DNA of 64,000 nucleotides from assembly GCA_910579205.1 (NCBI GenBank), contig CAJTTD010000011.1:4417-68416 (forward strand). Reading direction: 5' to 3'. Under the pieces are notes generated by a model. That model was not told where the DNA came from. It worked only from the letters and a program-made list of their open reading frames with translations, and made no database searches. Below, piece by piece: positions 1-64,000 of the stretch. A program made the translations under genes and the position numbers. Each line of letters begins with the position of its first letter. Positions within the stretch are counted from its first letter, which is position 1. This DNA is from an uncultured Christensenella sp. (GTDB lineage Bacteria; Bacillota; Clostridia; Christensenellales; Pumilibacteraceae).

Positions 1-248
1 CATCCGATAACTGCTGCATTGAACAGAACCATTCCGCCCGTGGTCGAACCTATGGTCTGCGGCAGACAAAGCGCCACCCCCACCGTGGATTTTCCGTAAA
101 GATCGGCGTTGTTCTGGTCGGTACACACATTCTTTCCCTGTTTACAGTCTTTAAACGACGCGAGCGTGTTGAATCCGCCGCGGGAAACGAGCGCTTTTAA
201 TGTAACAGTGCCGGGTACGACCGTCCTTCCCTTGAATATCTTTTCCAT
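1..248 (-). CDS. Aconitase-X swivel-domain small subunit (DUF126 family); C-terminus cut by the window edge
   Basis: Not in the ORF track because it is truncated. My translation from ATG 246-248 reads MEKIFKGRTVVPGTVTLKALVSRGGFNTLASFKDCKQGKNVCTDQNNADLYGKSTVGVALCLPQTIGSTTGGMVLFNAAVIG and stays open to base 1. The LYGKS..G..L.LP...GST.G core fits DUF126. The start overlaps the stop of the upstream DUF521 gene by 1 nt (TAATG). Confidence 0.7.
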   Translation of the reverse strand, partial: MEKIFKGRTVVPGTVTLKALVSRGGFNTLASFKDCKQGKNVCTDQNNADLYGKSTVGVALCLPQTIGSTTGGMVLFNAAVIG

Positions 249-1519
249 TATTTTTTACCTCCCGTGATCCGGTCGAGGATATCCGCGTCGGTATAGTATC
301 TTGCCGATGTGTACGTGCGCAGCTTGTTGGAATTGGTGATAACGGGCATGCCCGCGCACAGCGGATTATTCATGTACATAAGCGGACATATGTACGACAG
401 CACCACGCCCGCCTTTTTGAGGCGCGCCGCGTCGGGCGTTTTTTCAAATTCTTTTATAACGTCGGGCGCGGAAGTGAACACCGTTTTTATCGCAACTCTC
501 TTGCGACCGTTCTGCTCGAGCTTTGCCGCGATCCGTTCCGTCCAATCGTGAAGCTGCGCGAGCGTCATGTGCGGACAGCCCATAAAGCAAAGTTTGGGCT
601 TTGCGTCTTTGTTCTTCCAAATAACGGGATAGCTGTTTTTTACGCGCTCCAACTCTGCGTCGTCAATGACGTAAGTCTTCGCGTCGGGGCGTATCAAACT
701 TTCGCCTTGCTCCACGGCTTCGGGCGTGAGGTTTTCTATATGGTAAAGCCCCACCGAGCCGTTGGACGCAGTAGCCGCGCCGAAATCCTTTAGATATGTA
801 GTCGCGTCGTCGTTGAGTTCGCTACCCAACCACTTGTCGAGCCCTTTTACGTAAGGCACGTCCTCAAGCACTTTCATGCCTATAGCCGAACCCAAAAGCT
901 GCGCTTCCGGCCGCTCGGTCGTTTTTATTTCCACTATCCACGACGCTTTTCTGCCCTCGTCGGTCAAAAGCCCGAAGTACGGCACATACCCTATGATGCT
1001 GCCGAACATTTCTATTATGCCCGAATTTCTGTTGCAGCGCGCGCCGAGCACCGAGTTGGCGTAATTGACCGCGCTCGACTCCGCCCAAGACAGCACGTCG
1101 CCCTTTTTGGGGCGATTGCCCACTTCGGGGAAATAGCACGCGCATGTAAACGCGTCGTCGCGCAGCAGCCCTATCTTTTTCAACTGCGCTTCGTATCGTT
1201 TTTGCGGACCGTACATCACCTTGAATACTATGTTCTGCAATAAGTTTTTGGGAACTTTTTTATCGCAAGGCCTTGGATCGGCGGAAAATTTCTGTTGAGA
1301 CACCACGCCCGCCGAAACAAGCTCGTCCATCAGATCGAACACGCCCTTTATAACTATAACGCCGAAGCTTGTTACTATATGTCCGTACGTCGAAGTTACG
1401 GGTACCATTTCCGTAGCGCCGAACGTATCGCCGTACATGACGAGCGTGCGCATTATCTTTGCCATAACCTCGCCGTTTTTGCCGTCGAGTATGGCTTGTT
1501 GTTCTTCAGTCAGCCGCAT
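248..1519 (-). CDS. Aconitase-X catalytic-domain large subunit (DUF521 family)
   Basis: ORF 248..1528 starts at GTG. I prefer ATG 1517-1519, which has GGAAAGGAGGTG 6 nt upstream. The N-terminus MRLTEEQQAILDGKNGEVMAKIM, the ~423-aa length and the pairing with a DUF126 gene fit a split AcnX architecture. Confidence 0.75.
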   Translation of the reverse strand: MRLTEEQQAILDGKNGEVMAKIMRTLVMYGDTFGATEMVPVTSTYGHIVTSFGVIVIKGVFDLMDELVSAGVVSQQKFSADPRPCDKKVPKNLLQNIVFKVMYGPQKRYEAQLKKIGLLRDDAFTCACYFPEVGNRPKKGDVLSWAESSAVNYANSVLGARCNRNSGIIEMFGSIIGYVPYFGLLTDEGRKASWIVEIKTTERPEAQLLGSAIGMKVLEDVPYVKGLDKWLGSELNDDATTYLKDFGAATASNGSVGLYHIENLTPEAVEQGESLIRPDAKTYVIDDAELERVKNSYPVIWKNKDAKPKLCFMGCPHMTLAQLHDWTERIAAKLEQNGRKRVAIKTVFTSAPDVIKEFEKTPDAARLKKAGVVLSYICPLMYMNNPLCAGMPVITNSNKLRTYTSARYYTDADILDRITGGKK

Positions 1520-1578
1520 AAGAAGCACCTCCTTTCCGCGCGGATCTTACCGAACGCAAACGCAATTAGCGCGCCGCG

Positions 1579-3630
1579 CTATATCTTCATTGCCACATCC
1601 CACGCACGCCAAACGACTGTGCGCAGATTGCCTATCTCGTTGCAGTCGCCGACGAGCTTAGCTTTTTTGTCGAGCGGATGCGGCACATAGCCCACCGACA
1701 AGATAACGGTGTCGCATTCTATCTCTCTGATATTGCCGTTCTTGTCCGACACCGCAACCGCGCCGTCCTTTATCTCTTTGAGCGACGTCTCGAGCAGCAC
1801 TTCCGCTTGATCGGAATGCAAAGCGAAGTAGTCGCGCAAATACGACGTATTTGCAAGGCACACGCCCTTGACGGCTACAAGGTCGTTTTTCATTTCGACG
1901 ATGGTTATCTTTTTGCCCTTTTGGCAAAGGTCGAGCGCTATCTCGCAGCCCGTAAGCCCGCCGCCTATGACCACCACTTTGTCGCCCGCTTCCTTTTCGC
2001 CGTACAGATATTCGCAAGCCTCTATCGCTTTTTCCGCGCCTTTTACATTGAGCTTACGCGCTTTTCCGCCCGTAGCCACTACTACCTCGTCGCAATCGAG
2101 CGACGCAAGGTCTTTTATCTCGGTGTTGAGCTTAACGTCGATACCCAAGTCATTCATTTCCTTTTCGTACCACTTGATAAGCTCTTTGTCTTTCTCTTTG
2201 AACGACGGCGCAGCGGCGGCTATAAACACTCCGCCCAGCCTGTCCGATCTTTCGTAAAGCGTAACGCTGTGCCCGCGCAGAGCAAGCACGCGCGCCGTTT
2301 CCATACCGCCCACGCCGCCGCCTATAACGGCTACGCGCTTGGCTTTTTTCGCCTTGACTATCTTGTACTTTTTGGACTGCATGGTCTCGGGATTGAGCGC
2401 GCAACGCGCCATGCCCGCATTGTCCGATATGGATTGATCGTTGCCCACGCCGTTGTAGTGCGCCATATTGAAACACGCATTATGACAGCATATGCACGGG
2501 CGGATGGACGCTTCGTCGCCGTTCATCAGTTTTGTTACCCATGCGGGGTCTGTCAAGAACTGCCGCGCCACGCCCATTGCGTCTATCTCGCCGTCCGCTA
2601 TCGCTGCGGACGCTTTTTCGGGCGTCATGCGACCCGCGCACACGACGGGGATATCCACAAACTTTTTGATATGCGCAACCTCGTCGAAGTTGCAGTTTTG
2701 CGGCATGTACGGAGCGGGATGCGCCCAATACCACGCGTCGTATGTACCGTTATCGCAGTTGAGCATGTCGTAGCCCGCATCTTGAAGATACTTGGCGGCG
2801 CGCTCGCTCTCTTCCATGTCCCGTCCTACCTCTACGTAGTCCTCGCCGGGCAACGCGCCCTCGCCGAACCCCTTTGTCTTGGACACGACCGAATAGCGCA
2901 GCGAAACGGGGAAATCGTTGCCGCACACCTTTTTTATGGCTTTTACTATCTCGACGGGGAATCTGTATCTGTTTTCAAACGAACCGCCGTATTCGTCCGT
3001 GCGAAGATTTGTGTACTTCATTGTAAACTGGTCGAGCAGATACCCCTCGTGCACGGCGTGTATCTCTACGCCGTCAACGCCCGCGTCCATGCACAGCTTG
3101 GACGTTTTTGCAAACGCGTCGATCATCTTTTGTATTTCCTTGACGGTGAGCGGACGCGACATGCATTCTTCGTACCAGCGGTTGGGCGTAGCCGATGCGC
3201 TTGCCGTCATATAATCGACGTTCAAGATAGGCTTGAGCATAGCGCCGAGCGCCTTGTTTTTTAACGCCTTTATCATTATGTCGTTGATGGCGAGCGAACG
3301 ACCGAAGCCCGCAGTCAACTGTATGAACAGCTTGCTGCCCGTTTTGTGGAACTCGTCCATAAATGCTTTTAGCTTTTTGAACTTGCCCTTACCTTGGTAA
3401 AGCCACTTCCCGAGAAGTATATCTCTGAGCGGCGCGATACCGGGGAGAATAAGCCCTACGTTGTTCTTGGCACGCTCCAATAAAAAGTTCGCCGCTTCTT
3501 TGTCGAAGTGGTTAGGCTCCATCCACCCGAAAATAGACGTCCCGCCCATAGAAGTCATGACAATGCGGTTTTTGATTTCCACATTGCCTATCTTCCACGG
3601 CGTAAACAGAAATTCATACGTTTCGTTCAT
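1579..3630 (-). CDS. Old-yellow-enzyme family FMN/FAD/[4Fe-4S] oxidoreductase (2-enoate / 2,4-dienoyl-CoA reductase type)
   Basis: ORF 1579..3699. I moved the start to ATG 3628-3630, which has an AAGGAAAG RBS; a consensus promoter sits inside the longer ORF. It has an N-terminal OYE-like barrel, the Cys cluster RPCICCHNAC..C, and then a VAVIGGGVGGME dinucleotide-binding fold. Confidence 0.85.
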   Translation of the reverse strand: MNETYEFLFTPWKIGNVEIKNRIVMTSMGGTSIFGWMEPNHFDKEAANFLLERAKNNVGLILPGIAPLRDILLGKWLYQGKGKFKKLKAFMDEFHKTGSKLFIQLTAGFGRSLAINDIMIKALKNKALGAMLKPILNVDYMTASASATPNRWYEECMSRPLTVKEIQKMIDAFAKTSKLCMDAGVDGVEIHAVHEGYLLDQFTMKYTNLRTDEYGGSFENRYRFPVEIVKAIKKVCGNDFPVSLRYSVVSKTKGFGEGALPGEDYVEVGRDMEESERAAKYLQDAGYDMLNCDNGTYDAWYWAHPAPYMPQNCNFDEVAHIKKFVDIPVVCAGRMTPEKASAAIADGEIDAMGVARQFLTDPAWVTKLMNGDEASIRPCICCHNACFNMAHYNGVGNDQSISDNAGMARCALNPETMQSKKYKIVKAKKAKRVAVIGGGVGGMETARVLALRGHSVTLYERSDRLGGVFIAAAAPSFKEKDKELIKWYEKEMNDLGIDVKLNTEIKDLASLDCDEVVVATGGKARKLNVKGAEKAIEACEYLYGEKEAGDKVVVIGGGLTGCEIALDLCQKGKKITIVEMKNDLVAVKGVCLANTSYLRDYFALHSDQAEVLLETSLKEIKDGAVAVSDKNGNIREIECDTVILSVGYVPHPLDKKAKLVGDCNEIGNLRTVVWRAWDVAMKI

Positions 3631-3670
3631 GGCTATCACTTTCCTTTTGTTTATTTGTTTGGTTACGCCC

Positions 3671-3699
3671 ATTATAATGGAAATGTCGTAGTTTGTCAA
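3671..3699 (-). promoter_or_regulatory. Consensus sigma-A promoter for the flavoenzyme/AcnX operon
   Basis: Minus strand reads TTGACA (3699-3694), a 17-nt spacer, then TATAAT (3676-3671), about 40 nt upstream of ATG 3630. Confidence 0.6.
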
Positions 3700-3775
3700 T
3701 ACTCATTTGGAAAATAGTTATGCTTATACCCATTCTTTACATCTATGTCTGCCGTCGTCCGTCTATGCCGCGCGC

Positions 3776-3824
3776 AAACAAAAAGACCCGAACGTGCGCG
3801 CGGCAAGCTCGGATCTTTTGTTTT
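3776..3824 (-). terminator. Intrinsic terminator downstream of the lipoprotein gene (bidirectional shape)
   Basis: A 9-bp stem forms between 3785-3793 and 3807-3815 (two G:U pairs on the minus strand). It is flanked by an A-run at 3776-3784 and a T-run at 3816-3824. Confidence 0.5.
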
Positions 3825-3871
3825 AAGTCGCACATTACGACAGATATACGAATTAGGCGTTGACTGCTATC

Positions 3872-5545
3872 TTAAATGTTGCCGAAAAGTCCGGACATGA
3901 AATCGACATATGTTATAAGCTCCGGGGCAAAATCGCACAAGTAAACATATATCGTCTCGGGATACTGTTGTCCTTTGACCGTTACGTAGATATTGATAGA
4001 AATGTCTGTTCCGTCTACATAATCGGCTTTACCCTTTATGGAGTTGATGAACGAACGCTTGACGGTGTACGTTTTTGTTGATACGTCGTAAACTATATCG
4101 TTTTCCGCAAGCTCGCACTCGGTGTAGAAATATCCCTCGTCGTCGGCACGGTAGCAATACGCCGCTCTATACTCGATGTCGCTGAATTCGGCAGAACCGG
4201 TCTCCACCAAGAAGTTTACGTCGCCCGTTTGCGGAAGGACCACTATACGCGTGCTGTCGCCGATCTGCTGATCGGGGAAGAATTTATCTATAGTCCACGG
4301 CGCTTTATCGGTATCCACGATCTCGCTTACGGTAAGCGCAAACGAAGCGGTATAGTCGTTGTCGCCGAGAACGGTGAAACTTTCGTCCGCTACGCCGCTG
4401 AAGTTATGCGCAAACGAGCAAGACGCGTTTATCGCGGTAAGAGCGTCGGTTTCGTCGAATACAAAGTCGATCTGCGCCTTGCAATCGGTTACGGCAAAGC
4501 CTTGAGTGAACGCCGCTTTCAATTCGGGCTTTTGCTCTCCTATCATATCTACGAGTTCGTTCACTTTAAACGCGTCGAGCATAGTCGTAACGACGGCGAT
4601 AGCGCCTTCGAGATCGGCTTGGAGGGTGGTGGTGTCGTAAGGTTCTTCGGGGAACAAATAACCCATGATCTGCGCCGTCAAAGCGTTGGGATCGATAGGT
4701 CCTTCCATTAACGAGGGCAACACGTTGTTTACAACGGCTACCATGCCCTCGAGAAGCTGACCCACTTTCATGGCTTTTATCATTTCCACTACTTGAGGAT
4801 CGAGATCGGCAAGCAGCTCGTCAAAATTCAATGCGCCTTCGGACGCCGTCTCCAACATTTGCATAAGATCTTCGACGGAATTGTCTTTTGCCGCAACGCC
4901 CGCGGTTACTATAAAGTCTATTCCGCTTTCAAGATCGTAAGCATTGTCCGTAGCGACCTTTATAACTTCGTCCAAAACGTCTTTAAGCGAAAGTTGGTCG
5001 GCGTAAGCGGTTTGCATGAAAGTGAGAACGGAGTTGATCTCCTCTTTAAAGTCCGCTTTAAGGCTGAGCGTGGACGTTTCTTCGTCGTAAACGAAAAGCT
5101 CGGACACATCGACTTCTTCGGGTTCTTGGGCTTGCGCCATGTACTCTTTAAGCCCTTCAACATAGCCGCTCGGCATGACCTGGCGGTACATAAAACCTTG
5201 CGCATCGCCGAGATATATGTATCCCGAAGCAAGATCCAATAAAACGTCGTCGTTTTCCGCGCCCTCTTTGCTGAGGCGTATCTGATCGCCGCGTTTTTCC
5301 GCCGTGATCTTCCCATTGATCGCGGCAGTGTTTTTTGTATCCGCGTTTACTTCAACTTTCAAGGTAAAGCCGTTGGCTTTTACTATTTTATCCAAGTTGG
5401 ATCGAAGCGAAGTCAATGCGGCAGCGACCGTCTTTTCGTTTCCTTCGGGCGGGTTATCGTTGCCGCCTCTTTTACACGCTGCAAGTGAAAAGCAAAGAAC
5501 AAATGCAAGCAGCAACGTGATCAGCACTGAAAACTTTTTCTTCAT
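3872..5545 (-). CDS. Lipoprotein of unknown function
   Basis: ORF 3872..5605. Start set to ATG 5543-5545, preceded by an AAGGAG RBS. MKKKFSVLITLLLAFVLCFSLAAC is a signal peptide with a lipobox. Confidence 0.75.
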   Translation of the reverse strand: MKKKFSVLITLLLAFVLCFSLAACKRGGNDNPPEGNEKTVAAALTSLRSNLDKIVKANGFTLKVEVNADTKNTAAINGKITAEKRGDQIRLSKEGAENDDVLLDLASGYIYLGDAQGFMYRQVMPSGYVEGLKEYMAQAQEPEEVDVSELFVYDEETSTLSLKADFKEEINSVLTFMQTAYADQLSLKDVLDEVIKVATDNAYDLESGIDFIVTAGVAAKDNSVEDLMQMLETASEGALNFDELLADLDPQVVEMIKAMKVGQLLEGMVAVVNNVLPSLMEGPIDPNALTAQIMGYLFPEEPYDTTTLQADLEGAIAVVTTMLDAFKVNELVDMIGEQKPELKAAFTQGFAVTDCKAQIDFVFDETDALTAINASCSFAHNFSGVADESFTVLGDNDYTASFALTVSEIVDTDKAPWTIDKFFPDQQIGDSTRIVVLPQTGDVNFLVETGSAEFSDIEYRAAYCYRADDEGYFYTECELAENDIVYDVSTKTYTVKRSFINSIKGKADYVDGTDISINIYVTVKGQQYPETIYVYLCDFAPELITYVDFMSGLFGNI

Positions 5546-5576
5546 GATATACTCCTTTACGGTATTTTGTATCGTA

Positions 5577-5605
5577 ATTATACACCTAAGGCATACACAT
5601 GTCAA
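5577..5605 (-). promoter_or_regulatory. Consensus sigma-A promoter for the lipoprotein gene
   Basis: Minus strand reads TTGACA (5605-5600), a 17-nt spacer, then TATAAT (5582-5577), about 30 nt upstream of ATG 5545. Confidence 0.6.
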
Positions 5606-5800
5606 GTTATGCGTTCATATTATTTATATTTTTTTACAAGCGATACCGCACAGCGTTTAAAGCTTATCGCCGCATATTTGTATATGCGCGCGATCTGCCG
5701 AACGACAATGCGGATGTGCATTTTTACGATAATATTAAACGGTTTACAAAACTTTGTTTTCGTGTTGCGCTCACAATATTGTCCGCAAAATGCGGATAGT

Positions 5801-5859
5801 AGCCGTTAGTTGCAATACGGCGCAAAAAAGCCCTTGCAAGCAAGCTTTTTCATTTATAT
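5801..5859. repeat. Intergenic two-hairpin repeat, copy 1 (partner at 30969-31027)
   Basis: By hand alignment, 48/52 nt of the core and 53/59 nt overall match the second copy. It contains the hairpin GCCGT..ACGGC and an A-run/hairpin/T-run terminator-like module. It lies 6 nt past the radC-like stop. Confidence 0.7.
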
Positions 5860-5865
5860 ATAGCA

Positions 5866-6612
5866 TTACGCTCTATCATTCAAATAAGCGCGACGAACAG
5901 CGGCGTTGCGCGCTTCGACATAGCGCTTAATTCCGTGCGGATCGTCCGCGATATCGCTCAACTTTTTGTCCGTCGCAGCCGTTATGTCTATCACGCCTAT
6001 GCCATTGATCGCATTGACAAGACTGAATAGTTTGAACGGCGCGTATTCTATGTGATCGACGAGTCGAGCGCCGACTGCGGCAAGCGCATCGCTCAACCGC
6101 ATTATGTCGTCGAGTTTGCGCACGCTCGGTTCGGGCTTGGGACAGTGCGGTCTGAAGCTAACCGTTATCGATCTGTAAGCGCCGTATCTGCACGCATTGC
6201 CTACCACGCTGCGCACTATCTCTCCCTCTATCCTTTCGCAGTGCGATACTTTTCCGTTATCCGAAAGATATATGCAATACTCGCCGCTAACATCAGTGTT
6301 CATAAAGTACACCAACAAAAACCGTGCAAGCGAAGCTTCGCTGTCTATCACATTGCGATCGGACGCGCGTGCGACCGCTTGACGAAACGCCGGTTTTGCA
6401 AAAGTAAAGAACGCTGCGGCACGAGCGGTAATGCCCGTTACCGACATCAATTCCTCGCGAGTCGCATCGAACGCCCCGTTAAATGAACCGAATTTGCGAA
6501 TAAGCCGTTCCGCCAACTCTTCGCATTCATGTTCATATAACACATTCAATAAATATTTCAACAAACCTATATCGCTTACATGCTTTTCGTACAAAGACAC
6601 GATCGATCCCAT
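5866..6612 (-). CDS. RadC-like (UPF0758/JAB-fold) protein with a degenerate metal-binding motif
   Basis: The N-terminal HhH-like segment reads LIRKFGSFNGAFDATREELMSVTGI. The C-terminal segment SFRPHCPKPEPSVRKLD...LVDHIEY occupies the place of the canonical HNHPSG.PEPS..D...LDHII. Confidence 0.65.
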   Translation of the reverse strand: MGSIVSLYEKHVSDIGLLKYLLNVLYEHECEELAERLIRKFGSFNGAFDATREELMSVTGITARAAAFFTFAKPAFRQAVARASDRNVIDSEASLARFLLVYFMNTDVSGEYCIYLSDNGKVSHCERIEGEIVRSVVGNACRYGAYRSITVSFRPHCPKPEPSVRKLDDIMRLSDALAAVGARLVDHIEYAPFKLFSLVNAINGIGVIDITAATDKKLSDIADDPHGIKRYVEARNAAVRRAYLNDRA

Positions 6613-6676
6613 ATCTCACTTTCCGTAATTATAATTGCTTAAATACCGCGCTAAGCATAACGGCGCGTTTGCACCG

Positions 6677-6889
6677 CTATATTTCCGCCCTTCCGACAAG
6701 CTCGTCGATAGTGCAACAAAAATAATCGGCAAGAAGCCACAGACTTGTTATGCTCGGCTGTTTTTAATTGGACAACCAAGCGCTGACAGCGCTCGACACC
6801 ACCCCTATCTTTTTCGCAAGCTCGGATTGATTGAGCATGTTCTGTTTCATCAACAACCGTAAATCGTCTGCAAATTTTATATCGACCAT
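6677..6889 (-). pseudogene. XRE/Cro-type HTH regulator interrupted by an in-frame TAA
   Basis: My base-by-base translation reads MVDIKFADDLRLLMKQNMLNQSELAKKIGVVSSAVSAWLSN, then TAA (6764-6766), then KQPSITSLWLLADYFCCTIDELVGRAEI, then TAG (6677-6679). Both halves are in one frame and together make a typical ~70-aa HTH_3 protein. Confidence 0.7.
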
Positions 6890-6899
6890 ACAAACAATA

Positions 6900-6942
6900 T
6901 ATCTCTATGGAAACAAATAAAATCGATTTATCTCCATGGAAA
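6900..6942. promoter_or_regulatory. Two 14-nt direct repeats upstream of the XRE gene (putative operator)
   Basis: TATCTCTATGGAAA (6900-6913) and TATCTCCATGGAAA (6929-6942) differ by 1 nt and are 29 nt apart. The second contains the palindrome TCCATGGA. They lie 11-53 nt upstream of ATG 6889. Confidence 0.4.
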
Positions 6943-6985
6943 AATCAACGCTGCGCATGACAACGCCGATCATCACTGTCGAACG

Positions 6986-7747
6986 CTACTTTATATCGCC
7001 GCGTATCGCCGCAGACGGTACGTACTTGCGCGCGATGCTCAAGTATTCGCGCATTGTTTCCTCCGTCGGTGCGGAAAGACTTTTGTCGGGAACGGTGTCG
7101 CGCATGACAAAATACTGCAAAAAATATTTTTCCGCGCCCGCTATCATTTTTGCCGCGTCCTCTATAGAGTAGGCGTCGAACAGCTCGGAAATAACGGTGG
7201 TGCGAAATTCGTAGGGTACGCCCGAGCTCATAATAATGGATACGGAGCGCATTATCGGCGAAATATCGAACCGCTCAGACGGCAAGCCCACCGTTTCCGC
7301 ATAGCGGTCGGGTGCGTTTTTTATATCCATTGCTATGTAATCGAGCAAGCCTTCGTTTATCAAGCTTTCGAGATTTTCGGGGAGATATCCGTTTGTATCG
7401 AGCTTTATCTTATAACCGAGCCGTTTGATATCGCGCAAAAATCTGTCGAGGTCGGAATATAGTGTAGGCTCGCCGCCCGTTACGCATACGCCCTCGAGTA
7501 TGCCCGCTCGTTTTTTTAAAAAGTCGAAGATCTCCGATTCGTCGTAAAATAATACGTCCCTACCCAATAGCTCGCTGTTATGACAATACGGACAGCGGAA
7601 ATTACAGCTCGGCACAAACAGCGTACATGCCGTATGCTCGGGATAATCAAGCAACGTTAGCTTTTGAATGCCGCTTATCTTAATGTATCTCTCCAATATT
7701 TCAACCGCCTTGATGCTTTTGATATAAAATATTATACATAAAACCAC
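6986..7747 (-). CDS. Glycyl-radical-enzyme activase, anaerobic RNR activase (NrdG)-like radical SAM protein
   Basis: It carries GIQKLTLLDYPEHTACTLFVPSCNFRCPYCHN (a CxxxCxxC motif) and VTGGEP. The track start is GTG 7747. A shorter TTG start at 7696, with an AAGGCGG RBS, is at least as likely. Confidence 0.7.
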   Translation of the reverse strand: MVLCIIFYIKSIKAVEILERYIKISGIQKLTLLDYPEHTACTLFVPSCNFRCPYCHNSELLGRDVLFYDESEIFDFLKKRAGILEGVCVTGGEPTLYSDLDRFLRDIKRLGYKIKLDTNGYLPENLESLINEGLLDYIAMDIKNAPDRYAETVGLPSERFDISPIMRSVSIIMSSGVPYEFRTTVISELFDAYSIEDAAKMIAGAEKYFLQYFVMRDTVPDKSLSAPTEETMREYLSIARKYVPSAAIRGDIK

Positions 7748-7812
7748 TTAAAAAAACAAGCGATTTTTCGGCGGTAGGAACGCGCGGCGGTTCGTAAGGA
7801 TATGGCGGGCTA

Positions 7813-8844
7813 CTATAAGCACAATGTGCGAAGCAGCTTTCCCAATTTTAAACGCTTGCCCGCGGACATATCGAGCCCTATCAAGCAATACTCGTTATGA
7901 TACGCGCCGCATACGCAATAACCTTGCTCGTGTTCGAAAAACGGGCGATCCGAATATTGCGAAAGAGTATGAACGGGCGGCGGAGTTTTTACGTCGAAGC
8001 CCTCGTCTTTTATTCGCGCCGCGTGTTTTGCGCACTTGGCAAACGCGTATGTCGCCGCGTCCCCGTCGGTAGGCGGCGCTATGCATTCGGTTATTTTCAA
8101 AAGCAGTTCGAGATTGGCTTTCGCCCGTTCGGTTATCTTGTCGGCGGGATCGAGCAGCGCGCAATCGAGCGCGGCTATGGCGTTATGCATTCTGTAATCG
8201 TGATTTTCGCCGTCCGAATAGACTATACGCGCAAAGGCTTTCGCCTCGTCCGAGCCGTCGCCGCATACAAGCGCGCCGCCGCCGCCCGATACCCTTTTGC
8301 AAAACGATATAACGCCGAGGTCGCCGTTGCTGCCGCACGGCTTGCCCTTGTATTTGCCGCCGAACGCGTCGCACGCGAGTTCTATCACGGAAACGCCGTA
8401 ACTCTTGCAAAGCGGTATCAACGCGTCGAAGTCTGCTACCGCGCCGAACGCATTGTCTATAACGACGGCTTTGGGCAGTTTGTTTTGCAGTTGCGCCCAC
8501 AAAAATGCGGTGTCGAGCGCGAGTTCGGATACGCAGCGCGTTGCGGGGTCGCAGTCGATAAACACGGGAACTCCGCCCGCATGCGCGACGGTGGAAATAT
8601 TCGTATAAAACGTATACGACGGAACAAAAACATAGTCGCCGCCTCGCACTCCGCATATGTGCAATGCCGTATGTAACGCTCCGTCGGCAGAACTCATGGC
8701 GACCGTATTTTTGCCGTATCGCTGTTTCAGTTCGGACTGCAAACGCGCAACATAATCGACTCCCGACATGGAATCGCACAGCGCGCCCGCCGCACCGCCC
8801 TTTCTGTCTATAAATATCATGCGTATAGTATGTGCAGTATGCAC
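7813..8844 (-). CDS. DegT/DnrJ/EryC1/StrS-family PLP-dependent aminotransferase-like protein
   Basis: Supporting motifs are SSADGALHTALHICGVRGGDYVFVPSYTF..AGGVPVFIDCD and ISFCKRVSGGGGAL. The start is GTG 8844; ATG 8820 is an alternative. Confidence 0.65.
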   Translation of the reverse strand: MHTAHTIRMIFIDRKGGAAGALCDSMSGVDYVARLQSELKQRYGKNTVAMSSADGALHTALHICGVRGGDYVFVPSYTFYTNISTVAHAGGVPVFIDCDPATRCVSELALDTAFLWAQLQNKLPKAVVIDNAFGAVADFDALIPLCKSYGVSVIELACDAFGGKYKGKPCGSNGDLGVISFCKRVSGGGGALVCGDGSDEAKAFARIVYSDGENHDYRMHNAIAALDCALLDPADKITERAKANLELLLKITECIAPPTDGDAATYAFAKCAKHAARIKDEGFDVKTPPPVHTLSQYSDRPFFEHEQGYCVCGAYHNEYCLIGLDMSAGKRLKLGKLLRTLCL

Positions 8845-8969
8845 TGCGCATAATTCACCGTAAATTTATGCCGCATATATATAATGAAAGCACGCCGCCC
8901 GACAGAGCCTACGGTATAGGCGCGCAGTGCGGCTTAGGCTTACGGGTCAGAGCACCGAACGGCTAACTC

Positions 8970-8998
8970 TTGACAATATCGGGCGCGCGGCGTATAAT
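8970..8998 (+). promoter_or_regulatory. Consensus sigma-A promoter for the DUF2207-like gene pair
   Basis: TTGACA (8970-8975), a 17-nt spacer, then TATAAT (8993-8998), about 33 nt upstream of ATG 9031. Confidence 0.6.
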
Positions 8999-9030
8999 TA
9001 AACGGTAAATTTCTATCAAAGGAGTTGCGC

Positions 9031-10086
9031 ATGGTGTATTTATCGGCGGCGTCGCTGTTCACTACCGTATATCACATCTTTGCGATCGTCGTATACTGTT
9101 GCATTGCCGCTATAGTCGTGCTTATGCTTATTTTCGGATTGCGGGCGCGCAGAAACGTTAAAAAGGAACGGGTAACGCGCATGCCCGACGGATTTTCCCC
9201 GCTCGACGTCAAGCGCATATTCATAGGCAAAACTTATCCGCGAAGGCTTACGCGCGCGCTCATCGCGCACTGGGCGCAGCGCGGGTTCATAAACGTAAAA
9301 TATGTTAGCAGATACCGCGTCAAGATACACAAGCTCAAAGACATGCCCAAGCACGACGACGAAACGGCGTTCTTTTTCGACCGCGGTACTTACGTGCGCG
9401 AGCGCGACATGTTTTACCATGTTATAGGAAATTACAAAAACGGCAAGACGATAAACCTTTTGCGCCCGTTGTTTACCAAAGACGCAGCCAAATCGATATG
9501 CAACGGTTACGCCGTAAAGGAATACGAAGGCGTTTACACTGCGCTGCATTTCCGTTTGAAAATAACCGCGCTCGTGCTGTCGGTATTGCCGCTGATATCG
9601 GCGGTTATATGGTCGGGCTACGAATCGGGCAATTATATGGGACTTCTTATGATAGGTACGGGCGTTATAGGAATGTTCGTACTTATGTTCGCGCACGGCA
9701 TGCCCATAGTTTTTAAGTTTCTCTGGTGCGGACTTTGGTTGGGCGCGTCGATCGGATCTTTGATAGCCATGTTTATGTCGCTCGAATACGACCCGCTGCT
9801 TATAGGCTATATTTCGGTCGGCATATTCTTTTTGGGTCCGCTGTTTTTTATAAGATTTATAGATTACCGCGCCAAAAACAATCTCGCCGACTACTCCGAC
9901 CTCGTGAACTTCCGTAAGTTTCTGCTGTTTGCGCCACGATCGGAAGTAGACAAACTCGACTATTACGAAACGCTGCCTTTATTGTACGCGTTGAATATAA
10001 AAACGCTCGTGCGTGGCAAATTTTCGCGCAAGGACGAATTGCCGCAGTGGTACAAATCGGACGGAAAAAGGAGCGCGCTGTTATGA
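9031..10086 (+). CDS. DUF2207-like polytopic membrane protein (paralogue 1)
   Basis: ORF 9025..10086. ATG 9031 follows an AAAGGAG RBS. After TM1 comes PDGFSPLDV...LIAHWAQRGFI, then a TM cluster, then the C-terminal F.KFLL...E.DKL motif. Confidence 0.6.
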   Translation: MVYLSAASLFTTVYHIFAIVVYCCIAAIVVLMLIFGLRARRNVKKERVTRMPDGFSPLDVKRIFIGKTYPRRLTRALIAHWAQRGFINVKYVSRYRVKIHKLKDMPKHDDETAFFFDRGTYVRERDMFYHVIGNYKNGKTINLLRPLFTKDAAKSICNGYAVKEYEGVYTALHFRLKITALVLSVLPLISAVIWSGYESGNYMGLLMIGTGVIGMFVLMFAHGMPIVFKFLWCGLWLGASIGSLIAMFMSLEYDPLLIGYISVGIFFLGPLFFIRFIDYRAKNNLADYSDLVNFRKFLLFAPRSEVDKLDYYETLPLLYALNIKTLVRGKFSRKDELPQWYKSDGKRSALL

Positions 10087-11228
10087 ATATTGCTGTTTAC
10101 GTTATCTGCGGAATACTCATAGGCGCTGCGCCCATAGCGGCGATAGCACTGTTTGTTATAGGCAAAGTAAAGCTGTCCCGCGCGCTCAGACCTATAGAAT
10201 ATTATCCGCCGCGCGGTTTTTCGCCTATCGACGTACTTATAAAGTATTATTCCAAATTCGCCGATCCGCACAAACTGTTCAATCCGCTCATACTGTATTG
10301 GGCGGACAAAGGCTTTATAACTATAGAAGAGGACTGTAAGCGCGGGCTTAAGCTGACAAAACTCCGACCGCTGACGCCACCCGCGGAAAATGCCGAATAT
10401 AACTCCGTAAAAAAATACTATAGGAACAAGATCAAGGCTACGGAAGCCGAACGCGAGCAGACACGCTACGCCAAGCGCAACAAAAAAACGGAATACACTT
10501 GGAAGGGTTCGCCCGAGTGCGAGCAAAATTTCGAGCTGGAAAAAAAGCTTTTCGACGAGATATTCTTAACGAGCGACGTGTTTTATACGCTCGCCGCAGA
10601 TGACTTCTACAAAAGCAAGTTGGACGACTTCATGACTGAATGTCGGTCGGCGGCGCGCCGTCAAAACTCCAAGGCTTCGCTCAAAGCGGACATTGCGGTA
10701 AGCGTTTCGGCAATGCTCGCCTTGATCGTATCCACCGTTATTTGCGGCGCGACCTTGCGCGACCCCATACTGTTGACTATGATATTCCCCATAGTCGGTG
10801 TGGTGGCGATAAGGCTCATTCCGTCCAAAGAAATGCTGTATTTTAAATATCCGTTTTTCGCCGTATGGGGCGGCGCGCCGCTCGGCGCTATGATAGCCTC
10901 CGCGCCTCACGACTGCGCGATACTTTTGGGCGTTGCTGTAGCGTCGGCGTTTTTATGCGTCAACGTCATAGCGCCCAATATAGATCTGCGCTCGGCAAAA
11001 GACCTCGATATCTACGGGCGCATAGACGCGTTTAAAACGTTTTTGCTCGATGCGGAAAAAGACAGGCTCGAACTGCTCGTCGCCGACGACCCCGATTATT
11101 TTTACGATATTCTTCCCCATTGCTATATTCTTAATATAACGAAAAAGCTAAAACCCAAATTCGACCGCATAAGCATGGACGGGCCGAGCTGGTACTTAGG
11201 CGATCTGCGCGACACATTGATGTTTTAA
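10083..11228 (+). CDS. DUF2207-like polytopic membrane protein (paralogue 2)
   Basis: ORF 10047..11228. ATG 10083 overlaps the upstream stop (ATGA) and follows an AAAGGAG RBS. It has the same layout as paralogue 1: PPRGFSPIDV...LILYWADKGFI and FKTFLLDAEKDRL. Confidence 0.6.
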   Translation: MNIAVYVICGILIGAAPIAAIALFVIGKVKLSRALRPIEYYPPRGFSPIDVLIKYYSKFADPHKLFNPLILYWADKGFITIEEDCKRGLKLTKLRPLTPPAENAEYNSVKKYYRNKIKATEAEREQTRYAKRNKKTEYTWKGSPECEQNFELEKKLFDEIFLTSDVFYTLAADDFYKSKLDDFMTECRSAARRQNSKASLKADIAVSVSAMLALIVSTVICGATLRDPILLTMIFPIVGVVAIRLIPSKEMLYFKYPFFAVWGGAPLGAMIASAPHDCAILLGVAVASAFLCVNVIAPNIDLRSAKDLDIYGRIDAFKTFLLDAEKDRLELLVADDPDYFYDILPHCYILNITKKLKPKFDRISMDGPSWYLGDLRDTLMF

Positions 11229-11293
11229 GCCAAAATTCGGCTTACTCAAATACCGTCAGTTCGTTTGCGTGCAAGTAACTATCCGCTCGATAT

Positions 11294-12133
11294 CTATCGC
11301 TTAAAGTCTGGCGTATACTTTGCATCCGCCGAATCGAAGTCTTGAAAATATCCGTTTTTAAATCCGAGCGACATAGCATGGTTTGCCGCTATCTTGTACT
11401 CTATTTTTTTAAGCTTTGCGTTAGGCTCGCCCGTGCCGTTTGGCGTGAACTGGCTCATAAGCGAAATGACCGTATCCGCACCAAGATATTCCTTTATAAT
11501 ATCGAGCGCCTTTATCGAATTATCCACGTTTTCGGGCAAGACCAAATGTCTGACTATAAGACCGCGCTCGAGCGTTCTTTTCCCGTCCGCCGTATTCCAT
11601 TCGTCCGATACGGCTTCGCGCATGGCGACAAGCGCGCGAAGCGCGGTATCCTTGTAGTCGGAGGCGTTGGAATACCGTTTTGCCGCGCCGTCATCCGCGT
11701 ACTTGAAATCTGTCAAAAATACTTGCGTGAACATTGACGCGCGCCGTACTGCTTCTACCGTTTCGTAGCCCGACGTGTTATACACTACCCTATGCGGTTT
11801 TTTACACAGCGGTATCGCGCGTTCTATAGCCGAAAGCCACGGCGTGGGCGTTACGAGATCGAGAGAATACGCTTTGTCAAACAATGCTGCAAGCCCGCGA
11901 TCGTCATACTCCGTACCGACGGGCGTTTTGCTTATCGCCGCGTTTTGGCAATAAGAACATCCGAGATTGCAGCCGCCGAAAAACACCGCGGCGACTTCAC
12001 CCAAACACGGTTCTTCGTACTCGAACCGCTCTATAAATTTGTTTACTACGGCTTTTGCTCCGCAGCGGCAATACCCCGTTTGCCCGCCGTCGCGGTCCGC
12101 TCCGCACGCCCGCGGGCAGTCGTAACACTTCAT
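11294..12133 (-). CDS. PflX-like radical SAM protein (pyruvate formate-lyase-activase-related)
   Basis: The N-terminus reads MKCYDCPRACGADRDGGQTGYCRCG. FFGGCNLGCSYCQNAAIS supplies the CxxxCxxC motif. The start overlaps the DUF2726 gene stop (ATGA). Confidence 0.7.
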   Translation of the reverse strand: MKCYDCPRACGADRDGGQTGYCRCGAKAVVNKFIERFEYEEPCLGEVAAVFFGGCNLGCSYCQNAAISKTPVGTEYDDRGLAALFDKAYSLDLVTPTPWLSAIERAIPLCKKPHRVVYNTSGYETVEAVRRASMFTQVFLTDFKYADDGAAKRYSNASDYKDTALRALVAMREAVSDEWNTADGKRTLERGLIVRHLVLPENVDNSIKALDIIKEYLGADTVISLMSQFTPNGTGEPNAKLKKIEYKIAANHAMSLGFKNGYFQDFDSADAKYTPDFKR

Positions 12134-12705
12134 TTCAGCGCTGCCTTCAGCACCGTCTTTTTAACGGTCGCATAGCTTAGGTCTCCGTCCAACCAAAACG
12201 TAACGAGCGGGATACCTGCGTCCGCGCAAATTGCCGCTACCTTTTCGTCGCGCAGCTTCCTATCCTTGCGCAAGTGCGAACGGTCGTTAAGTTCGACGAG
12301 CAAAAGCGGCTCAAACGTGTCGCGGTCTACAAAGCAATAATCGCAAATGCGGAACAGTTCGTTTCTATACGAAGTGTTGGTCTTTTTATCTACCACGCTC
12401 AATAGCGCAACTTGGGGAACTACTTCGTACTTTTCGGGCGATATCTGTCTTAAAGTAAGCAAAAAATTATATTCGGGACGACTGATCATGTTTAGTTTGC
12501 GCTCGTACTTTGCATTGAGCTTTACCTTCTCTTTGGGCGTGTAAAACAAGCCCACGAGGCACAGCGCAATAAACAACATGCCCACGACTGTCATTATCCA
12601 AAACGTGTCTGCGGCGAACGCGCGAAAGAACGGCAACAGACTGAACGCGAAAAGCGTCAGCCCTATAAAGAAAAACAATACGTATAATGCTTTTTTGAAC
12701 TTCAT
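12130..12705 (-). CDS. Membrane-anchored DUF2726 (PD-(D/E)xK nuclease-like fold) protein
   Basis: Two N-terminal TM helices are followed by SRPEYNFLLTL...VVPQVALLSVV...ICDYCFVDRDTFEPLLLVELNDRSH...RDEKVAAICADAGIPLV, which is the DUF2726 pattern. Confidence 0.7.
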   Translation of the reverse strand: MKFKKALYVLFFFIGLTLFAFSLLPFFRAFAADTFWIMTVVGMLFIALCLVGLFYTPKEKVKLNAKYERKLNMISRPEYNFLLTLRQISPEKYEVVPQVALLSVVDKKTNTSYRNELFRICDYCFVDRDTFEPLLLVELNDRSHLRKDRKLRDEKVAAICADAGIPLVTFWLDGDLSYATVKKTVLKAALK

Positions 12706-12807
12706 TGTATATCACCCATAAAACCGTTAGCCGCTCTGCTGTCGCGGTCTCACACTGCGCCCATATCGGAACGACGCATTATCTAATATATGCCCGTCTT
12801 TTGTCTG

Positions 12808-14253
12808 TCAGTCTTGCGTATTGTTTTGCGGCGCATTATCTTCGCCCGTCGCTTGTGTTTCCGTTGCAATGTCTTCGGCTTGCGCTTCGCTTTGCGCGCC
12901 GCCGGCGGGCTGCCGTTCGCTTGACCGCGGAATGCGGAACACCGCATAAAACAGCGCGGACGCCGCCATCATTCCTGCGTGAGAATACCAGCATGCGCCC
13001 GCAATGTATTTAACGCTCTTCCCGTTGTCTTGCAAGCTCGATGTGATAGCCGCGGACGACGCTATAAGGGCTATCGACATCAAAGCGGCAACCACGGAAA
13101 GAAATGCGAAAAAGCCGTTATTGTCCGCAGCGTTCCTATATTGACGATCCAAAGCCAAGACGGTTACGGCTACCGAAACCAAACATGCCACTATGCCGAG
13201 AACATTCGCCGCGGCAAGCGCGCCGCCGGGGATCTTCAGCCCCGTAGTAAGCATTGCCGTTACCCATGAATAGTACGCCGTGCCCACAGTCCCGGGATAG
13301 TACAAATACCGCCCGCCCAGTCCGTTTACGTAAACGGTATACGACGGCATTGCGGCAAGCGCAAGCACCGACGCCGATATCGTGGCGGCTATCGCTCCGT
13401 TCTTTATCTTTACGGCAAGACCCGTCGTCTCGCACAATAGGCTTCGTGCAAGACCCATACAAAAATAAACTATCACGCTCAAACAAGCGAGCGCGAGCGG
13501 CGACGCCGCGGGCGGGAACATCGGATTGAATATGCACATCATCATTCCCGTGATCGACAGCACGGTAAATATGCGCAAAAATATCAAGCCCTCGCCGAAC
13601 TTCTTTTTCGTAGCCAACGCGACCGCCGCGAATACAAGCGCTATTACGGACGCGAGCATTATAAAAATATTGACGAGCGCATTGAGCATGCCGAGCACAC
13701 AACCGGCAAACAGCGCTTCGTAAGCTCCGACATTGTCCGCTTGCAATGCCGTTTCGAGCATATCGAGCGCTATCAAATTCATGCGTGAGAGATTGTCTGC
13801 AAACATGTCTTGAAAAGCGGCGCTGTTTGCGGAGACGCCTTTTTTAGCGGCTTGGTCTACGGTCGCTTGATAAATATCGCGATACTGCGCGCGCAAACCG
13901 TCGAGCTGCGCCTTTGCCGTTTGATACTTGTCGAGATCGGTCGGAATGCCAGTAGTTTTGCTTCTCAGCGTGCCCGCCGCGCCCAACGCGCCCGCCGCGC
14001 CGAACAGTTTAAAAACCGACTGGTGCACGCGCGTGTTTTGATACACGAGCACGTGCGCGCCTTCTTCTTTGTCGTTTGTACCGACCGTGTGCAGCACTTC
14101 CTTATTGGAGTAATACTGAAAGGGCGCAAAAAGCGCAACAAAAAACAAGGCGAGCGACAGAGCGATCACGGCGCAAATAAACAACACAGTGCTTTTTGCC
14201 GCCAAATTGCGCTTATCTAACAAACTCTTTGCCTTGTCTTTTATGCTTGACAT
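12808..14253 (-). CDS. Polytopic membrane protein, unknown function
   Basis: ATG start. The protein has one TM helix, then a ~130-aa soluble segment, then about 8 hydrophobic helices and an acidic, Q-rich tail. Confidence 0.6.
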   Translation of the reverse strand: MSSIKDKAKSLLDKRNLAAKSTVLFICAVIALSLALFFVALFAPFQYYSNKEVLHTVGTNDKEEGAHVLVYQNTRVHQSVFKLFGAAGALGAAGTLRSKTTGIPTDLDKYQTAKAQLDGLRAQYRDIYQATVDQAAKKGVSANSAAFQDMFADNLSRMNLIALDMLETALQADNVGAYEALFAGCVLGMLNALVNIFIMLASVIALVFAAVALATKKKFGEGLIFLRIFTVLSITGMMMCIFNPMFPPAASPLALACLSVIVYFCMGLARSLLCETTGLAVKIKNGAIAATISASVLALAAMPSYTVYVNGLGGRYLYYPGTVGTAYYSWVTAMLTTGLKIPGGALAAANVLGIVACLVSVAVTVLALDRQYRNAADNNGFFAFLSVVAALMSIALIASSAAITSSLQDNGKSVKYIAGACWYSHAGMMAASALFYAVFRIPRSSERQPAGGAQSEAQAEDIATETQATGEDNAPQNNTQD

Positions 14254-14335
14254 TATTTATTTCCGATTTTTTGTTACAGCGATATTTTGTTTGCCCGTCG
14301 CCGCTTCACGGTCGGGGATCTTGCTCGCCCTTAGG

Positions 14336-15265
14336 TCATTCGCCGTCGGGCTTTGACGTTTTGTCGCGCCGTGCGAGATCTTTGGGCATAATTACTATAA
14401 AACGGTGCGGCTCTTTGCCCTCGGATGCCGTTACAACGCGATCGTCGTCCGTCAAAGCGTAATGCACTGTCCGCCTGTCCGCGCGCTCCATGGGTTCGAG
14501 TTTTATCCTACGGTGCTTTGCGACACACTCGTCTGCTCTGCGTTTTGCCATTGCGGTAAGCGACGCCGCGCGTCTGTCGCGGTAACCGTTGCAGTCCACC
14601 GTTATGTTTATGCGGCACTTTTCCGCGCGCGCGCCCGTTTCCGCAAGATAGCCTATAGCCGAAAGCGTTTCGCCGTGCCGACCGATTATGAGCGAGTCGT
14701 CGCCCGACGGCGCGGTTATGTTTATGCGTTCGCCGTCGCCTTCTACCGTAGCGTCCGCAAAGCCCATTTTTACCAAAAGCTCTTTTACGAACGCAAGTGC
14801 GTTATCCGCCGCATGCTTGTCTTCTTCGCGCAACTTTTTGGGTTCTTTGTTTTCCGCTTTTTTGGGCTGCTCGACGGGTTTTGCCTTTTGCTCGTTCGGC
14901 TTTTTTACTTTTTCCGTAGGGCGCGGCTTATCTGCCGTGTCGCGCTTTTTGCCGTCCGCCGACGCGTTTTCCGAGGCTGCCGCGCGCTCCCTTTCCTTCT
15001 TCTCCGATTTTTGTTTATCAGCCACAACGGTCTTTTCTTGAGCCTTTTTGTCCGCGGGCGCGGCGGCGCTTTCATTTTCTGTTTTCTCAGTTTCCGATCC
15101 CGTTTGCGCTTGCTCCGTTTCGAGCGTGAGGCGAACTTTGGCTTTGCGGAAAAGCCCGCCCGCATCTACCACTTCGACGTTTACCTCGTCGAGCGTCGCG
15201 CCGAGCTGCTTTAGCCCTTGATTTATAGCGTCGTCTATCTTTTTCGCCGTAACTTCTATTGTCAT
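14336..15265 (-). CDS. khpB: Jag/KhpB RNA-binding protein (Jag_N, KH and R3H domains) with a long charged linker
   Basis: The N-terminus MTIEVTAKKIDDAINQGLKQLGATLDEVNVEVVD is Jag_N-like. The C-terminus has KH and R3H segments (PMERADRRTVHYAL). It follows yidC, which is the conserved position. Confidence 0.85.
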   Translation of the reverse strand: MTIEVTAKKIDDAINQGLKQLGATLDEVNVEVVDAGGLFRKAKVRLTLETEQAQTGSETEKTENESAAAPADKKAQEKTVVADKQKSEKKERERAAASENASADGKKRDTADKPRPTEKVKKPNEQKAKPVEQPKKAENKEPKKLREEDKHAADNALAFVKELLVKMGFADATVEGDGERINITAPSGDDSLIIGRHGETLSAIGYLAETGARAEKCRINITVDCNGYRDRRAASLTAMAKRRADECVAKHRRIKLEPMERADRRTVHYALTDDDRVVTASEGKEPHRFIVIMPKDLARRDKTSKPDGE

Positions 15266-15295
15266 GATATTATTCCTTTGCCTTCGGTCGGCAGC

Positions 15296-16717
15296 TTATT
15301 TTTTCTTTTTGTTCCGCTCCGCCGACATGTCGGCATTCAACAGCGCGTTGGGATCGGGTCTGCCGCTCTGCTTGAGCGCAACAACGGGGCGGTCTTTGTC
15401 CGCCTTTTGCTTTTTGGCTTTTTTGTCATTGCCCGATATTTCCGCAGAAGTCTCATGCGCAGCCGCGCCTTGAACGGCTACTACCGCCTCGCGCGCGCCC
15501 GCATTGGGGTTTGCACCCTTTACATAGTGTATTATAGCCGATTTTTTGCCCGACGCTACACGCGTGCTGCCCGTAGATATGCCGTAGTTGCGCGACTTTT
15601 TGCGGCGATCCATCAACTTGATTATCGACGTGGATACCACGTTCAAAAACAGCGTTACCGCACTGTTGGTTACCATGTACAGAGTGAATATGGACGCGTA
15701 CTGTATAGCGAATGTCGCCATGATGAACGGCATTACAAACATCATTACTTTCATGCTCGTAGCCGCGCCGCCCGTGGCGCTCACCTGTCCCGCGCGCTTT
15801 TGCTGGATCATGGAAAGTATCTGCGTTCCCACCGACAACAGAACGACGAGCACGGGCAGTATAAGGTATCCGTTGGTTCGGCTTTGACCGGAATCGCTTA
15901 ACAGCTTGCCCATAACGCGTTCGTACTTAGGCGCGCTCATAAGATCGGCGAGCACGTCGCCGTCAAGTCCGTTTTTGTCGTGCTTGGAGTATTTATCCAC
16001 GGCTTTGGAAAACGAATCGTAGTCCATGATGGCTTTATTGCCCCACGGCACATCGGGCGCCCAAATGTTTTTTATCCACAAGAACGACGCTTGTACTTTT
16101 TTGGTCGGCTCTAGCGAAAACTCGTCCGACAGCCCGTACTTTTCGCGCAGCGACTGCACGTATCCGTCGTCAATGCCGTCGTAATACAGCTTGTATACGA
16201 CGTCTTGACCTATCTCTACAGACGTGCTTTCGTCCTTATTTTCGGACTGGGCGAGATCGTATGCGATATTGTATTCGTCGTACAGCGTGGCGTATTCTTT
16301 TAACATCATGTACTGCCCGACGGTGTTCATGGAAAGCCACAGCGTTATGAAAACGACCATCGTGGCTATCATGGGCAAGCACGACGAAAAATAGCTATAG
16401 CCCTCTTTGCGGTTAAGCTCCATTTGCTTTTGCGAAAACGCTTGCTTATCGCCGCCGCATTGCTTTTGGATCTTGTCCATAGTGGGCTTGAGCCGTTCGG
16501 TTATTTTTTGGTTCTTGTGCATTTTGTACCGCTGATAAAAATCGAGCGGCGACAGCACGAGCTTTAACAGAATGGTGAATACGACGATCCGCCATCCGTA
16601 ATCGGCAATAAAATCGAATACGTTGAGTATGAGCAAGTGCCACATCTTGCCCGGCGCGGTTATGCCCGTTGCCACGCTCGCGTTCATAAACGATATTATC
16701 GAGTTTAAAACAGCCAT
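15296..16717 (-). CDS. yidC: YidC/Oxa1-family membrane protein insertase
   Basis: ORF 15296..16906. Start set to ATG 16715-16717. ILLKLVLSPLDFYQRYKMHKNQ is the YidC core, and the C-terminal tail is basic. The longer ORF runs across yidD. Confidence 0.85.
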   Translation of the reverse strand: MAVLNSIISFMNASVATGITAPGKMWHLLILNVFDFIADYGWRIVVFTILLKLVLSPLDFYQRYKMHKNQKITERLKPTMDKIQKQCGGDKQAFSQKQMELNRKEGYSYFSSCLPMIATMVVFITLWLSMNTVGQYMMLKEYATLYDEYNIAYDLAQSENKDESTSVEIGQDVVYKLYYDGIDDGYVQSLREKYGLSDEFSLEPTKKVQASFLWIKNIWAPDVPWGNKAIMDYDSFSKAVDKYSKHDKNGLDGDVLADLMSAPKYERVMGKLLSDSGQSRTNGYLILPVLVVLLSVGTQILSMIQQKRAGQVSATGGAATSMKVMMFVMPFIMATFAIQYASIFTLYMVTNSAVTLFLNVVSTSIIKLMDRRKKSRNYGISTGSTRVASGKKSAIIHYVKGANPNAGAREAVVAVQGAAAHETSAEISGNDKKAKKQKADKDRPVVALKQSGRPDPNALLNADMSAERNKKKK

Positions 16718-16989
16718 TTCATATCTCCATAAGGGTTGTCCGGAACGGGGTCGAAACCGCCCGCTTTCCACGGCACGCAGCGCAATAAACGTTTTGTGCC
16801 GAGGAATATCCCCGCGATAACGCCGAACTTGCGTATGGCTTCGACCATGTATGTCGAGCAGCTCGGCGTATATATGCACACGTCGGGCGTAAGCGGCGAT
16901 ATGCATTTTTTGTAAAAATACACAAGCCCCAAAAACAACCAGCGAAACGTGAGTATGCTTTTGATAATGCGTTTTGTCCTGCGCGTCAT
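16705..16989 (-). CDS. yidD: Membrane protein insertion efficiency factor YidD
   Basis: It carries YKKCISPLTPDVCIYTPSCSTYMVEAIRKFG. It overlaps the rnpA stop (ATGA) and the yidC start. Confidence 0.9.
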   Translation of the reverse strand: MTRRTKRIIKSILTFRWLFLGLVYFYKKCISPLTPDVCIYTPSCSTYMVEAIRKFGVIAGIFLGTKRLLRCVPWKAGGFDPVPDNPYGDMKWLF

Positions 16990-17315
16990 TTTACTATACC
17001 CGCGCGCTCGAACAGCCGCACAAGCTCGCCGTCGAGTACGGCGTAATCCTTGTGCGCCGCCGACGGGTTGGCGGAGACCACTGCTTGACAGCCGCTCATG
17101 CGCGGAAGCATTGCGGCTACGGACTCGCGCAATCTGCGCTTTACCTTGTTGCGCACCACGGCTTTCCCGACCTTGTTTGATACGGAAAAACCCACCCGCA
17201 CCGATCGCGCGGGTGTGAATATCAAAACAACGTCCGGCTCGGAAAACCTTCTGCCGTTACGGTAAACATAGGAATACGAACCGTGCTTATTAAGTCTGTG
17301 CGCCTTGGCAAGCAA
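16986..17315 (-). CDS. rnpA: RNase P protein component
   Basis: It carries LNKHGSYSYVYRNG and VGFSVSNKVGKAVVRNKVKRRLRE. The TTG start comes directly after the rpmH stop. Confidence 0.9.
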   Translation of the reverse strand: MLAKAHRLNKHGSYSYVYRNGRRFSEPDVVLIFTPARSVRVGFSVSNKVGKAVVRNKVKRRLRESVAAMLPRMSGCQAVVSANPSAAHKDYAVLDGELVRLFERAGIVK

Positions 17316-17465
17316 TTACTTTCCGAGCGGTCTGGGCGTGAGGTTGGCTCTGCCCTTGTTACGACGGCGGGAAAGAGTTCTTCTTCCGCCCTGCGTCTTC
17401 ATTCTTTGGCGGAAACCGTGGACTTTGCGCTGTGCGCGTTTTTTGGGTTGATACGTTCTTTTCAT
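17316..17465 (-). CDS. rpmH: 50S ribosomal protein L34
   Basis: Too short for the ORF track. My translation reads [49 protein letters not shown] then TAA. A GGAGAT RBS lies upstream. Confidence 0.95.
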
Positions 17466-17514
17466 AATGATCTCCGATGTTCTCGCAATCAGCGGCTTTT
17501 CACCGCGTACCGCA

Positions 17515-17544
17515 ATTATACACTAATAACGCCGCCCGTGTCAA
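17515..17544 (-). promoter_or_regulatory. Sigma-A promoter of the rpmH operon
   Basis: Minus strand reads TTGACA (17544-17539), an 18-nt spacer, then TATAAT (17520-17515), about 50 nt upstream of the rpmH ATG. Confidence 0.6.
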
Positions 17545-17645
17545 GTTATTCGCAACAAGATTTTGCCCGCCCCATATTGTTATATACGGGCGCGCGAGCA
17601 AAACGAATGTTTTCTATGATCATAACACGTCGGGCGAATAGTCTA

Positions 17646-19025
17646 TTACTTATTAAGCATGTACTCAAAGCAATCGCGCACTTCGGTTTTAACCGTCCAA
17701 ACGGGCGATATATTTAAATTTTTCAAATACTTGCGGCGAGCGCGCAATATGTAATACAAAAATTTTACGGCAAGCAGCTTGTCGAAGTCGTTGATTTTAT
17801 CGACATTCTTCTTCGCGGCGTCGGAACAGTTTTCACTCGTTAAATATTCCAAAACAGACTGTCCGATATTTTTGCCGTCGGTTGCCACGCCGAACATACT
17901 GTTTACATAATCGTCCGCAGTCATGAAGATATAGTGCTTTACGTCTTCAGCAGTGGGCGCGCCCTCGCTGCTCCGCCCCATGAGTTTTACTATGCGCTTA
18001 AAATTTTTGTCCTCCGCCGAAAAGCCGAAGAACAAACAGTTATACCGCAAAAACGTGTCTATCTGCACCACATTGCGCCACTTATAGCTCGAATACGACA
18101 TATCGTCGTAACTGCGCTCGGACAAAATAAGATTGAGCGCCTCTTTACTGCACAATGCTTTCTTTATGCGCGGCTCTTTATTATATTGCTCTTGAAAATA
18201 CGGCACATATCCGTGAACGTGATAAACGACCGTACTATCGCATTCGTCGGCATACGACAATTGATTATCTATAAATATAGGGATCAATTTTTTATTGGGC
18301 TGTTTGCCCTCAATGTTTTCGTAAACGAATTCAAATGAATTATCGTAGTTATAAGTGAGCACACGATTGACAGCGGCTTTATCTACATATTCGCCTATAG
18401 CGTATAATAAATGATTTTTAAATTGGGGATCGCCTGTCATCGCTTGTTCGACGGATGTATTGTCATCGCCCTTTTTTCGCGCGGAATAATACAGTGATTT
18501 TTCGACTATGGTGTACAGCTCTGCGGCGGCGCGTTCTTTGCGTTCTTCCTTGCCGTATTTTCTGTTATCGGTACTGAATTCGTCGAGCATATTCTCGACA
18601 TACTGCGCCAATTCGTATAGGTCGTATTTTTCAAAACACCCGCCGTACTTACTTTTGCAAATATCAAACTCGGTCTTGTCTTTTATTTCTTTTTCTTTAA
18701 TTTTGTTTTTATCGATCAAAGAAGCATCGAAAATATTGTCGGCAAGGAAATGCCCCACTATTGCGTTTTTAAGCAATTCTTTCCATGTGGGCAAGCCGAT
18801 CGGCTCTCCGCACGACGTTCCCGCACCAAACACCATTGCCTTAGGTTCTTTGCCGCCAACTGAAAACCGAGCGGCAAAGGCTTCTCTATCCTCTGCCATA
18901 GGGAAAAGTTCTTCTTTAAGCAAGGCTATCGCATCGTTAAGCTCGGTTTGGTACAACGATTTTTCGCTTGGAGATAGAAACCCCAACAGCTTGGCAAAAA
19001 CCGAATCTTTTTCGTAATCGCTCAT
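17646..19025 (-). CDS. SIR2-like (SIR2_2 / defence-sirtuin type) putative NAD+ hydrolase
   Basis: The 459-aa product carries MVFGAGTSCGEPIGLPTWKELL, VLTYNYDNSFE (N226), VVYHVHGYV (H271) and CLFFGFSAEDKNFKRIV. The start overlaps the upstream stop (ATGA). The gene is AT-rich relative to its flanks. Confidence 0.75.
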   Translation of the reverse strand: MSDYEKDSVFAKLLGFLSPSEKSLYQTELNDAIALLKEELFPMAEDREAFAARFSVGGKEPKAMVFGAGTSCGEPIGLPTWKELLKNAIVGHFLADNIFDASLIDKNKIKEKEIKDKTEFDICKSKYGGCFEKYDLYELAQYVENMLDEFSTDNRKYGKEERKERAAAELYTIVEKSLYYSARKKGDDNTSVEQAMTGDPQFKNHLLYAIGEYVDKAAVNRVLTYNYDNSFEFVYENIEGKQPNKKLIPIFIDNQLSYADECDSTVVYHVHGYVPYFQEQYNKEPRIKKALCSKEALNLILSERSYDDMSYSSYKWRNVVQIDTFLRYNCLFFGFSAEDKNFKRIVKLMGRSSEGAPTAEDVKHYIFMTADDYVNSMFGVATDGKNIGQSVLEYLTSENCSDAAKKNVDKINDFDKLLAVKFLYYILRARRKYLKNLNISPVWTVKTEVRDCFEYMLNK

Positions 19026-21757
19026 TTTCGATCCCCATACAAGCGCAGCCAGTGCGCAAAAGCAAAATTGACATATTCGTTTCCGTTTATTTCGTTTTCT
19101 ATATCTTTAACGTCATAACCGATCTTTTGTTTGATCTCGTTGCATTTTTCACTATTAGCGTCAACGCAATTCTTTAAATAATCTTTAAGCCCGGCGATAT
19201 ACCTCCTATTCTTATAAGATATGTAGATATCGGTTATATCTTGTATATGGTCTTTTAACGCCACGGCATAAGCAAATGCTTCAGCTTCGCCTTTTGCTTC
19301 ATCTGCACCTTTTGTTTCAAGAAGATGAGGGAACATGATATCGCGGTAAAAGTCGCTTATATATTTCACTGCCGATTTTTCATCGTATTTAAGTTCGCAC
19401 ACATCTTTTACGACCCCGAGCCTTAAAATCATAAACAAATCGTATTGTTCGGGAGCATTGTAAAAGAACTCGACAAGACTGCGTTTTTCGTACAGCATAC
19501 ATAAAATATATCTGATAAATCCGTTTTCCGCTGCGTCCAATCCGGATGCCTTTATCGCCAAGCAATCGGCTACGCACTCTTTATAAAGCCCCGGCATGAC
19601 CTTTTCTATTAAGTACCTTGCCGATTGTGCAGGACTTCCGTTATTATTAAAATAATTTTCTATCGCGCACTTATAGATCGTAGCGACGTGCGGCTTGACC
19701 GACGTAGATGAAAACACTATGTCGTATAGCGAGTACGGCGCATCCGTTCCGCCGTCTATCGAGTTCATCGCTCGCGCGATTTCGGTCATCAATTTTTTAT
19801 TATAGACAGCAACCGCATTATTGTCTATGCTGTCGTCTACTATATTCCCACAAATATCGCCGTTTATATCGTTCACCGTTTTTTCGAGCGCATTTGCCAA
19901 TAATATCGACGCGTTATACCTAAGGTCGATCAAATATTCATCTTTTATTTGCTCAAAATTATTTATGTAAACGTGTTTTAAGTACGTAACGACACTATCA
20001 ATATATTTGTCAACGATCTCTTTATCGATGTCTCGTATCAATTTTTTACGCAAATCAATTAACGACGTACGTATATCGCCTAAAGTTTCGGGCAACCTTT
20101 CGCCGTTATGCTCAACGCTCTCGGCAGACTCGACGTCTTCCAAAAATTTCTCGAACGCGGCGCTTTTATCAAATTGGGAATAACCGCTCTTTAGCTCGGT
20201 TTGCATAATAAGATTATCGAACAGATTTTTTGCTTTGATCCGCAAAATTTCTTCGATAACTGTATCATAACAGTATTCGGCAAAAATGTTGAACAATCCG
20301 TCCAAATACATTTCGGCTCGCTCATCTCGGCATTTTTCGCCGCGAACATGGAAGAACTCGTGAGCTATCCTATATATAGATCCCGTGATGTCCCATAGGC
20401 TTGCCTCGGGCACGGTTACGGCGATAGGGCGTTCTATAGGTTTATTGTCGGTTTTGAGAATATTCTGGTTATAATTGAAAAGGTCTTGATTTGTGATAAT
20501 ATCCACGCCGCCGCTTGTCGCAAAGTTCAATATGGGATCGTATTTATTTTCATCACTATAAATATCGTTCCACATAAAAAGCATGTCGTTATACGCGTAC
20601 AACAACTTTATCAAACCGCCTACGGCATGCCTTATTAATCTTTGATCGTCATAAAATGCGTGCTCGGAATGCCACAGGGGACTTAGCGCTTCGCGAACGG
20701 CGCAAATGCTCCCTTCTACAAAGCTCGAATATTCGTTGATATTTACCGGATCGCCGCTGTTTTTATACATGATCTCGCAAGCAATGCCGTCTTTACCGCT
20801 ATTTATATTTTCTATTATTTTCGTCAAAGAAGATAAAAAGCATCTCAAAAACGCGCCTAAAGTTGACACGATATCGTGGCTGTGTTCCGATTGCGATATC
20901 TGATTATATATATTCAAAATATCGTCCATTGCGTTTTGAACTCGACGATGCGCTTTGTGATCGCCGTGCGCCAATTTTGTATAAGCCGCATTAAAAGATT
21001 TTTGTATCTCTTCCCACAACTGATTTCCGTCATCCGAGTTTGCGCCGTCGTTCTTATTATTAACGTCATCGGGATCGATCAGTTTTATAATATCGTCGTC
21101 TTTAGGATCTTTATTTATTGTTAAGATCCGCTGCTCTAAAAATACTTCAGCATCGCAAACGCCCATTCTAATTTTCTTGAGAAAATTGTCTATCTCATTT
21201 TTTTGGGTCGGATCGCGTTTGACATAATAGACCGCCACGGCTTCGGAACTTCCGAAACTCAAATACACCGCGCAGCCGCAATGCGGTTGGATCTTGCATT
21301 CCTCTTTTGCCTTATCGACTTGATGATGTATAGCGCCATTGACCCAATCATAGTAATTCTCTACCATTTTTTGATTGGTGTGCTCCATGTTGCTATTAAC
21401 AAATTCTTTTATACGCTCATCTGCAATGTTATAAAACACCACGGTAAAATCATAATCGTCATATTTGGATTTTTCTTTTTTGTTTACGGCTTTTACAATA
21501 TCCGCTATAAATTTAGTGGACTCCGATTCTTTAGGCACGCACAAATCGACGGTATAGCCGTCTACATACGCATCCTTTTTGAATGAGCTGCGATATCCGT
21601 GCCATTTATCGAGCAGCGACACCTCTACGCGGTCGTAATGATCGATTATGTCTACATCATTATAATAGTCTGCAAAAGTGATATAAAAAGAGCCGTCCTC
21701 CGTTTTGCGTTGCATCGGAGAAAGGCTCTTTCTTAAAATCACTTTAAGCAAATCCAC
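19022..21757 (-). CDS. 911-aa protein with an HExxH(+24)E zincin-like motif; function unknown (candidate sensor/protease partner of the SIR2 gene)
   Basis: Long uninterrupted ORF. The start is GTG 21757, with GAAAAGG 11 nt upstream; ATG 21715 is an alternative. The motif IAHEFFHVRGEKCRDERAEMYLDGLFNIFAEY spans residues 464-495. I see no Walker A motif. Confidence 0.7.
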   Translation of the reverse strand: MDLLKVILRKSLSPMQRKTEDGSFYITFADYYNDVDIIDHYDRVEVSLLDKWHGYRSSFKKDAYVDGYTVDLCVPKESESTKFIADIVKAVNKKEKSKYDDYDFTVVFYNIADERIKEFVNSNMEHTNQKMVENYYDWVNGAIHHQVDKAKEECKIQPHCGCAVYLSFGSSEAVAVYYVKRDPTQKNEIDNFLKKIRMGVCDAEVFLEQRILTINKDPKDDDIIKLIDPDDVNNKNDGANSDDGNQLWEEIQKSFNAAYTKLAHGDHKAHRRVQNAMDDILNIYNQISQSEHSHDIVSTLGAFLRCFLSSLTKIIENINSGKDGIACEIMYKNSGDPVNINEYSSFVEGSICAVREALSPLWHSEHAFYDDQRLIRHAVGGLIKLLYAYNDMLFMWNDIYSDENKYDPILNFATSGGVDIITNQDLFNYNQNILKTDNKPIERPIAVTVPEASLWDITGSIYRIAHEFFHVRGEKCRDERAEMYLDGLFNIFAEYCYDTVIEEILRIKAKNLFDNLIMQTELKSGYSQFDKSAAFEKFLEDVESAESVEHNGERLPETLGDIRTSLIDLRKKLIRDIDKEIVDKYIDSVVTYLKHVYINNFEQIKDEYLIDLRYNASILLANALEKTVNDINGDICGNIVDDSIDNNAVAVYNKKLMTEIARAMNSIDGGTDAPYSLYDIVFSSTSVKPHVATIYKCAIENYFNNNGSPAQSARYLIEKVMPGLYKECVADCLAIKASGLDAAENGFIRYILCMLYEKRSLVEFFYNAPEQYDLFMILRLGVVKDVCELKYDEKSAVKYISDFYRDIMFPHLLETKGADEAKGEAEAFAYAVALKDHIQDITDIYISYKNRRYIAGLKDYLKNCVDANSEKCNEIKQKIGYDVKDIENEINGNEYVNFAFAHWLRLYGDRK

Positions 21758-21805
21758 TATTACATACCTTTTCTTACGTTGTTTATTTCGGTCGCTTTAA
21801 TATAA

Positions 21806-22000
21806 TTAAATCACATCGTCAAAAGCGCCGATCCTACCGATATGCAATTCGTCATTTTTAGCGCTTACCGACATATTTTTACGCGACGTATAAGTATCTG
21901 TATCCGCTATTCTGTCATGGCAGCTTGACTTAATAAACATAGACCCGCTGTTGCTTGTATAGCGTAAATTGGCTTCGTAATTTTTTGCAAACTTTTGCAT
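21806..22000 (-). CDS. Possible 64-aa small protein at the head of the SIR2 cassette
   Basis: The ATG-initiated ORF lies between the predicted promoter (22166-22195) and the 911-aa gene. GGAG sits 12 nt upstream, which is long spacing. It is AT-rich like the cassette, and no motif is recognised. Confidence 0.3.
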   Translation of the reverse strand: MQKFAKNYEANLRYTSNSGSMFIKSSCHDRIADTDTYTSRKNMSVSAKNDELHIGRIGAFDDVI

Positions 22001-22165
22001 TTTTTAAATAAACTCCATTAGAGTAAAAATTTCAGCTCCAACCGTCATCGCGCATTAGAGCGAACTCGATTTGTTCACGAGCATCCTTGTGTTTGTGCAC
22101 ACGGCTTCACGCACTCGGGCGTTTCTTATAAAAAGAAAAACGCGCGATCGCGCTATAACTTGGTT

Positions 22166-22195
22166 ATTATAACACACGCACTGAAGCTTTGTCAA
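22166..22195 (-). promoter_or_regulatory. Strong sigma-A-type promoter facing the SIR2 cassette
   Basis: Minus strand reads TTGACA (22195-22190), an 18-nt spacer, then TGtTATAAT (extended -10, hexamer 22171-22166). A 14-nt palindrome CGCGCGATCGCGCG (22141-22154) followed by a T-run lies just downstream. Confidence 0.45.
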
Positions 22196-22445
22196 GGTTT
22201 TTAACAAAATTTTTAGCGACAAATCCATTTATTTTTATAATGATTGCCGTATAAACACATATAACAAGTATATGCGCCGCAGTCGCGTTTATTCACAAGA
22301 CGTTTGACCGCTACAGTGCAAGACACGCGCATATAGTAAAACCCGAACGTTGCCAACCGCGTGTCAATATTATAGGCATTCGTATAATTTTGCGTCGATG
22401 CGCCGCGGTCGCGCGCGGCTATCGTCATGACCGCTATCCAAAGAC

Positions 22446-22474
22446 TTGATTTTCACGCGCGGGTCTGATACAAT
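22446..22474 (+). promoter_or_regulatory. Promoter placed for a leaderless ttcA-like transcript
   Basis: TTGATT (22446-22451), a 17-nt spacer, then TACAAT (22469-22474), then exactly 6 nt (TATCCC) before ATG 22481. No SD sequence is present. Confidence 0.45.
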
Positions 22475-22480
22475 TATCCC

Positions 22481-23212
22481 ATGAAACTGCAAAAACTGCT
22501 GTCGCACGTCAGACGGTGCGACACCGATTTCGGACTGATATCGAGCGGCGACAAGATAGCCGTCGGGCTGTCGGGCGGCAAGGATTCGCTCGCGCTTTTA
22601 TACGCTCTCGCCGCGTATAGACGGTTTTGCACCAATCCGTACGAACTGAGCGCGGTCGTAATAGACGCGGGCGCGGGCGCGGACTATTCCCCGCTCGTTC
22701 CCATGTGCGCGCAGCTCGATGTGCCCCTCCACATAGTGGAGACGCAGATATATCAAATAGTATTCGACGAGCGCAAAGAGAAAAACCCGTGCTCGCTCTG
22801 CGCCAAAATGCGGCGCGGCGCGCTCGACGGCAAGCTCAACGAGCTCGGCTGCAACACACTCGCGCTCGGGCATAACGCCGACGACATGGTGGAAACATTT
22901 TTGCTGTCGCTCGTTTACGAATCGAGGCTAAGCACCCTCTCGCCCAAGTCGTATCTCGACCGCTCGGGCATAAAGCTCATCCGTCCGCTGCTGTACACGC
23001 GCGAAAAAGAGACCGCCGCATTCGTCGCCGAAAACAACATCACCGTTATAAAAAACCCCTGTCCCGCCGACGGCGCGACAAAGCGCGAGGACATGAAAGA
23101 ACTCATCAAAAAGATCAACGGCATCGCGCCTTTTGCGTTCGACAATATGCATTCCGCCCTTGTCCACCCCGAGCGCAACAATCTGCTCGACAAACTGCGC
23201 CGCGGCGACTGA
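22481..23212 (+). CDS. ttcA: PP-loop ATPase of the TtcA family (tRNA 2-thiocytidine synthetase-like)
   Basis: VGLSGGKDSLALL is the PP-loop. Other supporting motifs are NPCSLCAKMRRG, LALGHNADDMVETFLLS and PLLYTREKE. Confidence 0.8.
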   Translation: MKLQKLLSHVRRCDTDFGLISSGDKIAVGLSGGKDSLALLYALAAYRRFCTNPYELSAVVIDAGAGADYSPLVPMCAQLDVPLHIVETQIYQIVFDERKEKNPCSLCAKMRRGALDGKLNELGCNTLALGHNADDMVETFLLSLVYESRLSTLSPKSYLDRSGIKLIRPLLYTREKETAAFVAENNITVIKNPCPADGATKREDMKELIKKINGIAPFAFDNMHSALVHPERNNLLDKLRRGD

Positions 23213-23365
23213 CACTTTCCCTCCGCTACCATTTCGCCCCGCACAGCGAAAATACGAGGCTTTTACGCAGTCGCCTCACTGCAACACCGAATTTTGGTTT
23301 ATTTAAAACCATTATCGCTATCGGAAATTTTCATATCCGATCGTACCGTCATTTTCGATTAAAAA

Positions 23366-23402
23366 CGCCCGTTACATCCATGCACGAACGGGCGCGTTTT
23401 TT
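23366..23402 (+). terminator. Intrinsic terminator after the ttcA-like gene
   Basis: Stem CGCCCGTT (23366-23373) pairs with AACGGGCG (23387-23394) around a 13-nt loop, followed by CGTTTTTT. An A-run precedes the stem. Confidence 0.65.
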
Positions 23403-23464
23403 GTATTTGTGTCTTTTATCGGCGCACGCACAAAACGTCTGCGCCGTAGTAGCGCTCGCAAATA

Positions 23465-24169
23465 TTACGACCGATCTCGAGACGCGAGCAGCAGTTCCAC
23501 AAGCTCTGTCAATCTGTTTTCGTCGCGCTCGTTATCTATCGTGATACAGTAATCATAGCCACCATGATCGAAAACTCCGTAAACATTGCCGCCCTTTGCC
23601 GTCCACTTTACAGCGATGTCTGCCGCTTCCGCAGTTTCCGTACACTGCGTAAAATCGAACCTCAAAAAGTAGCGCGGGGCGGTTTGGGAGCAGATAGCGT
23701 ATTCCACATCGCTGTCCGTCGCCACATCTTTACAGCTGACTTTCAAGCCGTAAAACGCACCGTCAGCCTTGCTGCTGTATTTAACGACATACTGTTCGGC
23801 TATCTGCTGCCCCTCGAAGTACAAAAAGTCCGTTCCGTACAGTTCGTTATATTCTTTTACGGTATGATCGAGCGGTGTCGATACGTGATCGACGACGGGC
23901 GGTCGCGACGAATCGAGATCGTCGCCCGTCGGCTTGTTCTCGCCAGTCAACACCATAGGGAGACATACGGCAAGAACGGTAACGGTCGCCGCGACGGGCG
24001 CAAATATCGCTGCGAGCATCGCGCCGAGCGGCATGCGTCGCGACGGCTTTTTGCCGCCTACAGATCGGCTCGAAGGCTGCGGAAGTTCCGCCTTGAGCGC
24101 GTTCGCCAAAATATCATTATCGTTAGACTTGTTGTCCCGAACGATCTTGTGCAGATCCTTTTCCTTCAA
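23465..24169 (-). CDS. Single-pass membrane protein, probable anti-sigma factor
   Basis: TTG start with AAAGGAGG 6 nt upstream. It has a cytoplasmic N-terminus, one TM helix (MPLGAMLAAIFAPVAATVTVLAVCLPMVL) and an extracellular domain. It sits directly downstream of the ECF sigma gene. Confidence 0.6.
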   Translation of the reverse strand: MKEKDLHKIVRDNKSNDNDILANALKAELPQPSSRSVGGKKPSRRMPLGAMLAAIFAPVAATVTVLAVCLPMVLTGENKPTGDDLDSSRPPVVDHVSTPLDHTVKEYNELYGTDFLYFEGQQIAEQYVVKYSSKADGAFYGLKVSCKDVATDSDVEYAICSQTAPRYFLRFDFTQCTETAEAADIAVKWTAKGGNVYGVFDHGGYDYCITIDNERDENRLTELVELLLASRDRS

Positions 24170-24220
24170 CCCGACCTCCTTTACAACGGTATATATCGCT
24201 TTTCGGCACGTTGTCCAAGT

Positions 24221-24748
24221 TCACAGTAAAAACTTCTCCAGCTTTTTCAACGCCTTTTTAAAAACAAAGGCGACAGTGCTCTTGGGCATGCCCGTTATTT
24301 CCGAAATTTCTCTTACGGTAAAGCCGCCGAAAACTTTATGTTCCACTATAGCGCGCTCTTGCTCGTCCAGATTTTCCATCGCTTTTTCCACGTCATACTT
24401 ATCCAAACGCTCGTCTTCGCCGAAGCGGCCGCAAGACAGCGCGTTTTTATATTCGTCCAACGCGTCGCATTTGTCAATCTCGTTCCTATTGAGTTTATAC
24501 GCTTCGTTTTGCGCTATCTTGACCATCCACGCCATGCCGTTTTTAGACTCGTCGAATGCAGTTACGGCGCGGACTATTTTATAGTAAGCCAAAAACACCG
24601 CGTCTTCGACCAACGATTTGTCTATCAGATATTTATAGGCTATGTATTGTATATATCCGCGCGAATATCGGATAAATTCATTCAAGCAGTCGTCGCCCTT
24701 TTTTAAACGGCTCAAGAATTTATTTATTTGGTCGCGCGTTGTTTTCAT
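24221..24748 (-). CDS. ECF-type (sigma-70 family group 4) RNA polymerase sigma factor
   Basis: The 175-aa product has region-2-like and region-4 HTH segments (LDEQERAIVEHKVFGGFTVREISEITGMPKSTVAFVFKKALKKL). Confidence 0.8.
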   Translation of the reverse strand: MKTTRDQINKFLSRLKKGDDCLNEFIRYSRGYIQYIAYKYLIDKSLVEDAVFLAYYKIVRAVTAFDESKNGMAWMVKIAQNEAYKLNRNEIDKCDALDEYKNALSCGRFGEDERLDKYDVEKAMENLDEQERAIVEHKVFGGFTVREISEITGMPKSTVAFVFKKALKKLEKFLL

Positions 24749-24751
24749 ATT

Positions 24752-25933
24752 TTACGATCGACCGCGCGCGCGCAGAAATTCGCGCATTCTGTCAAACGCC
24801 TTGTTGAGCATCTTTATAGACGACGCGTATGTGCATCGGATATTTTTAGCGCCGCAGTTCCCGAACGCGCTGCCCGGCACGACCGCTACTTTTTGCGCGG
24901 TCAACAGCTCGCGCGCGAACTCGTCTCCGCTGTCCGCAAAAGCCGACACGTCGGGGAACACGTAAAACGCGCCGCCCGGCGCAAAGCAATCAAGCCCCAT
25001 GTCGTTGAGCATGGCGACAGTAAACCCGCGCCGTCTGTCGTACTCGCTGCGCATATACTCCACTTGCTCGTACTCGGTCTCGCGCCCGTCCTTGAGCGCG
25101 GCGTAAGCGGCTTCTTGCCCCGCAGTCGGCGCGCACATTATAGTGTACTGATGTATTTTTACGGCGGCGTCGCAAACGGGTTTGGGCGCGCAAAAATACC
25201 CTATACGCCAACCCGTCATGGCGAACGCTTTACTGAATCCGTTTAGGACTACAGTGCGTTCTTTCATTCCGTCTATGCTCGCTATGGAAACGTGCCGCCG
25301 CCCGTAAGTAAGCTCCGCATATATCTCGTCGGATATCACGAACAGATCAAGCCGCTTAACGACGGCGGCTATTTCTTGAAGCTCGGTCTTGTCGAGCACT
25401 GCGCCCGTCGGGTTGTTGGGGTACGGCAGTATGAGTATTTTGCTCGTCTTGTCGGCTGCCGCCTCCAAAGCGCCCGCCGTCAGCTTGAACCCGTTGTCTA
25501 TGGACAGCGCGATGGGCTGAACTTTGCCGCCCGCGATCGCCACATTGGGCATGTAGCTTACATACGACGGGTCGGGAACGAGCACGCCGTCGCCCGCGCT
25601 AACGAGCGTGCGGAGCGCAAGGTCGATGCCTTCCGACGCGCCGACTGTAACTATAGTTTCGTCAACGTCGTAGTCGAGCCCGAACCGCTCGCGATTGTAT
25701 AACGCTATCTCTTTGAGTAGCGCCTTGTCGCCGCGGTTGGCGGTATACCCCGTTCTGCCCGAAATGATCGACTTTATGGCGCTGTCGCGGTACGCCCACG
25801 GCGTAACAAAATCGGGTTCGCCCACACCGAGCGAAACCGCGTCGTCCATCTGCGCCACCAGATCGAAAAATTTGCGTATGCCGCTCGGCGGAATGTCCCG
25901 AACGGTACGGTTTATAAAATCGTCGTAATTCAC
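24752..25933 (-). CDS. Class I/II PLP-dependent aminotransferase (aspartate/aromatic type)
   Basis: Supporting motifs are LGVGEPDF, YPNNPTGAV and the SKAFAMTGWRIGY lysine motif. The GTG start overlaps the Lrp gene stop (GTGA). Confidence 0.85.
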   Translation of the reverse strand: MNYDDFINRTVRDIPPSGIRKFFDLVAQMDDAVSLGVGEPDFVTPWAYRDSAIKSIISGRTGYTANRGDKALLKEIALYNRERFGLDYDVDETIVTVGASEGIDLALRTLVSAGDGVLVPDPSYVSYMPNVAIAGGKVQPIALSIDNGFKLTAGALEAAADKTSKILILPYPNNPTGAVLDKTELQEIAAVVKRLDLFVISDEIYAELTYGRRHVSIASIDGMKERTVVLNGFSKAFAMTGWRIGYFCAPKPVCDAAVKIHQYTIMCAPTAGQEAAYAALKDGRETEYEQVEYMRSEYDRRRGFTVAMLNDMGLDCFAPGGAFYVFPDVSAFADSGDEFARELLTAQKVAVVPGSAFGNCGAKNIRCTYASSIKMLNKAFDRMREFLRARGRS

Positions 25934-26418
25934 GGCGCGATGTTGAGCCTCTTGCTTTCGCTCGGAACGGTGAGTTCGCCGCCTATCTTATACTTTTTGA
26001 GTATGAAATGCGTCGCGGTGGAGAGCACTTTATCCATGACGGACAGCTTTTCGCTCACGAACGCCGCCACTTCGCGCAAGTTTTTGCCCTCGATAAAAAC
26101 AGCCAAGTCGTAACCGCCGCTCATGAGATACAAGCTCTTAACTTGGTCGAACGAATATATCTCTTCGGCTATCGCGTCGAAACCGCGGCCGTACATGGGA
26201 TTGACGCGCACTTCTATGAGCGCTTCCACTATCCCGCCGTCCATAACGCTGTCGTCGGTAAGCGTAGTATAACCGAGTATAACGCCGCGCTTTTCCAGCC
26301 CTTGTATCGCCGACTTGACTTGCGATTCCGTAGCGCCCACAGATCTCGCTATCTTATCGGCGGTAAGCCGACTGTCCTGTTTTAAAAGCGCAAGCACTTC
26401 TGTTTCGAGCTTTTCCAT
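25930..26418 (-). CDS. Lrp/AsnC-family transcriptional regulator
   Basis: The N-terminal HTH reads LLKQDSRLTADKIARSVGATESQVKSAIQGLEKRGVI. The C-terminal half is an RAM/ACT-like domain. Confidence 0.85.
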   Translation of the reverse strand: MEKLETEVLALLKQDSRLTADKIARSVGATESQVKSAIQGLEKRGVILGYTTLTDDSVMDGGIVEALIEVRVNPMYGRGFDAIAEEIYSFDQVKSLYLMSGGYDLAVFIEGKNLREVAAFVSEKLSVMDKVLSTATHFILKKYKIGGELTVPSESKRLNIAP

Positions 26419-26491
26419 TTATGACCTCCGTAGATCGTATAAATCGGTAACGGCGCATACCGCGAAGTAAAATTCCGCGCCGCGCGCATTA

Positions 26492-28405
26492 TCAGTCTAT
26501 AACGCCGTCCTTGAGCGCGTTTATCGTGCCGCCCGACAGCAGTATCTTTTTTTGTCTGTCGTTTAGCTCGAGCGTTACTTGTATATCGCATCCGCGCGTG
26601 ATGTTTTTGACTGCGCAGCCGCCGTTTTCTACAGCCGCTATCGGATCGAACTCCAGCTCGTCGCCCGCGTCAATTTTGTCGTAACCGTCGGGCGTTTTGA
26701 ATGTAAACGGGAATATCCCCGAGTTTATCAAGTTGTCGCGGTGCATGCGGGCAAAGCTCTTTGCTATCACCGCGCGTATGCCGAGCGACAAGGGCGCGAG
26801 CGCCGCGTGTTCTCTCGAACTGCCTTGACCGTAATTTTCCCCACCTATAATTATGCCGCCGCCCGCGCGCCGCGTGCGTTCCGCAAACTCGGCGTCGACG
26901 GTGGAAAGGCAGAAATTGCTTAAGTACGGAACGTTGGAGCGGAATGGCAAGAGCTTGGCGTTGGACGGCATGATGTCGTCCGTAGTGATGTTGTCGCCCG
27001 TTTTGACCGTAACCGTTTTGCGTATCTCGCCGTCGGGTTTTTCGCCCACGGGAAAGGGTTTAATGTTCGGACCGCGCACTACCGTTACGTCCTTGAAGTC
27101 CGCGGGGTCCAATATGAGATTGTCGTTGACGTCGTATATTTCGGGCAGCGTTATACCGTCCAAACCATCGTCGGGCGGCACTGTAAACACGCCCGCAACC
27201 GCGCTGTACGCCGCGGTGAGCGGCGACACGAGATAAACGTTGGCGCTCGCCGTTCCGCTGCGCGCGTAAAAATTGCGGTTGAAAGTGCGGAGCGACACCG
27301 CGTCGGTCTTGGGGCTTTGCCCCATGCCTATGCACGGTCCGCACGCGCATTCGAGCACTCGCGCGCCGCTGTCCAAAATGTCCTTTAACGCGCCCAGCTC
27401 GCTCATCATGGTGAGCACTTGCCGCGAGCCGGGGCTTACTGTGAGCGACACGTCGGGATGAACCTTTTTGCCCTTGAGCGCCGCCGCGACCTTGAGCATT
27501 GTAAGCAAAGACGAATCGGTACACGAGCCGATACACACTTGGTCTATCTTTTTGCCTACAAGTTCTTTTATTTCCGCTATGTTGTCGGGCATATGCGGCG
27601 CGGCGGCAAGCGGCACGATCGACGACAGATCTACGGTTATGCTCTCGTCGTACTTTGCGTCCGCGTCCGCCGACAGCGGAACAAACACTTCGGCTCTGCC
27701 TTGCGCCTTTAAAAACTGCTCCGTGCGCTCGTCGGACGGAAATACCGACGTTGTAGCGCCCAGCTCCGCGCCCATATTGGTTATTGTCGCGCGTTCGGGA
27801 ACGGACAGCGTTTTTACGCCGTCGCCCGTATATTCCATAACTTTTCCCACTCCGCCCTTGACTGTGAGCCGACGCAACACTTCGAGTATCACGTCCTTTG
27901 CCGTAGCGTTTGCGCGGAGCTTGCCCGTCAGCCTTATCTCGACTACCTTGGGCATGGTGAGGTTGAGCGTGCCCTTTGCCATGGCGAGCGCGACGTCGAG
28001 CCCGCCCGCGCCTAACGCGAACATACCTATGCCGCCGCCCGTCGGCGTGTGGGAGTCCGAGCCGACAAGAGTTTGACCGGGCGCGCCGAACCGCTCCAAA
28101 TGCACTTGATGACATATGCCGTTGCCCGGCTTGGAAACAAACACGCCGTGCTTTAGCGCCACGGACTGTATATATGCGTGATCGTCGGCGTTTTCAAACC
28201 CCGACTGCAACATGTTGTGGTCGATATAGGCGACGGAACGCTTGGTCTTTACCTTATCCGCGCCGAGCGCTTCGAGCTGCAAGTACGCCATTGTTCCCGT
28301 GGAGTCTTGCGTAAGCGTTTGATCGATGGAAATAACTATAGGCGTTCCCGCCGTAAGCTCGCCCTTGACCAAATGGCTCTCGATAAGCTTTTGAGTGAGG
28401 TTCAT
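26492..28405 (-). CDS. Aconitate hydratase (about 640-aa clostridial type)
   Basis: ORF 26492..28432. Start set to ATG 28403-28405. Supporting motifs are IDQTLTQDSTG, GSDSHTPTGGG, IGSCTDS, CGPCIGMG and the C-terminal swivel segment GENYGQGSSREHAA. Confidence 0.9.
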   Translation of the reverse strand: MNLTQKLIESHLVKGELTAGTPIVISIDQTLTQDSTGTMAYLQLEALGADKVKTKRSVAYIDHNMLQSGFENADDHAYIQSVALKHGVFVSKPGNGICHQVHLERFGAPGQTLVGSDSHTPTGGGIGMFALGAGGLDVALAMAKGTLNLTMPKVVEIRLTGKLRANATAKDVILEVLRRLTVKGGVGKVMEYTGDGVKTLSVPERATITNMGAELGATTSVFPSDERTEQFLKAQGRAEVFVPLSADADAKYDESITVDLSSIVPLAAAPHMPDNIAEIKELVGKKIDQVCIGSCTDSSLLTMLKVAAALKGKKVHPDVSLTVSPGSRQVLTMMSELGALKDILDSGARVLECACGPCIGMGQSPKTDAVSLRTFNRNFYARSGTASANVYLVSPLTAAYSAVAGVFTVPPDDGLDGITLPEIYDVNDNLILDPADFKDVTVVRGPNIKPFPVGEKPDGEIRKTVTVKTGDNITTDDIMPSNAKLLPFRSNVPYLSNFCLSTVDAEFAERTRRAGGGIIIGGENYGQGSSREHAALAPLSLGIRAVIAKSFARMHRDNLINSGIFPFTFKTPDGYDKIDAGDELEFDPIAAVENGGCAVKNITRGCDIQVTLELNDRQKKILLSGGTINALKDGVID

Positions 28406-28447
28406 GTTCACCGCCTTTTCGATCTCGCGCACAGTATGCGCGCATGC

Positions 28448-28780
28448 TCAATCGTATTCGTTGAAATAGCGCGGCAACGGTTTTATTGTGCCGCTCGTGT
28501 TTTCCAGTGTAAAATAATCGAAGTCCACTTCGTCCACGAACTCCGACCGCAAAAACTTGACAACGTTGAAATGGACGAAATGATATGTGTGGCTCTTTAA
28601 AATTATGGGCGTGGGGATATCCATAGCGCGCGTTATCTCGCACACGTACTCGAACAGCTTGTTCTCGTCAAACGGCTCGTGCAATGTGTACATGTGATCA
28701 CGCGTTATCTTGTCGCCCTTGAGCGTTTTAGCCCATATCCGCGGAAATACTTTTGCTTTAAGTTGTTTATCTACTGGCAT
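28448..28780 (-). CDS. Hypothetical 110-aa protein
   Basis: ATG-initiated ORF in the gap between neighbouring minus-strand genes. No motif recognised. Confidence 0.45.
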   Translation of the reverse strand: MPVDKQLKAKVFPRIWAKTLKGDKITRDHMYTLHEPFDENKLFEYVCEITRAMDIPTPIILKSHTYHFVHFNVVKFLRSEFVDEVDFDYFTLENTSGTIKPLPRYFNEYD

Positions 28781-28800
28781 TTCTATCCTCGCGCCGCAGT

Positions 28801-29307
28801 CTACTTACCCGTAACGCGTGCGTTGGTAAGTTTGGGAACGACCTCTTCCACAAAACGGTCGTACGCTTCGCCCAAATGCAGATCTATCTTGAACGGCGGA
28901 CCGCTAAGTCCTTTTAAAGTAACGCTTTTGCAAGTTTTTCTCAGTTTCACCTTGGCGACGTCCGCATACTTGTAATAACCGTAAGAATGATTATTTGCCA
29001 TACCTATGCGCCCCGTTGTTACGAAATACGCTATGTTGGGCGCTTTGGGCGGCAAGAACATGGCAAGCATAGCTATGACATAAAGTGCTGCGAGCGCCCC
29101 CGCCAATATATATATGGATGTCCCGCCTTTGACAAAATAATTCATTACGCATATGCCCGCGCATATGATAGCGACAAACACGAACATAACGGCGGCTACG
29201 CGCAGACCGTATCGCAAATACGACTTTCTGTCGCCGCGCATGTTGATAAGCTCTTGTTCGTCGCCTATGTCTATACCTATTCCCGTGCCTTGCGGAACGA
29301 TCGTCAT
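28801..29307 (-). CDS. Two-TM membrane protein, unknown function
   Basis: ORF 28801..29337 starts at GTG inside the guaA 3' end. I prefer ATG 29305-29307, which has a GAGAGG RBS. Two hydrophobic helices are followed by a small soluble C-terminal domain. Confidence 0.5.
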   Translation of the reverse strand: MTIVPQGTGIGIDIGDEQELINMRGDRKSYLRYGLRVAAVMFVFVAIICAGICVMNYFVKGGTSIYILAGALAALYVIAMLAMFLPPKAPNIAYFVTTGRIGMANNHSYGYYKYADVAKVKLRKTCKSVTLKGLSGPPFKIDLHLGEAYDRFVEEVVPKLTNARVTGK

Positions 29308-29327
29308 TATCAAAACCTCTCGTCGTG

Positions 29328-30857
29328 TTATTCCCACTCGATCGTTGCGGGCGGCTTGCTCGTAATGTCGTATACGACGCGGTTGACGTGTTTTACTTCG
29401 TTGACTATGCGTCCCGAAATTATCTGCAAAACGTCAAACGGTATGCGCGCCCAGTCGGCGGTCATGCCGTCCACGCTCGTAACGCCGCGCAGCGCGACGG
29501 TATAATCGTATGTGCGCTCGTCGCCCATTACGCCCACCGTGCGCATATCGGTGAGAACGGCAAAGTACTGCCAGATTTCTCCGCTAAGCCCGTTTTTGGC
29601 TATCTCTTCGCGGAATATGTAGTCCGCTTCGCGCAGTATGGAAAGCTTATCATTTGTAATATCGCCTATGACGCGAATGGCAAGTCCCGGACCGGGGAAA
29701 GGCTGTCGCATGACTATATGCTCGGGCAGTTCCAGCTCGAAACCGAGCCGACGCACTTCGTCTTTAAACAGCAGACGGAGCGGCTCTACAAGCTCTTTAA
29801 AGTCCACGACGTCGGGCAAGCCGCCCACGTTATGGTGGCTCTTTATCTTAGCCGAATGATTGAGCCCGCTCTCTATAACGTCGGGATAAATAGTGCCTTG
29901 AACAAGATAATCGACCGCGCCCACCTTTTTGGCTTCTTCCTCGAACACGCGGATAAACTCTTCGCCTATTATCTTGCGCTTTTTCTCGGGCTCGGCAACG
30001 CCGGCGAGCTTATCCAAAAAGCGTTTGCTCGCATCGACAGCGACAAGTTTCATGCCTTGCTCGTCGCGGAACACGCGCACGACTTCTTCCGCCTCACCCT
30101 TTCTGAGCAGTCCGTGATCGACGAATATGCATATGAGATTGGGGCATGCCCTATGTACGAGCGTTGCCGCCACCGCCGAGTCCACTCCGCCCGACAGCGC
30201 GCACAGCACTTTTTTGTCGCCTATCTTGGCTTTGAGCTCGGCTACAGTGCGCTCCACATAGCCCGACATAGTCCACTCGCCCGTCGCGCCGCAAACGCCG
30301 TAAAGGAAATTCTTGAGTATCTTAAAACCCTCTTCGGTGTGCATGACTTCGGGATGGAACTGCACGCCGTACAGTTTTTTGCGCGCATCCTCCATTGCCG
30401 CAACGGGACAGCTGTCGGTAACCGCCGACGTAGCAAACCCTTGGGGCAGCTTTTCTATATAAATCGTATGACTCATCCAGCACGTGGACGGCGACTTTAC
30501 GCCTTTGAACAGCGCGGAATCCTTTATCTTAACGTCGAGCGTGCATTTGCCGTACTCGCGCGGCCCTTCGCCCACCGCGCCGCCTAATGTGCCCGCTATG
30601 AGCTGGCAGCCGTAGCATATGCCGAGCACGGGTATCCCCATGTTCAAGATGTCCGCGTCTATGCGCGGCGCGCCCTCGTCGTTGAACGATGCGGGACCGC
30701 CCGTAAACACCAGACCTATGGGCTGCGTTTCGGCTATCTTTTCGCGCAGTTTCTGAAAAGAAATAAGCTCGCAGTAAACATTGGCTTCACGAACCCGCCT
30801 TGCTATCAACTGATTGTACTGTCCGCCGAAATCGACGACCAAAACCGTCTGTGCCAT
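29328..30857 (-). CDS. guaA: GMP synthase (glutamine-hydrolysing)
   Basis: The N-terminus [24 protein letters not shown] belongs to the GATase domain. The PP-loop is [10 protein letters not shown], and the C-terminus ends with the canonical PPATIEWE. Confidence 0.95.
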
Positions 30858-30968
30858 GTTTATCTCCTTTTATATACGTTTCGTTGTCAAATATTGCGAC
30901 ATTACACGGCTTACAAAAACTTCGTTTTTGTGCTGCTGCCGCAACAGCATTCGCTGATTACGAATGAT

Positions 30969-31027
30969 AGCCGTTAGTTGAAATACGGCGCGAAAAAGCT
31001 CTTGCGAGCAAGCTTTTTCACTTGTAT
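30969..31027. repeat. Intergenic two-hairpin repeat, copy 2 (partner at 5801-5859)
   Basis: Same element as at 5801-5859. GAAAAAGCT pairs with AGCTTTTTC, and GCCGT with ACGGC. It lies 36 nt past the stop of the last RiPP-cluster gene, so it is probably the operon terminator. Confidence 0.7.
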
Positions 31028-31063
31028 TATAACATTCAACGCGTATAAAAGCAAGCTTTTATG

Positions 31064-31822
31064 CTATGCGCAAGGTTTAAAATACAGATTATACGTAACG
31101 GCTTTGTTTTCGGATATTGCCGTTTGAATAAACTGCAACTCGTAGCCCTTTTTTATTACCGAATTTAATTTATCTTGGACCGATCTATCGAAAAACTCGC
31201 TCGGCAGATCGTAGGCTCGTTTCGGCACATCGTATTCCGCATAGAATTTAAGCTTGAATGCGTCGGGGGCAAAATCGGGCGCTGTCATATGCAAGCGCTC
31301 GTCCCCGCAGCGCGGATAAAAAAAAGCACTGCTACAGCCCAAAACGGAGACTACCGCATCATCTATAAATTTTTCGGCAAAGCACGTCGAACCGCTTTTT
31401 TGCAGTCGAAAATACGGGCATACTGCGACGCAGCGTTTGCCCGTAGCGGCGTCTACTCTTATTCCCAACACATGGTTATCGTATGCCGTATTGCTTTCGG
31501 ATAAAAAGTTCTTTAACATTTTCACTTTATCGGCACGGTAGTATGAATGTTCCGACAAAAGATATGACTCCAATTCATGCAAGTCGGCACTGCGCAAAGA
31601 AAAATCGTATTTAACGAATTTATCGCCTTCTTTACCTGCGGAAAAACAAATCAGCTTTTTTTCGGTTACTGCCCGATCGAAAAATTCTATACCTATGCTC
31701 GCGATCGGCCGAACGATTTTATAATATATTCGATCGCGCACTATAAAGCCATCCTCTACCGTGATCGCGTAGAAGTCTATATCGTTCCTTTTACATTCCG
31801 AAACGTCTGTAAATTTATTCAT
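31064..31822 (-). CDS. 252-aa protein of unknown function, last gene of the RiPP-like cluster
   Basis: ATG start 22 nt after the precursor stop. AT-rich. No catalytic motif recognised, no signal peptide and no TM helix. Confidence 0.6.
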   Translation of the reverse strand: MNKFTDVSECKRNDIDFYAITVEDGFIVRDRIYYKIVRPIASIGIEFFDRAVTEKKLICFSAGKEGDKFVKYDFSLRSADLHELESYLLSEHSYYRADKVKMLKNFLSESNTAYDNHVLGIRVDAATGKRCVAVCPYFRLQKSGSTCFAEKFIDDAVVSVLGCSSAFFYPRCGDERLHMTAPDFAPDAFKLKFYAEYDVPKRAYDLPSEFFDRSVQDKLNSVIKKGYELQFIQTAISENKAVTYNLYFKPCA

Positions 31823-31844
31823 TTATCGCTATCGCAAAATTATC

Positions 31845-32048
31845 TTACCAAAAATCGGTGTTGGCAGTGCAGCGCGCCGTACAGTTGTCGTCGCAACTTC
31901 CGCTACAAGAATCGGCGCAACCGCTTATGCAGCTGCCGCTACACGAAAACGCGCACGAAAAAGACACGCCGCATGTCGCCTCACATAGCTTATTGGAAGT
32001 GATGCGCGCTTTTATCTTACACAAAAGCTCCGGATCGATCTTAAACAT
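31845..32048 (-). CDS. Cys-rich RiPP precursor peptide (67 aa; 11 Cys, eight of them at Cx3C periodicity)
   Basis: An AAAGGAGAA RBS lies 6 nt before the ATG. The sequence is MFKIDPELLCKIKARITSNKL-CEATCGVSFSCAFSCSGSCISGCADSCSGSCDDNCTARCTANTDFW. It starts 41 nt downstream of the radical SAM/SPASM gene. Confidence 0.8.
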   Translation of the reverse strand: MFKIDPELLCKIKARITSNKLCEATCGVSFSCAFSCSGSCISGCADSCSGSCDDNCTARCTANTDFW

Positions 32049-32089
32049 TATATTCTCCTTTGATTTTATTTACAAGCAAGTAGTTTTTG

Positions 32090-33205
32090 CTACTGCAAGT
32101 TTTGAATATGTACAATGCTCCGCAACAACGCTTGCTCAGTGTCTTTATCGCACTTAAGCGTCCCGCGCGCCCATTCAATAGCTTTTAGCTTGGCGTTGGC
32201 TGCAAAAATCATTTTATACAATTTGCACCGCGCTTTATCCGGTTTATAAAGATCTCCGCAGCTTAAATAATTACTGCCCAAACAGAACGGACATATCTTC
32301 AGATAATAACAGTCCGCGCATTCACGGTCGAGCAAATCAATGTCAAGTTCATCATGGATATTCGCTTGCTCTGTAGTTATGGCTTTTGATCCGGCGGAGA
32401 TAGGAGCAAAAAGTTGACAAGGATACGCTGTTCCGCGCATGTCGTAACACACCATAGCAGTACCCGTGCCGCAGTATTTTTTTATCTTTTCATTCGACTG
32501 CGTGTCGTAAGCGAGTCTTTCTATTTTAAAATCGAGCATCGAACATTTTTTTATATTCGGGTCGTCCGCATACCAAGAAATAAGATCGTTCAATTGTTCC
32601 GCCAGCGTCTTTACGTTCGATTCGGACAACCAGTCTACCATATATGCCAAATTGCACGCCACCGTAAAACCCAAAGACGTTAAATACTTGACGCTCTCCG
32701 AAAAATACGGCATGGACAGTTCGGACACGGTCATTTTTATCGGCTGTTCCGGATAGTTTTTCAAAAAGAACGCTAAATCTATTTTATCGAAGCTATCCGA
32801 TCGATTTAAATTATGGGCGACACGGTTTCCGTCTAAGCTTAACCCTACGCTGAAATTTTTCCGCGCGCTCAACCACTCGGCAATATCCCCGTGTACCAAT
32901 GTGCCGTTTGTAGTTGCAAAAAACCGTATTTTGCCTTTATAGAACGACATGACATAATCGTAAACTTGCTTTATCAGATCGAAATTCAAAAAAGGCTCGC
33001 CGCCGAAAAACTCTATATAAGTGTTTTCTTTGGGTTTTCCGTAAATAAGCTCTCGATCTATGATCTGCTTGGCGCGATCAAACGTCATGTCAGATGCGGA
33101 CTTGTTGTGTTCGTAACAGTACACGCACGACAGATTGCATCGTTCCGTTACTATCAAAGATATGGTACGCGTGTTAGACTCGTTCATTTCGGTTGTTATA
33201 GCCAT
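32090..33205 (-). CDS. Radical SAM / SPASM-domain peptide maturase
   Basis: ORF 32090..33301. Start set to ATG 33203-33205 (MAITTEMNES), which overlaps the upstream stop (TAATG). The radical SAM motif is CNLSCVYC. The C-terminal Cys cluster CGTGTAMVCYDMRGTAYPC...CADCYYLKICPFC fits a SPASM domain. Confidence 0.85.
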   Translation of the reverse strand: MAITTEMNESNTRTISLIVTERCNLSCVYCYEHNKSASDMTFDRAKQIIDRELIYGKPKENTYIEFFGGEPFLNFDLIKQVYDYVMSFYKGKIRFFATTNGTLVHGDIAEWLSARKNFSVGLSLDGNRVAHNLNRSDSFDKIDLAFFLKNYPEQPIKMTVSELSMPYFSESVKYLTSLGFTVACNLAYMVDWLSESNVKTLAEQLNDLISWYADDPNIKKCSMLDFKIERLAYDTQSNEKIKKYCGTGTAMVCYDMRGTAYPCQLFAPISAGSKAITTEQANIHDELDIDLLDRECADCYYLKICPFCLGSNYLSCGDLYKPDKARCKLYKMIFAANAKLKAIEWARGTLKCDKDTEQALLRSIVHIQNLQ

Positions 33206-34290
33206 TATACAGACACCTTGCCGTCCGAGCATTGAACGATACGCGCTTGCGTGCCGACATTCCATCCGTCGCCTTTTTGCACCGCGCGCCATTCGTCGCA
33301 TGTGCCGCCGTACGATATGCTTTCAAGCCCGTCGCAATCGTAAAAAGCATACGCCCCTATCTCCGACACCGTTTGCGGTATGTATGCGTTTTTTATTCCG
33401 TCGCAATCGTAAAAAGCATAGCTTGATATTTTTTCCAGTCCGTCGTCAAGTATCGCATTAACCAAAAGCCCGTCGTACACAAACAGATCGTGCGTGTAGT
33501 AAGTCGGATTGCAGTACTTATCCGCAAAACTGATTTGACACCATTGCGTAGCAGTGCCGAGATAAACGACGTTTTTGAGCGCACCGCACTTTATAAACGC
33601 TTTTTTGCGAATGTTTTTTATCGACGAGGGGATGGTAATACCGTTCAACCCGCCAAAGCTTCTGAAAGAGCATTTGCTTATACCCGTTACGGGCTTTCCT
33701 TCCACTTCGGCAGCGACAGTCAAATATCGCAGACCTTTCCCGCTGTACCCCACAAGCTCCATTTCGTCTGCGTCCGATTCTTTCAGCAAACGCTCGGTCA
33801 GACTGTAACCCGCGTACATACCGTTCTCATACAAGCGCGGCGTAGAAGCGCCGCTGTCGGCAAACCACATCGTACAGCCCAAAATCGTGATAGGTAGCGA
33901 CACAGTCAGCGCGCATACGTTAGCAACGCGCATAAAACCGCCTTTTGATAAAGCTGTATCTATGATACGGGAAGTAAACAATAACGCCATGCCTATCCCC
34001 GTCATTATCCAAAACAGCTCCGATACGGCAACGGTACAAATTGCACCGACGACACATGAAACACCGCCGACTATCGCGCCTATTACCCCGAATAATGTCG
34101 GATCATCGCACTTACCGAATTCGATACAACCTATCACAAGCAATAAACACAGAACCGCTCCGCCCATAACTATCCACGGCATCACTTTTCCCGTGATCGC
34201 GGCGTCGTAATAATAAGATATAAATACGATCGATATTACGGTCAACACGACTGCGTTAGATGTTCCCAAAATGCGCTCTGCTTTATTCAT
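33205..34290 (-). CDS. Polytopic membrane protein with a C-terminal BspA-type leucine-rich-repeat domain
   Basis: About 5 N-terminal TM helices are followed by LRR_5-like repeats (ITIPSSIKNIRKKAFIKCGALKNV; LEKISSYAFYDCDGIKNAYIPQTVSEIGAYAFYDCDGLESI). No clear SD sequence is present. Confidence 0.65.
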   Translation of the reverse strand: MNKAERILGTSNAVVLTVISIVFISYYYDAAITGKVMPWIVMGGAVLCLLLVIGCIEFGKCDDPTLFGVIGAIVGGVSCVVGAICTVAVSELFWIMTGIGMALLFTSRIIDTALSKGGFMRVANVCALTVSLPITILGCTMWFADSGASTPRLYENGMYAGYSLTERLLKESDADEMELVGYSGKGLRYLTVAAEVEGKPVTGISKCSFRSFGGLNGITIPSSIKNIRKKAFIKCGALKNVVYLGTATQWCQISFADKYCNPTYYTHDLFVYDGLLVNAILDDGLEKISSYAFYDCDGIKNAYIPQTVSEIGAYAFYDCDGLESISYGGTCDEWRAVQKGDGWNVGTQARIVQCSDGKVSV

Positions 34291-34382
34291 TGTTTTTATT
34301 GCGAGTTTTCCGCTTCGACAACTGCGCAGCGTTTATTCGCATGCTCCTTTTATTTGTCTCTCGTTATTTGTGTTTGAAATTT

Positions 34383-36173
34383 TCAGCACCAATTGATTTC
34401 GGTTATCAATTCTCCGTTTTTCCCGTTCGTTCGAGATGCCGCCGAAATATCGCAAGTGATCTTTATTTCGTCGCATAAGGCTTTCCCGCCGCTGCCGGGC
34501 GTTCCGTATGCGCCTCTGCTCGCAGTTGTATTTCCCAAGACCGACGCATTCCATCCGGAGGTATCGTTGTCATGCACACCGCCCGCCTTGCCTGTCTTGC
34601 CGCCGTTCCCGCCGACTAACGTAAGACTTCCGCTCGAATACGTCAAGACTGCGGCATTGACAGCGATACCGCCGTCGCCGCCATTGCCGCCGCGTCCGCC
34701 GACCACGTGCTTTTCGCCCTTTGTAAATTCCCTTCTATTACATTCGCTGGCATCGCCGCCGCTGCCGCCGTTGCCGCCCGCGATACGAACTTCGCCTAAA
34801 GATTCGCCGATAAATATAACGATATCGTCGGTTACTCTTACCCCGTCGCCGCCGTCGCCGCCGCGAAACCCGTTTCTGCCGTTACTGCCGTCGCCGCCGT
34901 TGTCGCCGATAGCGCGATTGTAAGCATTCCCGCCGTTGCCGCCGATAACTTCGAGCATATTTTCTCCTGCAAAGACGCTCAAGCTTGCCGCTATAATACC
35001 GTCGCCGCCGCGCCCGCCGTTTTCGACGCCGCTTTTGCCGTCCCCGCCGCGCACTCGCAACGGAGCTCTGCACATTATTTCAAGCGTATTATTTACTAAA
35101 TTTATAGCCGGCGCACCGTTTTCGCTCGTTCCGATATAATTATTTGTTCCTATCGTTTCTATTATTATTGTTCTGTCGCTCGTAGAAGTTACTGTACCCC
35201 AAGGAGAGTCGCCGATTATATTGGCGTTTTTCAAAATTATGTGAGCCGCGCTGTCAGAGCCGCCGCCTATGGAAATATTGATATTCTCATAGCTTGTTTC
35301 CGGATCGCCGTACAACAGCGCATTTGCGTTTTGACCGGAAAGCACGATCGTGCCCGATGCCGATCTCAGATCCACCGCCCGTCCCAATAACAGCGCCGAA
35401 TATTCGCCGTCGGATGTTATAGCTCCGCTCGCAACGCTTTCGCCGTCCGCAGTCCAACTGATAACGTCCAAGTCGCCGATTTTTAAACCCAATGCGGCGT
35501 CGGCGATATCCGTTCCGTACTCCACCGTAAGCTCCTCTATCAAGGTTTTGTCGTCGCCCGTACCGTTGAAAAACTTTACATTTAACTTTTCGTACCCGAC
35601 GTCGGCATAAAGCTTCACCTTATATCCGTCGCCTTGTTCATAATTGGAATGATCGAAGACTTTGTAATTTTGAGTAGCGCGCCCGTCGCCGTCCGCAATA
35701 AGATCGCCGCCGTTCGACGCCGTGCGCCATCCGTTGAATACTCTGTGAACGCCGACATTCAGTATAGGCAATGCCCCGAGTTCTTTACCGCTCTCTGCGC
35801 TTATTGCGCCGTCGCTCGACAATGTTCCTTCATCGTAACAAAATTCGAATTTGTACTCCCGTGCGACAAATCTGACGAAAAGCACAATGTCTTTGGCATC
35901 CAAAAACGGTCTTACGCTCCGTCCGTCCGCGTTTACGTATTTTGTCCCGTCGACCTCCGAATCGTACAAACCGTCAAATACATATCCGTCCTTAACGGGT
36001 ATTTCGGGTATTTCATACACGTCATCCAAGCGCACTTCTATTACATATTCGTTGTCGTATGCGTATCGAACAGTATAAACCTTATCCGCATCTTTATCTT
36101 TGCAACCCATCGATATAAAAGTCGATAGTGCGACTGCAAAAATAAAACCTAATACTATCCCAACTTTTTTCAT
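34383..36173 (-). CDS. Lipoprotein with Listeria-Bacteroides (Flg_new) repeats and a Gly-rich GGxGG beta-helix-like region
   Basis: ORF 34383..36236. Start set to ATG 36171-36173, with a GAGGAAAAA RBS. The lipobox is in MKKVGIVLGFIFAVALSTFISMGC. Supporting segments are VKDGYVFDGLYD and VFNGWRT, then GGDGKSG..GGRGGDG..GGNGGN..GGDGGDG..GGNGGSGG..GGRGGNGGDGG..GGNGGKTG. Confidence 0.75.
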   Translation of the reverse strand: MKKVGIVLGFIFAVALSTFISMGCKDKDADKVYTVRYAYDNEYVIEVRLDDVYEIPEIPVKDGYVFDGLYDSEVDGTKYVNADGRSVRPFLDAKDIVLFVRFVAREYKFEFCYDEGTLSSDGAISAESGKELGALPILNVGVHRVFNGWRTASNGGDLIADGDGRATQNYKVFDHSNYEQGDGYKVKLYADVGYEKLNVKFFNGTGDDKTLIEELTVEYGTDIADAALGLKIGDLDVISWTADGESVASGAITSDGEYSALLLGRAVDLRSASGTIVLSGQNANALLYGDPETSYENINISIGGGSDSAAHIILKNANIIGDSPWGTVTSTSDRTIIIETIGTNNYIGTSENGAPAINLVNNTLEIMCRAPLRVRGGDGKSGVENGGRGGDGIIAASLSVFAGENMLEVIGGNGGNAYNRAIGDNGGDGSNGRNGFRGGDGGDGVRVTDDIVIFIGESLGEVRIAGGNGGSGGDASECNRREFTKGEKHVVGGRGGNGGDGGIAVNAAVLTYSSGSLTLVGGNGGKTGKAGGVHDNDTSGWNASVLGNTTASRGAYGTPGSGGKALCDEIKITCDISAASRTNGKNGELITEINWC

Positions 36174-36203
36174 TTTTTCCTCGGTTGATTTTATATTATG
36201 AAT

Positions 36204-36232
36204 AATATAACAAACGAAAAAAGCCTTGTCAA
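36204..36232 (-). promoter_or_regulatory. Sigma-A promoter for the Gly-rich lipoprotein gene (and possibly the RiPP cluster)
   Basis: Minus strand reads TTGACA (36232-36227), a 17-nt spacer, then TATATT (36209-36204), about 30 nt upstream of ATG 36173. Confidence 0.55.
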
Positions 36233-36288
36233 GCAAATCACTACTGTAGCACAGATATAAGAGTGGTGATTTTTGCTAAACTAACAAT

Positions 36289-36537
36289 ATGAATCTAAAC
36301 CAATTTATATCGGAAAAGTTGGAAAAACTGCGCAAGGAAAAAGGCTTAGGCGTATACACACTATGCAACAAAGCGGCTATATCTTATGAAACGTACCGAA
36401 GCATACGCAAAAACCGCAACAAGGATATATATTTAAGAACTCTGCTTATTCTGCTCCAAACTCTTAACATTTCACCGAAAGAATTTTTCGACGATCCCGC
36501 GTTCACAGACGGCACTATAGATCTGGACTTTAAGTAA
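36289..36537 (+). CDS. XRE-family HTH transcriptional regulator
   Basis: The 82-aa product carries LRKEKGLGVYTLCNKAAISYETYRSIRKNR...TLLILLQTLNISPKEFF. It is divergent from the lipoprotein/RiPP operon. Confidence 0.75.
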   Translation: MNLNQFISEKLEKLRKEKGLGVYTLCNKAAISYETYRSIRKNRNKDIYLRTLLILLQTLNISPKEFFDDPAFTDGTIDLDFK

Positions 36538-36545
36538 AAATAAAT

Positions 36546-36622
36546 AAGGCGTCCGATATTTTCACATTCAAACGCCTTTTATATCTTCTATTTATTCGAG
36601 CGCGGTAGCCCGCGCTTTTATT
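36546..36622. terminator. Two tandem terminator hairpins between convergent genes
   Basis: The first hairpin pairs AAGGCGT (36546-36552) with ACGCCTT (36572-36578), followed by a T-run. The second pairs AGCGCGG (36599-36605) with CCGCGCT (36610-36616), followed by TTTTATT. Confidence 0.55.
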
Positions 36623-36651
36623 ACGCACTCAGAGTTGACTGCCACGCGATC

Positions 36652-36723
36652 GACCGAGCGCCGCGAAGCACGCAGTCCGTATGGCGACGCATATACGCCG
36701 TTTCAGTCGTTTGCGTGCTTGCC
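36652..36723. repeat. 72-nt direct repeat, copy 1
   Basis: By hand alignment, 68/72 nt match 36826-36897. It has internal 9-nt inverted arms, AAGCACGCA (36666-36674) and TGCGTGCTT (36712-36720). Confidence 0.75.
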
Positions 36724-36825
36724 GGCAAGCTGCTACATAATTATGCATGTATTTGAAACGGCGGAGATGCGAGCAAGACGGACAGCCGGCGACAAGGCGC
36801 GACGGGAGTGTAGACCACCCTACAT

Positions 36826-36897
36826 GACCGAGCGCCGCGAAGCACGCAGTCCATATTGCGACGCATATACGTCGTTTCAGTCGTTAGCGTGCTTGCC
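36826..36897. repeat. 72-nt direct repeat, copy 2 (overlaps the typA 3' end)
   Basis: It starts exactly 174 nt after copy 1. The typA stop codon (36877-36879) and the last ~17 codons of typA lie inside it. Confidence 0.75.
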
Positions 36898-38721
36898 TAA
36901 TCCTAATATCTTCGCCCGCTCTCTCATGCGTTCGGTCGCGTCGAGAGTGCGTTTTCTTATGCGCAAGCTCTTGGGCGTAACTTCGAGGATCTCGTCGTCC
37001 GCCAAAAATTCTATGCAGTCCTCCAGCGTCATGCGCATGGGCGTGATAAGCTTGAGCGCGTCGTCGCTGCCGCTGCTTCTGGTGTTGGTCAAATGCTTGC
37101 GCTTGCAGACGTTGACGACGATATCCTCGCCGCGCGGGTTGAGCCCCACTACCATGCCCGCATACACGGGAACGCCCGCGCCTATAAACAGCGTGCCGCG
37201 TTCTTGCGCGTTGAACAGTCCGTAAACAATGGAATCGCCTTGCTCGTGCGCGATGAGCGAGCCGAACTCGCGGCGGTTTATCTCGCCCTTATACGGCTCG
37301 TAACCGTCGAAAAGCGTAGACATTATCCCTTCGCCTTTGGTGTCGGTCAACAGTTCGCTCTGATACCCGAACAGTCCGCGCTCAGGCACTTTGAAGTTCA
37401 TTCTTATACGGCTGCCGTGCGGCGACATGTCTATGAGTTCGCCCTTTCTCGAACCCATTTTGTTCATGACCGTGCCTACGCAGTTTTCGGGTACGTCTAT
37501 GAACACGCGATCTATAGGCTCGCACTTTTTGCCGTCGATATTTTTTATAAGCACCTTGGGCATAGACACGGCAAACTCGTATCCGTCGCGGCGCATTGTC
37601 TCTATCAGTATAGACAAGTGCATTTCGCCCCGCCCGCACACGACAAAGCTTTCGGCGGTCGCGCCGTCGGACACGCGAAGCGACAGATCTTTTACCGCTT
37701 CCTTGTACAGTCTGTCGCGCAGATGTCGGCTCGTTACGTACTTGCCTTCTTTGCCCGCAAGCGGCGAGTCGTTCACTTGGAACGTCATTTCCACGCTCGG
37801 TTCGGCTATCTTTACAAATTCTATTGGCGAAGTATCCGCTTCCGAACAAACGGTATCGCCTATCATGACCCCGTCAATGCCCGATACGCACACTATGTCG
37901 CCCACATCGGCGTTTTGCACGGGAACGCGCTTTATTCCGTCGTAAGTGAATATGCTCACTACTTTGCTCTTGACCGATTTGCTCTCGTCGTGGTAATTGG
38001 TAAGCACCACGTTGTCGCCCACCGACAGTCTGCCGCTGTCTATCCTGCCTACGGCGAGCTTGCCCACATAGTCGTTATGCTCTGCGGACGACACGAGCAT
38101 TTTGAACGGCGCGTCCGCAGCCCCTTTCGGCGCGGAGATGTGCTCGATAATAGTCTGGAACAGCGGTTGCATGTTTCTGCCGCGATCGTTTATATTGCGC
38201 GACGCAACGCCCGCGCGCGCCGAAGCAAACACGAACGGACTGTTGAGCTGATCCTCGCTCGCGTCGAGATCCAAAAACAGCTCGAGTATCTCGTCCACCA
38301 CTTCTTTGAGCCGCGCGTCCGGTCTGTCCGTCTTGTTTACGACTACTATTATCTTAAGCCCGAGCGCAAGCGCGCGTTCCAAAACGAACCGCGTTTGCGG
38401 CATGGGACCTTCGAACGCGTCCACCACGAGCAGCGCGCCGTCTACCATTTTCAGTACGCGCTCCACCTCGCCGCCGAAGTCGGCATGCCCCGGGGTATCC
38501 ACTATGTTTATCTTGAACCCGTCGTATACGCACGATGCGTTTTTACTGAGTATGGTTATACCGCGTTCGCGTTCGAGCGCGTTGGAATCCATTACTCGGT
38601 CTACGACCGATTGATTGTCTCTAAAGACATTGCCTTGCTTTAACAGCTCGTTTACGAGCGATGTTTTTCCGTGGTCTACGTGCGCGATTATCGCCACGTT
38701 TCTGATTTTTTCTTGTTCCAT
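36877..38721 (-). CDS. typA: Translational GTPase TypA/BipA
   Basis: ORF 36877..38760 starts at TTG. I prefer ATG 38719-38721 ([23 protein letters not shown]). [12 protein letters not shown] and NKTD are the G-motifs. The length and C-terminal domain are typical of BipA. Confidence 0.9.
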
Positions 38722-38766
38722 ATATGCTTTATAATGAGGAGAAATTTTGCCGCGCGTCAAGCCGCG

Positions 38767-40416
38767 TTATGCTTTTAACAGTTTGTTCACCGCGCCTACG
38801 AGCGCTTTGATAGAAGCGGTCATTATGTCGGGATCTACGCCCACCGCGTATACCGTGCTGTCGCCGTGCTTTAGCCCGACGTACGCCGCGGCGTTTGATT
38901 TAGACCCCGTTTCGAGCGCGTGTTCGCTGTACAACACCGTCGTAAAGTCCACGCCGTGCGCGCGCTTGAGCGCAGACACCGCCGCATTGAACTGACCGTT
39001 GCCGTTGCCTATTATTATAGTATCCTTGCCGTTGTTGTTTATCCGCAAAGACAAAAGCACCTCTTCCTCGCTCTTATCGAAAGAAAACGATGTAAGCGAC
39101 AGCGGCGAGTTCACGTCTATGTACTCCTTTTTGAATATCTCCGCCACTTCGTCGGGTTTTAGCTCTTTGTGCTTTCTGTCGGATACGTTTTTGACTTTAT
39201 ATCCTATATCCTCGCGCATCGCTTTGGGAATGACAAAACCGTACTTCTGCTCGAGAACGTACGCTATGCCGCCCTTGCCCGACTGCGAATTTATGCGTAT
39301 GACGTCGCCGTCGTAGTTGCGACCTATGTCCGACGGATCGATGGGGAGATATGGCATATCCCACTTGGCGTCGCTGTGTTCCGCGCGATACTTCGTACCC
39401 TTTGCGATAGCGTCTTGATGCGAGCCGGAAAACGCGGTAAACACGAGCGATCCCGCATACGGGGAGCGCGGCGGCACTTTCATGCCCGTCAATTTTTGGT
39501 ATACCGCTATGGTCTCGTTAAGATCGGAAAGATCGAGCAGCGGATCTACGCCGTGCGAGTACATGTTGAGGGCGAGCGTTATTATATCCACATTGCCCGT
39601 TCTCTCGCCGTTGCCGAACAGAGTGCCTTCCACACGTTCCGCGCCCGCGAGTAGAGCAAGCTCCGCATCGGCAACGCCCGTACCGCGATCGTTGTGCGGA
39701 TGGGTGGATATAATTATCGAGTCGGCGCGCTTAAGGTGCTTTTTAACGTATTCCACTTGACAAGCGTACACGTGCGGGAGCGACGTTTCCACCGTTACTG
39801 GGAGATTTATAATAAGCTTATTGCTCGGCGTGGGCTTTATCACGTCCGCCACGGCGTTGCATATTTCTACCGCAAACTCGGGTTCTGTGCCCGTAAACGA
39901 TTCGGGCGAGTATTCGTAAGCGAACCCGCCGCCCGCGCTCACTATCATCTTAGCCGCATCGACGGCGATATCCACAATTTTTTCTTGCGACAGCTTAAAC
40001 ACTTGCTCGCGCTGCGGTTTGGACGTGGAGTTGTAAAAATGCACTATAGCGTGTTTTACTCCGTCCAACGCCTTGAGCGTTTTGGAGATTATATGTTCGC
40101 GGCACTGCGTCAAGACCTGGACAGTTACGTCGTCGGGGATAAGCCCGCCGTCTATCAGTTTGCGCATGAACGCATATTCGGTCTCGCTCGCCGCGGGAAA
40201 TCCCACTTCTATCTGCTTAAAGCCTATCTTTACCAAATATTTAAAGAACTCTACTTTCTCGTCGAGTTCCATAGGCGTTACGAGCGCTTGATTGCCGTCG
40301 CGCAGATCCACGCTGCACCAAACGGGCGGCGCGGTAATGCGGTCGCGTTTTACCCAGTCGTAACGATCCTCGGGAGGAAGAAAATAGTTCGCTTTATATT
40401 TATCGGCAAATTTCAT
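38767..40416 (-). CDS. leuA: 2-isopropylmalate synthase, long (type 2) form
   Basis: Supporting motifs are WCSVDLRDGNQAL, GFKQIEVGFPAAS and HPHNDRGTGVA. The C-terminal regulatory domain is present. Confidence 0.9.
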   Translation of the reverse strand: MKFADKYKANYFLPPEDRYDWVKRDRITAPPVWCSVDLRDGNQALVTPMELDEKVEFFKYLVKIGFKQIEVGFPAASETEYAFMRKLIDGGLIPDDVTVQVLTQCREHIISKTLKALDGVKHAIVHFYNSTSKPQREQVFKLSQEKIVDIAVDAAKMIVSAGGGFAYEYSPESFTGTEPEFAVEICNAVADVIKPTPSNKLIINLPVTVETSLPHVYACQVEYVKKHLKRADSIIISTHPHNDRGTGVADAELALLAGAERVEGTLFGNGERTGNVDIITLALNMYSHGVDPLLDLSDLNETIAVYQKLTGMKVPPRSPYAGSLVFTAFSGSHQDAIAKGTKYRAEHSDAKWDMPYLPIDPSDIGRNYDGDVIRINSQSGKGGIAYVLEQKYGFVIPKAMREDIGYKVKNVSDRKHKELKPDEVAEIFKKEYIDVNSPLSLTSFSFDKSEEEVLLSLRINNNGKDTIIIGNGNGQFNAAVSALKRAHGVDFTTVLYSEHALETGSKSNAAAYVGLKHGDSTVYAVGVDPDIMTASIKALVGAVNKLLKA

Positions 40417-40422
40417 AATATC

Positions 40423-40451
40423 ATAATATTACATTTGCGAAAAATTGTCAA
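40423..40451 (-). promoter_or_regulatory. Promoter placed for a leaderless leuA transcript
   Basis: Minus strand reads TTGACA (40451-40446), a 17-nt spacer, then TATTAT (40428-40423), then exactly 6 nt before ATG 40416. No SD sequence is present. Confidence 0.45.
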
Positions 40452-40498
40452 ACGATTGAGCACCGCGCAAAACGCTCCGCCCGTCAATGCGTTAAGCT

Positions 40499-42751
40499 TT
40501 ATGCCGCACTCCGCGCACGCTTGTATGCGCGCTTTTTGGGCGCGTCGAACAGTCTGAAAGCGATGACCGTCATGTCGTCCCGCGGCGTGCCGCCGCTGAG
40601 ATCGAGCGCGCGTTGCAATATTTTGCCCGACACCGTTTCGGGATTGTACGCCGTCAGCCCGTTGATGAATTCGGGCAGTTCGTCGCCCGAAAAACAATCG
40701 CTCACGCCATCGGTAACGAGTATTAGCATTTGCCCGGGATACAGCCGCTTTGCCGTGGAGTACGGGCGCATTTCGTCGAGCACGCCTATGGGCAGCGAGC
40801 TGCCTTCTATCTTGAGCACAGTATCCGCCGTTTTTATGTAGCACGGCGGCGCGCCTATCTTTATTATATCGACGTTAGCCGTTTCGAGATCGCAAATAAC
40901 TACGTCGGCTGCGGAATAGCTCTCGTTGTTGGGCAGCTTCATAAATCTGTTCACGCCCGTAAGTGCCGAACGCGAATCGAACCCCGCTTTGTAAAAACAT
41001 TCTATAAGCTCGACCGCCGCGTCCGAACCCATGCCCGCGGCCGCGCCCGAACCCATGCCGTCGAGGAGCGCGACCAAAAATTTATCGTCTATGCGCTCGA
41101 AAGTATAGCTGTCGCCGCTCACTCCCGACTTTGCCGTGCCCGCACGCGCGTACGCCGCTTCAAACGCGGGGCGACGCTTGAGCGTAGCTATGCTCCAGCC
41201 CGCGGCTTGCGACTTTTCGAGCGACGTAACGGCGCAGTCGCACTTTAAGCAAGCGGACACCGCGCGGCGTATCGCCTCGCGCTTTGCCGTGGACGTGCGC
41301 ACCACTGCGGTAACGCCGTCGCGGGTAACAAACACTTCCGCGCACTCCACGCCCGCATTGGACAGCTCGGTCGCTATGCGCTCCTCAGCCGTGCCGTCAA
41401 ACCCCACGGGCGACGCTTGGCTCGCGCCGAGATCGGTAAGTACGTCTTTTACCGCGGCGAGCCGTTCTGTTATGACCGCTCGCGCCTTTTCGTCGCTCTC
41501 GGCGGCACGCTCGCGCTCTTTCGCGGCAGCGGCGATGTCCGCCGAATATCCCAAAACCTCTGTCGCGCGCACGCACTCTTTGGAAAAAAAGTCGGGAAGC
41601 TCCGCTATAACGGGTCTGCCCGAACACGCGCTTTCCGCGACCGAAGCAAAAGCCTCGCCCGCCCGCGCCTTGTCGCACAACGCGTTGTTTTTGCAGTACG
41701 GGCATATCTTATCGGACAGCGACATGCCGAGCGCGGCATAGTCTGGACGCGCGTCGGGAAACGCGTTCATGAGCCGCGCCGTCTCGTCGAACACAGTAGC
41801 CACGGCAAGCATGCGGTTGCCCGCGTCCGCCTTGGATCTGTTGATATAGTGTCTGACCGCGAGCCGCGCCGACCCGTCGAAGTCGAAATACGCGCCGAGC
41901 GCCTTTACCGTGCGCTTGGGCACTATGCAAAACATAACGCCGCCCGCAAACATCATCGACGAGCCGTATCCTACCGTTATAGGCTCTATCGCAAACAGTA
42001 TGCTCGCCGCGGCAAACACGCCTATGCCCGCTGCGGCATAAAGCGGGCGCGGGAGCGTGCGGAATACGACGGTCGCCCCGACGCACAGACAAAAAGCGAG
42101 CGCAGTCTCCACTCCCGCCGATACCGCCAGCCCGAAAGATACGGCTATCCCGCCCGCGAGCGCGGGCTTAACGCCCGCCACGTTTAGCATGAGCGCTACA
42201 AAATACAACAGAGCAAGCCCGACTGTAAAACCGTATACAGTCGCGCCGCCGAGCGACAGTCCGAACACGACAAGCGCTACACAAACAGCCGCCGCGTCCG
42301 CCGCGCCCAATCTGAACGAAAACTTGTGTAAAGCCGCATACGCCGTGCGCCGCGCAAAAAAGTAAAACACCAGACCTATCGCGCCCGAAAGCGCGCATTC
42401 GACTGCGGGACGAAACAATACGGAAAGCGCGGCATGCGCGATAATAGCCCCGACCGAAAAAATCATCTTTGCCTTTTCCCGCCCGAACTTAGCTATCTTC
42501 AAGCCCAAAAACCAGCGCAGCGCGGCTAAAAATATCACCGCGCCCGCGAGATACAGCCGCCACAGCTCGAACGAAAACAGAAACTCGCACAGCAAATACA
42601 ACGGCGCAGTAAATCCGATAAACACGCCGTCAAGCGACAAAAACATGGGCGCGCCGAACGGCATTATCCCGTACGCGCGACCGCCGCAACACACGGCTAT
42701 AAGCACCGCCGACGACAGCAGTTCGACGGGGCGTTTGATCCTTTTTCTCAT
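40499..42751 (-). CDS. spoIIE: Stage II sporulation protein E (polytopic membrane PP2C phosphatase)
   Basis: ORF 40499..42874. Start set to ATG 42749-42751 (MRKRIKRP). The protein has about 10 TM helices, a central domain and a C-terminal PP2C domain (GVSGDSYTF...LLDGMGSGAAAG...LVTDGVSD). Confidence 0.85.
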   Translation of the reverse strand: MRKRIKRPVELLSSAVLIAVCCGGRAYGIMPFGAPMFLSLDGVFIGFTAPLYLLCEFLFSFELWRLYLAGAVIFLAALRWFLGLKIAKFGREKAKMIFSVGAIIAHAALSVLFRPAVECALSGAIGLVFYFFARRTAYAALHKFSFRLGAADAAAVCVALVVFGLSLGGATVYGFTVGLALLYFVALMLNVAGVKPALAGGIAVSFGLAVSAGVETALAFCLCVGATVVFRTLPRPLYAAAGIGVFAAASILFAIEPITVGYGSSMMFAGGVMFCIVPKRTVKALGAYFDFDGSARLAVRHYINRSKADAGNRMLAVATVFDETARLMNAFPDARPDYAALGMSLSDKICPYCKNNALCDKARAGEAFASVAESACSGRPVIAELPDFFSKECVRATEVLGYSADIAAAAKERERAAESDEKARAVITERLAAVKDVLTDLGASQASPVGFDGTAEERIATELSNAGVECAEVFVTRDGVTAVVRTSTAKREAIRRAVSACLKCDCAVTSLEKSQAAGWSIATLKRRPAFEAAYARAGTAKSGVSGDSYTFERIDDKFLVALLDGMGSGAAAGMGSDAAVELIECFYKAGFDSRSALTGVNRFMKLPNNESYSAADVVICDLETANVDIIKIGAPPCYIKTADTVLKIEGSSLPIGVLDEMRPYSTAKRLYPGQMLILVTDGVSDCFSGDELPEFINGLTAYNPETVSGKILQRALDLSGGTPRDDMTVIAFRLFDAPKKRAYKRARSAA

Positions 42752-42827
42752 ATGTAGTTTTATACCATACGCCGCATAGTCTATTTCGTCGTGATTTGAC
42801 GATAAACGGCAATTACGGTCATAACGC

Positions 42828-42858
42828 AAAAAAAGGACGCGGCGCGCCCTTTTCTTTT
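42828..42858. terminator. Bidirectional intrinsic terminator after the GH36 gene
   Basis: An A-run at 42828-42834 precedes the hairpin GGACGC-GGC-GCGCCC (42835-42849), which is followed by TTTTCTTTT. Confidence 0.6.
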
Positions 42859-42920
42859 CATTTATATTATACATACTGGCGTTCCGACAACATGCTCGCC
42901 CGACCGCCCGCTCGGCTATA

Positions 42921-45092
42921 TCATTTATCGTTTTCTATCTGCTTTAGCTTCCAAGTAAAACTGCCGAAGTCGCCGAGCATCGGAAGAACGATCCCCGCCG
43001 TCATAAGCGCGCGTCCGCTCGCGACTATATCCGTTCCGTCTATGGCGTAAGTCTTATCGGCATCCAAGCCCGCAAGCTTGATCGTTTTTATAAGATCGCA
43101 TGGCACGGCGTGTATGCGTTCGCCCACGACGTACGCTTGATTTTTGTCTTTCGCGACGAGCATGACGCAAAACCAATTTCCGTCGAACGGATCGCACAGT
43201 CTGTAAAGATCGCCTTTTAGCACAAGCTCGGCTATCGCGCCGTATCTACCTATCTGCGCTTTGACAGCCGACTTTTCGTCGTCCGTCATTTTGGAAAGAT
43301 CGAGTTCGTAACCCGTCGCGCCGAGCGACGCTATAGCTCCGCGCGTATCGATAGAAACTGTGCGCCCCGTCTGATGATTGGGGCAAGCGGAAACGTGGCA
43401 GCTCATCGCCGACACGGGATAACACATAGACGTGCCCCACTGTATTTTGGCGCGCTCGTAAGCGTCCGTGTCGTCGCTCGTCCATATCTGCGGGAAATAA
43501 TAGAGCATGCCCGCGTCGAACCTCCCGCCGCCGCCCGCGCAGCCCTCGAAAAACACATCGGGAAACGCTGTCGTAAGACGTTCCGCGAGCGAGTACACGC
43601 CCAGCATGTACCTATGCGCGAACTCGCCTTGACGGTCGAGCTTGCGCGAAAACATTTCGGTGAGGTCTCTGTTAAAATCCCACTTTACATACGATATATC
43701 GTTATTCGCAAGCACATCAGACACCGCGGCAAAAATATGATCCACCACGTCGCTGCGCGTTAAGTCCAATACGAGCTGATTCCTACCGCGGCACGGCTGC
43801 ACGCCGTCCTTACCTATCGCCCAATCGGGGTGCGCGCGGTAAAGATCACTGTCCTCGCTTATCATTTCGGGCTCGAACCACAAGCCGAACTTAAGCCCGT
43901 GCTTTTTGCAGCGGTCGATCACCGTTTTAAGCCCGCCCTTTAACTTTTTTTCGTTTACCGTCCAATCGCCAAGACCCGAGGTGTCGCTGTCCCGCTTTCC
44001 GAACCAGCCGTCGTCCAAGACGAACGTGTCTATGCCGAGCTTTGCCGCCTCGTCTATTATGGGGAACAGCTTTTCGTTATCGAAGTCGAAATACGTCGCC
44101 TCCCAATTATTGACCACTATGGGACGCTTTTTGTAAACGTACCGCGGGTCAATAACGCATTCGCGCAAAAAGTCGGCGTAATGTCGCGACATCTTGCCCG
44201 TGCCGCCGTCCGAATAGCAAAGCGCCGCTTGCGGCGAAGTAAAGCTCTCGCCCGCGCGCAAAGTCCAACCGAATGCCGTATCGTTCACTCCGCCTTGAAT
44301 GCGCAAAGACCCGTCGGCGGACGATTCGGCAGTCAATGCGAACGAACCGCTGTACATCAACTGCACGCCGTAACACTCGCCGCTCTCTTCGGCGCAGTTA
44401 GCGCGCAAAAACGCCGCAAACGGATTTATCTTGTGCGACGAAGAACCGCGTAGCGACTGCAGCCTTGTTATCCCGTATTTGATAGGCGAAGTTACGGGCG
44501 TACGCTCCGCCGCCCACCGCCCGCAAAGCCGCATTATATCGAACTCGCTGTCGGGGAGATCTACGCAAAACGAAAAAGCCTTTTTGAGCGTGAACTCTTC
44601 CTTGCCAACATTTACTATTTGCGCGTTGCGCACCAACACGTTAAGATCGTCGTACACCGTGTAGTTGAGTATCACCGTCGCGTCCGAAAAATCGTCCTTT
44701 AGCGTTACAGCCAAAGTATCTCCGCCCTTGCGCGCGTGCGGCAGTCCCGCGAGAGTCGGCGCGCCGCCGTACACCTTATGCGACACGTAACGCAGTCTGC
44801 TCATCGCCGCGCCGTCGCTCCGCTCTATTATGACGGATGGTTCGCGGTAATCGCCGTGCGCGTAAAACCCGCACTCGCTCGGCATGTTGTCGAACTGCAT
44901 GTCGTAATTCAGCCCGCCCTTTGTCGGCGCGAACTTGGAACAGATATGCCCTATCAAATATTCAAGGTCGGCGACCTCTATCTTTTTGCCGTAATACGCG
45001 TGTTGCAAAAATCCCGAGTCGTTCACATACATGGCGTAAGTATAATCTTTGCCTTGCAAGCAGAACGCACCGTTGTCCGCGACTGTTATCAT
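42921..45092 (-). CDS. Alpha-galactosidase, glycoside hydrolase family 36
   Basis: Supporting motifs are VVNNWEATYFDF, FVLDDGWFGKRD and GLWFEPEMIS. A GGGAGGAG RBS is present. Confidence 0.9.
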   Translation of the reverse strand: MITVADNGAFCLQGKDYTYAMYVNDSGFLQHAYYGKKIEVADLEYLIGHICSKFAPTKGGLNYDMQFDNMPSECGFYAHGDYREPSVIIERSDGAAMSRLRYVSHKVYGGAPTLAGLPHARKGGDTLAVTLKDDFSDATVILNYTVYDDLNVLVRNAQIVNVGKEEFTLKKAFSFCVDLPDSEFDIMRLCGRWAAERTPVTSPIKYGITRLQSLRGSSSHKINPFAAFLRANCAEESGECYGVQLMYSGSFALTAESSADGSLRIQGGVNDTAFGWTLRAGESFTSPQAALCYSDGGTGKMSRHYADFLRECVIDPRYVYKKRPIVVNNWEATYFDFDNEKLFPIIDEAAKLGIDTFVLDDGWFGKRDSDTSGLGDWTVNEKKLKGGLKTVIDRCKKHGLKFGLWFEPEMISEDSDLYRAHPDWAIGKDGVQPCRGRNQLVLDLTRSDVVDHIFAAVSDVLANNDISYVKWDFNRDLTEMFSRKLDRQGEFAHRYMLGVYSLAERLTTAFPDVFFEGCAGGGGRFDAGMLYYFPQIWTSDDTDAYERAKIQWGTSMCYPVSAMSCHVSACPNHQTGRTVSIDTRGAIASLGATGYELDLSKMTDDEKSAVKAQIGRYGAIAELVLKGDLYRLCDPFDGNWFCVMLVAKDKNQAYVVGERIHAVPCDLIKTIKLAGLDADKTYAIDGTDIVASGRALMTAGIVLPMLGDFGSFTWKLKQIENDK

Positions 45093-45197
45093 AAACTCCT
45101 CCCTACTATGCGAAACCGATATAGAATTCGATGTGTCATTATAAACGCATCGGTACGAATTGTCAAGTTTATTGACTGAGTACAGATATCGACCGCA

Positions 45198-46439
45198 CTA
45201 CAGCATTTCGAGCGCGAGCAAATTAAAGCTCAAAAATCCCGCGTGCAAATTAGGTTCGCCCGTATCGGGCTGATAACTTTCAAACATATCGCCGTACTTC
45301 GTTATATTAGACGACAAAAGTTCTATCGTCGCGTCTTTCAACTTATCCGCCATCTCGGTAAGTCCATACCGCAACAAGCCTTTATAAACTATAAAGTTGG
45401 GAACGGTCCACACCGCGCCCAGCCAATTGGACGGGTTAGACGTTTTGCCGAGATCGTACATCTTTTCGTTTCGGGCGAGCGTGCGTATCCCGTATTTTGC
45501 AAATATGTCATCGTCGCAAAGATGTTCGCACAGTCTCGCGGCACGGCGCGCGTCCGCAATACCCGTATACAGCGGAGCAAAGCAACCCCAAAACCTTATC
45601 TTGAGCGGCACTGTTCGCCATGCGGGCGTTTGCCCCGCATGAAATTCAAAATCGCCTATCTTGCGAGCAGCGCGATAAAACCCTATATCTTGAGAATAAT
45701 AAATGCCGTCGCGTTCGTCCCACATTTCGCGATTGACGGCGGTCTTTAGTTTTTCCGCTTTTTCCGTCGCGATAGCCGAGCGGTCGTCGCCCAGCTTGTC
45801 GAGTATTTGCGCGAGCGCGACGTATTCCGCATATAAAAAGCTGTTGAGATAAATGTCGGCACATGTTCTCGGCGGGCGAAAAAATACGGTGGGGTTGTTG
45901 TCGATGCCTATCATGATGTCGTCTTGCCAAAAGAACAGCCCCGATTTTTCGTCGTACTGATTATTTTCGTAGTAGTCGAGGTATTTGACGAGCTTGTCCG
46001 CTATCGCCCCGTCTATGCCGCCGAACCGTTCCGACGCTTGAAGCGCGGCTTGACACAAAAACGGTTTGTGCTGATTGAGCGGCACGCCCTTGTCGTATTC
46101 GCGCTTAAAATATCCGTCGAACAGTCCGCCGCCCGCGACCATGACGGGGGTGTAGCCGTCCGACTCTTGCGCGTTCAAAAAATTCAATATGCTTCCCGTT
46201 ACATGCGGCGCGATATCGCCGTCCGACAGTCCCGCGTCCGCCGCTTCTTTTTGCGTGCACTTTTCGCGTATTTTGCAAAGCGCGTATGCCGTAAAGTACG
46301 AATCCCAATCCCACAGCTCGCCCGCATACCCCGCGCCGGGGTCGATAAACGGGTGTTGGAGCTTGCCGCACGGCGCTTTGAGAACGCCCGCCGCACGGCT
46401 GAGGATATATTGCTTTACGATTTGCGCGCGATCGCCCAT
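45198..46439 (-). CDS. (alpha/alpha)6-barrel glycoside hydrolase, GH63/GH37 (MGH1/trehalase)-like
   Basis: The 413-aa product carries ELWDWDSYFTAYAL, FFWQDD and SNPSNWLGAVWTVPNF motifs, which are typical of this clan. The assignment is by pattern only. Confidence 0.6.
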   Translation of the reverse strand: MGDRAQIVKQYILSRAAGVLKAPCGKLQHPFIDPGAGYAGELWDWDSYFTAYALCKIREKCTQKEAADAGLSDGDIAPHVTGSILNFLNAQESDGYTPVMVAGGGLFDGYFKREYDKGVPLNQHKPFLCQAALQASERFGGIDGAIADKLVKYLDYYENNQYDEKSGLFFWQDDIMIGIDNNPTVFFRPPRTCADIYLNSFLYAEYVALAQILDKLGDDRSAIATEKAEKLKTAVNREMWDERDGIYYSQDIGFYRAARKIGDFEFHAGQTPAWRTVPLKIRFWGCFAPLYTGIADARRAARLCEHLCDDDIFAKYGIRTLARNEKMYDLGKTSNPSNWLGAVWTVPNFIVYKGLLRYGLTEMADKLKDATIELLSSNITKYGDMFESYQPDTGEPNLHAGFLSFNLLALEML

Positions 46440-46453
46440 TTTACTTTTCCTTA

Positions 46454-47137
46454 TTATTTGTCGGTAAATGCCGCGCGGTAAATGCGCTCGGCTATTTTTT
46501 TCATGCCCGCGTCCGACGGGTGCGCCGCTACGCCCGCATGGTCAAACTTGCCTACGGCTTTCATTTCGTCCATATTGCCGAGATCGTGTATTTGTGCGAA
46601 GCCGTATCCGTTGCTTTTCGCCATATCCTTGACGAGCGTATCGAACGGCTCGTATTCCCAAAACAGATCGGTAACGACGACGCGCGCGCCGTTTTTTGCA
46701 AAAAAGTCTATAAGCTGCATATAGTGCGGCATAAACTCCGCCGCGCGATCCAAAAGCCGCGCGTTCTCGCCCAGCCGTACTATTGCGATATCCGCGCCGA
46801 ACGCCGCGGCTTTGCCGTACCGCTCGCCGAGCAACGCGTCGTTCCAAGAGCTTTCCCATTCGCTCATATTGCATACGCAGTACGACGGTTTTTTGCCGTC
46901 GCGCTCGAGCATGCTCAAAAGAACATGCACATAATCGTTTTGCTCGCACGACGCCGCCATGCCGTAGTCGCCGAACCAACCGATATCGGTTTTTTTTCCG
47001 TGGCGTGTTATCGAATTGCCCAAAAACAGCAGTTTTATGTCCGCGTCGTCTCTATGCGAAACGAACACGCACTCGTCGGAGGCGAGCTGTCCTTGCGCGG
47101 GCACGTCGTTACGCAGCAGATCTTTTTGTATCTTCAT
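46454..47137 (-). CDS. SGNH/GDSL-type hydrolase (esterase)
   Basis: ORF 46454..47341. Start set to ATG 47135-47137, which overlaps the upstream stop (ATGA). The LLFLGNSIT block I is present. Confidence 0.7.
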   Translation of the reverse strand: MKIQKDLLRNDVPAQGQLASDECVFVSHRDDADIKLLFLGNSITRHGKKTDIGWFGDYGMAASCEQNDYVHVLLSMLERDGKKPSYCVCNMSEWESSWNDALLGERYGKAAAFGADIAIVRLGENARLLDRAAEFMPHYMQLIDFFAKNGARVVVTDLFWEYEPFDTLVKDMAKSNGYGFAQIHDLGNMDEMKAVGKFDHAGVAAHPSDAGMKKIAERIYRAAFTDK

Positions 47138-48699
47138 TTCGCGTTGTCCGCCAAAAGCGTTACGGGCACATATTCGCGCTCGCCTCTGCCGTTTACCGAT
47201 ATCTCCATTACAAGATCGTACCTTCCGCGGTTTATGTCGTGCGGAACGAACTCGAACGCGCACGACCGCGTATGCGTGGTCTTGCTGCCGTGCCAATGCT
47301 CGAGCCCCACGCAGCATTCCGCGCTCGATACGGTCTCCCAATCTTGAGGCAATCCCAACAGCCTAACGGTCAAGTACTGCGGCAAATACAACTTGTTGCA
47401 AAGAGTTATATCTATGCGCTTTTTAACGCCGTTTTCCACAGCAACAAAATCGTCGCCGTACTTGACTTTTACCGTAAGCCCCGAAAAATGATACCGCGCG
47501 GTGTGCGGGCTTTCTTTAAGCAGCTCTTTGAAGTTTTCTTGTTGATAGGGATAGAATGCGTTTTCGTCGTACGCCAAGCTATCGGCCGCGACGACGGCAA
47601 AGTCGTTTTCGTTAAATTCCGCGCGCTCGGAAGAGACGGCGGGAAACTGTTTGATCACGCGTTCGCACAATGCGGACACCGTTTCGGGTATATTCAAAAG
47701 CAAGTCGGGGCGAAGCGAGCATACTGCGATCTTGTCCGAGCAACCGTTTTTCCACTTGTCGGGGATATTCGCCGCGCCGCACGTTATGCCGAGTATCGCG
47801 CCAAGCGTTCCCGCCGTGCAGTCGGTGTCCTCGCCGCAGTCTACCGCTATGCATACCGATCTGCCGAAATCTCCGCCGCCGTACAGCCAGCCGATAAGCA
47901 CTATGCCTATGCTCGCGGGCGCGTCGTAGCCGTGAACGGCGCGGGGTATATCCTTGTCCTTTTTTTGCACGGGGCATTTGCCGCTCGCGGGAACGAGCGA
48001 TGTGCCTTGCCACTCCCCGCCTATCTCGCCGAAGCTCGACGGCTCGGCAATGAGCAGTTTTTTGCGCGCCGTCTTAAAGTCGTCGCCATTTTTGTAGCTT
48101 TCGCGCACGACCTCTACGGCATGGCGCACGCCGCACTTTTCGGGCAGATACGACAAACCGATATTTATGAGCTTGTCGGTATCGCTCTCGAAAAACGCCG
48201 CCGACTGTACCGCCGCGGTAAACACCGCCGCGTAAATGCCTTCGCCGCTGTGATCGACGCACGCGTCGTAGTATGCGTAGTTTGCCGCGAGCGCGGGGTT
48301 GCCCGCGCAAAGACACGCCCATATCTCCGTGCGTATCCACGCGCCGTTGCTCTCGCGGTTTTCGTTGCGCAAATGCCCCGAGAGCGGCGGAACTACGCCC
48401 ATTCTATAGTTGTTCGCGCCCGTGCCGTATTCTGATATCACCGACGATACGTAGTTTTCCCAATACCGCGCCAATACGTGCGAATCTATATTTTTGCCTT
48501 CATGCTCGACGGCGGACAGCCAAGCGAGCTGAAGATCCACGTCGTCGTTGGGAACGGGCGACGAAACGTCTTGCATAAACCCGTCTATGTCGTACACTCC
48601 GCGATAGCATTCAAACGGCGCGCCCAGCGTGCCGCCTATGTTTTTGCCGATATAGCAACCGTATACCTTGTCGCGGTATGTTTTAAAATCGATCTTCAT
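47134..48699 (-). CDS. ADP-ribosylglycohydrolase-fold protein with a ~200-aa beta-rich C-terminal extension
   Basis: ORF 47134..48771. Start set to ATG 48697-48699, with a GGAGAA RBS. Supporting motifs are GKNIGGTLGAPFE, VDHSGEGIY and CGEDTDCTAGTLGAILG. Confidence 0.75.
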   Translation of the reverse strand: MKIDFKTYRDKVYGCYIGKNIGGTLGAPFECYRGVYDIDGFMQDVSSPVPNDDVDLQLAWLSAVEHEGKNIDSHVLARYWENYVSSVISEYGTGANNYRMGVVPPLSGHLRNENRESNGAWIRTEIWACLCAGNPALAANYAYYDACVDHSGEGIYAAVFTAAVQSAAFFESDTDKLINIGLSYLPEKCGVRHAVEVVRESYKNGDDFKTARKKLLIAEPSSFGEIGGEWQGTSLVPASGKCPVQKKDKDIPRAVHGYDAPASIGIVLIGWLYGGGDFGRSVCIAVDCGEDTDCTAGTLGAILGITCGAANIPDKWKNGCSDKIAVCSLRPDLLLNIPETVSALCERVIKQFPAVSSERAEFNENDFAVVAADSLAYDENAFYPYQQENFKELLKESPHTARYHFSGLTVKVKYGDDFVAVENGVKKRIDITLCNKLYLPQYLTVRLLGLPQDWETVSSAECCVGLEHWHGSKTTHTRSCAFEFVPHDINRGRYDLVMEISVNGRGEREYVPVTLLADNAK

Positions 48700-49002
48700 G
48701 ATGTTCTCCGAATTTATACGTTTAAGATGTCTCTGCTCACGCGGCAGCCGCCCCGTACGACGAGTATACATTATGCAACGCTGTTTGTACAGCGTTTAAA
48801 TTTCTTTTTTAAAAGAATATCGCCGCCGACACAAAATGCGTCGCGTCGATAATTCTTTGGGTAGGAGGAAAATTTTTGTTTAAAATACGTTGAGCGCGTT
48901 CCGCATGCCGCCCGCAGATACCCGCGGACGGCAAACGTTCGCTATATGCAAAGCGATAAAGCTTTGCCGTATGGAGAGAGAGACTGATTTACTCGGCTTT
49001 TA

Positions 49003-52000
49003 TCAAGCCTTTTTTGCGCCGTACAGCGAAGTGAAGTATATCGTTGCGCCGTTGAGGTTCATGAATCGGAATTTGAAAAGCTCCATTCTATGTTGCGCCA
49101 AGCCATTGCCTTGCCATTGCGTCATGTCGTTGAATTTATCGGCGGCAATGGTTACCTTGGTCCACTGACCTTTTACCAAACCGGTATCGCCGGTCCACTC
49201 CGTGCCCGACATCGCAGACTTACTTGCATAATCCAGCTTGCCCGTCGCATTTTCGGCGTCCGTCCATACGTAGAAGTACAGCTCGGAGTACTTGCGGATA
49301 TCGCGAATATTGACTGCCGACGCATCGACCGATACGCTGATATCGTCTTTGTTTACGATAAGTTTTGCGGAGCCTGTTTTATCGACCGTCGCGTCCGTGC
49401 CGTCATAATTCTTTTCGGTAGACCACGTACCCGATCCGATGCCTTTGCTGACGTCGATGACTTTATTATTATAATCGCTGTACTTTGTAAGTTTAACGGA
49501 CGAGATGTATACGGTATCGCCGACGTTAAAGCCCATTAAACGGAACACCCACTTCCCACCGTAATAGTCGGGAGTATTAGAGGTATTCAATCCTAACTGA
49601 ACCTTCGTCCACGCTCCTGCTGTCAAGCCCAGATCGCCGTACCAATGGGCGCCCATTTGCTTGTCGCTGCCCGTGGTGTATGCGTAGAACTCGATCAAAT
49701 CGTAATCGCCGAAGTCGAACGCAAGATATGCGTAGTCGCCGTTATCGTCTGTTTCTTTGACCGTGATCTTTGCAGAGCCTATGTCGGCACCGTGCTTTTG
49801 CTCGGTCGTGTACTCAACGGTCGCTTTATTCCCGTTCGCTTCCAAAGTTTTCGACGTGAACTCTTGACTGGGCGTAAACACCGTGCCGGTGTCGGGTTGC
49901 AAACGATATGTAACTATCTTGTTCGCACAGCCGTCGGCTTTGTAAACGGCATTGATCACTTGCGCGCCTTCGTAATCAAGAGTTACCGCGCCGTTGATCA
50001 CCCGAATAGTTTGACCGACTTGATTTTCTACGCGATCGATGGATATCGTCTTGCTGTCGTTTCTGTTGCCTAACCAGTCCGCAACATACGCGTCCGTGGG
50101 TATCTTAAACTCACTGCCGGATTTGTAGAATATAGTTTCTTGCGGTCTGTCTATCACGATCTCGCCGTAGTTCTTGAACACGTCGTTTCTGTACAAGTCT
50201 ACTTTCTGCTTGCCGGTAATGAACTCGATATTGGAAAGAGTTCCGTTTACGGGGCCTTTACGTTCGCCAATGCCGAACGAGTTTCCAGTTACTTCAAATC
50301 CCGCAAATGACACAGTGCCGACATGCCAGCCTTGATCGGTCGTTAAGTGGCGGATATACATGTCTATCTTGTCGCCTTGACGGACGTATACCACTCTTAC
50401 GGGACTTTCGGACGAATTGCGCAAGACTTGCCGCAACGCTTCGGGCAACTCCTCCACGATACTCATTTGTTTCCAATTACCGCCGTATCCGCCGAATTTG
50501 CGCGAGCTGTTGTCGCTGTGCATTTCCACGCCGAGGATCTGATCCGATCCGCCGACGTATGCGCCAAAGTAGTTCCAGCCCGTTTTAGGCAAAGTCATGT
50601 CGTAACGCAATATCCACTGATCGCCTTCGCCTACTTTGTACACTTGGGCGTCGTTTCCTACGGTCTTGTAGCCGTCGTCTACATCGCCCCAAGTCATGTC
50701 GTCGGCGTTAGTCGCGAACTTGACGGAAACGGTGTGCTTATCTTTGGTCGCTATAAACATGTTGCCGCCGATGGGCTTGCCGTCAACTACGAAGCAGTCG
50801 AATATCTTGCCCGAAGGGATAGTGCCGTTGTATTCGAGCTTGATCTCCTGTTCGCGGTTGTACACTGTTTTGCCGTCGGCAGTAGCTATGCCCGCGCCCA
50901 GCTCTACGGTGGATTTTTCGTAAGGCACGCCGTACAGCGAAGTTACCCACATAACGCTGCCCGCTTTGCCGCCTTCTACGCTGTAAGCAAACTGCTTTGC
51001 GCCGTTTTCCCAAACGCTCTTTTCGTCTATGTTCTGCGGCGCTTTACTTCTGTTAAACGATACCTTTACCCATTTATAAGCCTCGGGCGCGGTATCTCTG
51101 CACCACCATCCGCCTATATTCTTGAACGCGTTAGCGTCGGTAACGTATACATAGAAGTATATCTCTTTGTAATCATCGAGATTTTCGGAGGCGGCGGCAA
51201 TGGCATTGTCAAAGGCAAACGCGCATTCGCCTTCGTTTAACGTTACTTTGAGCGTGCCGTCCGTTTTGATCGCGCCGTCTACGCCGTTGTAAGTAACAGC
51301 GGTATCGTACTCGATCTTACCGGGCTTCCATTTGTTTTCCTTTTGATACACAACGCCGCCGTTGCCCGTGATAACGCTTACGTTGTTGATCTCGACGTTG
51401 CTGCCGGCGACGCGAGCGGCAAATACGGGTTCTACGCTGTGCGTGTCGCCGTCGGCGGTAAACGTATTGCCGTCGATAGCAGTTCCGTCCACTTTAAAGC
51501 CTTTGCAATACTGCCCGTCGGGCGCTTTGCCGTTCCAAACCACGGTAACGCTGCTGCCTTTGGCGACGTCTATCGTGTCTTTATTCCCTTCCGCAGTAGC
51601 AATGCCTTCGGCAAGAGTTACGGTGCTCTTTGTAGCATATACGGCGGCTACGTCGTGCGTAGTCTTTGTAACCGTCATGACGTTGCCGCTTATGGGCGTG
51701 CCGTCCACGGTAAGGTGCAAGAACATTTTGCCTGCGGGCGCGGGATCGGGAGTAAGCGTTACCCAATCGCCGAGCGACACTTGCGTGAGATCTGCTTTAC
51801 AGTCGGTAAGATTCAATTTAGCAACGTACTGCGCCATATACAGCGCGACTTTTTCCGCGCCGGCAACACCGCGTATATTAGTATACGTATGTTCGCCGAA
51901 GGTGTTGTCGCGACGTTCGCACAGACCGAATGTGTTATCAACGCCGAGCGAAGCGTGGTTTACCGTAGTAAAGTATTGCGTTTGCCCGTCTTTCGTGAAG

Positions 52001-53769
52001 AACACTTTTATCTTGTCGCCGTCGCGCGCATAAGTGATAGTCAAGGGGTTTTGTTCGGTCGCGCCCATAAACATATCCTTAACGCCGTAAGGATTGAATT
52101 CGGGGAAGTTTTTATCCCAAGGCGCGCCGTAGCCGGCGAATTTGACTCCGTTGGTGAAGCCGTTATTGAACTCGAAGCCGATCAATTTTTCCGCTCCACC
52201 GACATAAAGACCTATATAACTGTTGTCTTTTACGTCGTACACGTCGTACGAGATCACCCATTTATCGCTGTCGCCGATCTTTTGAGTCCACACCGTGGGA
52301 TCCATGGAAGGATCGCGCGTGAGATGTTTTTCGACCTCGCCCCACGTCATGTTGTCTTTTGTCAGTTCGCCTTCAACGTACCGCACTCCAATCTTGTATT
52401 CGGCGGTATCGGGAATAGTAAAGCTGTCGCCTATAACGGGCTTGCCGTTTACCGTGAAGCAGTCTATCGACATGCCTTCTTTGTCCGCCGCAGAAAACGC
52501 CACGGTGTCGTTTACATAATACTTGGTAGCGGCGAGCGTTACGTCCTCGGAAGCCGCCGATATATTGGCGCGGACCTTGGGCGTAGCCGTCATTGCGGAG
52601 AAGTAAACGTTGCCGTTGGGAATGACTTTTTGATCGTAATCGAAGACTATGCGCACGGTCTGACCGGATATATCGGTCATGCCTATGAACTTGCGGTTAT
52701 CCGACGACTTGTTGCCGTCCGTGCCGCCCCAGTTGCGCGTAGACCAAACGACCTTTGTCCATGCGCCTTTTGCGCAGCGCGTGTCGTTCCACCACATAGA
52801 GCCTACTACGATATCCTCTTCTGTTTCGTTGTACACCCACATTTCGAGCGTTTCGTACTCGGAAAGGTCGATGACCGCGGGGGTGTGGATATATACAAGC
52901 CCTTCGTTCCAGCGCGTTGCCTTTTGTCCGTTGAACGAAACCTTATAAGCTCCGCCGTCCGTGCCGTGCACTTTCGCGCCCTCTTCGTCCTTGCCTACAA
53001 ACTCGCCGCTGTACAAATTCGGCTCGTATACGCTCGCTTGACGCGCGCCGAACTCTTCGTCAAAGTACGCCACTTTGTGCTCTACATAGTTTTGCGGTCC
53101 GTCGATGTTGCGCTCGTAAAAATACTCGTTGGCGTTGCCTACGGCGTCTTCGACATGGATGAGTATGCGGTACTTGCCCGAAGCGTGCGTCGCCGCAAAG
53201 CTGTCGCCGTCTATAAGGGCGACGTCCGTTTCCGTCTTGTTTTCGTCGTCGGCTATGTGCGATACCTTTTTCCAGCACTTGGAAGCTACGTAATCGCCCG
53301 AAAGCGTATAGCTCGGTATGCGATAGGTATTGCCTCTTATATAGAACGACGGAAGTCCGCTCGCATTGAAGTTTATGGTAGGCGCGGTCCTATCCGCAAA
53401 GTCTATAGACACTACGGCGTCTTCCACGTTTTCCGAATTGACCGTATAGGTAAACTCGTAAACGCCCGCATCTTCCACAAGCACCGAGTTGTTTGTTACA
53501 TTCAAGCTCTCGCCGCTCGCATTGGTTACCGATTCGAGTTTTACGGTGTAACCCGCGAGTATGAGTCCGTACTCGTTGATAACGTCGTATTTGGGGCTGA
53601 CATATGTGCCGAGTTCCGCCTCGAGCGTTTGCGGTACGTTTATAAATCCTACGATCTCCGTACCCGACGCTTGTTTTTTGCAGCCCACAAGCGCGACGCC
53701 CGCCGAGCTGACTGCCACGACCGTTACGAGCGCGGCTATACATTTTTTGCGCCGATCGTTGTTTTTCAT
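49003..53769 (-). CDS. 1588-aa modular cell-surface lipoprotein (repeated beta-sandwich / CBM-like modules)
   Basis: ORF 49003..53790. Start set to ATG 53767-53769, with AAAGGAGAA 8 nt upstream. The lipobox is SSAGVALVGC. The protein has four Y..(L/I)..(Y/W).Y...G.WTKV modules, four (F/L).V(D/N)G(K/T).I.G(N/D).(F/M) repeats and two ~150-aa MTWG(E/D)V...FG(L/I)(C/G)ER modules. Confidence 0.8.
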   Translation of the reverse strand: MKNNDRRKKCIAALVTVVAVSSAGVALVGCKKQASGTEIVGFINVPQTLEAELGTYVSPKYDVINEYGLILAGYTVKLESVTNASGESLNVTNNSVLVEDAGVYEFTYTVNSENVEDAVVSIDFADRTAPTINFNASGLPSFYIRGNTYRIPSYTLSGDYVASKCWKKVSHIADDENKTETDVALIDGDSFAATHASGKYRILIHVEDAVGNANEYFYERNIDGPQNYVEHKVAYFDEEFGARQASVYEPNLYSGEFVGKDEEGAKVHGTDGGAYKVSFNGQKATRWNEGLVYIHTPAVIDLSEYETLEMWVYNETEEDIVVGSMWWNDTRCAKGAWTKVVWSTRNWGGTDGNKSSDNRKFIGMTDISGQTVRIVFDYDQKVIPNGNVYFSAMTATPKVRANISAASEDVTLAATKYYVNDTVAFSAADKEGMSIDCFTVNGKPVIGDSFTIPDTAEYKIGVRYVEGELTKDNMTWGEVEKHLTRDPSMDPTVWTQKIGDSDKWVISYDVYDVKDNSYIGLYVGGAEKLIGFEFNNGFTNGVKFAGYGAPWDKNFPEFNPYGVKDMFMGATEQNPLTITYARDGDKIKVFFTKDGQTQYFTTVNHASLGVDNTFGLCERRDNTFGEHTYTNIRGVAGAEKVALYMAQYVAKLNLTDCKADLTQVSLGDWVTLTPDPAPAGKMFLHLTVDGTPISGNVMTVTKTTHDVAAVYATKSTVTLAEGIATAEGNKDTIDVAKGSSVTVVWNGKAPDGQYCKGFKVDGTAIDGNTFTADGDTHSVEPVFAARVAGSNVEINNVSVITGNGGVVYQKENKWKPGKIEYDTAVTYNGVDGAIKTDGTLKVTLNEGECAFAFDNAIAAASENLDDYKEIYFYVYVTDANAFKNIGGWWCRDTAPEAYKWVKVSFNRSKAPQNIDEKSVWENGAKQFAYSVEGGKAGSVMWVTSLYGVPYEKSTVELGAGIATADGKTVYNREQEIKLEYNGTIPSGKIFDCFVVDGKPIGGNMFIATKDKHTVSVKFATNADDMTWGDVDDGYKTVGNDAQVYKVGEGDQWILRYDMTLPKTGWNYFGAYVGGSDQILGVEMHSDNSSRKFGGYGGNWKQMSIVEELPEALRQVLRNSSESPVRVVYVRQGDKIDMYIRHLTTDQGWHVGTVSFAGFEVTGNSFGIGERKGPVNGTLSNIEFITGKQKVDLYRNDVFKNYGEIVIDRPQETIFYKSGSEFKIPTDAYVADWLGNRNDSKTISIDRVENQVGQTIRVINGAVTLDYEGAQVINAVYKADGCANKIVTYRLQPDTGTVFTPSQEFTSKTLEANGNKATVEYTTEQKHGADIGSAKITVKETDDNGDYAYLAFDFGDYDLIEFYAYTTGSDKQMGAHWYGDLGLTAGAWTKVQLGLNTSNTPDYYGGKWVFRLMGFNVGDTVYISSVKLTKYSDYNNKVIDVSKGIGSGTWSTEKNYDGTDATVDKTGSAKLIVNKDDISVSVDASAVNIRDIRKYSELYFYVWTDAENATGKLDYASKSAMSGTEWTGDTGLVKGQWTKVTIAADKFNDMTQWQGNGLAQHRMELFKFRFMNLNGATIYFTSLYGAKKA

Positions 53770-53790
53770 ATCATTTTCTCCTTTATTCAA

Positions 53791-55362
53791 TTATTTAAGG
53801 GCGTCGAGATACGTGTTCCAGTTGTCTTGCAAGCCTTTTTTGCACGTACCGAGCAAACTATCCGCCGTAGTACCGTTGTACAGTTTGGCGTCGGGACCGT
53901 TGGCGTTGACGAGGTCGCCCAAGCCGCCGCGATACACCATTTGAGATTTGTTGTGAGGGAAAATGGGTATCATGTCCGAACCGAACGCATCCAGCCGCGA
54001 GCGAACGAAATCGCTGACCGCTATCGTTTCGTCGGGAACATAGCAAGGATAGCACAAGCCTTTAAGCTCTTTTGCTATGATCTTTTGCGCGCGATCGGAG
54101 TACAAGTACGTGAGGAACTTTTTGGCAAGTTCTTTCTTGTTGGTAGGACGGTTGGCGGGTATGCCTATCGGGTAGTTGGGCGTTGCGGTGTAGCCCATGA
54201 GCCGTGCTTGGCGCACCGTTTCAAAGTCCTCCGCGCTGACGCCGGTTACGGACGTTTCGCCGTTATCGACGGCTTCTACAACTTCCGCAAGTTTTGCGTC
54301 ATTGCTCACCGTGGGAAGTTTGTTTACTATTTCGCTGACAACGGGCGCTCTCATCATGCCGATGTCGGTCGGGTGCGAAAGAAGGTAGGACGACATCTCG
54401 TTTTCCAGCCAGTCGCCGTTTACCATGAACGCCACTTGCTTTTTGTCGTCTACAAAGCCGCCGCCCAAAAACGCGCGTTGCGCTTCCTCAAACGTCATGC
54501 GGCTCGCAAGCGAGTGCGAATAGCCGTTTTTGCTCGATAATAGGCGCGACAGCGTTTGTAACGAGTATTTGCGTCCGTCGGAGTCGTTGATCTCCACGCC
54601 CTGTTTCCAGTCTTGCGTCGTTTCGTCCCAATACTCGCCGTACCAATAATGCTCGAACGACTCCAAACCGTCGTACTGCGCCCACCAAACCGTGCCCAAA
54701 TAGTCCCAGTTGTAGTTGATGCCCGTCGCAAGTCCTACGGTGTAATATCCCTTTTGTTTGAGCTGATTGCCCATTGTGAACAATTCGTTAGTTGTGAGGG
54801 GAAGTTCCCAGTTGCCCTCTCCGAACGCATTGTCCAGAGTGTCTGCGTTATAGCAGATAGCCGACACCGAGTTCTGCGAGAACATTTGATAATATTTGCC
54901 GTCTTTTGCTTCGATGTAATCATACAGCGATCGGTTCATTTTGTCCTTTATCGCTTTATCTTCGCCATCGAACGTCGAATTGTACACCGATGTGATGTCC
55001 TCCAACATTTTGGCGTCTTCCGCTTGATACATGTTGAGCAGCGGCATAACGATATCGTATTTTTCGGTGCCGTTGATGAGGAGCGATTGTATCTCGTTAG
55101 CGGTATAGCTCGGCTCCCACTTTACGGTTTTGCCCGTGAGCGCTTTAAAGTCCGACGAAAGGAGCTTGTTGGTCTCATTGCCGAAACCGCCCGCATAATA
55201 GTGCACGGTTATGCTGCTCGCCAAACCGTCCTCTCCCACTTCGCCGGGATCTTCGGGCGGAACTATAGGTCCGCGTCTTACAGGTCCGCATGCGGCAAGC
55301 GCGCTTACCGCCATCAACGCGCCGAGAGCGGCGCATACCGATTTAAAATATTTTTTCATCAT
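53791..55362 (-). CDS. ABC transporter extracellular solute-binding lipoprotein (large family-1 sugar SBP)
   Basis: MMKKYFKSVCAALGALMAVSALAACG carries the lipobox. The ~520-aa length matches LplA-type SBPs. It sits next to two sugar permease genes. Confidence 0.8.
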   Translation of the reverse strand: MMKKYFKSVCAALGALMAVSALAACGPVRRGPIVPPEDPGEVGEDGLASSITVHYYAGGFGNETNKLLSSDFKALTGKTVKWEPSYTANEIQSLLINGTEKYDIVMPLLNMYQAEDAKMLEDITSVYNSTFDGEDKAIKDKMNRSLYDYIEAKDGKYYQMFSQNSVSAICYNADTLDNAFGEGNWELPLTTNELFTMGNQLKQKGYYTVGLATGINYNWDYLGTVWWAQYDGLESFEHYWYGEYWDETTQDWKQGVEINDSDGRKYSLQTLSRLLSSKNGYSHSLASRMTFEEAQRAFLGGGFVDDKKQVAFMVNGDWLENEMSSYLLSHPTDIGMMRAPVVSEIVNKLPTVSNDAKLAEVVEAVDNGETSVTGVSAEDFETVRQARLMGYTATPNYPIGIPANRPTNKKELAKKFLTYLYSDRAQKIIAKELKGLCYPCYVPDETIAVSDFVRSRLDAFGSDMIPIFPHNKSQMVYRGGLGDLVNANGPDAKLYNGTTADSLLGTCKKGLQDNWNTYLDALK

Positions 55363-55377
55363 TTATCTCCTTTTATA

Positions 55378-56724
55378 TTAAATTTTGATGGGAACTACGA
55401 ACACGCCTTCTCCCGACGGGATCTCGAGCGTGAGCTTGTTGTCTCTTACTTCGTAGACTTTTCTTTTGCCGTTTGCCCAGACGAGCGCGCGGTTGCAGTC
55501 CTTAAATTCAAGTTTGACAACGTCTTCCAAGTCGTCGGTAGGCATTGTAAAGTTGGTTATCATAAGCGCGTCTCTGCCCTCGTCGTCATTGAACTGACCG
55601 ATGAGCGTGTCTTGCGTTGCCGAAACATTGTTTACGCATTTGAGTTCGGTGAGTTCTTTATGGAATCCGAACGAATTGTTTTCGTACTCCTCGTCGTCTT
55701 CGAGGTTGTACGTGCCCTTGACGGACATTGCGCCGTCCCAGTCGAACGACAGATACACGTGGTCGAAGTCGGCTATCTCCGCATTGACTTCTTGCGCCCA
55801 GTAGTACGAAGAGGTGGGAGTGCAAGACGTTTCGTATTCCACGCAGCCGCCGCCGAAATCTTCTATAAACGACTTGCGGTATGTGAAGTACGTGTAGCCG
55901 TTTATGCCGAACGCCATATCCGTATAGATTTGGAACGTAAAGTCTTTGCGGCTTTGAATATCACGGCATATCGAACTGCTGTAATTCTGTATGAACATGT
56001 GGAATTCGCCGTCGTAATCTTTTGCATAGTTGGCGTACACCGCCATCGTGTGCAACCACCGCGTATCCAAAGTATACACGCCGCGCGTTTCGAGCAGCGG
56101 ATAAATATCCGTAGAGAATATCTTTCTGCCGTCTATCTTGGATAAGACCTTATTGTAAAACTTTTCCACATAATCTTCGGTCGTCGTCCACGCATTGTCG
56201 CCGATGTTGTTGGAGGGGTTGCCGTTTACGTACAATGTCATGTCCTTATCGGCATACAGTTCATTATAAGACTCTATCATTGCGGCAACGCTGTCGAAGT
56301 TGTTTATATGCGGTTCGTCCCAAACGTTTATCATATCGACGGCGGGATACACGCTGTAATCGGTCATATCCGCGGGCTTGTTTTCGCCATTGCCTAATGC
56401 AATATCGTTGCCGACTATCGCTTTAAGTCCCACTTTTTCGCAGTGACGGAGCTGATCCAAATATGCTTCGGTGCCCTTTGTTGCCATCGATCCGTCGATG
56501 AACATGTGCGTAAGACCCATGTCTTTCGCCATTTTGTAATCGGCTTCGGTGTTGATTGGAACGTCCCAACCGCCTACCCACATCGACTTATTGTCTTCCC
56601 ATTCGGGATAGGTCTCTTCGCCGTAAAGCGGCGCGCCGCCCCCGCCGCCGGTACATGCAGCGAGCGAAAACGCGGTAAACACCGCCGCCGCTGACATAAA
56701 TCCGATCTTTTTGAAATTTTTCAT
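55378..56724 (-). CDS. Lipoprotein, possibly glycoside-hydrolase-like; function unknown
   Basis: MKNFKKIGFMSAAAVFTAFSLAAC carries the lipobox, and a GGAGG RBS is present. The gene sits between the SBP and permease genes. I see no secure family motif. Confidence 0.55.
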   Translation of the reverse strand: MKNFKKIGFMSAAAVFTAFSLAACTGGGGGAPLYGEETYPEWEDNKSMWVGGWDVPINTEADYKMAKDMGLTHMFIDGSMATKGTEAYLDQLRHCEKVGLKAIVGNDIALGNGENKPADMTDYSVYPAVDMINVWDEPHINNFDSVAAMIESYNELYADKDMTLYVNGNPSNNIGDNAWTTTEDYVEKFYNKVLSKIDGRKIFSTDIYPLLETRGVYTLDTRWLHTMAVYANYAKDYDGEFHMFIQNYSSSICRDIQSRKDFTFQIYTDMAFGINGYTYFTYRKSFIEDFGGGCVEYETSCTPTSSYYWAQEVNAEIADFDHVYLSFDWDGAMSVKGTYNLEDDEEYENNSFGFHKELTELKCVNNVSATQDTLIGQFNDDEGRDALMITNFTMPTDDLEDVVKLEFKDCNRALVWANGKRKVYEVRDNKLTLEIPSGEGVFVVPIKI

Positions 56725-56778
56725 ACGATCCTCCGAGTTTTTTGTTTTTTTAGTATGCGCTTTGCGCTATTTTTTGTT

Positions 56779-57657
56779 TTAACCTTTTATTCCGCCGACG
56801 CTCATGGATTCCATCATCGTCTTTTGGAAACATATAAACAGTACTATTACGGGTATTACGCTGAGAAGCAAGCCCGCAAACAGTACGGGGTAGTTGAACT
56901 GCCGTGTCTGCGAGAGCTGGAATATATACAAGCCCGACGACAGAGTGGGGAACGATTTAAGGAACAGCGTCGGCTCCATGTAGTCGTTCCACATGCCGAC
57001 CATCGTTACTATGAACAACGATCCCATAACGGGCAGCGCTTGCGGCAGCATTATCTTGAAGAATACCCTTAGATGCCCCGCGCCGTCTATGAACCCCGCT
57101 TCCGCGTACGTCCATGACAGCGTTTTAAAGAACGACAGCAGTACGACGAAGTTGAATCCGAAGCCCGACATTTTGGTAACCAAAAGCAAGGGCGAGTTGT
57201 ATATGTGCAAGTTGTTGTAAACGAGATACTGCGCGGGGAACGATCCTACGATGGGGATCATCATGGTAACGATCGCCATCCAGTAGATTATGTTGCGCCC
57301 CGGGAAGCGGTACTTTGCCACTACGTAGCTCGTTATCGCCGACGTCAATACGCCGAGAGCCGCGCCGCCGCACGCATACCATATGGAGTTCCACAGCATG
57401 ACGAACATATTGCTGTCGTTGGCTCTTACTTCCTTAAACGCTTGACCGTAGTTGGAAAACAGCCATTCTTTGGGCAATAGGTTTTTCTCGTGGAATTCGT
57501 CAATGCCCTTAAGCGATATGGAAAACGCGTACAGTACAGCAAATATGAGCGATGCGGCGTACAGCGTGAATAACACGAACACGATTATCTTTATCGCCAA
57601 AAAGTCTTTTTTGACTTTTGCGGTCGATTTGCTTTCTATCGGTTTAAGCTTTGCCAT
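56779..57657 (-). CDS. Carbohydrate ABC transporter permease (MalG/LplC-like)
   Basis: Six TM helices with the EAA loop YAEAGFIDGAGHLRVFFKIMLPQALP. Confidence 0.85.
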   Translation of the reverse strand: MAKLKPIESKSTAKVKKDFLAIKIIVFVLFTLYAASLIFAVLYAFSISLKGIDEFHEKNLLPKEWLFSNYGQAFKEVRANDSNMFVMLWNSIWYACGGAALGVLTSAITSYVVAKYRFPGRNIIYWMAIVTMMIPIVGSFPAQYLVYNNLHIYNSPLLLVTKMSGFGFNFVVLLSFFKTLSWTYAEAGFIDGAGHLRVFFKIMLPQALPVMGSLFIVTMVGMWNDYMEPTLFLKSFPTLSSGLYIFQLSQTRQFNYPVLFAGLLLSVIPVIVLFICFQKTMMESMSVGGIKG

Positions 57658-57670
57658 GATGCGCTCCTCC

Positions 57671-58666
57671 TTAATACGTTACCTGCGGGTCTACCTTGTT
57701 GAGCGCCCAGCGCACAAGGAAGACTACGGGTACGCTGACGAGCGTAAAGAACACGCCCACAGTCGCGGGATAGTTGAGGTTGGCTTTGGCGGTTTGGTTG
57801 TATATCCAGAACGATATCGTCATGTGCGCCGCGTTGTCTACGCTCTCGCCCGCCCCGAAGAACAACAGTATGGGTCCCGTGCTGTTGAACATGGACGTTA
57901 TAACGAGTATGAGCGTCGTGGATATGGTCGGCCACACCATGGGTATTATTATCTGAAACAGTTCGCGCCACCACGGCACGCCGTCGAGCATGCCCGCTTC
58001 TATTACTTCTTGCGGTATTCTGCTCATCGCGCCTTGGTACAGCAGCATGTTGACGCCCAGCCCAGTCCAAACCGTATAAGCGATTATAGTGCCCGTAACC
58101 TTTGATTCGTCGCCCAAAAGATTTGGTATGTTCATGCCGAACAGCGTGAGCAGTTTGTCTATAGGTCCGCCGTAAGAGATCAACTGTTTGTACGTCGCAA
58201 CGAACAACACCGCGCTTATGATGCCGGGAAGGAAGAACATGATGCGGAAAAACTTAAAGCCCCACACCTTTTTGTAGAGGAAATACGCTACAAGGAAGGA
58301 TACGGGTATCATGCACAGTCCCGCGGCAAAGTATTTCATGGTGTTGATCAATGCGATATGCACCGTTGCCTCGGAATTGCTTAGCTCTTTAAAAAGCCGC
58401 GTAAAGTTATCCGCCGACCAAATAAACAGCTCGCCGCCGTCCTCCGCTACGCCGTAGAACGACTGAAACGCCATCATTATGGAGTTGGCGTTTATCCAGA
58501 TGTAAAAAATGGCGAATTGGATAAGCGGTATCAACAGCATACCGTAAGAAAACAGTATTTCTTTCAACCGTCTGTTGGAAATGCGCGATCTCTTTTTCTT
58601 TTCGGGTTTGAGACCTTTTTCCGCCGCGGGCGCGGTCGATACCTTTTGCTCTGCAACTGCTTCCAT
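57671..58666 (-). CDS. Carbohydrate ABC transporter permease (MalF/LplB-like)
   Basis: Multiple TM helices with the EAA loop EAGMLDGVPWWRELFQIIIPMVWP. Confidence 0.85.
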   Translation of the reverse strand: MEAVAEQKVSTAPAAEKGLKPEKKKRSRISNRRLKEILFSYGMLLIPLIQFAIFYIWINANSIMMAFQSFYGVAEDGGELFIWSADNFTRLFKELSNSEATVHIALINTMKYFAAGLCMIPVSFLVAYFLYKKVWGFKFFRIMFFLPGIISAVLFVATYKQLISYGGPIDKLLTLFGMNIPNLLGDESKVTGTIIAYTVWTGLGVNMLLYQGAMSRIPQEVIEAGMLDGVPWWRELFQIIIPMVWPTISTTLILVITSMFNSTGPILLFFGAGESVDNAAHMTISFWIYNQTAKANLNYPATVGVFFTLVSVPVVFLVRWALNKVDPQVTY

Positions 58667-58682
58667 TTTTACCTCCTTTTCT

Positions 58683-60386
58683 TTATTTTTCGATAGCGGC
58701 TACGCTCGAGTTACACTCGGCGATCTTCCGCATAACGCCGTCGCTGAATTTTTTGCCGCGCGCGTACGAATAAAGCCCGTTCTGTTCTTGCTCCACGTCG
58801 TACAGCTGCGTGTAGCAAAATCCGCTTATCTTGTCGCAATCGAGGTATGCGCGCGTCATTTGCAAATATTCTTTTAAGAATATGTCCTCGTCGCTTATCG
58901 TCTGATAGCCCCAGCCGTCGCCTTTTCTGCTGAACGACATGCCGCCGTACTCGCTCGCATTGAGCGGCAGTATGCCGTCGTACGGAATGTTTTCCTGCGC
59001 ATGTTCGGGCGCGTACAGTTTATCCATTATCAAGGTATCTGTGTTTTTGACTTCTTCTATGTATGTAACCGTTTCGTCGCCGCTGTGGTAGTTGTGAAAA
59101 TCGAATATGTCGGTGTATCTGCCATGGAATCCGCCGCTGACGTCCACACAAGGGCGCGTAGGGTCGAGCGCTTTGGTTACGCCGTACGCCGCTTCCACAA
59201 ACCGCACGTCGCGCACGATCTTTTCATTATCCAGATCGCACCACGCCTCGTTGAGCGGACACCACGTTATTATGGACGGATGGTTAAAGTACTGCTCCAC
59301 CACTTCGCTCCACTGCGATACGAACACGCCGAGAGCCTTGGTGTCGAAGCACTTCATGCCCCAGCTCGGAAATTCGCACCACACCAGATATCCCGCTTTG
59401 TCGCATTCGTAAAGATACCGCTGCTCGAACACCTTTTGGTGAAGTCTCGCGCCGTTAAAGCCGAGCGCTTTGGACAGCGCTATGTCGTGCGCGAACTGCT
59501 TTTCGTCTTTTGCCGTGTATATACCGTCCGCGTAATAGCCTTGATCGAGCACAAGCCGCTGAAACACGCTCTTTCCGTTGAGCATGAACTTTTTTCCGTC
59601 ATACTCCGCTATGCGGAATCCGAAATAACTTTTTACAAGGTCGTCGCCGAACGCTATCTCCGCATCATACAGTCTGCCCGACCCAACTTCCCACAACGCG
59701 ACCTCGGACAGCGCTATGTCGAATACATAGCGATACTCAACATAGCCGTTTACCGAGCCGACCGTCTTACCGTCCAGCACGATATTTACAGCCACGTTGC
59801 CGCAACCTTCGGTGATCACTTCGACCTTGACCGTCTTGTAATCGGGCTGCGGATAAAATTTTATTTGTTTTATGTAATTTGCGGGCGTGCGCTCCAGCCA
59901 CACCGTTTGCCATATACCGGTGGAACGCGTATAAAAACATCCGTACGAGTCGGGCTTGCTGCTCTGCTTGCCGCTCGGGATGTTTTCTCGCACGTCGTCG
60001 TGTACCGCCACGGCGATAATGTTTTTGCCTATAGTTGCGTAAGGCGCTATATCAACTTCAAAAGCAGTGTATCCGCCCACGTGTTCGGTTACGAGCGCGC
60101 TGTTGACGTATACCGCCGCAATGTAATCGACCGCGCCGAAGTGTAGAACGAGCCTGCCGCTCAAGTCCTCCTCTGTAACGTCTATCTCTCGCGAATATAC
60201 GCAGTCCGTTATGTAATCTCTCTCGCCTATTCCCGACAGTATAGATTCGGGACAGAACGGAACTTCTATTTTATGCGTAAATTCGCCGAGGTCGGCGTAT
60301 TTGCATTTCGCGAAATCCCATGCTCCGTTAAGGCACATGTACGAACGTCGTTGAAATTGAGGATTGGGATGTTCGTTCCTGCTCAT
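58683..60386 (-). CDS. Glycoside hydrolase family 2 enzyme
   Basis: Supporting motifs are LNGAWDF, LHFGAVDYIAAVYVNS...GGYTAFEVDI, GFNGARLHQ and WCPLNE. Confidence 0.8.
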   Translation of the reverse strand: MSRNEHPNPQFQRRSYMCLNGAWDFAKCKYADLGEFTHKIEVPFCPESILSGIGERDYITDCVYSREIDVTEEDLSGRLVLHFGAVDYIAAVYVNSALVTEHVGGYTAFEVDIAPYATIGKNIIAVAVHDDVRENIPSGKQSSKPDSYGCFYTRSTGIWQTVWLERTPANYIKQIKFYPQPDYKTVKVEVITEGCGNVAVNIVLDGKTVGSVNGYVEYRYVFDIALSEVALWEVGSGRLYDAEIAFGDDLVKSYFGFRIAEYDGKKFMLNGKSVFQRLVLDQGYYADGIYTAKDEKQFAHDIALSKALGFNGARLHQKVFEQRYLYECDKAGYLVWCEFPSWGMKCFDTKALGVFVSQWSEVVEQYFNHPSIITWCPLNEAWCDLDNEKIVRDVRFVEAAYGVTKALDPTRPCVDVSGGFHGRYTDIFDFHNYHSGDETVTYIEEVKNTDTLIMDKLYAPEHAQENIPYDGILPLNASEYGGMSFSRKGDGWGYQTISDEDIFLKEYLQMTRAYLDCDKISGFCYTQLYDVEQEQNGLYSYARGKKFSDGVMRKIAECNSSVAAIEK

Positions 60387-60416
60387 TTTCTCTCCTTTTG
60401 ATTATCGACTACACAC

Positions 60417-60445
60417 ATTATAACATTCGCGCGCAAACTATACAA
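60417..60445 (-). promoter_or_regulatory. Putative promoter of the GH2/ABC glycan operon
   Basis: Minus strand reads TTGTAT (60445-60440), a 17-nt spacer, then TGtTATAAT (hexamer 60422-60417), about 30 nt upstream of ATG 60386. Confidence 0.45.
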
Positions 60446-60450
60446 TACTT

Positions 60451-60595
60451 AAAACGCTTCCGATTTTGTACATAATGATGTGCAAATACTTTCAATATTT
60501 GGTGCAACTCCGAAATTTATACAATAGATCGGAGCTTTGTTCCCAATTTTCGGAAGCGTTATGCAACCACGCATCGAGATTTGTTTCCGATTTTT
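60451..60595. promoter_or_regulatory. Cluster of four TCCGAWWWTT motifs (putative operator sites)
   Basis: The four motifs are CTTCCGATTTT (60457-60467, +), ACTCCGAAATTT (60507-60518, +), AATTTTCGGAAG (60545-60556, inverted) and TTTCCGATTTTT (60584-60595, +). Sites 1 and 3 share the 11-nt core AACGCTTCCGA in inverted orientation. Confidence 0.4.
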
Positions 60596-60615
60596 GAGAA
60601 TTATTCCAAAAAATA

Positions 60616-60643
60616 TTGACATTGGTTCGATATACGATATAAT
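60616..60643 (+). promoter_or_regulatory. Promoter of the ArsR-like regulator gene
   Basis: TTGACA (60616-60621), a 16-nt spacer, then TATAAT (60638-60643), about 34 nt upstream of ATG 60677. Confidence 0.5.
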
Positions 60644-60676
60644 ATAAGTGATATTCCATTATCCGAGAGAGAGAAA

Positions 60677-61624
60677 ATGTCAAACGTTAGCAACGAAAAG
60701 CATCTATTGTTTCGTGTCGATAAACAAGCCGATCACGAAAACATAGTCAAGATCGCGCGGGCGTTCGCTTCCGAAGAGCGCCTTGCTATACTCAAGTTCA
60801 TGCTCAATAGATCCGTAAGCGTTTCCATGATCGCAAGCGAGCTGGATATGCCTATATCGAGCGTATCGCGACACATAGACGTTTTGGCAGACGCGGGGCT
60901 TATAGCCATAAACTATCAGCCCGGGCTTAAGGGACACACCAAGTTCTGCGCGCAAGCCGTGCTCGACACCAAATTTACGCTCGAAGCGGTGAGCGCGGAA
61001 AAGAAATCGACATCGTTCTATGTGGAGATGCCCATCGGCATGTACTCGGACTGCAAGATAAACGCGCCGTGCGGCATGATAGGCAAAGACGCGACGCTCG
61101 GCGCATACGACGATACCAAACTGTTCTTTTCGCCCGAGCGCGCGCAAGCGGAATGTCTTTGGTTTGAATCCGGGCGCATCGCCTACGTATTTCCCACGCC
61201 TACCGAAAAGAAGCAAGATCGCCACCGCATAAGCTTTTCGCTCGAGATATGTTCGGACACGCTGTACTACAACAACGACTGGCCGAGCGACATAACGGTA
61301 AAGATAAACGGCATAGAATGCCTCACGTTCACGTCCCCCGGCAACTTCGGCGGCAAGCGCGGAAAAAACACGCCCATGTATTGGCCTGTTACAAGCTCGC
61401 AGTTCGGACAGCTCAAAAAGATATCGGTGGACACGGACGGCGTTTACTTGGATAATGTGTTTTGCCACAAACAAGTTACGTTTGCCGATCTGCACTTGTT
61501 CGACGCCGATAACATACGGTTTGAACTTGAAGTAAAAGAGGACGCCGTACACCGCGGCGGCATAACGCTGTTCGGAAAAAACTTCGGCGATTTCGATCAA
61601 TCGATAATAATGAAGATATCTTGA
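60677..61624 (+). CDS. ArsR-family winged-HTH regulator with a ~200-aa C-terminal domain
   Basis: It carries IARAFASEERLAILKFMLNRSVSVSMIASELDMPISSVSRHIDVLADAGLI. The overlapping 318-aa minus-strand ORF is Arg-rich shadow sequence. Confidence 0.75.
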   Translation: MSNVSNEKHLLFRVDKQADHENIVKIARAFASEERLAILKFMLNRSVSVSMIASELDMPISSVSRHIDVLADAGLIAINYQPGLKGHTKFCAQAVLDTKFTLEAVSAEKKSTSFYVEMPIGMYSDCKINAPCGMIGKDATLGAYDDTKLFFSPERAQAECLWFESGRIAYVFPTPTEKKQDRHRISFSLEICSDTLYYNNDWPSDITVKINGIECLTFTSPGNFGGKRGKNTPMYWPVTSSQFGQLKKISVDTDGVYLDNVFCHKQVTFADLHLFDADNIRFELEVKEDAVHRGGITLFGKNFGDFDQSIIMKIS

Positions 61625-61651
61625 GACTATCTTACGCCCGTAAAAAAATCG

Positions 61652-61685
61652 ACCGCGCAAAGCCTATGCTATTGCGCGGTTTTTA
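61652..61685. terminator. Bidirectional terminator between convergent genes
   Basis: A 9-bp stem pairs ACCGCGCAA (61652-61660) with TTGCGCGGT (61672-61680). An A-run lies upstream and TTTTA downstream. Confidence 0.6.
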
Positions 61686-61721
61686 TAGTCTTATTTAACG
61701 ATACATATCGACATTACACCG

Positions 61722-62978
61722 TTATTCTTGTTCTCCTTCCGCTTCTTTGCGGCGGGATATTTTGTATTGCTTGACCAAAAGCGGCGCTGTGCGTGCAGCC
61801 AAAACAGCCAAGTATGTCAAGGCGGCAGCAACTACCACTGCCGCGCCGCTCGCGAAAACGCCCGTTACTATTGCCGCCGCCGCCGCAAACAACGCGGGCC
61901 AATGCGCGTACGAGCCGACTATCTTTGCGCTGTCCGCAAAAGAACCGCCAAGCTCTATGCGCAAGCCGCGACAAACGAGCCAGCACAAGACCATGACCGC
62001 GGCGATAGTAAATTCGGTGAGCAGCAGCGTTATAAAACTCATCATAAAGTCGGAAAAGAACAACGCCGTCAAGCCGTCGTAATACCCGCTTTTGATAAAT
62101 TCGTCCACCGTCTTTTCTTTTTGCGATCGCGTGTCGCCGTCGGCAAACTCCAGTCCGTCTTTGCCGTAGCTCATGCCGAAGTCCACGTGTTTGCCCGTAC
62201 CCGTTACGAACGATCCCGTTATCATATCACCGAATATACAAAAGTATTTACCGTTGGACGGCAAGATGTAATTGTAATAATAGTAGCCGCGGAGAGTGGG
62301 GACGTTTTCACCGCTCGCCGCGTTCATATCGGGATAGTAGTACGAAACGTAAAGTTCGTACAAAGCATTGTTGTACTGTTGGGGCGAGACGGTAGCTTTG
62401 CTATCGTCCGCTTCTTTCAGATCGGACTCGGCGGCTTTTACCGTCAATAAATATTCGCGGTACTTTTTGGCCGATACGTCGTCAACCGTCTTTATCTTTC
62501 CGCTGTGCTCCACCGTGAAAACATAGCTTAGTCTGTCCTCTTTGGATAACTCCAGATAACTCTCGTAAGATATATCTTCGCCGCCATCGGTATTTTTGCA
62601 GTACGCAATAAAATCGTCGTAAGACGAAACATTGTTGTGATCGACTATAAAACCGTAGCCGTCTTTGTCCGCTTTGCCGTCCGCAAAAGTGTTTACTACG
62701 GCTTTTTCGCCGCCGATCGTAACATCCGCGCCGTCCGCGTAAGTTATTATGCGAACATCTCCGTCTATCACCGACTCGTAAACGAACTCGCGAAACACGC
62801 GCGCATTGGAGTAGTCTGCACCGAACATAGCGTAATTGCCTACGAATACTCCTATAAATACGAATATCGCGGCAAGCACCGCAGTTACCAGCACCATGCC
62901 CGCGCCGTACTCCGTGCTCTCCGCGGCGCATTTGTCAGAGAACATGGATAGACCGAAGCGTTTCCACCAATTTTTCAC
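61722..62978 (-). CDS. Membrane protein, unknown function
   Basis: It has an N-terminal TM helix, a ~270-aa extracytoplasmic domain and about 3 C-terminal TM helices. No motif recognised. Confidence 0.55.
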   Translation of the reverse strand: MKNWWKRFGLSMFSDKCAAESTEYGAGMVLVTAVLAAIFVFIGVFVGNYAMFGADYSNARVFREFVYESVIDGDVRIITYADGADVTIGGEKAVVNTFADGKADKDGYGFIVDHNNVSSYDDFIAYCKNTDGGEDISYESYLELSKEDRLSYVFTVEHSGKIKTVDDVSAKKYREYLLTVKAAESDLKEADDSKATVSPQQYNNALYELYVSYYYPDMNAASGENVPTLRGYYYYNYILPSNGKYFCIFGDMITGSFVTGTGKHVDFGMSYGKDGLEFADGDTRSQKEKTVDEFIKSGYYDGLTALFFSDFMMSFITLLLTEFTIAAVMVLCWLVCRGLRIELGGSFADSAKIVGSYAHWPALFAAAAAIVTGVFASGAAVVVAAALTYLAVLAARTAPLLVKQYKISRRKEAEGEQE

Positions 62979-63014
62979 TTTCGCTTTTTCCTTAGGCAGT
63001 TTGTCCCGTACTCA

Positions 63015-64000
63015 TTACACTACGGTGAGTTTGCCGTTGCGTATCTCGACGGTAACAGCCAAACGTATATCGCGCGACGAACTGCCGACGAGTATTTTGT
63101 ATACTCCGTCGTTTACCCGCCAACCGTCGTCCGCCGTCGAATAGTAAGCAAATGCGCGGCTGTCGAGCTTGAGCTTGAACTTTGCCGTTTTTCCCGCTTG
63201 TATCTCCGCCTTGGCAAAGCCTTTAAGCTCCTTGATCGGTCTGTAAACAACTGGCGCTATTTCCGATACGTACAACTGTACAGTCTCTTTGCCGCTAACG
63301 TCGGAAACGTTTTTAACGTCAAACTCCGCGCACACGTCCAAACCGCTTCCGACTATCTTAAGATCGGAATACTCGAACCGCGAATACGACAATCCGAATC
63401 CGAACGGATACATTATATTTTGCGGCTCGCGGTCGTAATATCTGTAGCCTACGTCTATTCCGTCCGTATACCGCGTTACCGACGTGTCGATATACGACCG
63501 AGCCACGGGCGACGCATCGAAGCATACGGGGAAAGTTTCGGACAGCTTGCCGCTCGGGTTGACCTTGCCGCACAAAACGCCGCACAAAGAGTCGAGACCG
63601 CGCTCGCCGCAGAACCCCGCGTACACTATGCCCTTTACCTTGTCCGCCCATGCGCTGACGTCTATCGCCGAGCCCGCAAAAAGCACGACGACCGTTTGGG
63701 GATTGACGGCGGCAAGATCGAGTATTGCGCGTTCTTGCGCGACGGGCAGTTTCATGGTGGGGCGGTCAAACGATTCAAGCTCGAACGGCACGCCCGTGCC
63801 CGCGCAAACGACGGTTACGTCGGCGGTCGCCGCGTTTATCCGTCCGATATTGGGTTTTGCGGCAAAATGCCCGTAGCCGTTAGTTCCCAAAACCTTGTCG
63901 TAATAGAACATTGTTTCGTATGCGACTTGCGCGCCCTCTGCTTTCAGAAGCTGCTCGAGATCGAACTTTTCCGTAAGAGTAACTACGCGCGAGCTGCCGT
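63015..64000 (-). CDS. Glycoside hydrolase family 3 (beta-glucosidase-like), C-terminal part; N-terminus outside the window
   Basis: The track ORF is 63015..63911, but the frame has no stop up to base 64000 (checked codon by codon). KLSETFP and YPFGFGLSYS are GH3 C-domain motifs, followed by an Fn3-like tail. Confidence 0.8.
   Translation of the reverse strand, partial: GSSRVVTLTEKFDLEQLLKAEGAQVAYETMFYYDKVLGTNGYGHFAAKPNIGRINAATADVTVVCAGTGVPFELESFDRPTMKLPVAQERAILDLAAVNPQTVVVLFAGSAIDVSAWADKVKGIVYAGFCGERGLDSLCGVLCGKVNPSGKLSETFPVCFDASPVARSYIDTSVTRYTDGIDVGYRYYDREPQNIMYPFGFGLSYSRFEYSDLKIVGSGLDVCAEFDVKNVSDVSGKETVQLYVSEIAPVVYRPIKELKGFAKAEIQAGKTAKFKLKLDSRAFAYYSTADDGWRVNDGVYKILVGSSSRDIRLAVTVEIRNGKLTVV

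Follow-up and report, generated by a model that had tools for sequence, protein, structure and literature searches.

What could a SIR2-like gene and a large gene with a lone HExxH motif do together, and are they the only genes of their cassette? The question was raised by an initial annotation of the window, a stretch of 64,000 nucleotides of contig CAJTTD010000011.1 from an uncultured Christensenella sp., which regarded the two minus-strand genes as a compact cassette outside the named defence systems.

Gene layout and recurrence of the cassette

Both open reading frames were found exactly at the annotated coordinates, and the ATGA overlap between them was reproduced from the letters (Table 1). 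At the gene junction, ...AAAATGAGC, the ATG of the SIR2 gene (19025-19023) overlaps the TGA of the 911-aa partner gene (19024-19022) by 4 nt; the two genes are translationally coupled through this overlap, which is identical in loci L001-L004, L009, L010, L017 and others. Gene order, together with overlap or close abutment, was repeated in every related locus examined, beyond what chance would give. The co-occurrence of the two families was strict in all loci where it could be followed, a SIR2 homologue lying directly downstream of the partner wherever the contig continued past it. The cassette genes keep strict synteny and co-diverge in all related loci that were examined, with a correlation of r = 0.93 between the partner and SIR2 pairwise-identity matrices that was reached by 0 of 2000 Mantel permutations.

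Table 1 Positions, within the window, of the cassette genes, control elements and motif codons
Feature	Position	Strand	Remarks
Sigma-70 promoter (TTGACA, 18-nt spacer, TG-TATAAT)	22166-22195	-	12/12 matches, extended -10
GC palindrome AGCGCGATCGCGCGTT + U-tract	22139-22154	-	directly after predicted transcription start
Small ORF, 64 aa, hydrophilic, Ser/Thr/Asn-rich	21806-22000	-	ends 48 nt before partner start codon
Partner gene, 911 aa, GTG start	19022-21757	-	ORF list
H466-E467-F-F-H470 codons (HExxH), partner	20348-20362	-	helix 457-472 predicted
E727-C-V-A-D731 codons (ExxxD), partner	19565-19579	-	helix 710-738
ATGA overlap, partner stop/SIR2 start	19022-19025	-	sequence check
SIR2_2 gene, 459 aa, ATG start	17646-19025	-	ORF list
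GAGxS codons, SIR2	18813-18827	-	
N226 codon, SIR2	18348-18350	-	
H271 codon, SIR2	18213-18215	-	
S336 codon, SIR2 (GFSxxD)	18018-18020	-	
D339 codon, SIR2 (GFSxxD)	18009-18011	-	

The cassette was also seen to reach further upstream than first annotated, taking in a 64-aa ORF and a sigma-70 promoter, so that its order from 5' to 3' is small ORF, partner gene, SIR2 gene. The small ORF is annotated as a gene in public assemblies and is exactly 64 codons long in three alleles, among which substitutions are enriched at third codon positions and dN/dS is 0.13-0.35. Of 20 other loci examined, 19 have an ORF of 51-106 aa whose end lies 15-154 nt 5' of the partner gene. Because a small ORF stands just upstream in nearly every locus, the cassette is probably a three-gene unit, with the small ORF as its probable third component. 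These ORFs evolve fast and group into conserved subfamilies; those of different subfamilies do not align with one another, so that for the family at large the third gene is homologous by position only. Searches of Pfam, PADLOC and NCBIfam with the small ORF gave no match.

Judging from the upstream sequence, the cassette is transcribed from its own strong, predicted promoter. The -35/-10 region aligns in locus L042; in L005 its place is taken by another strong promoter. The leader palindrome, which is kept in L042 and not in L005, might serve as an attenuator resembling a terminator, or else as an operator; over its full length the leader was no more stably folded than shuffled controls (z = -0.08), and it had no Rfam match.

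No named defence system was matched by the cassette in the resources searched, which included a PADLOC-DB dated 2023, and the trio is found repeatedly in gut Clostridia in a fixed arrangement. From these two observations we infer that the three-gene operon probably represents a novel type of phage-defence module.

The SIR2 enzyme and its 911-aa partner

All the SIR2 motifs listed in the initial annotation are present in the 459-aa protein, namely VFGAGTS at residue 65, GLPTWKELL at 77, LTYNYDNSFE at 223 (with N226) and VYHVHGYV at 267 (with H271), followed by LFFGFSAEDKNF at residue 331. Its assignment to the defence-type SIR2_2 family is borne out by three lines of evidence. Firstly, the Pfam SIR2_2 model (PF13289) matched with an E value of 2.5e-12 and 47.6 bits, against a cut-off of 24.5 bits; the same search found no SLOG, TIR, PIWI or STAND domain. 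Secondly, when the AF2 model (pLDDT 81.8, pTM 0.83) was compared with the PDB by Foldseek, 50 of 50 matches at E ≤ 0.001 were defence SIR2 proteins, exclusively ThsA, SIR2-HerA, SPARSA, DSR2 and KomC, with no classical sirtuin among them. Lastly, the SIR2 family profile aligns to KomC across GAGxS, TxNYD and GxSxxDxN. The catalytic Asn and His are conserved in partner-linked homologues, GAGxS, YN[YF]D, HxHG and GFSxxD being kept in 19 of 19. The product of the last cassette gene is thus a SIR2_2 enzyme in which the NAD+ pocket is intact and the catalytic Asn/His are present, and it is predicted to be an NAD+ glycohydrolase effector. The N- and C-terminal extensions of the model are well folded, with no obvious disordered pro-peptide.

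These results leave hardly any room for a housekeeping sirtuin, acting as a protein deacylase, that happens to lie beside an unrelated protease. Such a reading would suit the housekeeping genes on both sides of the cassette in the window; however, the Pfam match is to SIR2_2 and not to the classical SIR2 family, the composition is foreign and divergence is fast relative to the flanks (see below), and the structural matches together with the strict synteny and co-divergence with the partner effectively refute it.

The partner contains a single HExxH motif, the HEFFH at residues 466-470 noted in the initial annotation. A motif scan agreed that it lacks a Walker A motif ([AG]xxxxGK[ST]), as does the SIR2 protein, and the Pfam search, in keeping with the reported lack of TIR-like or PIWI-like stretches, found neither domain. 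No match to the partner was obtained in Pfam, PADLOC or NCBIfam, in a sequence search of the PDB, or with its AF2 model by Foldseek against the PDB and BFVD; likewise, none of the PADLOC v2 models was hit by the 911-aa protein or by 49 homologues. An exhaustive HMM search collected about 112 clusters, mostly of 830-1090 aa, and the partner belongs to an undescribed family. Its AF2 model (pLDDT 77.5, pTM 0.83) consists mainly of helices; an alpha/beta domain at the N-terminus (approximately residues 1-200) is followed by a disordered linker (199-241) and then a conserved core. No transmembrane segment was found, and the protein is cytoplasmic.

In the conserved core, the HExxH helix, where local pLDDT is about 96, comes after a beta-strand (443-449) and the invariant E451. 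Neither a set of 50 homologues nor one of 57, at 16-27% identity, shows any substitution at H466, E467 or H470. On the ExxxD helix (local pLDDT about 95), no homologue departs from E727, which is predicted to provide the third metal ligand, and conservation of D731 and A734 is 90% or more. The residues invariant in the 50 homologues, whose identity to the 911-aa protein is about 16-26%, are R272, Y389, G416, E451, H466, E467, H470, G473, R477, R480 and E727, while residues 181-270, 540-665 and 785-875 are variable. An HExxH followed by ExxxD is the gluzincin pattern of thermolysin and neprilysin (MEROPS clan MA(E)). Based on these motifs and on the predicted topology, in which a strand, the HExxH helix and a later Glu helix are all modelled with high pLDDT, we propose that the partner has a gluzincin-like, or more broadly zincin-like, site. 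The zincin signature supplies the only universally conserved polar residues of the family, and no profile or structure search ties the partner to any peptidase family.

This last result, together with the size, mostly helical fold and hypervariable segments of the partner, would also fit a non-catalytic sensor scaffold that binds a phage protein, much as the DSR2 sensor does but in trans, and turns SIR2 on through allostery or oligomerisation, with the HExxH…E site reduced to a structural metal site or a relic. The 1:1 translational coupling suggests a stable complex of the kind such a scaffold would form. We nevertheless consider it unlikely. In about 50 homologues of about 20% identity the catalytic-type E467 is invariant besides the ligand histidines, as is E727, and D731 nearly so, which makes a purely structural role hard to accept; moreover, neither sequence nor fold relates the partner to DSR proteins, and the conserved small upstream ORF would be left unexplained.

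A hypervariable small ORF directly upstream of a putative peptidase might instead point to a peptide-processing or RiPP-like cluster, in which the small ORF would encode a precursor, the zincin-like protein would mature it and the SIR2-like enzyme would modify it with NAD+, for example by ADP-ribosylation. Three residues of the small protein, S25, S26 and H28, are indeed invariant across three subfamilies (Ser-Ser-x-His), and sirtuins have been proposed as ADP-ribosyltransferases in conflict systems (PMC9503650). However, the trio is not accompanied by any conserved transporter, immunity or other tailoring gene in the loci examined, the small proteins show neither a conserved leader/variable core pattern nor Cys-rich cores, the cassette proteins are cytoplasmic, and the SIR2 model matches NAD+-degrading defence enzymes only. 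Overall, we hold such a cluster to be highly improbable.

Foreign origin and proposed mode of action

The GC content of the cassette is 0.39-0.43 (about 0.40) against 0.52-0.54 in the flanks, and between close relatives its dS is about 0.49, 4-5 times the 0.10-0.11 of the flanks; a mosaic breakpoint lies inside the partner gene. The cassette is foreign in composition, horizontally acquired and exchanged between alleles. Its neighbours in the window are housekeeping genes (rpmH-rnpA-yidD-yidC-jag and a PP-loop ATPase), with no defence island. Related loci adjoin resolvases, recombinases and transposases, and their neighbours match AbiO, Nhi, Avs5, RdrB, mad3 and PDC-S31/S60 models, a raw count without background control. 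Decayed copies of the cassette also exist. Composition, divergence, the neighbours in related loci and the decayed copies are taken as signs of mobility and of an arms race.

A foreign, exchangeable insert with recombinases and transposases beside several of its loci could be a toxin-antitoxin-like module for addiction or competition between elements, in which the SIR2 toxin would be neutralised by the partner, the small protein or both and persistence would come from post-segregational killing. The tight coupling of the genes, the small, labile-looking protein encoded first and one decayed copy with a truncated SIR2 and an intact partner are in line with it. Such a module appears improbable to us: at 900 aa and with an invariant hydrolase-type site, the partner would make an atypical antitoxin, the cassette occupies a fixed chromosomal site beside rpmH in three related genomes, and no partner homologue was found in the viral contigs searched. 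Many toxin-antitoxin-like modules double as defence systems, so this alternative is compatible with the explanation that we prefer.

We rate it as somewhat probable that the cassette serves in defence, with a SIR2 NADase as its effector. Gating of SIR2 by proteolysis is proposed more tentatively, as a possible arrangement for which the odds are rather against us. Taken as a whole, an abortive-infection-type three-gene module in which a zincin-like sensor/protease gates the SIR2 NADase stands at about even chances. In an uninfected cell, the partner would bind SIR2 and keep it inactive, and the small protein may or may not be part of this complex. The variable regions of the partner or its N-terminal alpha/beta domain might then sense a cue from the phage, which would switch on the metallopeptidase activity of the partner. 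The partner would cleave the small protein, as an inhibitor or adaptor, or SIR2 itself, and the released NADase would bring about a collapse of NAD+ and abort phage replication.

Comparison with known systems

The cassette lacks the defining features of Thoeris, DSR1/2, SIR2-HerA and Avs5, as the initial annotation had argued. Type I Thoeris ThsA is the best structural match of the SIR2 model (7uxt, E 1.3e-6), ThsA1 gave the only PADLOC match of the cassette (2.4e-6, 24.5 bits, partial), and the catalytic Asn/His arrangement is identical. In contrast to Thoeris, the cassette has no SLOG domain and no ThsB/TIR gene, which makes a TIR-made cyclic ADPR isomer unlikely as the trigger.

With DSR2 the cassette shares a defence-type SIR2 fold (Foldseek E of about 1e-4 to DSR2 structures), and with DSR1/DSR2 about 900 aa of helical, non-ATPase protein beside SIR2 and NAD+ depletion as the expected outcome. 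DSR proteins are single polypeptides with SIR2 at the N-terminus, whereas the cassette has two genes with SIR2 last, an invariant HExxH…ExxxD site in the partner and an extra small upstream gene. DSR2 is described as consisting of SIR2, MID and an alpha-solenoid CTD (PMC11850899). The partner showed no sequence or fold similarity to DSR, although DSR2 structures were in the PDB library searched with its model, and its invariant zincin signature is foreign to that architecture. Of the options first put forward, a new two- or three-gene system or a split DSR-like variant, the split DSR reading is thus unsupported, while the constant small gene speaks for three genes.

KomC of Kongming is the only solved structure reached by the SIR2 sequence profile (E 4e-7). 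It is a 264-aa protein reported to form a filament with the KomB pyrophosphatase and to be activated by dITP (PMC13454610). SIR2-HerA (Nezha), Avs5 and SPARSA resemble the cassette in the SIR2 effector fold and in combining a sensor with an NADase, in two genes or as a fusion, but the HerA ATPase, STAND NTPase and pAgo/APAZ partner are absent from it. Assignment to SPARSA or Kongming was rejected, there being no pAgo/APAZ partner and no KomA- or KomB-like gene.

The HExxH helix and downstream ExxxD helix of the partner recall gluzincins such as thermolysin (M4), neprilysin (M13) and M48, yet the gap between the HExxH and Glu helices is about 256 residues and holds variable helices, compared with about 20 in M4 and about 60 in M13. 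A zincin-like peptidase, Lit, is described as an effector of abortive infection (PMC3506569); the partner is 3-4 times larger than Lit. No profile or fold match of the partner to the M4, M13, M48 or Lit families was obtained.

Lastly, an operon of a protease and a toxic effector is also the plan of protease-activated pro-effector pairs (trypsin-like protease with MBL nuclease; gasdermin with protease). In trypsin-nuclease pairs of bacterial immunity, an effector proenzyme is described as being switched on by its partner protease (PMC12799240). Those known pairs combine a serine or cysteine protease with a nuclease or a pore-former, whereas the cassette, in which cleavage is hypothesised, would combine a putative zincin with a SIR2 NADase.

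Layout of the cassette and its chromosomal setting

Both larger ORFs of the minus-strand cassette were found where the initial annotation had placed them, with the 4-nt ATGA overlap that it had described at the partner/SIR2 junction (AAAATGAGC). The unit reaches further upstream than had been recognised, as a strong promoter of its own, a palindrome and a 64-aa ORF were added to it. An attenuator or operator role is possible for the palindrome and its U-tract, and the region that spans them and the promoter (22139-22195) is kept in L042 and replaced in L005, two close relatives carrying the cassette at the same site. Neither the leader nor the small-ORF region gave an Rfam match to a structured RNA or riboswitch, and the leader folded like shuffled sequence. 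A structured RNA or riboswitch was accordingly rejected for both regions; the small ORF behaves like a coding sequence.

By composition the cassette is foreign, with a GC content of 0.39-0.43 vs 0.52-0.54 in its flanks. Downstream of it lie the core genes rpmH, rnpA, yidD, yidC and jag, and upstream a divergently transcribed PP-loop ATPase gene. Separately, a second low-GC patch (window 31000-33300, GC 0.42-0.44) is possibly a further islet of accessory or defence genes. The genes in window 11294-14253 are core and lie outside the cassette, as they are conserved in the flanks of its relatives.

Coordinates of features in the window and in related loci
Feature	Location	Strand	Size	Remarks
SIR2 gene	window 17646-19025	-	459 aa	ATG start
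Partner gene	window 19022-21757	-	911 aa	GTG start
Partner N-terminal alpha/beta domain	window 21158-21757		residues 1-200	
Small ORF	window 21806-22000	-	64 aa	
Sigma-70 promoter	window 22195-22166	-		12/12 matches, TTGACA / TG-TATAAT, extended -10
GC palindrome AGCGCGATCGCGC and U-tract	window 22154-22139	-		directly after promoter
Cassette, window	window 17646-22000			
Cassette, close relative	L005 7758-12124			
Cassette, close relative	L042 2514-6889			
Weak radical-SAM-like ORF	window 11294-12133	-		
DUF2726 protein	window 12130-12705	-		overlaps weak radical-SAM-like ORF
Protein without family	window 12808-14253	-	481 aa	adjoins DUF2726 protein
Unannotated ORF	window 31064-31822	-	252 aa	
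Radical-SAM protein	window 32090-33301	-	403 aa	PADLOC prokaryotic-viperin models, radical-SAM core only (E 5e-13, positions 2-108 of 257)
Gene with BspA-type LRRs	window 33205-34290	-		next to radical-SAM protein
Large ORF	window 49003-53790	-	1595 aa	no Pfam match at E<=1e-4
SIR2 remnant	L019 8326-8538; L020 3711-3923		70 aa	still reading LGAGIDVPLGLPDWNRLL; partner intact
Christensenella-type locus	L001 10966-15323			
Solo SIR2 genes, predicted viral contigs (IMG/VR)	L043-L048, ORFs ~7383-8612		402-409 aa	cassette SIR2 profile E 1e-30 to 1e-35

The SIR2 protein and the partner family

The 459-aa product had been assigned to the SIR2_2 defence type from its motifs, and this assignment held. 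Pfam SIR2_2 (PF13289) matched it at 47.6 bits against a cut-off of 24.5 bits (E 2.5e-12), and a Foldseek search of the PDB with an AF2 model built from 19 homologues (pLDDT 81.8, pTM 0.83) returned 50 matches at E<=0.001, without exception defence SIR2 proteins (ThsA, SIR2-HerA/Nezha, SPARSA, DSR2 and KomC). The four motifs described initially, including N226 and H271, are all present; G67-A-G-x-S71, N226 and H271 do not vary among 19 close homologues, nor among 19 SIR2 proteins of partner-linked loci, while GAGxS, YN[YF]D, HxHG and GFSxxDxxF[KR]R[IL] are kept in 19/19 partner-adjacent SIR2 proteins, down to ~22% identity. KomC was also reached by the SIR2 family profile (E 4e-7), with GAGxS, the catalytic-Asn motif TxNYD and GxSxxDxN aligned. 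A profile alignment had been proposed as a check on both catalytic residues: the Asn aligns with TNYD of KomC, and the His, which falls outside the aligned HMM segments, is assigned from motif and spacing only.

In the model the last 85 residues fold into a helix-strand-helix element, and no SLOG, TIR, STAND, APAZ or ATPase domain was found in the protein. NCBIfam gave nothing meaningful, and the only PADLOC match was to ThsA1, weak and partial, with the strongest part of the alignment at profile positions 157-224 of 478. The protein is shown to be a SIR2 of the defence type whose catalytic residues are intact, and we infer an NAD+-depleting effector that would be kept inactive. The rival view that it is a housekeeping sirtuin, to which the housekeeping genes around it in the window would point, is very unlikely given a set of structural matches made up entirely of defence proteins.

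The partner family is without a relative in Pfam, PADLOC, the PDB or BFVD. The window protein matched nothing in Pfam, PADLOC or NCBIfam; Pfam and PADLOC gave nothing for 50 members, nor did Pfam for the HMM consensus or for an artificial core from which the inserts had been deleted. No PDB sequence was matched by a 3-sequence or a 50-sequence profile, and the AF2 model (pLDDT 77.5, pTM 0.83) found no Foldseek match in the PDB or BFVD. The partner has no transmembrane segment and, as had been claimed, no Walker A motif; the SIR2 protein lacks this motif as well. Word-indexed searches recovered only three close alleles, and the rest emerged once 1.84 billion representative proteins had been searched exhaustively by HMM, which yielded 112 clusters at E<=1e-3, mostly of 830-1090 aa.

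In alignments of 50-57 members, which share 15-27% identity with the window protein, no variation is seen at R272, Y389, G416, E451, H466, E467, H470, G473, R477, R480 or E727, and the conservation of D731 and A734 reaches at least 90%. The HEFFH reported initially is indeed present, once, at 466-470, and H466-E467-x-x-H470 together with E727-x-x-x-D731 makes an HExxH…ExxxD pair. Such a pair defines the gluzincins (MEROPS subclan MA(E): thermolysin, neprilysin, M48). In the model a beta-strand (443-449) directly precedes the HExxH helix (457-472) and E727 sits on a later helix (710-738), both helices having a pLDDT of ~95. This order of elements is compatible with a zincin fold; Foldseek finds no peptidase. 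Homology to a known peptidase family was found neither by Pfam (single sequences, 50 members, consensus) nor by the family profile against PDB sequences; one member gave a marginal Pfam signal (MPTase-PolyVal, E 0.0094). The predicted zincin assignment therefore stands at the level of the motif and not of the fold, since the Foldseek searches of the PDB and BFVD were empty and ~256 residues of variable helices separate HExxH from ExxxD. A partner acting as a non-catalytic sensor, with DSR-like logic in trans, is a less likely rival reading here, which the Foldseek outcome would suit and which the invariance of the putative metal-site residues speaks against.

The N-terminal alpha/beta domain of the partner has its own near-invariant residues (K10, D42, W52, P57, G169 and D172). 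Two independent hints, weak and convergent, namely chlorite dismutase 3dtz by Foldseek (probability ~0.4) and GYD (E 0.048) and Chlor_dismutase (E 0.096) by Pfam on the family consensus, give a lead towards a ferredoxin-like alpha+beta barrel, and the domain may be a ligand sensor.

Linkage and evolution of the three genes

In front of each SIR2 homologue at 33-45% identity, and overlapping it by 4 nt, is encoded an 859-1010-aa protein that lacks a Pfam domain and is homologous to the partner (E 1e-33 to 1e-86), and a search from the partner side recovered distant representatives with the same gene arrangement. Co-occurrence of the two families elsewhere had been suggested as a check, and was examined by hmmsearch with both profiles on 42 loci, 21 of them metagenome loci retrieved by partner patterns: a SIR2 homologue lies directly downstream, on the same strand, wherever the contig runs past the partner 3' end. 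The exceptions do not contradict this synteny. Three contigs end inside the partner gene; L040 has both genes broken by many frameshifts; and L041, a short rearranged contig, carries a partner fragment and a SIR2 gene on the minus strand beside another piece of partner gene on the plus strand. In one further lineage (L019 and L020) the SIR2 gene is cut to an N-terminal remnant, a case of natural effector loss. ATP-grasp and radical-SAM genes beside L019 were considered as extra cassette parts and rejected, as they do not recur.

Across 15 loci the pairwise-identity matrices of partner and SIR2 correlate at r = 0.93, a value reached by 0/2000 Mantel permutations, the partner being consistently the more divergent. 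Strict, translationally coupled synteny and co-divergence of the two genes are thus shown. An unlikely alternative treats the cassette as a toxin-antitoxin or addiction module, a reading with which both this linkage and the lineage that keeps an intact partner beside a truncated SIR2 gene would agree.

The initial annotation had left room for a third gene, and in 19/20 other loci examined an ORF of 51-106 aa on the partner's strand does end 15-154 nt before the partner begins. Within the window clade it is exactly 64 codons long in three alleles, shows dN/dS of 0.13-0.35 with substitutions biased to the third position, and has an amino-acid identity of 84-91% vs 66-71% for the partner. A recognisable Shine-Dalgarno sequence precedes about half of the small ORFs, approximately the same share as for the partner genes. 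Across loci, several subfamilies are joined by phmmer and others are not, and S25, S26 and H28 are invariant across the window, L001 (Christensenella-type) and L009 types. The small ORF had no family match in Pfam, PADLOC or NCBIfam; a CapH-like HTH repressor was rejected, as no HTH profile matched and the composition was unfit. We consider it probable that this is a real, very fast-evolving third component. A RiPP-like peptide pathway is a further, unlikely rival reading of the cassette, in which such a small gene has to be reconciled with a defence-type SIR2 downstream.

Three related genomes carry the cassette at one and the same chromosomal position. Between the window and L005, which have identical synteny, flanking genes show dS of 0.10-0.11 (dN/dS 0.02-0.04) whereas the cassette has dS of ~0.49, 4-5x that of the flanks; partner residues 1-180 are flank-like (dS ~0.1) and the rest of the gene has dS of 0.4-0.9. 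On this basis the cassette is a recombination mosaic, in which divergent alleles have replaced one another at one fixed site. Overall, purifying selection acts on each of the three genes (dN/dS 0.13-0.38), and the variability of the partner falls mainly within residues 181-270, 540-665 and 785-875, with the putative catalytic core conserved.

Among 111 neighbour proteins of 17 loci, raw counts include matches to AbiO, Nhi, Avs5, RdrB, mad3 and PDC-S31/S60 models, as well as resolvases, serine recombinases and transposases; the window's own neighbours, unlike these, are housekeeping genes. In L001 a TIR-LRR protein, RtcB and a Schlafen-group-3-like helicase follow the trio past a permease, and this looks like a further defence-type cluster. 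A phage-borne origin was rejected, because IMG/VR viral contigs held no partner homologue, only solo, distantly related SIR2 genes (L043-L048), near which no partner homologue occurs either. The window itself matches MAG GCA_949416565.1. Taxonomic sampling is thin, consisting of gut Clostridia MAGs that include Christensenella and Clostridiales, and breadth is under-sampled, as narrower partner patterns found only two GTDB species in the genome collection.

Proposed mechanism and comparison with named systems

Bacterial immunity uses SIR2 NADases as effectors again and again, and their partners have each revealed another infection cue: cyclic ADPR isomers, phage tail tube protein, DNA ends, guide RNAs and dITP. 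We tentatively propose that the SIR2 protein would be an NAD+-depleting effector held inactive, with the partner as a sensor whose putative metal site would be catalytic. Upon activation the partner would cleave the small protein (as inhibitor or adaptor) or SIR2 itself, which would release NADase activity and abort infection. This picture of a metalloprotease-gated NADase immune module, in which giant cytoplasmic gluzincins sense infection, cleave a fast-evolving small protein (or SIR2) and unleash NAD+ depletion, is in our estimate possible but rather unlikely. As far as we searched, such a module is described nowhere, and full-text literature returned no system that combines SIR2 with a zincin.

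The defence repertoire of gut Clostridia has received little study. Should the protease reading prove right, these bacteria would yield an enzyme fold not seen before, together with a testable switch whose three components are a bait or inhibitor, a protease and an NADase. To judge from the searches, this would be the first NADase under zincin control and a compact system in which to study how proteolysis arms a metabolic effector, and zincins would join the proteases that arm bacterial immune effectors. If the function differs, the strict three-gene linkage still marks an unannotated family worth naming. Precedent for protease-armed pro-effectors exists in bacterial immunity (PMC12799240), and Lit is a zincin that acts in abortive infection (PMC3506569).

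The initial annotation had set the pair apart from Thoeris, DSR1/2, SIR2-HerA and Avs5, and the defining features of each are indeed absent. PADLOC (PADLOC-DB version 2023), suggested as a check, assigned the pair to no named system. Thoeris needs an adjacent ThsB (TIR), whereas no TIR domain was found in the cassette or in ten neighbouring ORFs scanned, and ThsA carries a C-terminal SLOG (or Macro) domain where the cassette protein has SIR2_2 only. SIR2-HerA (Nezha) pairs SIR2 with a HerA/FtsK-type ATPase; the partner here has no Walker A motif and, together with 49 homologues, no Pfam or PADLOC match. The STAND NTPase that is fused to SIR2 in Avs5 is absent, as are the APAZ domain and the MID-PIWI pAgo partner of SPARSA and short pAgo systems. 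In Kongming, KomA (a deaminase) and KomB (a HAM1-like pyrophosphatase) lie beside KomC; neither is in the cassette, whose neighbours are housekeeping genes. DSR1/DSR2 are single polypeptides with an N-terminal SIR2 and a large C-terminal sensor, whereas all loci here have two ORFs with SIR2 downstream. The suggestion of a split DSR-like variant was not borne out and was rejected: there was no PADLOC DSR match, and by PDB Foldseek the partner model is unlike DSR2 chains, so that it resembles DSR in neither sequence nor fold. Apart from that option, most of the initial interpretation is supported. With the gluzincins the partner shares HExxH and the downstream Glu of ExxxD, though no homology to a known family was found. 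The trio is a real and conserved three-gene SIR2 cassette, apparently undescribed, which, by analogy, would work like other abortive-infection systems that join a sensor to SIR2 while belonging to none of them, with a partner family that appears to be new.

Follow-up and report, generated by a model that had tools for sequence, protein, structure and literature searches.

A predicted miniature prenyltransferase beside a radical-SAM Cys-repeat peptide in an operon of gut Clostridia

We found that the block at positions 36537-30990 of the window (the whole 64-kb stretch of DNA that was analysed) probably encodes a RiPP pathway, whose product would be a thioether-laddered peptide prenylated on Trp67. 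A short SPASM radical-SAM enzyme would act on the eight-Cys C-X3 core of the precursor behind a conserved helical leader, and a 252-aa barrel protein would prenylate the indole of Trp67 in the ...NTDFW tail, most likely with a dimethylallyl group taken from DMAPP. We infer the prenylation step because of the fold of the 252-aa protein, its remote homology, the isomerase-like genes present in relatives and a correlation with Trp in the peptide. The features of the block were as follows.

30990..31021, minus strand: terminator-like hairpin with A-tract and U-tract, ending the block before guaA
31064..31822, minus strand: 252-aa protein of predicted ABBA (PT-barrel) fold, predicted peptide tryptophan prenyltransferase
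31845..32048, minus strand: 67-aa precursor peptide, a Cys-rich ORF downstream of the radical-SAM gene
32090..33205, minus strand: 371-aa radical SAM/SPASM peptide maturase, short and without an N-terminal RRE (Pfam Radical_SAM and Fer4_12 matches)
33205..34290, minus strand: 361-aa membrane protein with BspA-type LRR_5 repeats (Pfam LRR_5, E 1.7e-18)
34383..36173, minus strand: 596-aa lipoprotein-like surface protein, first gene of the co-directional block
36204..36232, minus strand: sigma-70-like promoter candidate (consensus match only) 5' of the lipoprotein-like gene
36289..36537, plus strand: 82-aa XRE-type helix-turn-helix protein, divergent to the block (Pfam HTH_26, E 5.6e-7)

Organisation of the gene block

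The four minus-strand ORFs (34290-33205, 33205-32090, 32048-31845 and 31822-31064) lay exactly where a first-pass annotation of this DNA had placed them, and their reading as real coding genes held, since the coordinates matched and a related MAG, L081, has conserved copies of all four. Identity to L081 was 37% for the 252-aa protein, 65% for the peptide, 75% for the radical-SAM enzyme, 55% for the LRR protein and 50% for the lipoprotein-like protein. Independent public gene calls on MAG GCA_949416565.1 gave the same products (596, 354/361, 371, 67 and 252 aa). The conserved unit was larger than the span first annotated and also took in the divergent HTH gene (36289-36537) and the lipoprotein-like gene (36173-34383; start placed from public gene calls and from homologues); L081 retains these two together with the remaining genes. 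Intergenic gaps along the minus-strand block were 92, -1, 41 and 22 nt, with a single terminator at the end. The TAATG stop/start overlap described between the LRR and radical-SAM genes was found in the sequence, as was the strong ribosome-binding site of the peptide gene (AAAGGAG, 7 nt 5' of the ATG); the 252-aa gene had no recognisable ribosome-binding site. The terminator-like repeat reported after the 252-aa gene proved to be a hairpin with A- and U-tracts at 31021-30990 (12-bp stem inside a 96-nt fold, -27.2 kcal/mol, z = -2.46), although a consensus terminator scan missed it. At the other end, the best promoter candidate of the region (TTGACA, 17-nt spacer, TATATT and a TG motif; 11/12 matches) lay just 5' of the MKKVG... 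start at 36173, in a scan whose count of promoter-like sites equalled the shuffle expectation. In line with the first-pass annotation, neither the ORF list nor the public gene calls showed a gene for an ABC exporter or a peptidase in the operon. Its count of 21/60 G+C in 31081-31140 was exact on recount, while its description of an AT-rich block applied to the radical-SAM and 252-aa genes (G+C 0.43) but not to the peptide (0.51) or LRR gene (0.485); the divergent HTH gene stood at 0.39, with 0.507 for the window as a whole and 0.54-0.55 for guaA and typA on its flanks.

A small divergent HTH gene occupied the same position in L081, L083, L085/L089, L091 and L174, and the XRE-type protein it encodes here is probably the operon regulator. 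The lipoprotein-like protein had a signal peptide ending in ...ISMGC, a Listeria-Bacteroides repeat (Pfam Flg_new, E 2.5e-4, under the gathering score) and then GGxGG-rich repeats, and the same architecture was found upstream of the radical-SAM gene in L091. In the LRR protein, encoded by the only LRR_5 gene of the 64-kb window, a hydrophobic N-terminal region of ~165 aa with about 5 helices was followed by the LRR_5 repeats and, at the C-terminus, a GGTxxEW...C.DG motif; the LRR portion matched a 285-aa LRR protein encoded directly upstream of the radical-SAM gene in L083. Both the lipoprotein-like and the membrane-anchored LRR protein may be surface proteins co-transcribed with the pathway. 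The two accessory proteins had been described as non-standard for RiPPs, which stands for the LRR protein but not for the 252-aa protein, given its predicted ABBA prenyltransferase fold.

It could be argued that the 252-aa, LRR and lipoprotein-like genes sit beside the radical-SAM/peptide pair merely by inherited synteny and have no functional meaning. Only the closest relatives do have the lipoprotein-like gene and an LRR protein with the transmembrane part, and guaA lies downstream in L081 too, which makes some of the layout ordinary chromosomal synteny. However, an LRR_5 match was found in nine lineages, on the radical-SAM strand in 9/9 and within 3 kb in eight, at positions that varied (in L142 between the prenyltransferase and isomerase-like genes). 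We regard synteny without function as highly improbable. For the 252-aa gene synteny alone was excluded: it accompanies the radical-SAM and peptide genes in eight lineages, in differing genomic contexts and gene orders, with identity down to 26% for the barrel and 42% for the radical-SAM enzyme.

The radical-SAM enzyme and its precursor

The proposal of a SPASM radical-SAM enzyme with an adjacent Cys-rich precursor was borne out. The CX3CX2C motif of the enzyme (C23/C27/C30) was invariant, as were the SPASM-type cysteines (C245, C263, C296, C299, C305, C308 and C327) across 28 homologues, and the peptide gene adjoined radical-SAM homologues, of which we found 941, in dozens of lineages. Scores on the NCBIfam models of characterised maturases were all far under cutoff. 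The best match was PapB (148.6 bits, cutoff 340; not an equivalog), which was near full length (residues 13-322 against model positions 3-330), followed by the CXXX-repeat maturase TIGR04115 (118.4 bits, cutoff 350). The closest solved structure by sequence was CteB (5wgg, E 1.7e-13; residues 9-331 against chain residues 93-439).

The 67-aa peptide consisted of a leader (MFKIDPELLCKIKARITSNKL...), a (C-X3)7-C core from C32 to C60 and a tail, TANTDFW, ending at Trp67. Eight of its 11 Cys (C32-C60) were in exact C-X3 register. Ser, Gly, Thr, Asn and Asp predominated at the spacer positions, none of which held a fixed acceptor, the core had no Cys-X3-Asp/Glu motif, and the leader and C-X3 core were kept beside radical-SAM homologues in dozens of loci. 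The peptide matched TIGR04117 (E 0.034) and TIGR04114 weakly, under their thresholds, and its orthologues in L081 and L091 had weak precomputed matches to PF27846 (tSAM_targ_Cxxx_rpt). By its sequence, the peptide is related to the CXXX-repeat targets, a group defined computationally, and not to SCIFF; the earlier exclusion of SCIFF was upheld, as the enzyme scored 83.8 bits on the SCIFF maturase model (cutoff 425) and the peptide had no SCIFF match. The Cys density, first described as far above that of SCIFF, was however not without precedent, because C-X3 repeat peptides are already modelled as radical-SAM targets (TIGR04114/04117, PF27846).

Three known systems resemble the pair. PapB/PapA (freyrasin, Paenibacillus polymyxa) likewise combines a SPASM maturase with a precursor of many regularly spaced Cys, but PapB starts with an RRE (residues 1-85; PMC12715619), PapA has Cys-X3-Asp motifs where the present peptide has the following Cys at position i+4, and no prenyltransferase is reported alongside. 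The CXXX-repeat system (TIGR04115 with TIGR04114/04117/04118 and PF27846) has Cys-Xaa-Xaa-Xaa repeats beside a short SPASM enzyme, with all scores here under the curated cutoffs; in the present clade the precursor lies downstream of the radical-SAM gene, the peptide has gained a C-terminal Trp tail and the cluster a prenyltransferase gene. That family is defined computationally, and we found no characterised chemistry for it in the literature. CteB/CteA (thermocellin, SCIFF) shares a thioether-forming SPASM enzyme, but CteB bears an N-terminal RRE, which the present enzyme lacks.

By analogy with PapB and CteB, we infer that the enzyme cross-links the peptide through thioethers: a 5'-deoxyadenosyl radical would abstract a hydrogen from a nearby residue, each Cys sulfur would be joined to that carbon, and the product, judging from homology, would carry small thioether rings arranged as a ladder. 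Another possibility, which we consider unlikely, is that the enzyme forms no non-alpha thioethers and instead makes sactionine or carbon-carbon links or epimerises residues, or that the Cys are mainly metal ligands. The low scores on every characterised maturase model and a core with neither Cys-X3-Asp/Glu nor a fixed acceptor in its spacers would suit such chemistry, but the best matches (PapB, the CXXX-repeat family and CteB) are Cys-dependent thioether systems or presumed relatives of them, and the strict Cys period of four residues, seen in many lineages, points to these Cys as the residues that react.

The 252-aa barrel protein

The 252-aa protein had no sequence match in Pfam, NCBIfam (including the curated prenyltransferase families) or the PDB, and its family was rare (14 cluster representatives among 1.84 billion). 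An AF2 model (pLDDT 87, pTM 0.87) had 10 strands in 5 hairpins, and in a Foldseek search of the PDB its best 29 matches were all aromatic prenyltransferases. The model of a homologue, P0129 (pLDDT 90.7), also had ten strands, and all 50 Foldseek matches listed for it were prenyltransferases. For the two models the best matches were ABBA enzymes, mostly indole prenyltransferases, and included TleC, CdpNPT, AnaPT, AmbP1/3, DMATS and PirF, a RiPP geranyltransferase. The TM-scores, normalised to the query, were 0.5-0.65, with modest E-values of about 1e-5 to 1e-3 and an rmsd of 6-9 A. Sequence profiles pointed the same way: hhalign aligned the family with DMATS-like proteins (283-312 aa) of sister clusters over 233 columns (96.5%, E 8.9e-10), and two of these weakly matched Trp_DMAT (24.8 and 15.4 bits; gathering score 25) and TIGR03429. 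Residues Y33, Y137, D183, K190, K192, Y194, Q233, A235 and Y247 were invariant in the 252-aa family, and D183, K192, Y194 and Y247 aligned with residues invariant in the DMATS-like group. Judging solely from how polar and hydrophobic residues alternate along the strands, K71, K190, K192 and the tyrosines would face the barrel lumen.

The protein is predicted to be a miniature, previously unrecognised ABBA prenyltransferase. With the DMATS-type indole enzymes CdpNPT, AnaPT, TleC and DMATS1, with AmbP1/AmbP3 and CloQ, and with the RiPP enzymes PirF (cyanobactin F family) and MppC (lanthipeptide) it would share a ten-strand antiparallel alpha-beta-beta-alpha barrel, and its conserved K-x-K-x-Y strand, like the Asp and Tyr above, aligned with invariant residues of the DMATS-like relatives. 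Its family is shorter (243-290 aa, and 252 aa here, against 287-425 aa for the structural matches). ABBA enzymes tailor cyanobactins, lanthipeptides and lasso peptides, and the Trp of lanthipeptides is prenylated by such enzymes after ring formation (PMC12715784). Like MppC, a RiPP tailoring enzyme that works beside a ring-forming enzyme (PMC12715784), the barrel would have such a partner, known here from the gene setting; the partner is however a radical-SAM peptide of anaerobic Firmicutes and not a cyanobactin, lanthipeptide or lasso peptide.

Prenyl-donor genes and the C-terminal Trp

Genes with isopentenyl-diphosphate isomerase as best match lay inside three clusters of the 252-aa family (L085/L089, L092 and L175) and inside four DMATS-like clusters (L138, L142, L147 and L148); one in a further DMATS-like cluster, L168, was detected by similarity only. 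Those of L089, L092 and L148, the only ones scanned on NCBIfam, scored 90-114 bits on NF002995, under the cutoff of 127; their similarity to these three identified the rest. The 64-kb window had no isomerase gene. A Trp occurred in the last two peptide positions in 14/16 lineages with a prenyltransferase gene (tails NTDFW, SSGW, CTSW, AWD/GWD and TWH) and in 1/36 without (Fisher p = 1e-9, a test that overstates independence since the lineages are related). The C-terminal Trp tracked the presence of the prenyltransferase gene and not the radical-SAM tree.

This pattern bears on two other readings of the barrel. It might be an active prenyltransferase with a different target, namely a Cys thiol, another residue or terminus, or a free small molecule. 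In its favour, 11 thiols are available in the peptide, known targets of ABBA enzymes include Ser/Thr, Tyr, His and Arg as well as peptide termini (PMC10853753), and L092 and L175, although they carry the barrel family together with an isomerase-like gene, have peptides ending in ...ADMPK and ...LFDTK. We nonetheless judge a different target to be quite unlikely, as the Trp correlation runs against it, the first repeat of both exceptions retains a conserved Trp (CSW[TN]C), indole prenyltransferases make up the best structural matches, and clusters without a prenyltransferase gene have Cys-rich cores equally. A non-catalytic role, in which the barrel binds the precursor as a partner or chaperone and presents it for cross-linking in place of the missing leader-recognition element, seems to us very unlikely. 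It would account for a radical-SAM enzyme whose CX3CX2C begins at residue 23 and to which CteB aligned only from residue 93 of its own chain, with the RRE of PapB for comparison, and for a barrel that is shorter than all its PDB matches and fits no curated family. But most homologous radical-SAM/peptide pairs have neither an RRE nor a barrel protein, so the enzyme does not depend on such an element; the invariant Lys/Lys/Tyr/Asp of the barrel align with DMATS-like invariant residues, isomerase-like genes beside the barrel gene would make no sense for a chaperone, and barrel presence follows the peptide C-terminus, not the leader. A prenyl group placed on the final Trp by the 252-aa protein is thus the most likely modification.

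Prenylation of a C-terminal Trp has a precedent among Firmicute RiPPs in PalQ, which strictly requires that residue in PalX (core DNVRRFFW; PMC10853753). The end of the PalX core, an aromatic residue followed by Trp, resembles ...TDFW here (PMC10853753), and the preference of PalQ for a Gly-Trp end matches the ...SSGW tails of relatives (PMC13290415). ComQ/ComX likewise places a prenyl group on Trp. PalQ and ComQ however belong to the isoprenoid-synthase superfamily and do not have the ABBA fold, PalX and ComX are not radical-SAM cross-linked, and their clusters contain a histidine kinase that the present cluster lacks. A literature search found no report of an ABBA prenyltransferase paired with a radical-SAM cross-linked peptide. 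The operon would bring a prenyltransferase together with a radical-SAM Cys-repeat peptide in gut Clostridia, an apparently unreported pairing.

The operon and its limits

All four minus-strand ORFs claimed by the first-pass annotation (window 31064-34290) were present, as were the TAATG overlap of the LRR stop with the radical-SAM start, the strong ribosome-binding site of the peptide gene (AAAGGAG, 7 nt 5' of the ATG) and a G+C count of exactly 21/60 at 31081-31140. The terminator-like repeat was found to be a hairpin at 31021-30990 with A- and U-tracts on either side. The genes named for the cluster stood but its limits did not, as the unit reaches upstream to a lipoprotein-like gene and an HTH gene.

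Genes of the unit (window positions)
36289-36537, plus strand: XRE-type HTH gene, divergent
36173-34383, minus strand: lipoprotein-like gene, 596 aa
34290-33205, minus strand: LRR gene
33205-32090, minus strand: radical-SAM gene
32048-31845, minus strand: 67-aa peptide gene
31822-31064, minus strand: 252-aa protein gene

The five co-directional genes are separated by 92, -1, 41 and 22 nt; one promoter-like site precedes them and one terminator-like hairpin closes the block. A second promoter-like site at 32075-32047 was discarded because its -10 box overlaps the start codon of the peptide gene, so that the ribosome-binding site would be excluded, and terminator-like sites within the peptide gene were discarded as chance occurrences. 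Scanning the window for Rfam families and tRNAs gave no matches. The description of the block as AT-rich held for the radical-SAM and 252-aa genes (G+C 0.43) but not for the peptide gene (0.51) or the LRR gene (0.485). The same products were called in the public annotation of the source MAG (GCA_949416565.1). A related MAG, L081, had the order HTH, lipoprotein-like, LRR, radical-SAM, peptide, 252-aa gene and guaA, and its products were 50% (lipoprotein), 55% (LRR), 75% (radical-SAM), 65% (peptide) and 37% (252 aa) identical to those of the window. Judged from sequence, the cluster genes are conserved coding sequences.

We noted no recognizable Shine-Dalgarno sequence for the 252-aa gene in the 22-nt gap that separates it from the peptide stop codon (31823-31844), whereas that of the peptide gene is strong; this would favor a large excess of precursor over enzyme, or translational re-initiation at the 252-aa gene. 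A second AT-rich block (17646-21757, minus strand, G+C 0.39-0.42) held two overlapping genes. The first encodes a 459-aa SIR2_2-domain protein (E 2.5e-12) with a weak ThsA-like PADLOC match (E 2.4e-6), and the second a 911-aa protein without any Pfam or PADLOC match. This block may be a small defence island.

The radical-SAM enzyme and its cysteine-rich peptide

The radical-SAM protein matched the Pfam Radical_SAM model (E 3.7e-12), and its CX3CX2C motif for the SAM-binding 4Fe-4S cluster (C23, C27 and C30) was invariant across 28 homologues. The SPASM motif is a C-terminal seven-Cys pattern for auxiliary clusters. The SPASM-type cysteines of the window enzyme (C245-X12-G-X4-C263; C296-X2-C299-X5-C305-X2-C308; C327) were likewise all invariant in 28 homologues; the last spacing is X2 as against the canonical X3, and the Pfam SPASM model did not match the protein. 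By its motif, its seven-Cys pattern and the adjacent precursor gene, the product is assigned as a radical SAM/SPASM peptide maturase. Its best curated match was the PapB ranthipeptide maturase (NF047865, 148.6 bits; cutoff 340), followed by the CXXX-repeat maturase (TIGR04115, 118.4 bits; cutoff 350). We rejected the enzyme as a PapB equivalog since the score was far under the cutoff. PapB-family precursors differ from the window peptide in carrying Cys-X3-Asp/Glu motifs, which are absent from its core. The nearest solved structure was CteB (5wgg, E 1.7e-13); the alignment started only at CteB residue 93, so that the leader-recognition domain of the CteB/PapB N-terminus is missing in the window enzyme. 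In PapB this domain comprises residues 1-85 (PMC12715619). Homologues of the enzyme numbered 941 matches, mostly from uncultured Clostridia, and a genome-collection scan with the radical-SAM alignment (A1, generic patterns) gave, among the matches listed, relatives of at most 42% identity.

The window peptide (MFKIDPELLCKIKARITSNKLCEATCGVSFSCAFSCSGSCISGCADSCSGSCDDNCTARCTANTDFW) has 11 cysteines, eight of which (C32-C60) lie in an exact four-residue (C-X3) register where position i+4 from each core Cys is the next Cys. The core spacers (AFS, SGS, ISG, ADS, SGS, DDN and TAR) consist mainly of Ser, Gly, Thr, Asn and Asp. Tandem Cys-Xaa-Xaa-Xaa units are common to this peptide and the CXXX-repeat system (TIGR04115, TIGR04114/PF27846), with scores under the curated cutoffs: the peptide reached 11.3 bits against TIGR04114 (cutoff 20) and 14.2 bits against TIGR04117 (cutoff 50). 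The orthologous peptides of L081 and of another close relative, L091, carried a weak PF27846 (tSAM_targ_Cxxx_rpt) match in precomputed annotation. The unusual Cys density, which the first-pass annotation had placed far above that of SCIFF, is shared with a kind of peptide that is already modeled. Its view that the system is not plain SCIFF was borne out, and SCIFF membership was rejected, since the maturase scored 83.8 bits against TIGR03974 (cutoff 425) and the SCIFF peptide model PF13165 did not match the peptide even at E <= 10. Absence of the small ORF beside homologous radical-SAM genes had been named as grounds against the RiPP reading. Among the 170 loci examined, however, dozens of lineages have, beside the radical-SAM homologue, a peptide whose leader reads MF(K/Q)L..EL..KIK...L.P and whose core is C-X3, and this objection therefore fails. 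As far as sequence comparison goes, the peptide is a relative of the already modeled, uncharacterized CXXX-repeat kind, and is neither unprecedented nor SCIFF. Our literature search found no published characterization of CXXX-repeat targets or of TIGR04115.

The 252-aa family and its sister clusters

The 252-aa protein had no match in Pfam, NCBIfam or PDB sequences, either as a single sequence or as a 14-sequence profile, and none of the 14 family members matched Trp_DMAT, TIGR03429, PTase_Orf2 or the cyanobactin F family at E <= 10. Exhaustive HMMER searching across 1.84 billion cluster representatives identified 14 relatives, one of them a 96% copy and the others of 20-37% identity. A word-indexed search found only the 96%-identical copy with the protein itself and two proteins with the family alignment. 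Conserved strand motifs were DYY..T, CFS.G, KYDF, CLYF, LIALDFS...FKLKFYF, G.Q.A and TYNFYFK; Y33, Y137, D183, K190, K192, Y194, Q233, A235 and Y247 were invariant, and K71 and D73 nearly so. The conserved Lys, Tyr and Asp residues alternate with hydrophobic ones on the predicted strands, a pattern that would place them in the barrel lumen; in ABBA enzymes, basic and Tyr side chains in the lumen bind the diphosphate and shield the carbocation.

An AlphaFold2 model built on the family alignment (pLDDT 87, pTM 0.87) had ten strands in five hairpins with helices between them. When this model was compared with the PDB by Foldseek, the top 29 matches were all aromatic prenyltransferases, with query-normalised TM-scores of 0.5-0.57, including TleC, CdpNPT, AnaPT, AmbP1, DMATS, CloQ, FunA and the RiPP geranyltransferase PirF. 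A second model, of a distant homologue (P0129; pLDDT 90.7), again had 10 strands in 5 hairpins with helices between them, and all 50 listed matches were prenyltransferases (TM-score up to 0.65). These models make it very likely that the 252-aa protein adopts the ABBA (PT-barrel) fold, in which alpha-beta-beta-alpha units build an antiparallel barrel of ten strands. The RiPP interpretation of the first-pass annotation was right in outline, but of the accessory proteins that it had called non-standard, the 252-aa protein now falls in a recognizable enzyme class, as a predicted ABBA prenyltransferase.

Within three clusters of the barrel family we found genes whose best match was IPP isomerase.

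Gene order in barrel-family clusters with an isomerase-like gene (L-numbers denote loci or lineages with radical-SAM homologues)
L085/L089: radical-SAM, isomerase-like, peptide, barrel
L092: radical-SAM, peptide, barrel, isomerase-like
L175: radical-SAM, peptide, barrel, isomerase-like

Against NF002995, the L089 and L092 genes scored 114 and 90 bits, both under the cutoff of 127, and the L175 gene was identified through its similarity to these two. More distant relatives of the radical-SAM enzyme (38-42% identity) had proteins of 283-312 aa at the equivalent position, and most of these clusters had an isomerase-like gene. Two of the three such DMATS-like proteins scanned matched Trp_DMAT weakly (24.8 and 15.4 bits; gathering score 25), and also TIGR03429 weakly; PDB sequence searches with these proteins gave no meaningful match. 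Profile-profile alignment of the 252-aa family with the DMATS-like proteins by hhalign spanned 233 columns (96.5%, E 8.9e-10) and paired D183, K192, Y194 and Y247 with residues invariant in the DMATS-like group. With one DMATS-like sequence in place of the profile, the match was weak (4%).

Some sister loci had further genes. A gene for a 332-340-aa protein directly followed the radical-SAM gene in L138 (6107-7129), L005 (7099-8112), L158 (6067-7065) and L149 (1255-2265). The first three are clusters with DMATS-like prenyltransferases and, in this group, peptides ending ...AWD; L149 is a short contig with the kinase-like gene, and no prenyltransferase gene or peptide is seen within it. The L138 protein, the only one scanned, resembles a Ser/Thr kinase and is weakly similar to class III/IV lanthionine synthetases in their kinase domains (E 1e-12). 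L156 (6130-7173) and L152 (6091-7119) had ORFs of 342-347 aa at that position. The kinase-like genes hint at a putative third modification in those sister clusters. Another radical-SAM gene, longer at 463-496 aa, lay beside the clusters of L174 (6238-7834) and L156 (3166-4682), paired with a 34-35-aa peptide family, MT(I/V)..GY.EE.L..VFE...C.(C)C..CS.D, and the two probably form a separate radical-SAM/peptide system. Immediately upstream of the L175 cluster (1-4543) were genes of the serine-recombinase, Rep (REP_ORF2-G2P) and tyrosine-integrase types, suggesting carriage by a mobile element.

The C-terminal tryptophan and the proposed product

Peptides from clusters with a prenyltransferase gene often ended at or next to a tryptophan, while those from clusters without such a gene ended in ...NSR, ...HSR, ...HTR, ...KKR and similar.

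C-terminal ends of peptides with a terminal or near-terminal Trp
...NTDFW: window, L081, fifth of five L091 precursors
...SSGW: L082, L085-090, L132
...CTSW: L141/142/148/166, L164
...AWD or ...GWD: L138, L158, L168, L005, L156
...CTWH: L152

A Trp within the last two positions was found in 14 of 16 lineages with a prenyltransferase gene but in only 1 of the 36 that lack one (Fisher p = 1e-9), and for the 252-aa family only, Trp was the final residue in 6 of 8 lineages versus 1 of 36 without the gene (p = 3e-5); as the lineages are related, these p-values are indicative only. The exceptions, L092 and L175, both carried Trp within their first repeat (CSW[TN]C). In a neighbor-joining tree of the radical-SAM enzymes the 252-aa family occurred at three separate positions, and the main gene-bearing clade had as its sister a gene-less clade, L083/L084/L087, whose peptides end in TR or SR. 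The C-terminal Trp therefore tracks the prenyltransferase gene rather than descent.

Two further observations concern the peptides. L091 (3284-4263; radical-SAM 68% identical) had five tandem precursor genes with one leader and differing cores and ends (...SENR, ...ENWAN, ...KKKPH, ...GWSPCIVK and ...NTDFW); the NTDFW tail was present only on the last, which adjoins the prenyltransferase gene, and a 421-aa multi-pass membrane protein followed. Half of the sampled peptides from prenyltransferase-less clusters (4/8, e.g. L097, L106, L116 and L118) had a core net charge of +5 to +7 and ended in ...(N/H)SR, and came from a group common in human-gut metagenomes. The C-terminal-Trp cores from gene-bearing clusters (e.g. 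window, L081, L082 and L132), on the other hand, were mostly acidic (net 0 to -4), and the groups may differ in target or role.

In the mechanism that we propose, the radical-SAM enzyme would cross-link the Cys ladder, probably through thioethers as its homology suggests, and the barrel would prenylate Trp67, the last residue of the window peptide, as its fold, remote homology, context and the Trp correlation suggest. The isomerase-like genes of related clusters and the Trp correlation provide the context for aromatic-acceptor prenyl transfer, with an isoprenyl diphosphate as donor, as the predicted function. The likeliest donor would be DMAPP, because the linked gene in the relatives is isomerase-like and not a chain-elongating synthase. 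Overall, we consider it more probable than not that the predicted barrel protein prenylates the Trp of the peptide.

In the LRR protein of the operon, about five hydrophobic helices precede BspA-type LRR_5 repeats, which would face outward if the N-terminus is cytoplasmic. The 64-kb window has no other LRR_5 gene. LRR_5 genes lay within 3 kb of the radical-SAM gene, on its strand, in eight lineages at varied positions.

LRR_5 genes relative to the radical-SAM gene
Upstream: window 33205-34290, L081, L083 5066-5923
About 2.7 kb upstream: L150 397-2226
Overlapping or just after: L002 7077-10448, L160 6284-11032, L139/140 (L139 6503-8113)
Between prenyltransferase and isomerase-like genes: L141/142 (L142 8075-8677)

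The LRR_5 proteins of radical-SAM/peptide operons ranged from 200 to about 1580 aa and occurred with or without a prenyltransferase gene; their recurrence looks non-random. The lipoprotein-like gene was seen in no more than the window and its closest relatives, L081 and L091, and may thus reflect plain synteny.

ABBA prenyltransferases act as tailoring enzymes on cyanobactins, lanthipeptides and lasso peptides (PMC12715784, PMC11002830). Trp is prenylated at the C-terminus by PalQ and internally by ComQ, both of the isoprenoid-synthase fold, which is unrelated to ABBA (PMC10853753). These enzymes have an aspartate-rich motif and are all-alpha, whereas the 252-aa protein is a predicted beta barrel, and the likeness is functional only (PMC10853753). 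Radical SAM is nowhere mentioned in a 2026 review on peptide prenylation (PMC13290415), and no paper joining radical-SAM cross-linking with peptide prenylation was found in the openly searchable literature, subscription-only literature being outside the scope of the search. What is new here is the joining of a CXXX-type radical-SAM peptide system with predicted ABBA prenylation via a new minimal prenyltransferase family; the components are of known kinds.

The broader reading, for which we judge the case about evenly balanced, is that gut Clostridia make an undescribed RiPP class with a radical-SAM-stapled Cys ladder and a prenylated C-terminal Trp, the window using a new minimal ABBA family of ~250 aa outside current databases. 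The same logic would recur throughout a wide radical-SAM clade with DMATS-like prenyltransferases, IPP-isomerase-like genes and, in some cases, kinase-like genes, suggesting a family of lipidated peptides that are linked to membrane LRR proteins and may act as signals or be anchored at the surface. If true, radical-SAM Cys cross-linking and ABBA-type Trp prenylation would occur together in nature, a combination unreported in searchable papers, and the very small prenyltransferases would form a new family that may serve C-terminal peptide lipidation. PalQ and cyanobactin enzymes are under development for peptide lipidation. The recurrence of surface LRR proteins in these operons raises a question of its own. 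Such a result would also bring into view a broader, unexplored set of clusters in the gut Firmicutes of animals and humans with a radical-SAM gene and a prenyltransferase gene, often with an isomerase-like and sometimes a kinase-like gene, whose products may be lipidated signals or antimicrobials.

Follow-up and report, generated by a model that had tools for sequence, protein, structure and literature searches.

The 64-kb window (the whole stretch of DNA that was analysed) carries on its minus strand a small cassette in which the gene of a 67-residue peptide, with eight cysteines at every fourth residue, lies between a radical-SAM (rSAM)/SPASM peptide maturase and a protein predicted to adopt the ABBA prenyltransferase (PT) fold. 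The peptide is very probably the precursor of an rSAM-modified RiPP, as indicated by its strong Shine-Dalgarno site, its rSAM/SPASM neighbour and the homologous pairs found elsewhere. As to the mature product, we lean slightly towards a ladder peptide that is cross-linked by thioethers and prenylated on its C-terminal Trp. The features of the cassette are as follows.

31064..31822 (minus strand): ABBA (PT-barrel) prenyltransferase-like protein, 252 aa, predicted from AF2 and Foldseek
31845..32048 (minus strand): probable precursor peptide gene, 67 aa plus stop, from translation, homologues and selection; MFKIDPELLCKIKARITSNKLCEATCGVSFSCAFSCSGSCISGCADSCSGSCDDNCTARCTANTDFW
31848..31862 (minus strand): NTDFW motif ending in Trp67, a conserved terminus and the proposed prenyl acceptor
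31869..31955 (minus strand): Cys ladder C32-C60, eight Cys at i/i+4, from translation; invariant or almost invariant across the family
31974..32048 (minus strand): leader, residues 1 to ~25, motif MFxLxxELxxKIKxxIxxxxLxPA, from alignment A3
32055..32060 (minus strand): Shine-Dalgarno AAGGAG, 6 nt 5' of the peptide ATG, read directly; strong
32090..33205 (minus strand): rSAM/SPASM peptide maturase, 371 aa; Pfam Radical_SAM and Fer4_12 above cut-off

The precursor peptide and its Cys ladder

The first-pass annotation had given the peptide without a strand. Translating 31845-32048 on the minus strand reproduced its sequence exactly, and nothing sensible was obtained from the plus strand. The eleven Cys reported earlier were all confirmed (positions 10, 22, 26, 32, 36, 40, 44, 48, 52, 56 and 60), together with the exact four-residue spacing of the eight from C32 to C60, which form seven consecutive Cx3C units. 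Cys runs never exceeded three in the other short ORFs of the window (first-ATG, at most 140 aa, at least 4 Cys). A DNA tandem repeat as the source of the periodicity was ruled out, as TRF detected none. The earlier suggestion of up to ten cross-links was not supported: C10, C22 and C26 were specific to the window in the family alignment, so that eight is the relevant number. Nor is the ladder unique, since the peptides of the family carry 3-10 in-register Cys and two of them have 10. Among 282 repeat units of the family, x2 was Gly in 44 % and x3 was Ser, Gly or Thr in 65 %, and the sole invariant feature was the Cys at every fourth residue. Acidic residues occurred sporadically, and most units lacked an Asp/Glu acceptor of the kind used by PapB. 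A leader of 21 residues had also been proposed; the leader itself stood, with a conserved length of ~25 residues that is close to the earlier figure. L8 and L21 were invariant in alignment A3 (16 family peptides), and a GG motif was absent from the leader region.

Comparison with the orthologue at locus L081 (66 % identical) revealed saturated synonymous sites (pS 0.84) and a pN of 0.25; six of the eight ladder Cys codons were swapped between TGC and TGT, and all still encoded Cys, which argues for purifying selection on the peptide. The public assembly GCA_949416565.1 likewise has a 67-aa gene called at this ORF. That it might be a chance or untranslated reading frame has a probability close to nil: only its small size speaks for this, whereas shuffling the residues of the peptide 10^6 times produced a run of eight once, the Shine-Dalgarno site is strong, selection is purifying, the leader and ladder are kept in more than 50 loci, and public assemblies annotate the gene. 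We regard the chance-ORF explanation as effectively refuted.

The rSAM/SPASM enzyme and its family

The rSAM gene lies upstream and ends 41 nt before the peptide start. Its SAM-cluster motif (C23-x3-C27-x2-C30) and all seven SPASM Cys (C245, C263, C296, C299, C305, C308 and C327) were invariant in 39 family members, and the enzyme thus bears both marks of SPASM maturases, a CxxxCxxC motif and a C-terminal seven-Cys motif. Its best NCBIfam match was PapB at 148 bits, under the cut-off of 340, followed by TIGR04115 at 118 bits (cut-off 350; model positions 1-356 of 359), a model on which seven of its relatives scored 104-150 bits. On TIGR03974, the SCIFF maturase model, it reached 84 bits against a cut-off of 425. 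No equivalog cut-off was passed by any of the 7 family rSAM enzymes scanned. As the enzyme falls far under the PapB, TIGR04115 and SCIFF cut-offs, its reaction may differ from theirs. Further neighbours by family were the nif11-like peptide, HxsB, CcpM, QhpD and SCIFF maturases. The nearest solved structure was CteB (5wgg), aligned to CteB residues 93-439, and the second-best solved relative was anSME (4k37, E 4e-10). An N-terminal RRE is absent: the SAM motif begins after only ~22 residues, and the alignment left CteB residues 1-92 without a counterpart. A helical tail of roughly 40 residues behind the SPASM domain is a candidate for the element that replaces it. Pfam found no B12 or methyltransferase domain in the enzyme. 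Its homologues numbered 906 at E<=1e-10, most of them from metagenomes of animal guts, and the product may therefore be common ecologically.

The earlier view of a precursor that has a leader at its N-terminus and a Cys ladder as its core, beside an rSAM/SPASM maturase, was supported. The same pairing recurred in more than 50 loci, spread over Clostridia, Bacteroidales, Treponema and Verrucomicrobia. From 50 loci in several phyla, 59 unique Cx3C-ladder peptides were collected. L083-L085 show a natural deletion of the locus. Because a word-indexed protein search with the peptide as query gave no match, the family was gathered through the neighbours of rSAM homologues. A metagenome scan contributed 36 loci, none closely related. 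In 42 clustered loci of the genome collection, no neighbour besides the peptide was conserved family-wide, whether protease, transporter or RRE protein. A remote Lachnospiraceae branch keeps the rSAM enzyme and a homologue of the PT-like protein (hhalign 93.9 %, E 1.6e-7), and its peptide ends in …C-x-A-W-[DA].

The downstream ABBA-fold protein and the terminal Trp

A gap of 22 nt separates the peptide from the PT-like gene. The earlier annotation, while right about the peptide and its ladder, had missed this gene 3' of it and had not seen that the C-terminal Trp is significant. Neither singly nor as a profile did the 15 members of the PT-like family match any Pfam, NCBIfam or PDB sequence; the best match to a PT family was Trp_DMAT at E 0.08, from one remote homologue. 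The family is tiny, with 14 representatives among 1.84e9 proteins. AF2 was uninformative from the single sequence (pLDDT 34.5) and, from the 15-sequence alignment, gave a model of pLDDT 86.6 and pTM 0.86, in which 10 strands alternate with helices. Foldseek hits 1-34 in the PDB were all aromatic/indole ABBA prenyltransferases (probability 1.0, E down to 3e-5), among them EpzP, FamD1, AmbP1, AnaPT, CdpNPT, DMATS1, CloQ and CymD; TMq was moderate (0.46-0.58) and sequence identity at most 14 %. Judged by this model, the 252-aa protein has an ABBA prenyltransferase fold and belongs to a small family previously unrecognised. Its invariant residues are Y33, Y137, D183, K190, K192, Y194, Q233, A235 and Y247, and its invariant strand motifs are K-x-K-x-Y, Q-x-A and Y-N-x-Y.

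Every PT-like family member that we examined adjoins an rSAM and ladder-peptide pair. Of the 13 loci that have the PT-like gene, 12 encode a peptide with terminal Trp, against 1 of the 43 that lack it (Fisher p = 3e-10, a value that overstates independence since the association comes from few lineages). The exception is the PT locus L089, whose peptide ends in …AYKADMPK, not Trp. Many PT-associated peptides end in …GW, and the NTDFW terminus recurs unchanged in L081 and in the final paralogue of L082. The L087 and L089 clusters each include a translationally coupled Nudix gene that resembles type-1 IPP isomerases; near-full model length aligned, at 114 bits in L087 and 90 bits in L089 (cut-off 127). 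The window's own cluster holds no IPP isomerase, protease or transporter. Prenylation of a peptide's C-terminal Trp is an established reaction, carried out by PalQ (PMC13290415). Taken with the co-occurrence of Trp and PT-like gene, this makes it somewhat more likely than not that the PT-like enzyme would prenylate Trp67.

Operon and neighbouring genes

The genes are ordered LRR_5, rSAM, peptide and PT. Stop and start of the first two overlap by 1 nt, and the gaps that follow are 41 and 22 nt. The features upstream are as follows.

33205..34269 (minus strand): membrane protein with BspA-type LRR_5 repeats (Pfam LRR_5)
34383..36173 (minus strand): 596-aa secreted/surface protein, Gly-rich at its C-terminus, carrying a Listeria-Bacteroides repeat (Flg_new, Pfam)
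36204-36232: promoter-like site, 11/12 matches, a consensus match only
36289..36537 (plus strand, divergent): 82-aa XRE-type HTH protein, candidate regulator, weak HTH_26 match

The stop of the LRR_5 gene overlaps the rSAM start (TAATG), indicating that the two are co-transcribed; the LRR_5 gene is shared with L081 and absent in other branches. The Flg_new gene comes first in the apparent operon, and its upstream position is kept in L081 and L082. Both genes are clade-specific and co-transcribed, and we do not assign them to the peptide pathway. The promoter/terminator scan ran at background (11 found vs 10.4 expected), and a promoter-like match just 5' of the peptide was dismissed as it overlaps the peptide start codon. 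From gene calls and Pfam, a similar divergent HTH gene lies 5' of the cassette in L081, L082, L087, L089 and L090. Small divergent ORFs in L001, L004 and L007 are alike by sequence only. In L090, an Agr-like LytTR/histidine-kinase pair follows, which recalls pheromone systems.

Proposed pathway and alternative explanations

In the pathway that we propose, the conserved and probably helical leader of ~25 residues would dock the peptide on the adjacent RRE-less rSAM/SPASM enzyme. With its SAM-cleaving cluster and a seven-Cys SPASM motif for two auxiliary clusters, the enzyme would then work down the eight-Cys ladder and most likely convert each thiol into an intramolecular S-C thioether, giving small in-line rings like the six of freyrasin. 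As a Cys at every fourth residue is the sole invariant, the acceptor may be a backbone or side-chain carbon of x2/x3, or the next Cys at i+4. The ABBA-fold enzyme would subsequently prenylate the indole of Trp67 to give a lipidated end, and leader removal and export would depend on genes outside the cluster. For the thioether cross-linking of the ladder, taken alone, we see the chances as evenly balanced. What the data show is that the ORF is coding, that enzyme and peptide are paired, that the enzyme has its cofactor motifs, that the PT-like protein has the ABBA fold, and that Trp, PT and IPP isomerase co-occur. The thioether chemistry and prenyl transfer are proposed by analogy, and their order and the function are likewise inferred. 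The product is possibly a membrane-active or pheromone-like lipopeptide. More tentatively, and on balance doubtfully, the system may found a new RiPP class of anaerobic gut bacteria, in which the RRE-less rSAM enzyme would close the ladder into a chain of rings, possibly by joining the sulfur of Cys(i) to a carbon of Cys(i+4), each Cys being both donor and acceptor, and a minimal ABBA PT of a new family would lipidate the Trp to yield a rigid lipid-anchored rod with a pheromone or membrane-active role.

The ladder could instead stay as free thiols or disulfides and make the peptide a redox peptide or a binder of metal, Fe-S or Cu, with the rSAM enzyme making another modification or needing the Cys only as ligands of its auxiliary cluster. 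With this spacing the Cys would share one face of a helix, small polar residues stand between them as in many metal-binding peptides, and the repeat has no conserved acceptor residue. We nevertheless consider such a role improbable, as no conserved metal-transport or resistance gene lies near the cassette in the 42 clustered genome-collection loci, the closest relatives of the enzyme are Cys-thioether synthases, and the strict pairing with a SPASM rSAM enzyme across phyla argues that the Cys are substrate. A comparably low probability attaches to a Cys modification that forms no rings, such as oxidation to formylglycine or thioaldehyde as by anSME, epimerisation or another radical reaction. 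The rank of anSME (4k37) among the solved relatives, the presence of TIGR03942 among the matches and the RRE-less architecture, which anSME shares, would fit it. However, the peptide lacks the C/S-x-P/A-x-R sulfatase motif, the thioether maturase models score much higher (148 and 118 bits vs 55 bits), and the enzyme is devoid of a B12/methyltransferase domain.

For the 252-aa protein, a role other than prenyl transfer, either as a leader/peptide-binding partner or chaperone that replaces the RRE or as a transferase of another group, seems unlikely, though less so than the two alternatives for the ladder. It would account for the lack of matches to PT sequence families, for TM-scores of only ~0.5 and for a length below the ~290-420 aa of characterised ABBA enzymes. 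Against it, presence of the protein tracks the terminal Trp of the peptide, IPP-isomerase-like genes are embedded in two clusters, and its invariant strand motifs appear to resemble the diphosphate-binding motifs of indole PTs such as FgaPT2. Most rSAM branches do without the PT-like protein, which therefore is not a general substitute for the RRE. Prenylation of Trp67 stays our preferred reading.

Significance

The CXXX-repeat class has been in databases since about 2011. If the pathway holds, the window would offer a compact three-gene test system for rSAM targets of the CXXX-repeat class, for which no product was found in the literature searched. It would also show how a conserved leader can be recognised by an rSAM maturase that has no RRE. 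Surveys built on the RRE gather only RRE-associated rSAM enzymes (PMC10288494), and enzymes like the present one are therefore not expected among them. Furthermore, the PT-like proteins would represent a new and very small family of ABBA peptide prenyltransferases from gut Clostridia that target a C-terminal Trp. Enzymes of this kind are in demand as catalysts for the late-stage lipidation of peptides (PMC13290415).

Comparison with known systems

The known ABBA PTs (EpzP, CloQ, FamD1/AmbP1 and the DMATS family) have no detectable sequence similarity to the shorter 252-aa protein. They come from cyanobacteria, actinomycetes and fungi, whereas the protein described here is from anaerobic gut Firmicutes, is paired with an rSAM enzyme and has a predicted activity. 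The F-type peptide prenyltransferases of cyanobactins share with it the setting in a RiPP cluster (PMC13290415). PalQ, whose prenylation of a C-terminal Trp favours a preceding Gly (PMC13290415), and ComQ of the ComX pheromone have a trans-IDS-like isoprenoid-synthase fold instead of the ABBA barrel, and the ComX and PalA peptides, unlike the window peptide, have neither a Cys ladder nor an rSAM partner. In the literature searched on prenylated sacti- or ranthipeptides, no characterised member was found.

SCIFF (CteB/ScfB, thermocellin) likewise pairs an rSAM/SPASM thioether synthase with a Cys-rich core, which there holds a few Cx3C units, and its cluster has no transporter or protease. However, the ladder in the window is longer and strictly periodic, its enzyme has no RRE and a PT-like partner is present; the peptide gave no SCIFF Pfam match. 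PapA/PapB of Paenibacillus polymyxa (freyrasin, a ranthipeptide) is the best-scoring family for the enzyme. In PapA, repeated Cys-x3 motifs are converted into six in-line thioether rings (PMC9413430), and PapB carries an 86-residue N-terminal RRE (PMC12715619). PapB acts on CX3D/E motifs, where it joins the Cys to the Asp/Glu that stands at i+4, whereas position i+4 of the window peptide is mostly Cys, and the window enzyme differs further in having no RRE and a score less than half of the PapB cut-off.

Closest is the CXXX-repeat system (TIGR04114, TIGR04117, TIGR04115 and PF27846), which also places peptides with a Cys at every fourth residue beside short (~360 aa) RRE-less rSAM/SPASM enzymes. 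It was reportedly defined bioinformatically by D. Haft and is said to be linked to work by Haft and Basu in 2011. The peptide type has thereby already been described bioinformatically under these models; peptide and enzyme both score below every cut-off. No known product topology was found in the literature searched, so the refutation set out in the first-pass annotation, a match to a described family of known topology, does not apply. The literature searched on TIGR04115, the CXXX-repeat, CX3C ranthipeptides and RRE-less Cys-rich rSAM RiPPs yielded no characterised member. The only NCBIfam matches of the window peptide were to CXXX-repeat models (TIGR04114 at 11.3, cut-off 20; TIGR04117 at 14.2, cut-off 50), a relative in L001 passes TIGR04114 at 23.3, and the L081 and L082 peptides carry weak precomputed matches to PF27846. 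With eight in-register Cys and the rSAM gene immediately upstream, the window has the CXXX-repeat layout; compared with that system, its clade has a conserved leader of its own and, in part, a PT-like partner and a terminal Trp.

Results

The peptide gene sits in a cluster of the window whose minus-strand order is Flg_new protein, LRR_5 protein, radical-SAM/SPASM enzyme (rSAM), peptide, 252-aa protein and guaA.

Genes of the cluster in the window
36289-36537 (+): XRE-type HTH gene, divergent, upstream of the cluster
34383-36173 (-): 596-aa surface protein with Flg_new repeat and long Gly-rich C-terminus
33205-34269 (-): multi-pass membrane protein with LRR_5
32090-33205 (-): rSAM, 371 aa
31845-32048 (-): Cys-ladder peptide, 67 aa
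31064-31822 (-): 252-aa prenyltransferase-like (PT-like) protein

Minus-strand translation of the peptide gene gave the reported sequence, with Cys at positions 10, 22, 26, 32, 36, 40, 44, 48, 52, 56 and 60, and bore out the eight Cys at exact i/i+4 spacing (C32-C60) described in the first-pass annotation; plus-strand translation of 31845-32048 had no sensible frame. A run of eight was seen once in 10^6 shuffles of the peptide's own residues, and the longest run was three or fewer in every other short ORF of the whole window (first-ATG peptides of ≤140 aa with ≥4 Cys). The ATG is preceded at 6 nt by a Shine-Dalgarno sequence (AAGGAG), and the ORF is annotated as a 67-aa gene at the identical locus of a public assembly (GCA_949416565.1). 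The orthologue in L081, one of the loci fetched around homologues of the rSAM or PT-like gene, was 66 % identical (pS 0.84, with synonymous sites saturated; pN 0.25), and six of the eight ladder Cys codons had switched between TGC and TGT, all still encoding Cys. Judged from these sequence features together, the peptide is real, translated and under selection. A chance ORF was excluded, and a DNA tandem repeat was ruled out as the source of the ladder periodicity.

A word-indexed protein search with the peptide returned zero homologues. The search beside rSAM genes that the first-pass annotation had proposed, made on loci around rSAM homologues from genomes and metagenomes, yielded 59 distinct adjoining small ORFs of the same design in 50 loci; in each, a short linker joins the conserved leader to a Cys run at four-residue spacing. 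With rSAM next door and leader and ladder conserved across loci, the earlier reading as a precursor was right, and the peptide is very probably the precursor of a RiPP (ribosomally made, post-translationally modified peptide). The leader is MFxLxxELxxKIKxxIxxxxLxPA in Clostridia, with the related forms MFDLxxL… and MKLFNLxxxELEFLK… in Bacteroidales and Treponema. Gaps between successive Cys were exactly four in 274 of 369 cases; in 282 Cx3C units x1 was variable and often acidic, x2 was Gly in 44 % and x3 was Ser, Gly or Thr in 65 %. Ladders had 3 to 10 Cys (median 5), the maximum being reached by two peptides (L001, L070). The eight-Cys ladder is typical of the peptide's family, within which it lies in the top tenth by length. 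In the close-clade alignment the eight ladder Cys were conserved and C10, C22 and C26 were not. Across the whole rSAM family, we detected no conserved neighbour of any kind besides the peptide, be it a protease, a transporter or an RRE protein (RRE, leader-binding domain).

The LRR_5 stop overlaps the rSAM start (TAATG), so that rSAM is translationally coupled to the LRR_5 gene, which the Flg_new gene precedes (33205-36173, -); 41 nt separate the rSAM stop from the peptide start. LRR_5 and Flg_new genes were kept in the closest clade only (L081; Flg_new in L082 too). In L083-L085, sister strains compared with window 31016-36826 and 96-97 % identical to it in the flanks at nucleotide level, the HTH, Flg_new, LRR_5, rSAM and peptide genes were missing: position 33243 was fused directly to 31797, and between bipA and guaA there remained a chimeric gene product of 274 aa in which the C-terminus of LRR_5 is joined to the PT-like protein. 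This deletion indicates that the cluster varies between strains and decays. Elsewhere, serine-recombinase genes adjoined the rSAM-peptide cassette (L005:5211-5813, L007:5003-5608 and a third homologue in L023) and the flanking genes varied from locus to locus, which suggests that the two-gene cassette is mobile. In L082:3284-4263, one rSAM was followed by five paralogous precursors in tandem, whose ladders had 3-8 Cys and of which only the last ended in NTDFW; a single enzyme apparently serves several cores.

rSAM has a SAM motif (C23-x3-C27-x2-C30) and seven more Cys that are spaced as in a canonical SPASM motif; each of these ten Cys is invariant in 39 relatives. Its 906 homologues at E≤1e-10 were nearly all unnamed and gut-metagenomic. 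Only about 22 residues lie upstream of the SAM motif, and the alignment to the nearest solved structure, the SCIFF maturase CteB (5wgg), starts at CteB residue 93, indicating that rSAM lacks the N-terminal RRE that is present in CteB and PapB (residues 1-86 in PapB; PMC12715619). The best match was the PapB ranthipeptide maturase family (148 bits, cut-off 340), with TIGR04115 ("radical SAM peptide maturase, CXXX-repeat target family") at 118 bits (cut-off 350), both aligned over near full model length; six other family enzymes from four phyla and that of L087 showed the same pattern at 104-168 bits. The sole NCBIfam matches of the peptide were TIGR04117 (14.2 bits, cut-off 50) and TIGR04114 (11.3 bits, cut-off 20), both "Cys-Xaa-Xaa-Xaa repeat radical SAM target". 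One close relative's peptide cleared TIGR04114 at 23.3 bits, and precomputed annotations gave relatives weak matches to the newer Pfam PF27846 (tSAM_targ_Cxxx_rpt). The kind of system is thus already known from bioinformatics, while the window's clade falls outside every curated model.

The 252-aa protein had zero Pfam, NCBIfam or PDB sequence matches, singly or as a profile, and a search of 1.84 billion proteins yielded only 14 representatives at E≤1e-3. AF2 gave pLDDT 34.5 from the single sequence, and pLDDT 86.6 and pTM 0.86 from a 15-sequence alignment, with ten strands alternating with helices. The first 34 Foldseek matches of this model in PDB were all ABBA aromatic/indole prenyltransferases, including EpzP, FamD1, AmbP1/3, AnaPT, CdpNPT, FunA, DMATS1, NotF, CloQ and CymD (probability 1.0; E down to 3e-5; query-normalised TM 0.46-0.58). 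The family's invariant residues (Y33, Y137, D183, K190, K192, Y194, Q233, A235, Y247) form the strand motifs K-x-K-x-Y, Q-x-A and Y-N-x-Y, which are presumably similar to the motifs by which indole prenyltransferases bind diphosphate.

By the family HMM, the PT-like gene lies directly 3' of the peptide in the window, L081, L082, L001, L006, L047 and L075, and six more members stood every time with an rSAM and ladder-peptide pair. A terminal-Trp peptide (…NTDFW three times, …DSNW, …GW, …SW or …EW) occurred in 12 of these 13 loci, the exception being L089 (…CKAYKADMPK), compared with a single one of the 43 loci that lack the gene, where the contig is truncated (Fisher p = 3e-10, generous given the few lineages). 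Of the 13 clusters, two (L087/L088 and L089) have a Nudix gene overlapping the preceding gene's stop codon.

Nudix genes, translationally coupled, with type-1 isopentenyl-diphosphate isomerase as best match
L087:1984-2544: 114 bits
L089:2530-3132: 90 bits

Both scores are below the isomerase cut-off of 127 bits, with near full-length alignment; a dedicated DMAPP supply is as expected next to a prenyltransferase. In L092 (2584-3909), a second rSAM/SPASM gene of 441 aa, best matching TIGR04463 and Clo7bot-type maturases, follows the PT-like gene, and this cluster may make further modifications. In L090 (4522-6876), a LytTR response regulator, a HATPase_c_5 kinase and an ABC transporter come right after it; this Agr-like order, seen in one locus only, recalls prenylated ComX-type pheromones and hints at a pheromone role.

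A remote Lachnospiraceae rSAM branch (L012-L014, L016, L017, L020-L023, L025, L026) has a different conserved precursor with two Cys and penultimate Trp (…SGELN[MF]SGCxxxxC[MQ]AW[DA]), a 280-aa PT-like homologue (hhalign 93.9 %, E 1.6e-7, 225 columns) and a Ser/Thr-kinase-like gene. It seems to form a RiPP family of its own, as yet without a name.

Example of the Lachnospiraceae branch, L017
4795-5646: PT homologue
5667-5873: peptide
5977-7092: rSAM
7099-8112: kinase-like gene

Discussion

We propose that the RRE-less rSAM would recognise the conserved leader through some other element and then modify the ladder Cys. Because of its nearest relatives and its seven-Cys SPASM motif, we give about an even chance to thioethers in a chain of small in-line rings; in CteB, this motif leaves one auxiliary-cluster iron free for a substrate thiolate. 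Since Cys at i/i+4 is the sole invariant, the acceptor would be either the next Cys or, as in sactionines and independently of the side chain, a carbon in one of the small residues at x2/x3. Alternatively, the ladder could serve as a metal-binding or redox element, or its Cys could undergo chemistry without cross-links, as in anSME. After the rSAM step, the ABBA-fold enzyme would prenylate Trp67, a role that we somewhat favour given the predicted fold and the terminal Trp; the protein might instead be non-catalytic or act in a different role. Prenylation of a C-terminal Trp is known for PalQ, which prefers a preceding Gly (PMC13290415) and whose fold differs from that of the window's protein.

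The characterised neighbours of the system are CteB and PapB, which closes six rings in line, each linking Cys sulfur to Asp C-beta within a CX3D motif (PMC9413430); experimental work on a CXXX-repeat system was not found in the literature searched. Large rSAM-RiPP surveys were based on RRE association or co-localised ABC transporters (PMC10288494), neither of which fits this cluster. The system is not categorically new but a variant within a kind that is known and uncharacterised; what is added is the delineation of a large family of RRE-less rSAM enzymes and Cx3C ladders outside curated models, the discovery of a small and previously unrecognised family of ABBA prenyltransferase-like proteins linked to a C-terminal Trp, and a compact three-gene system in which the chemistry is directly testable.
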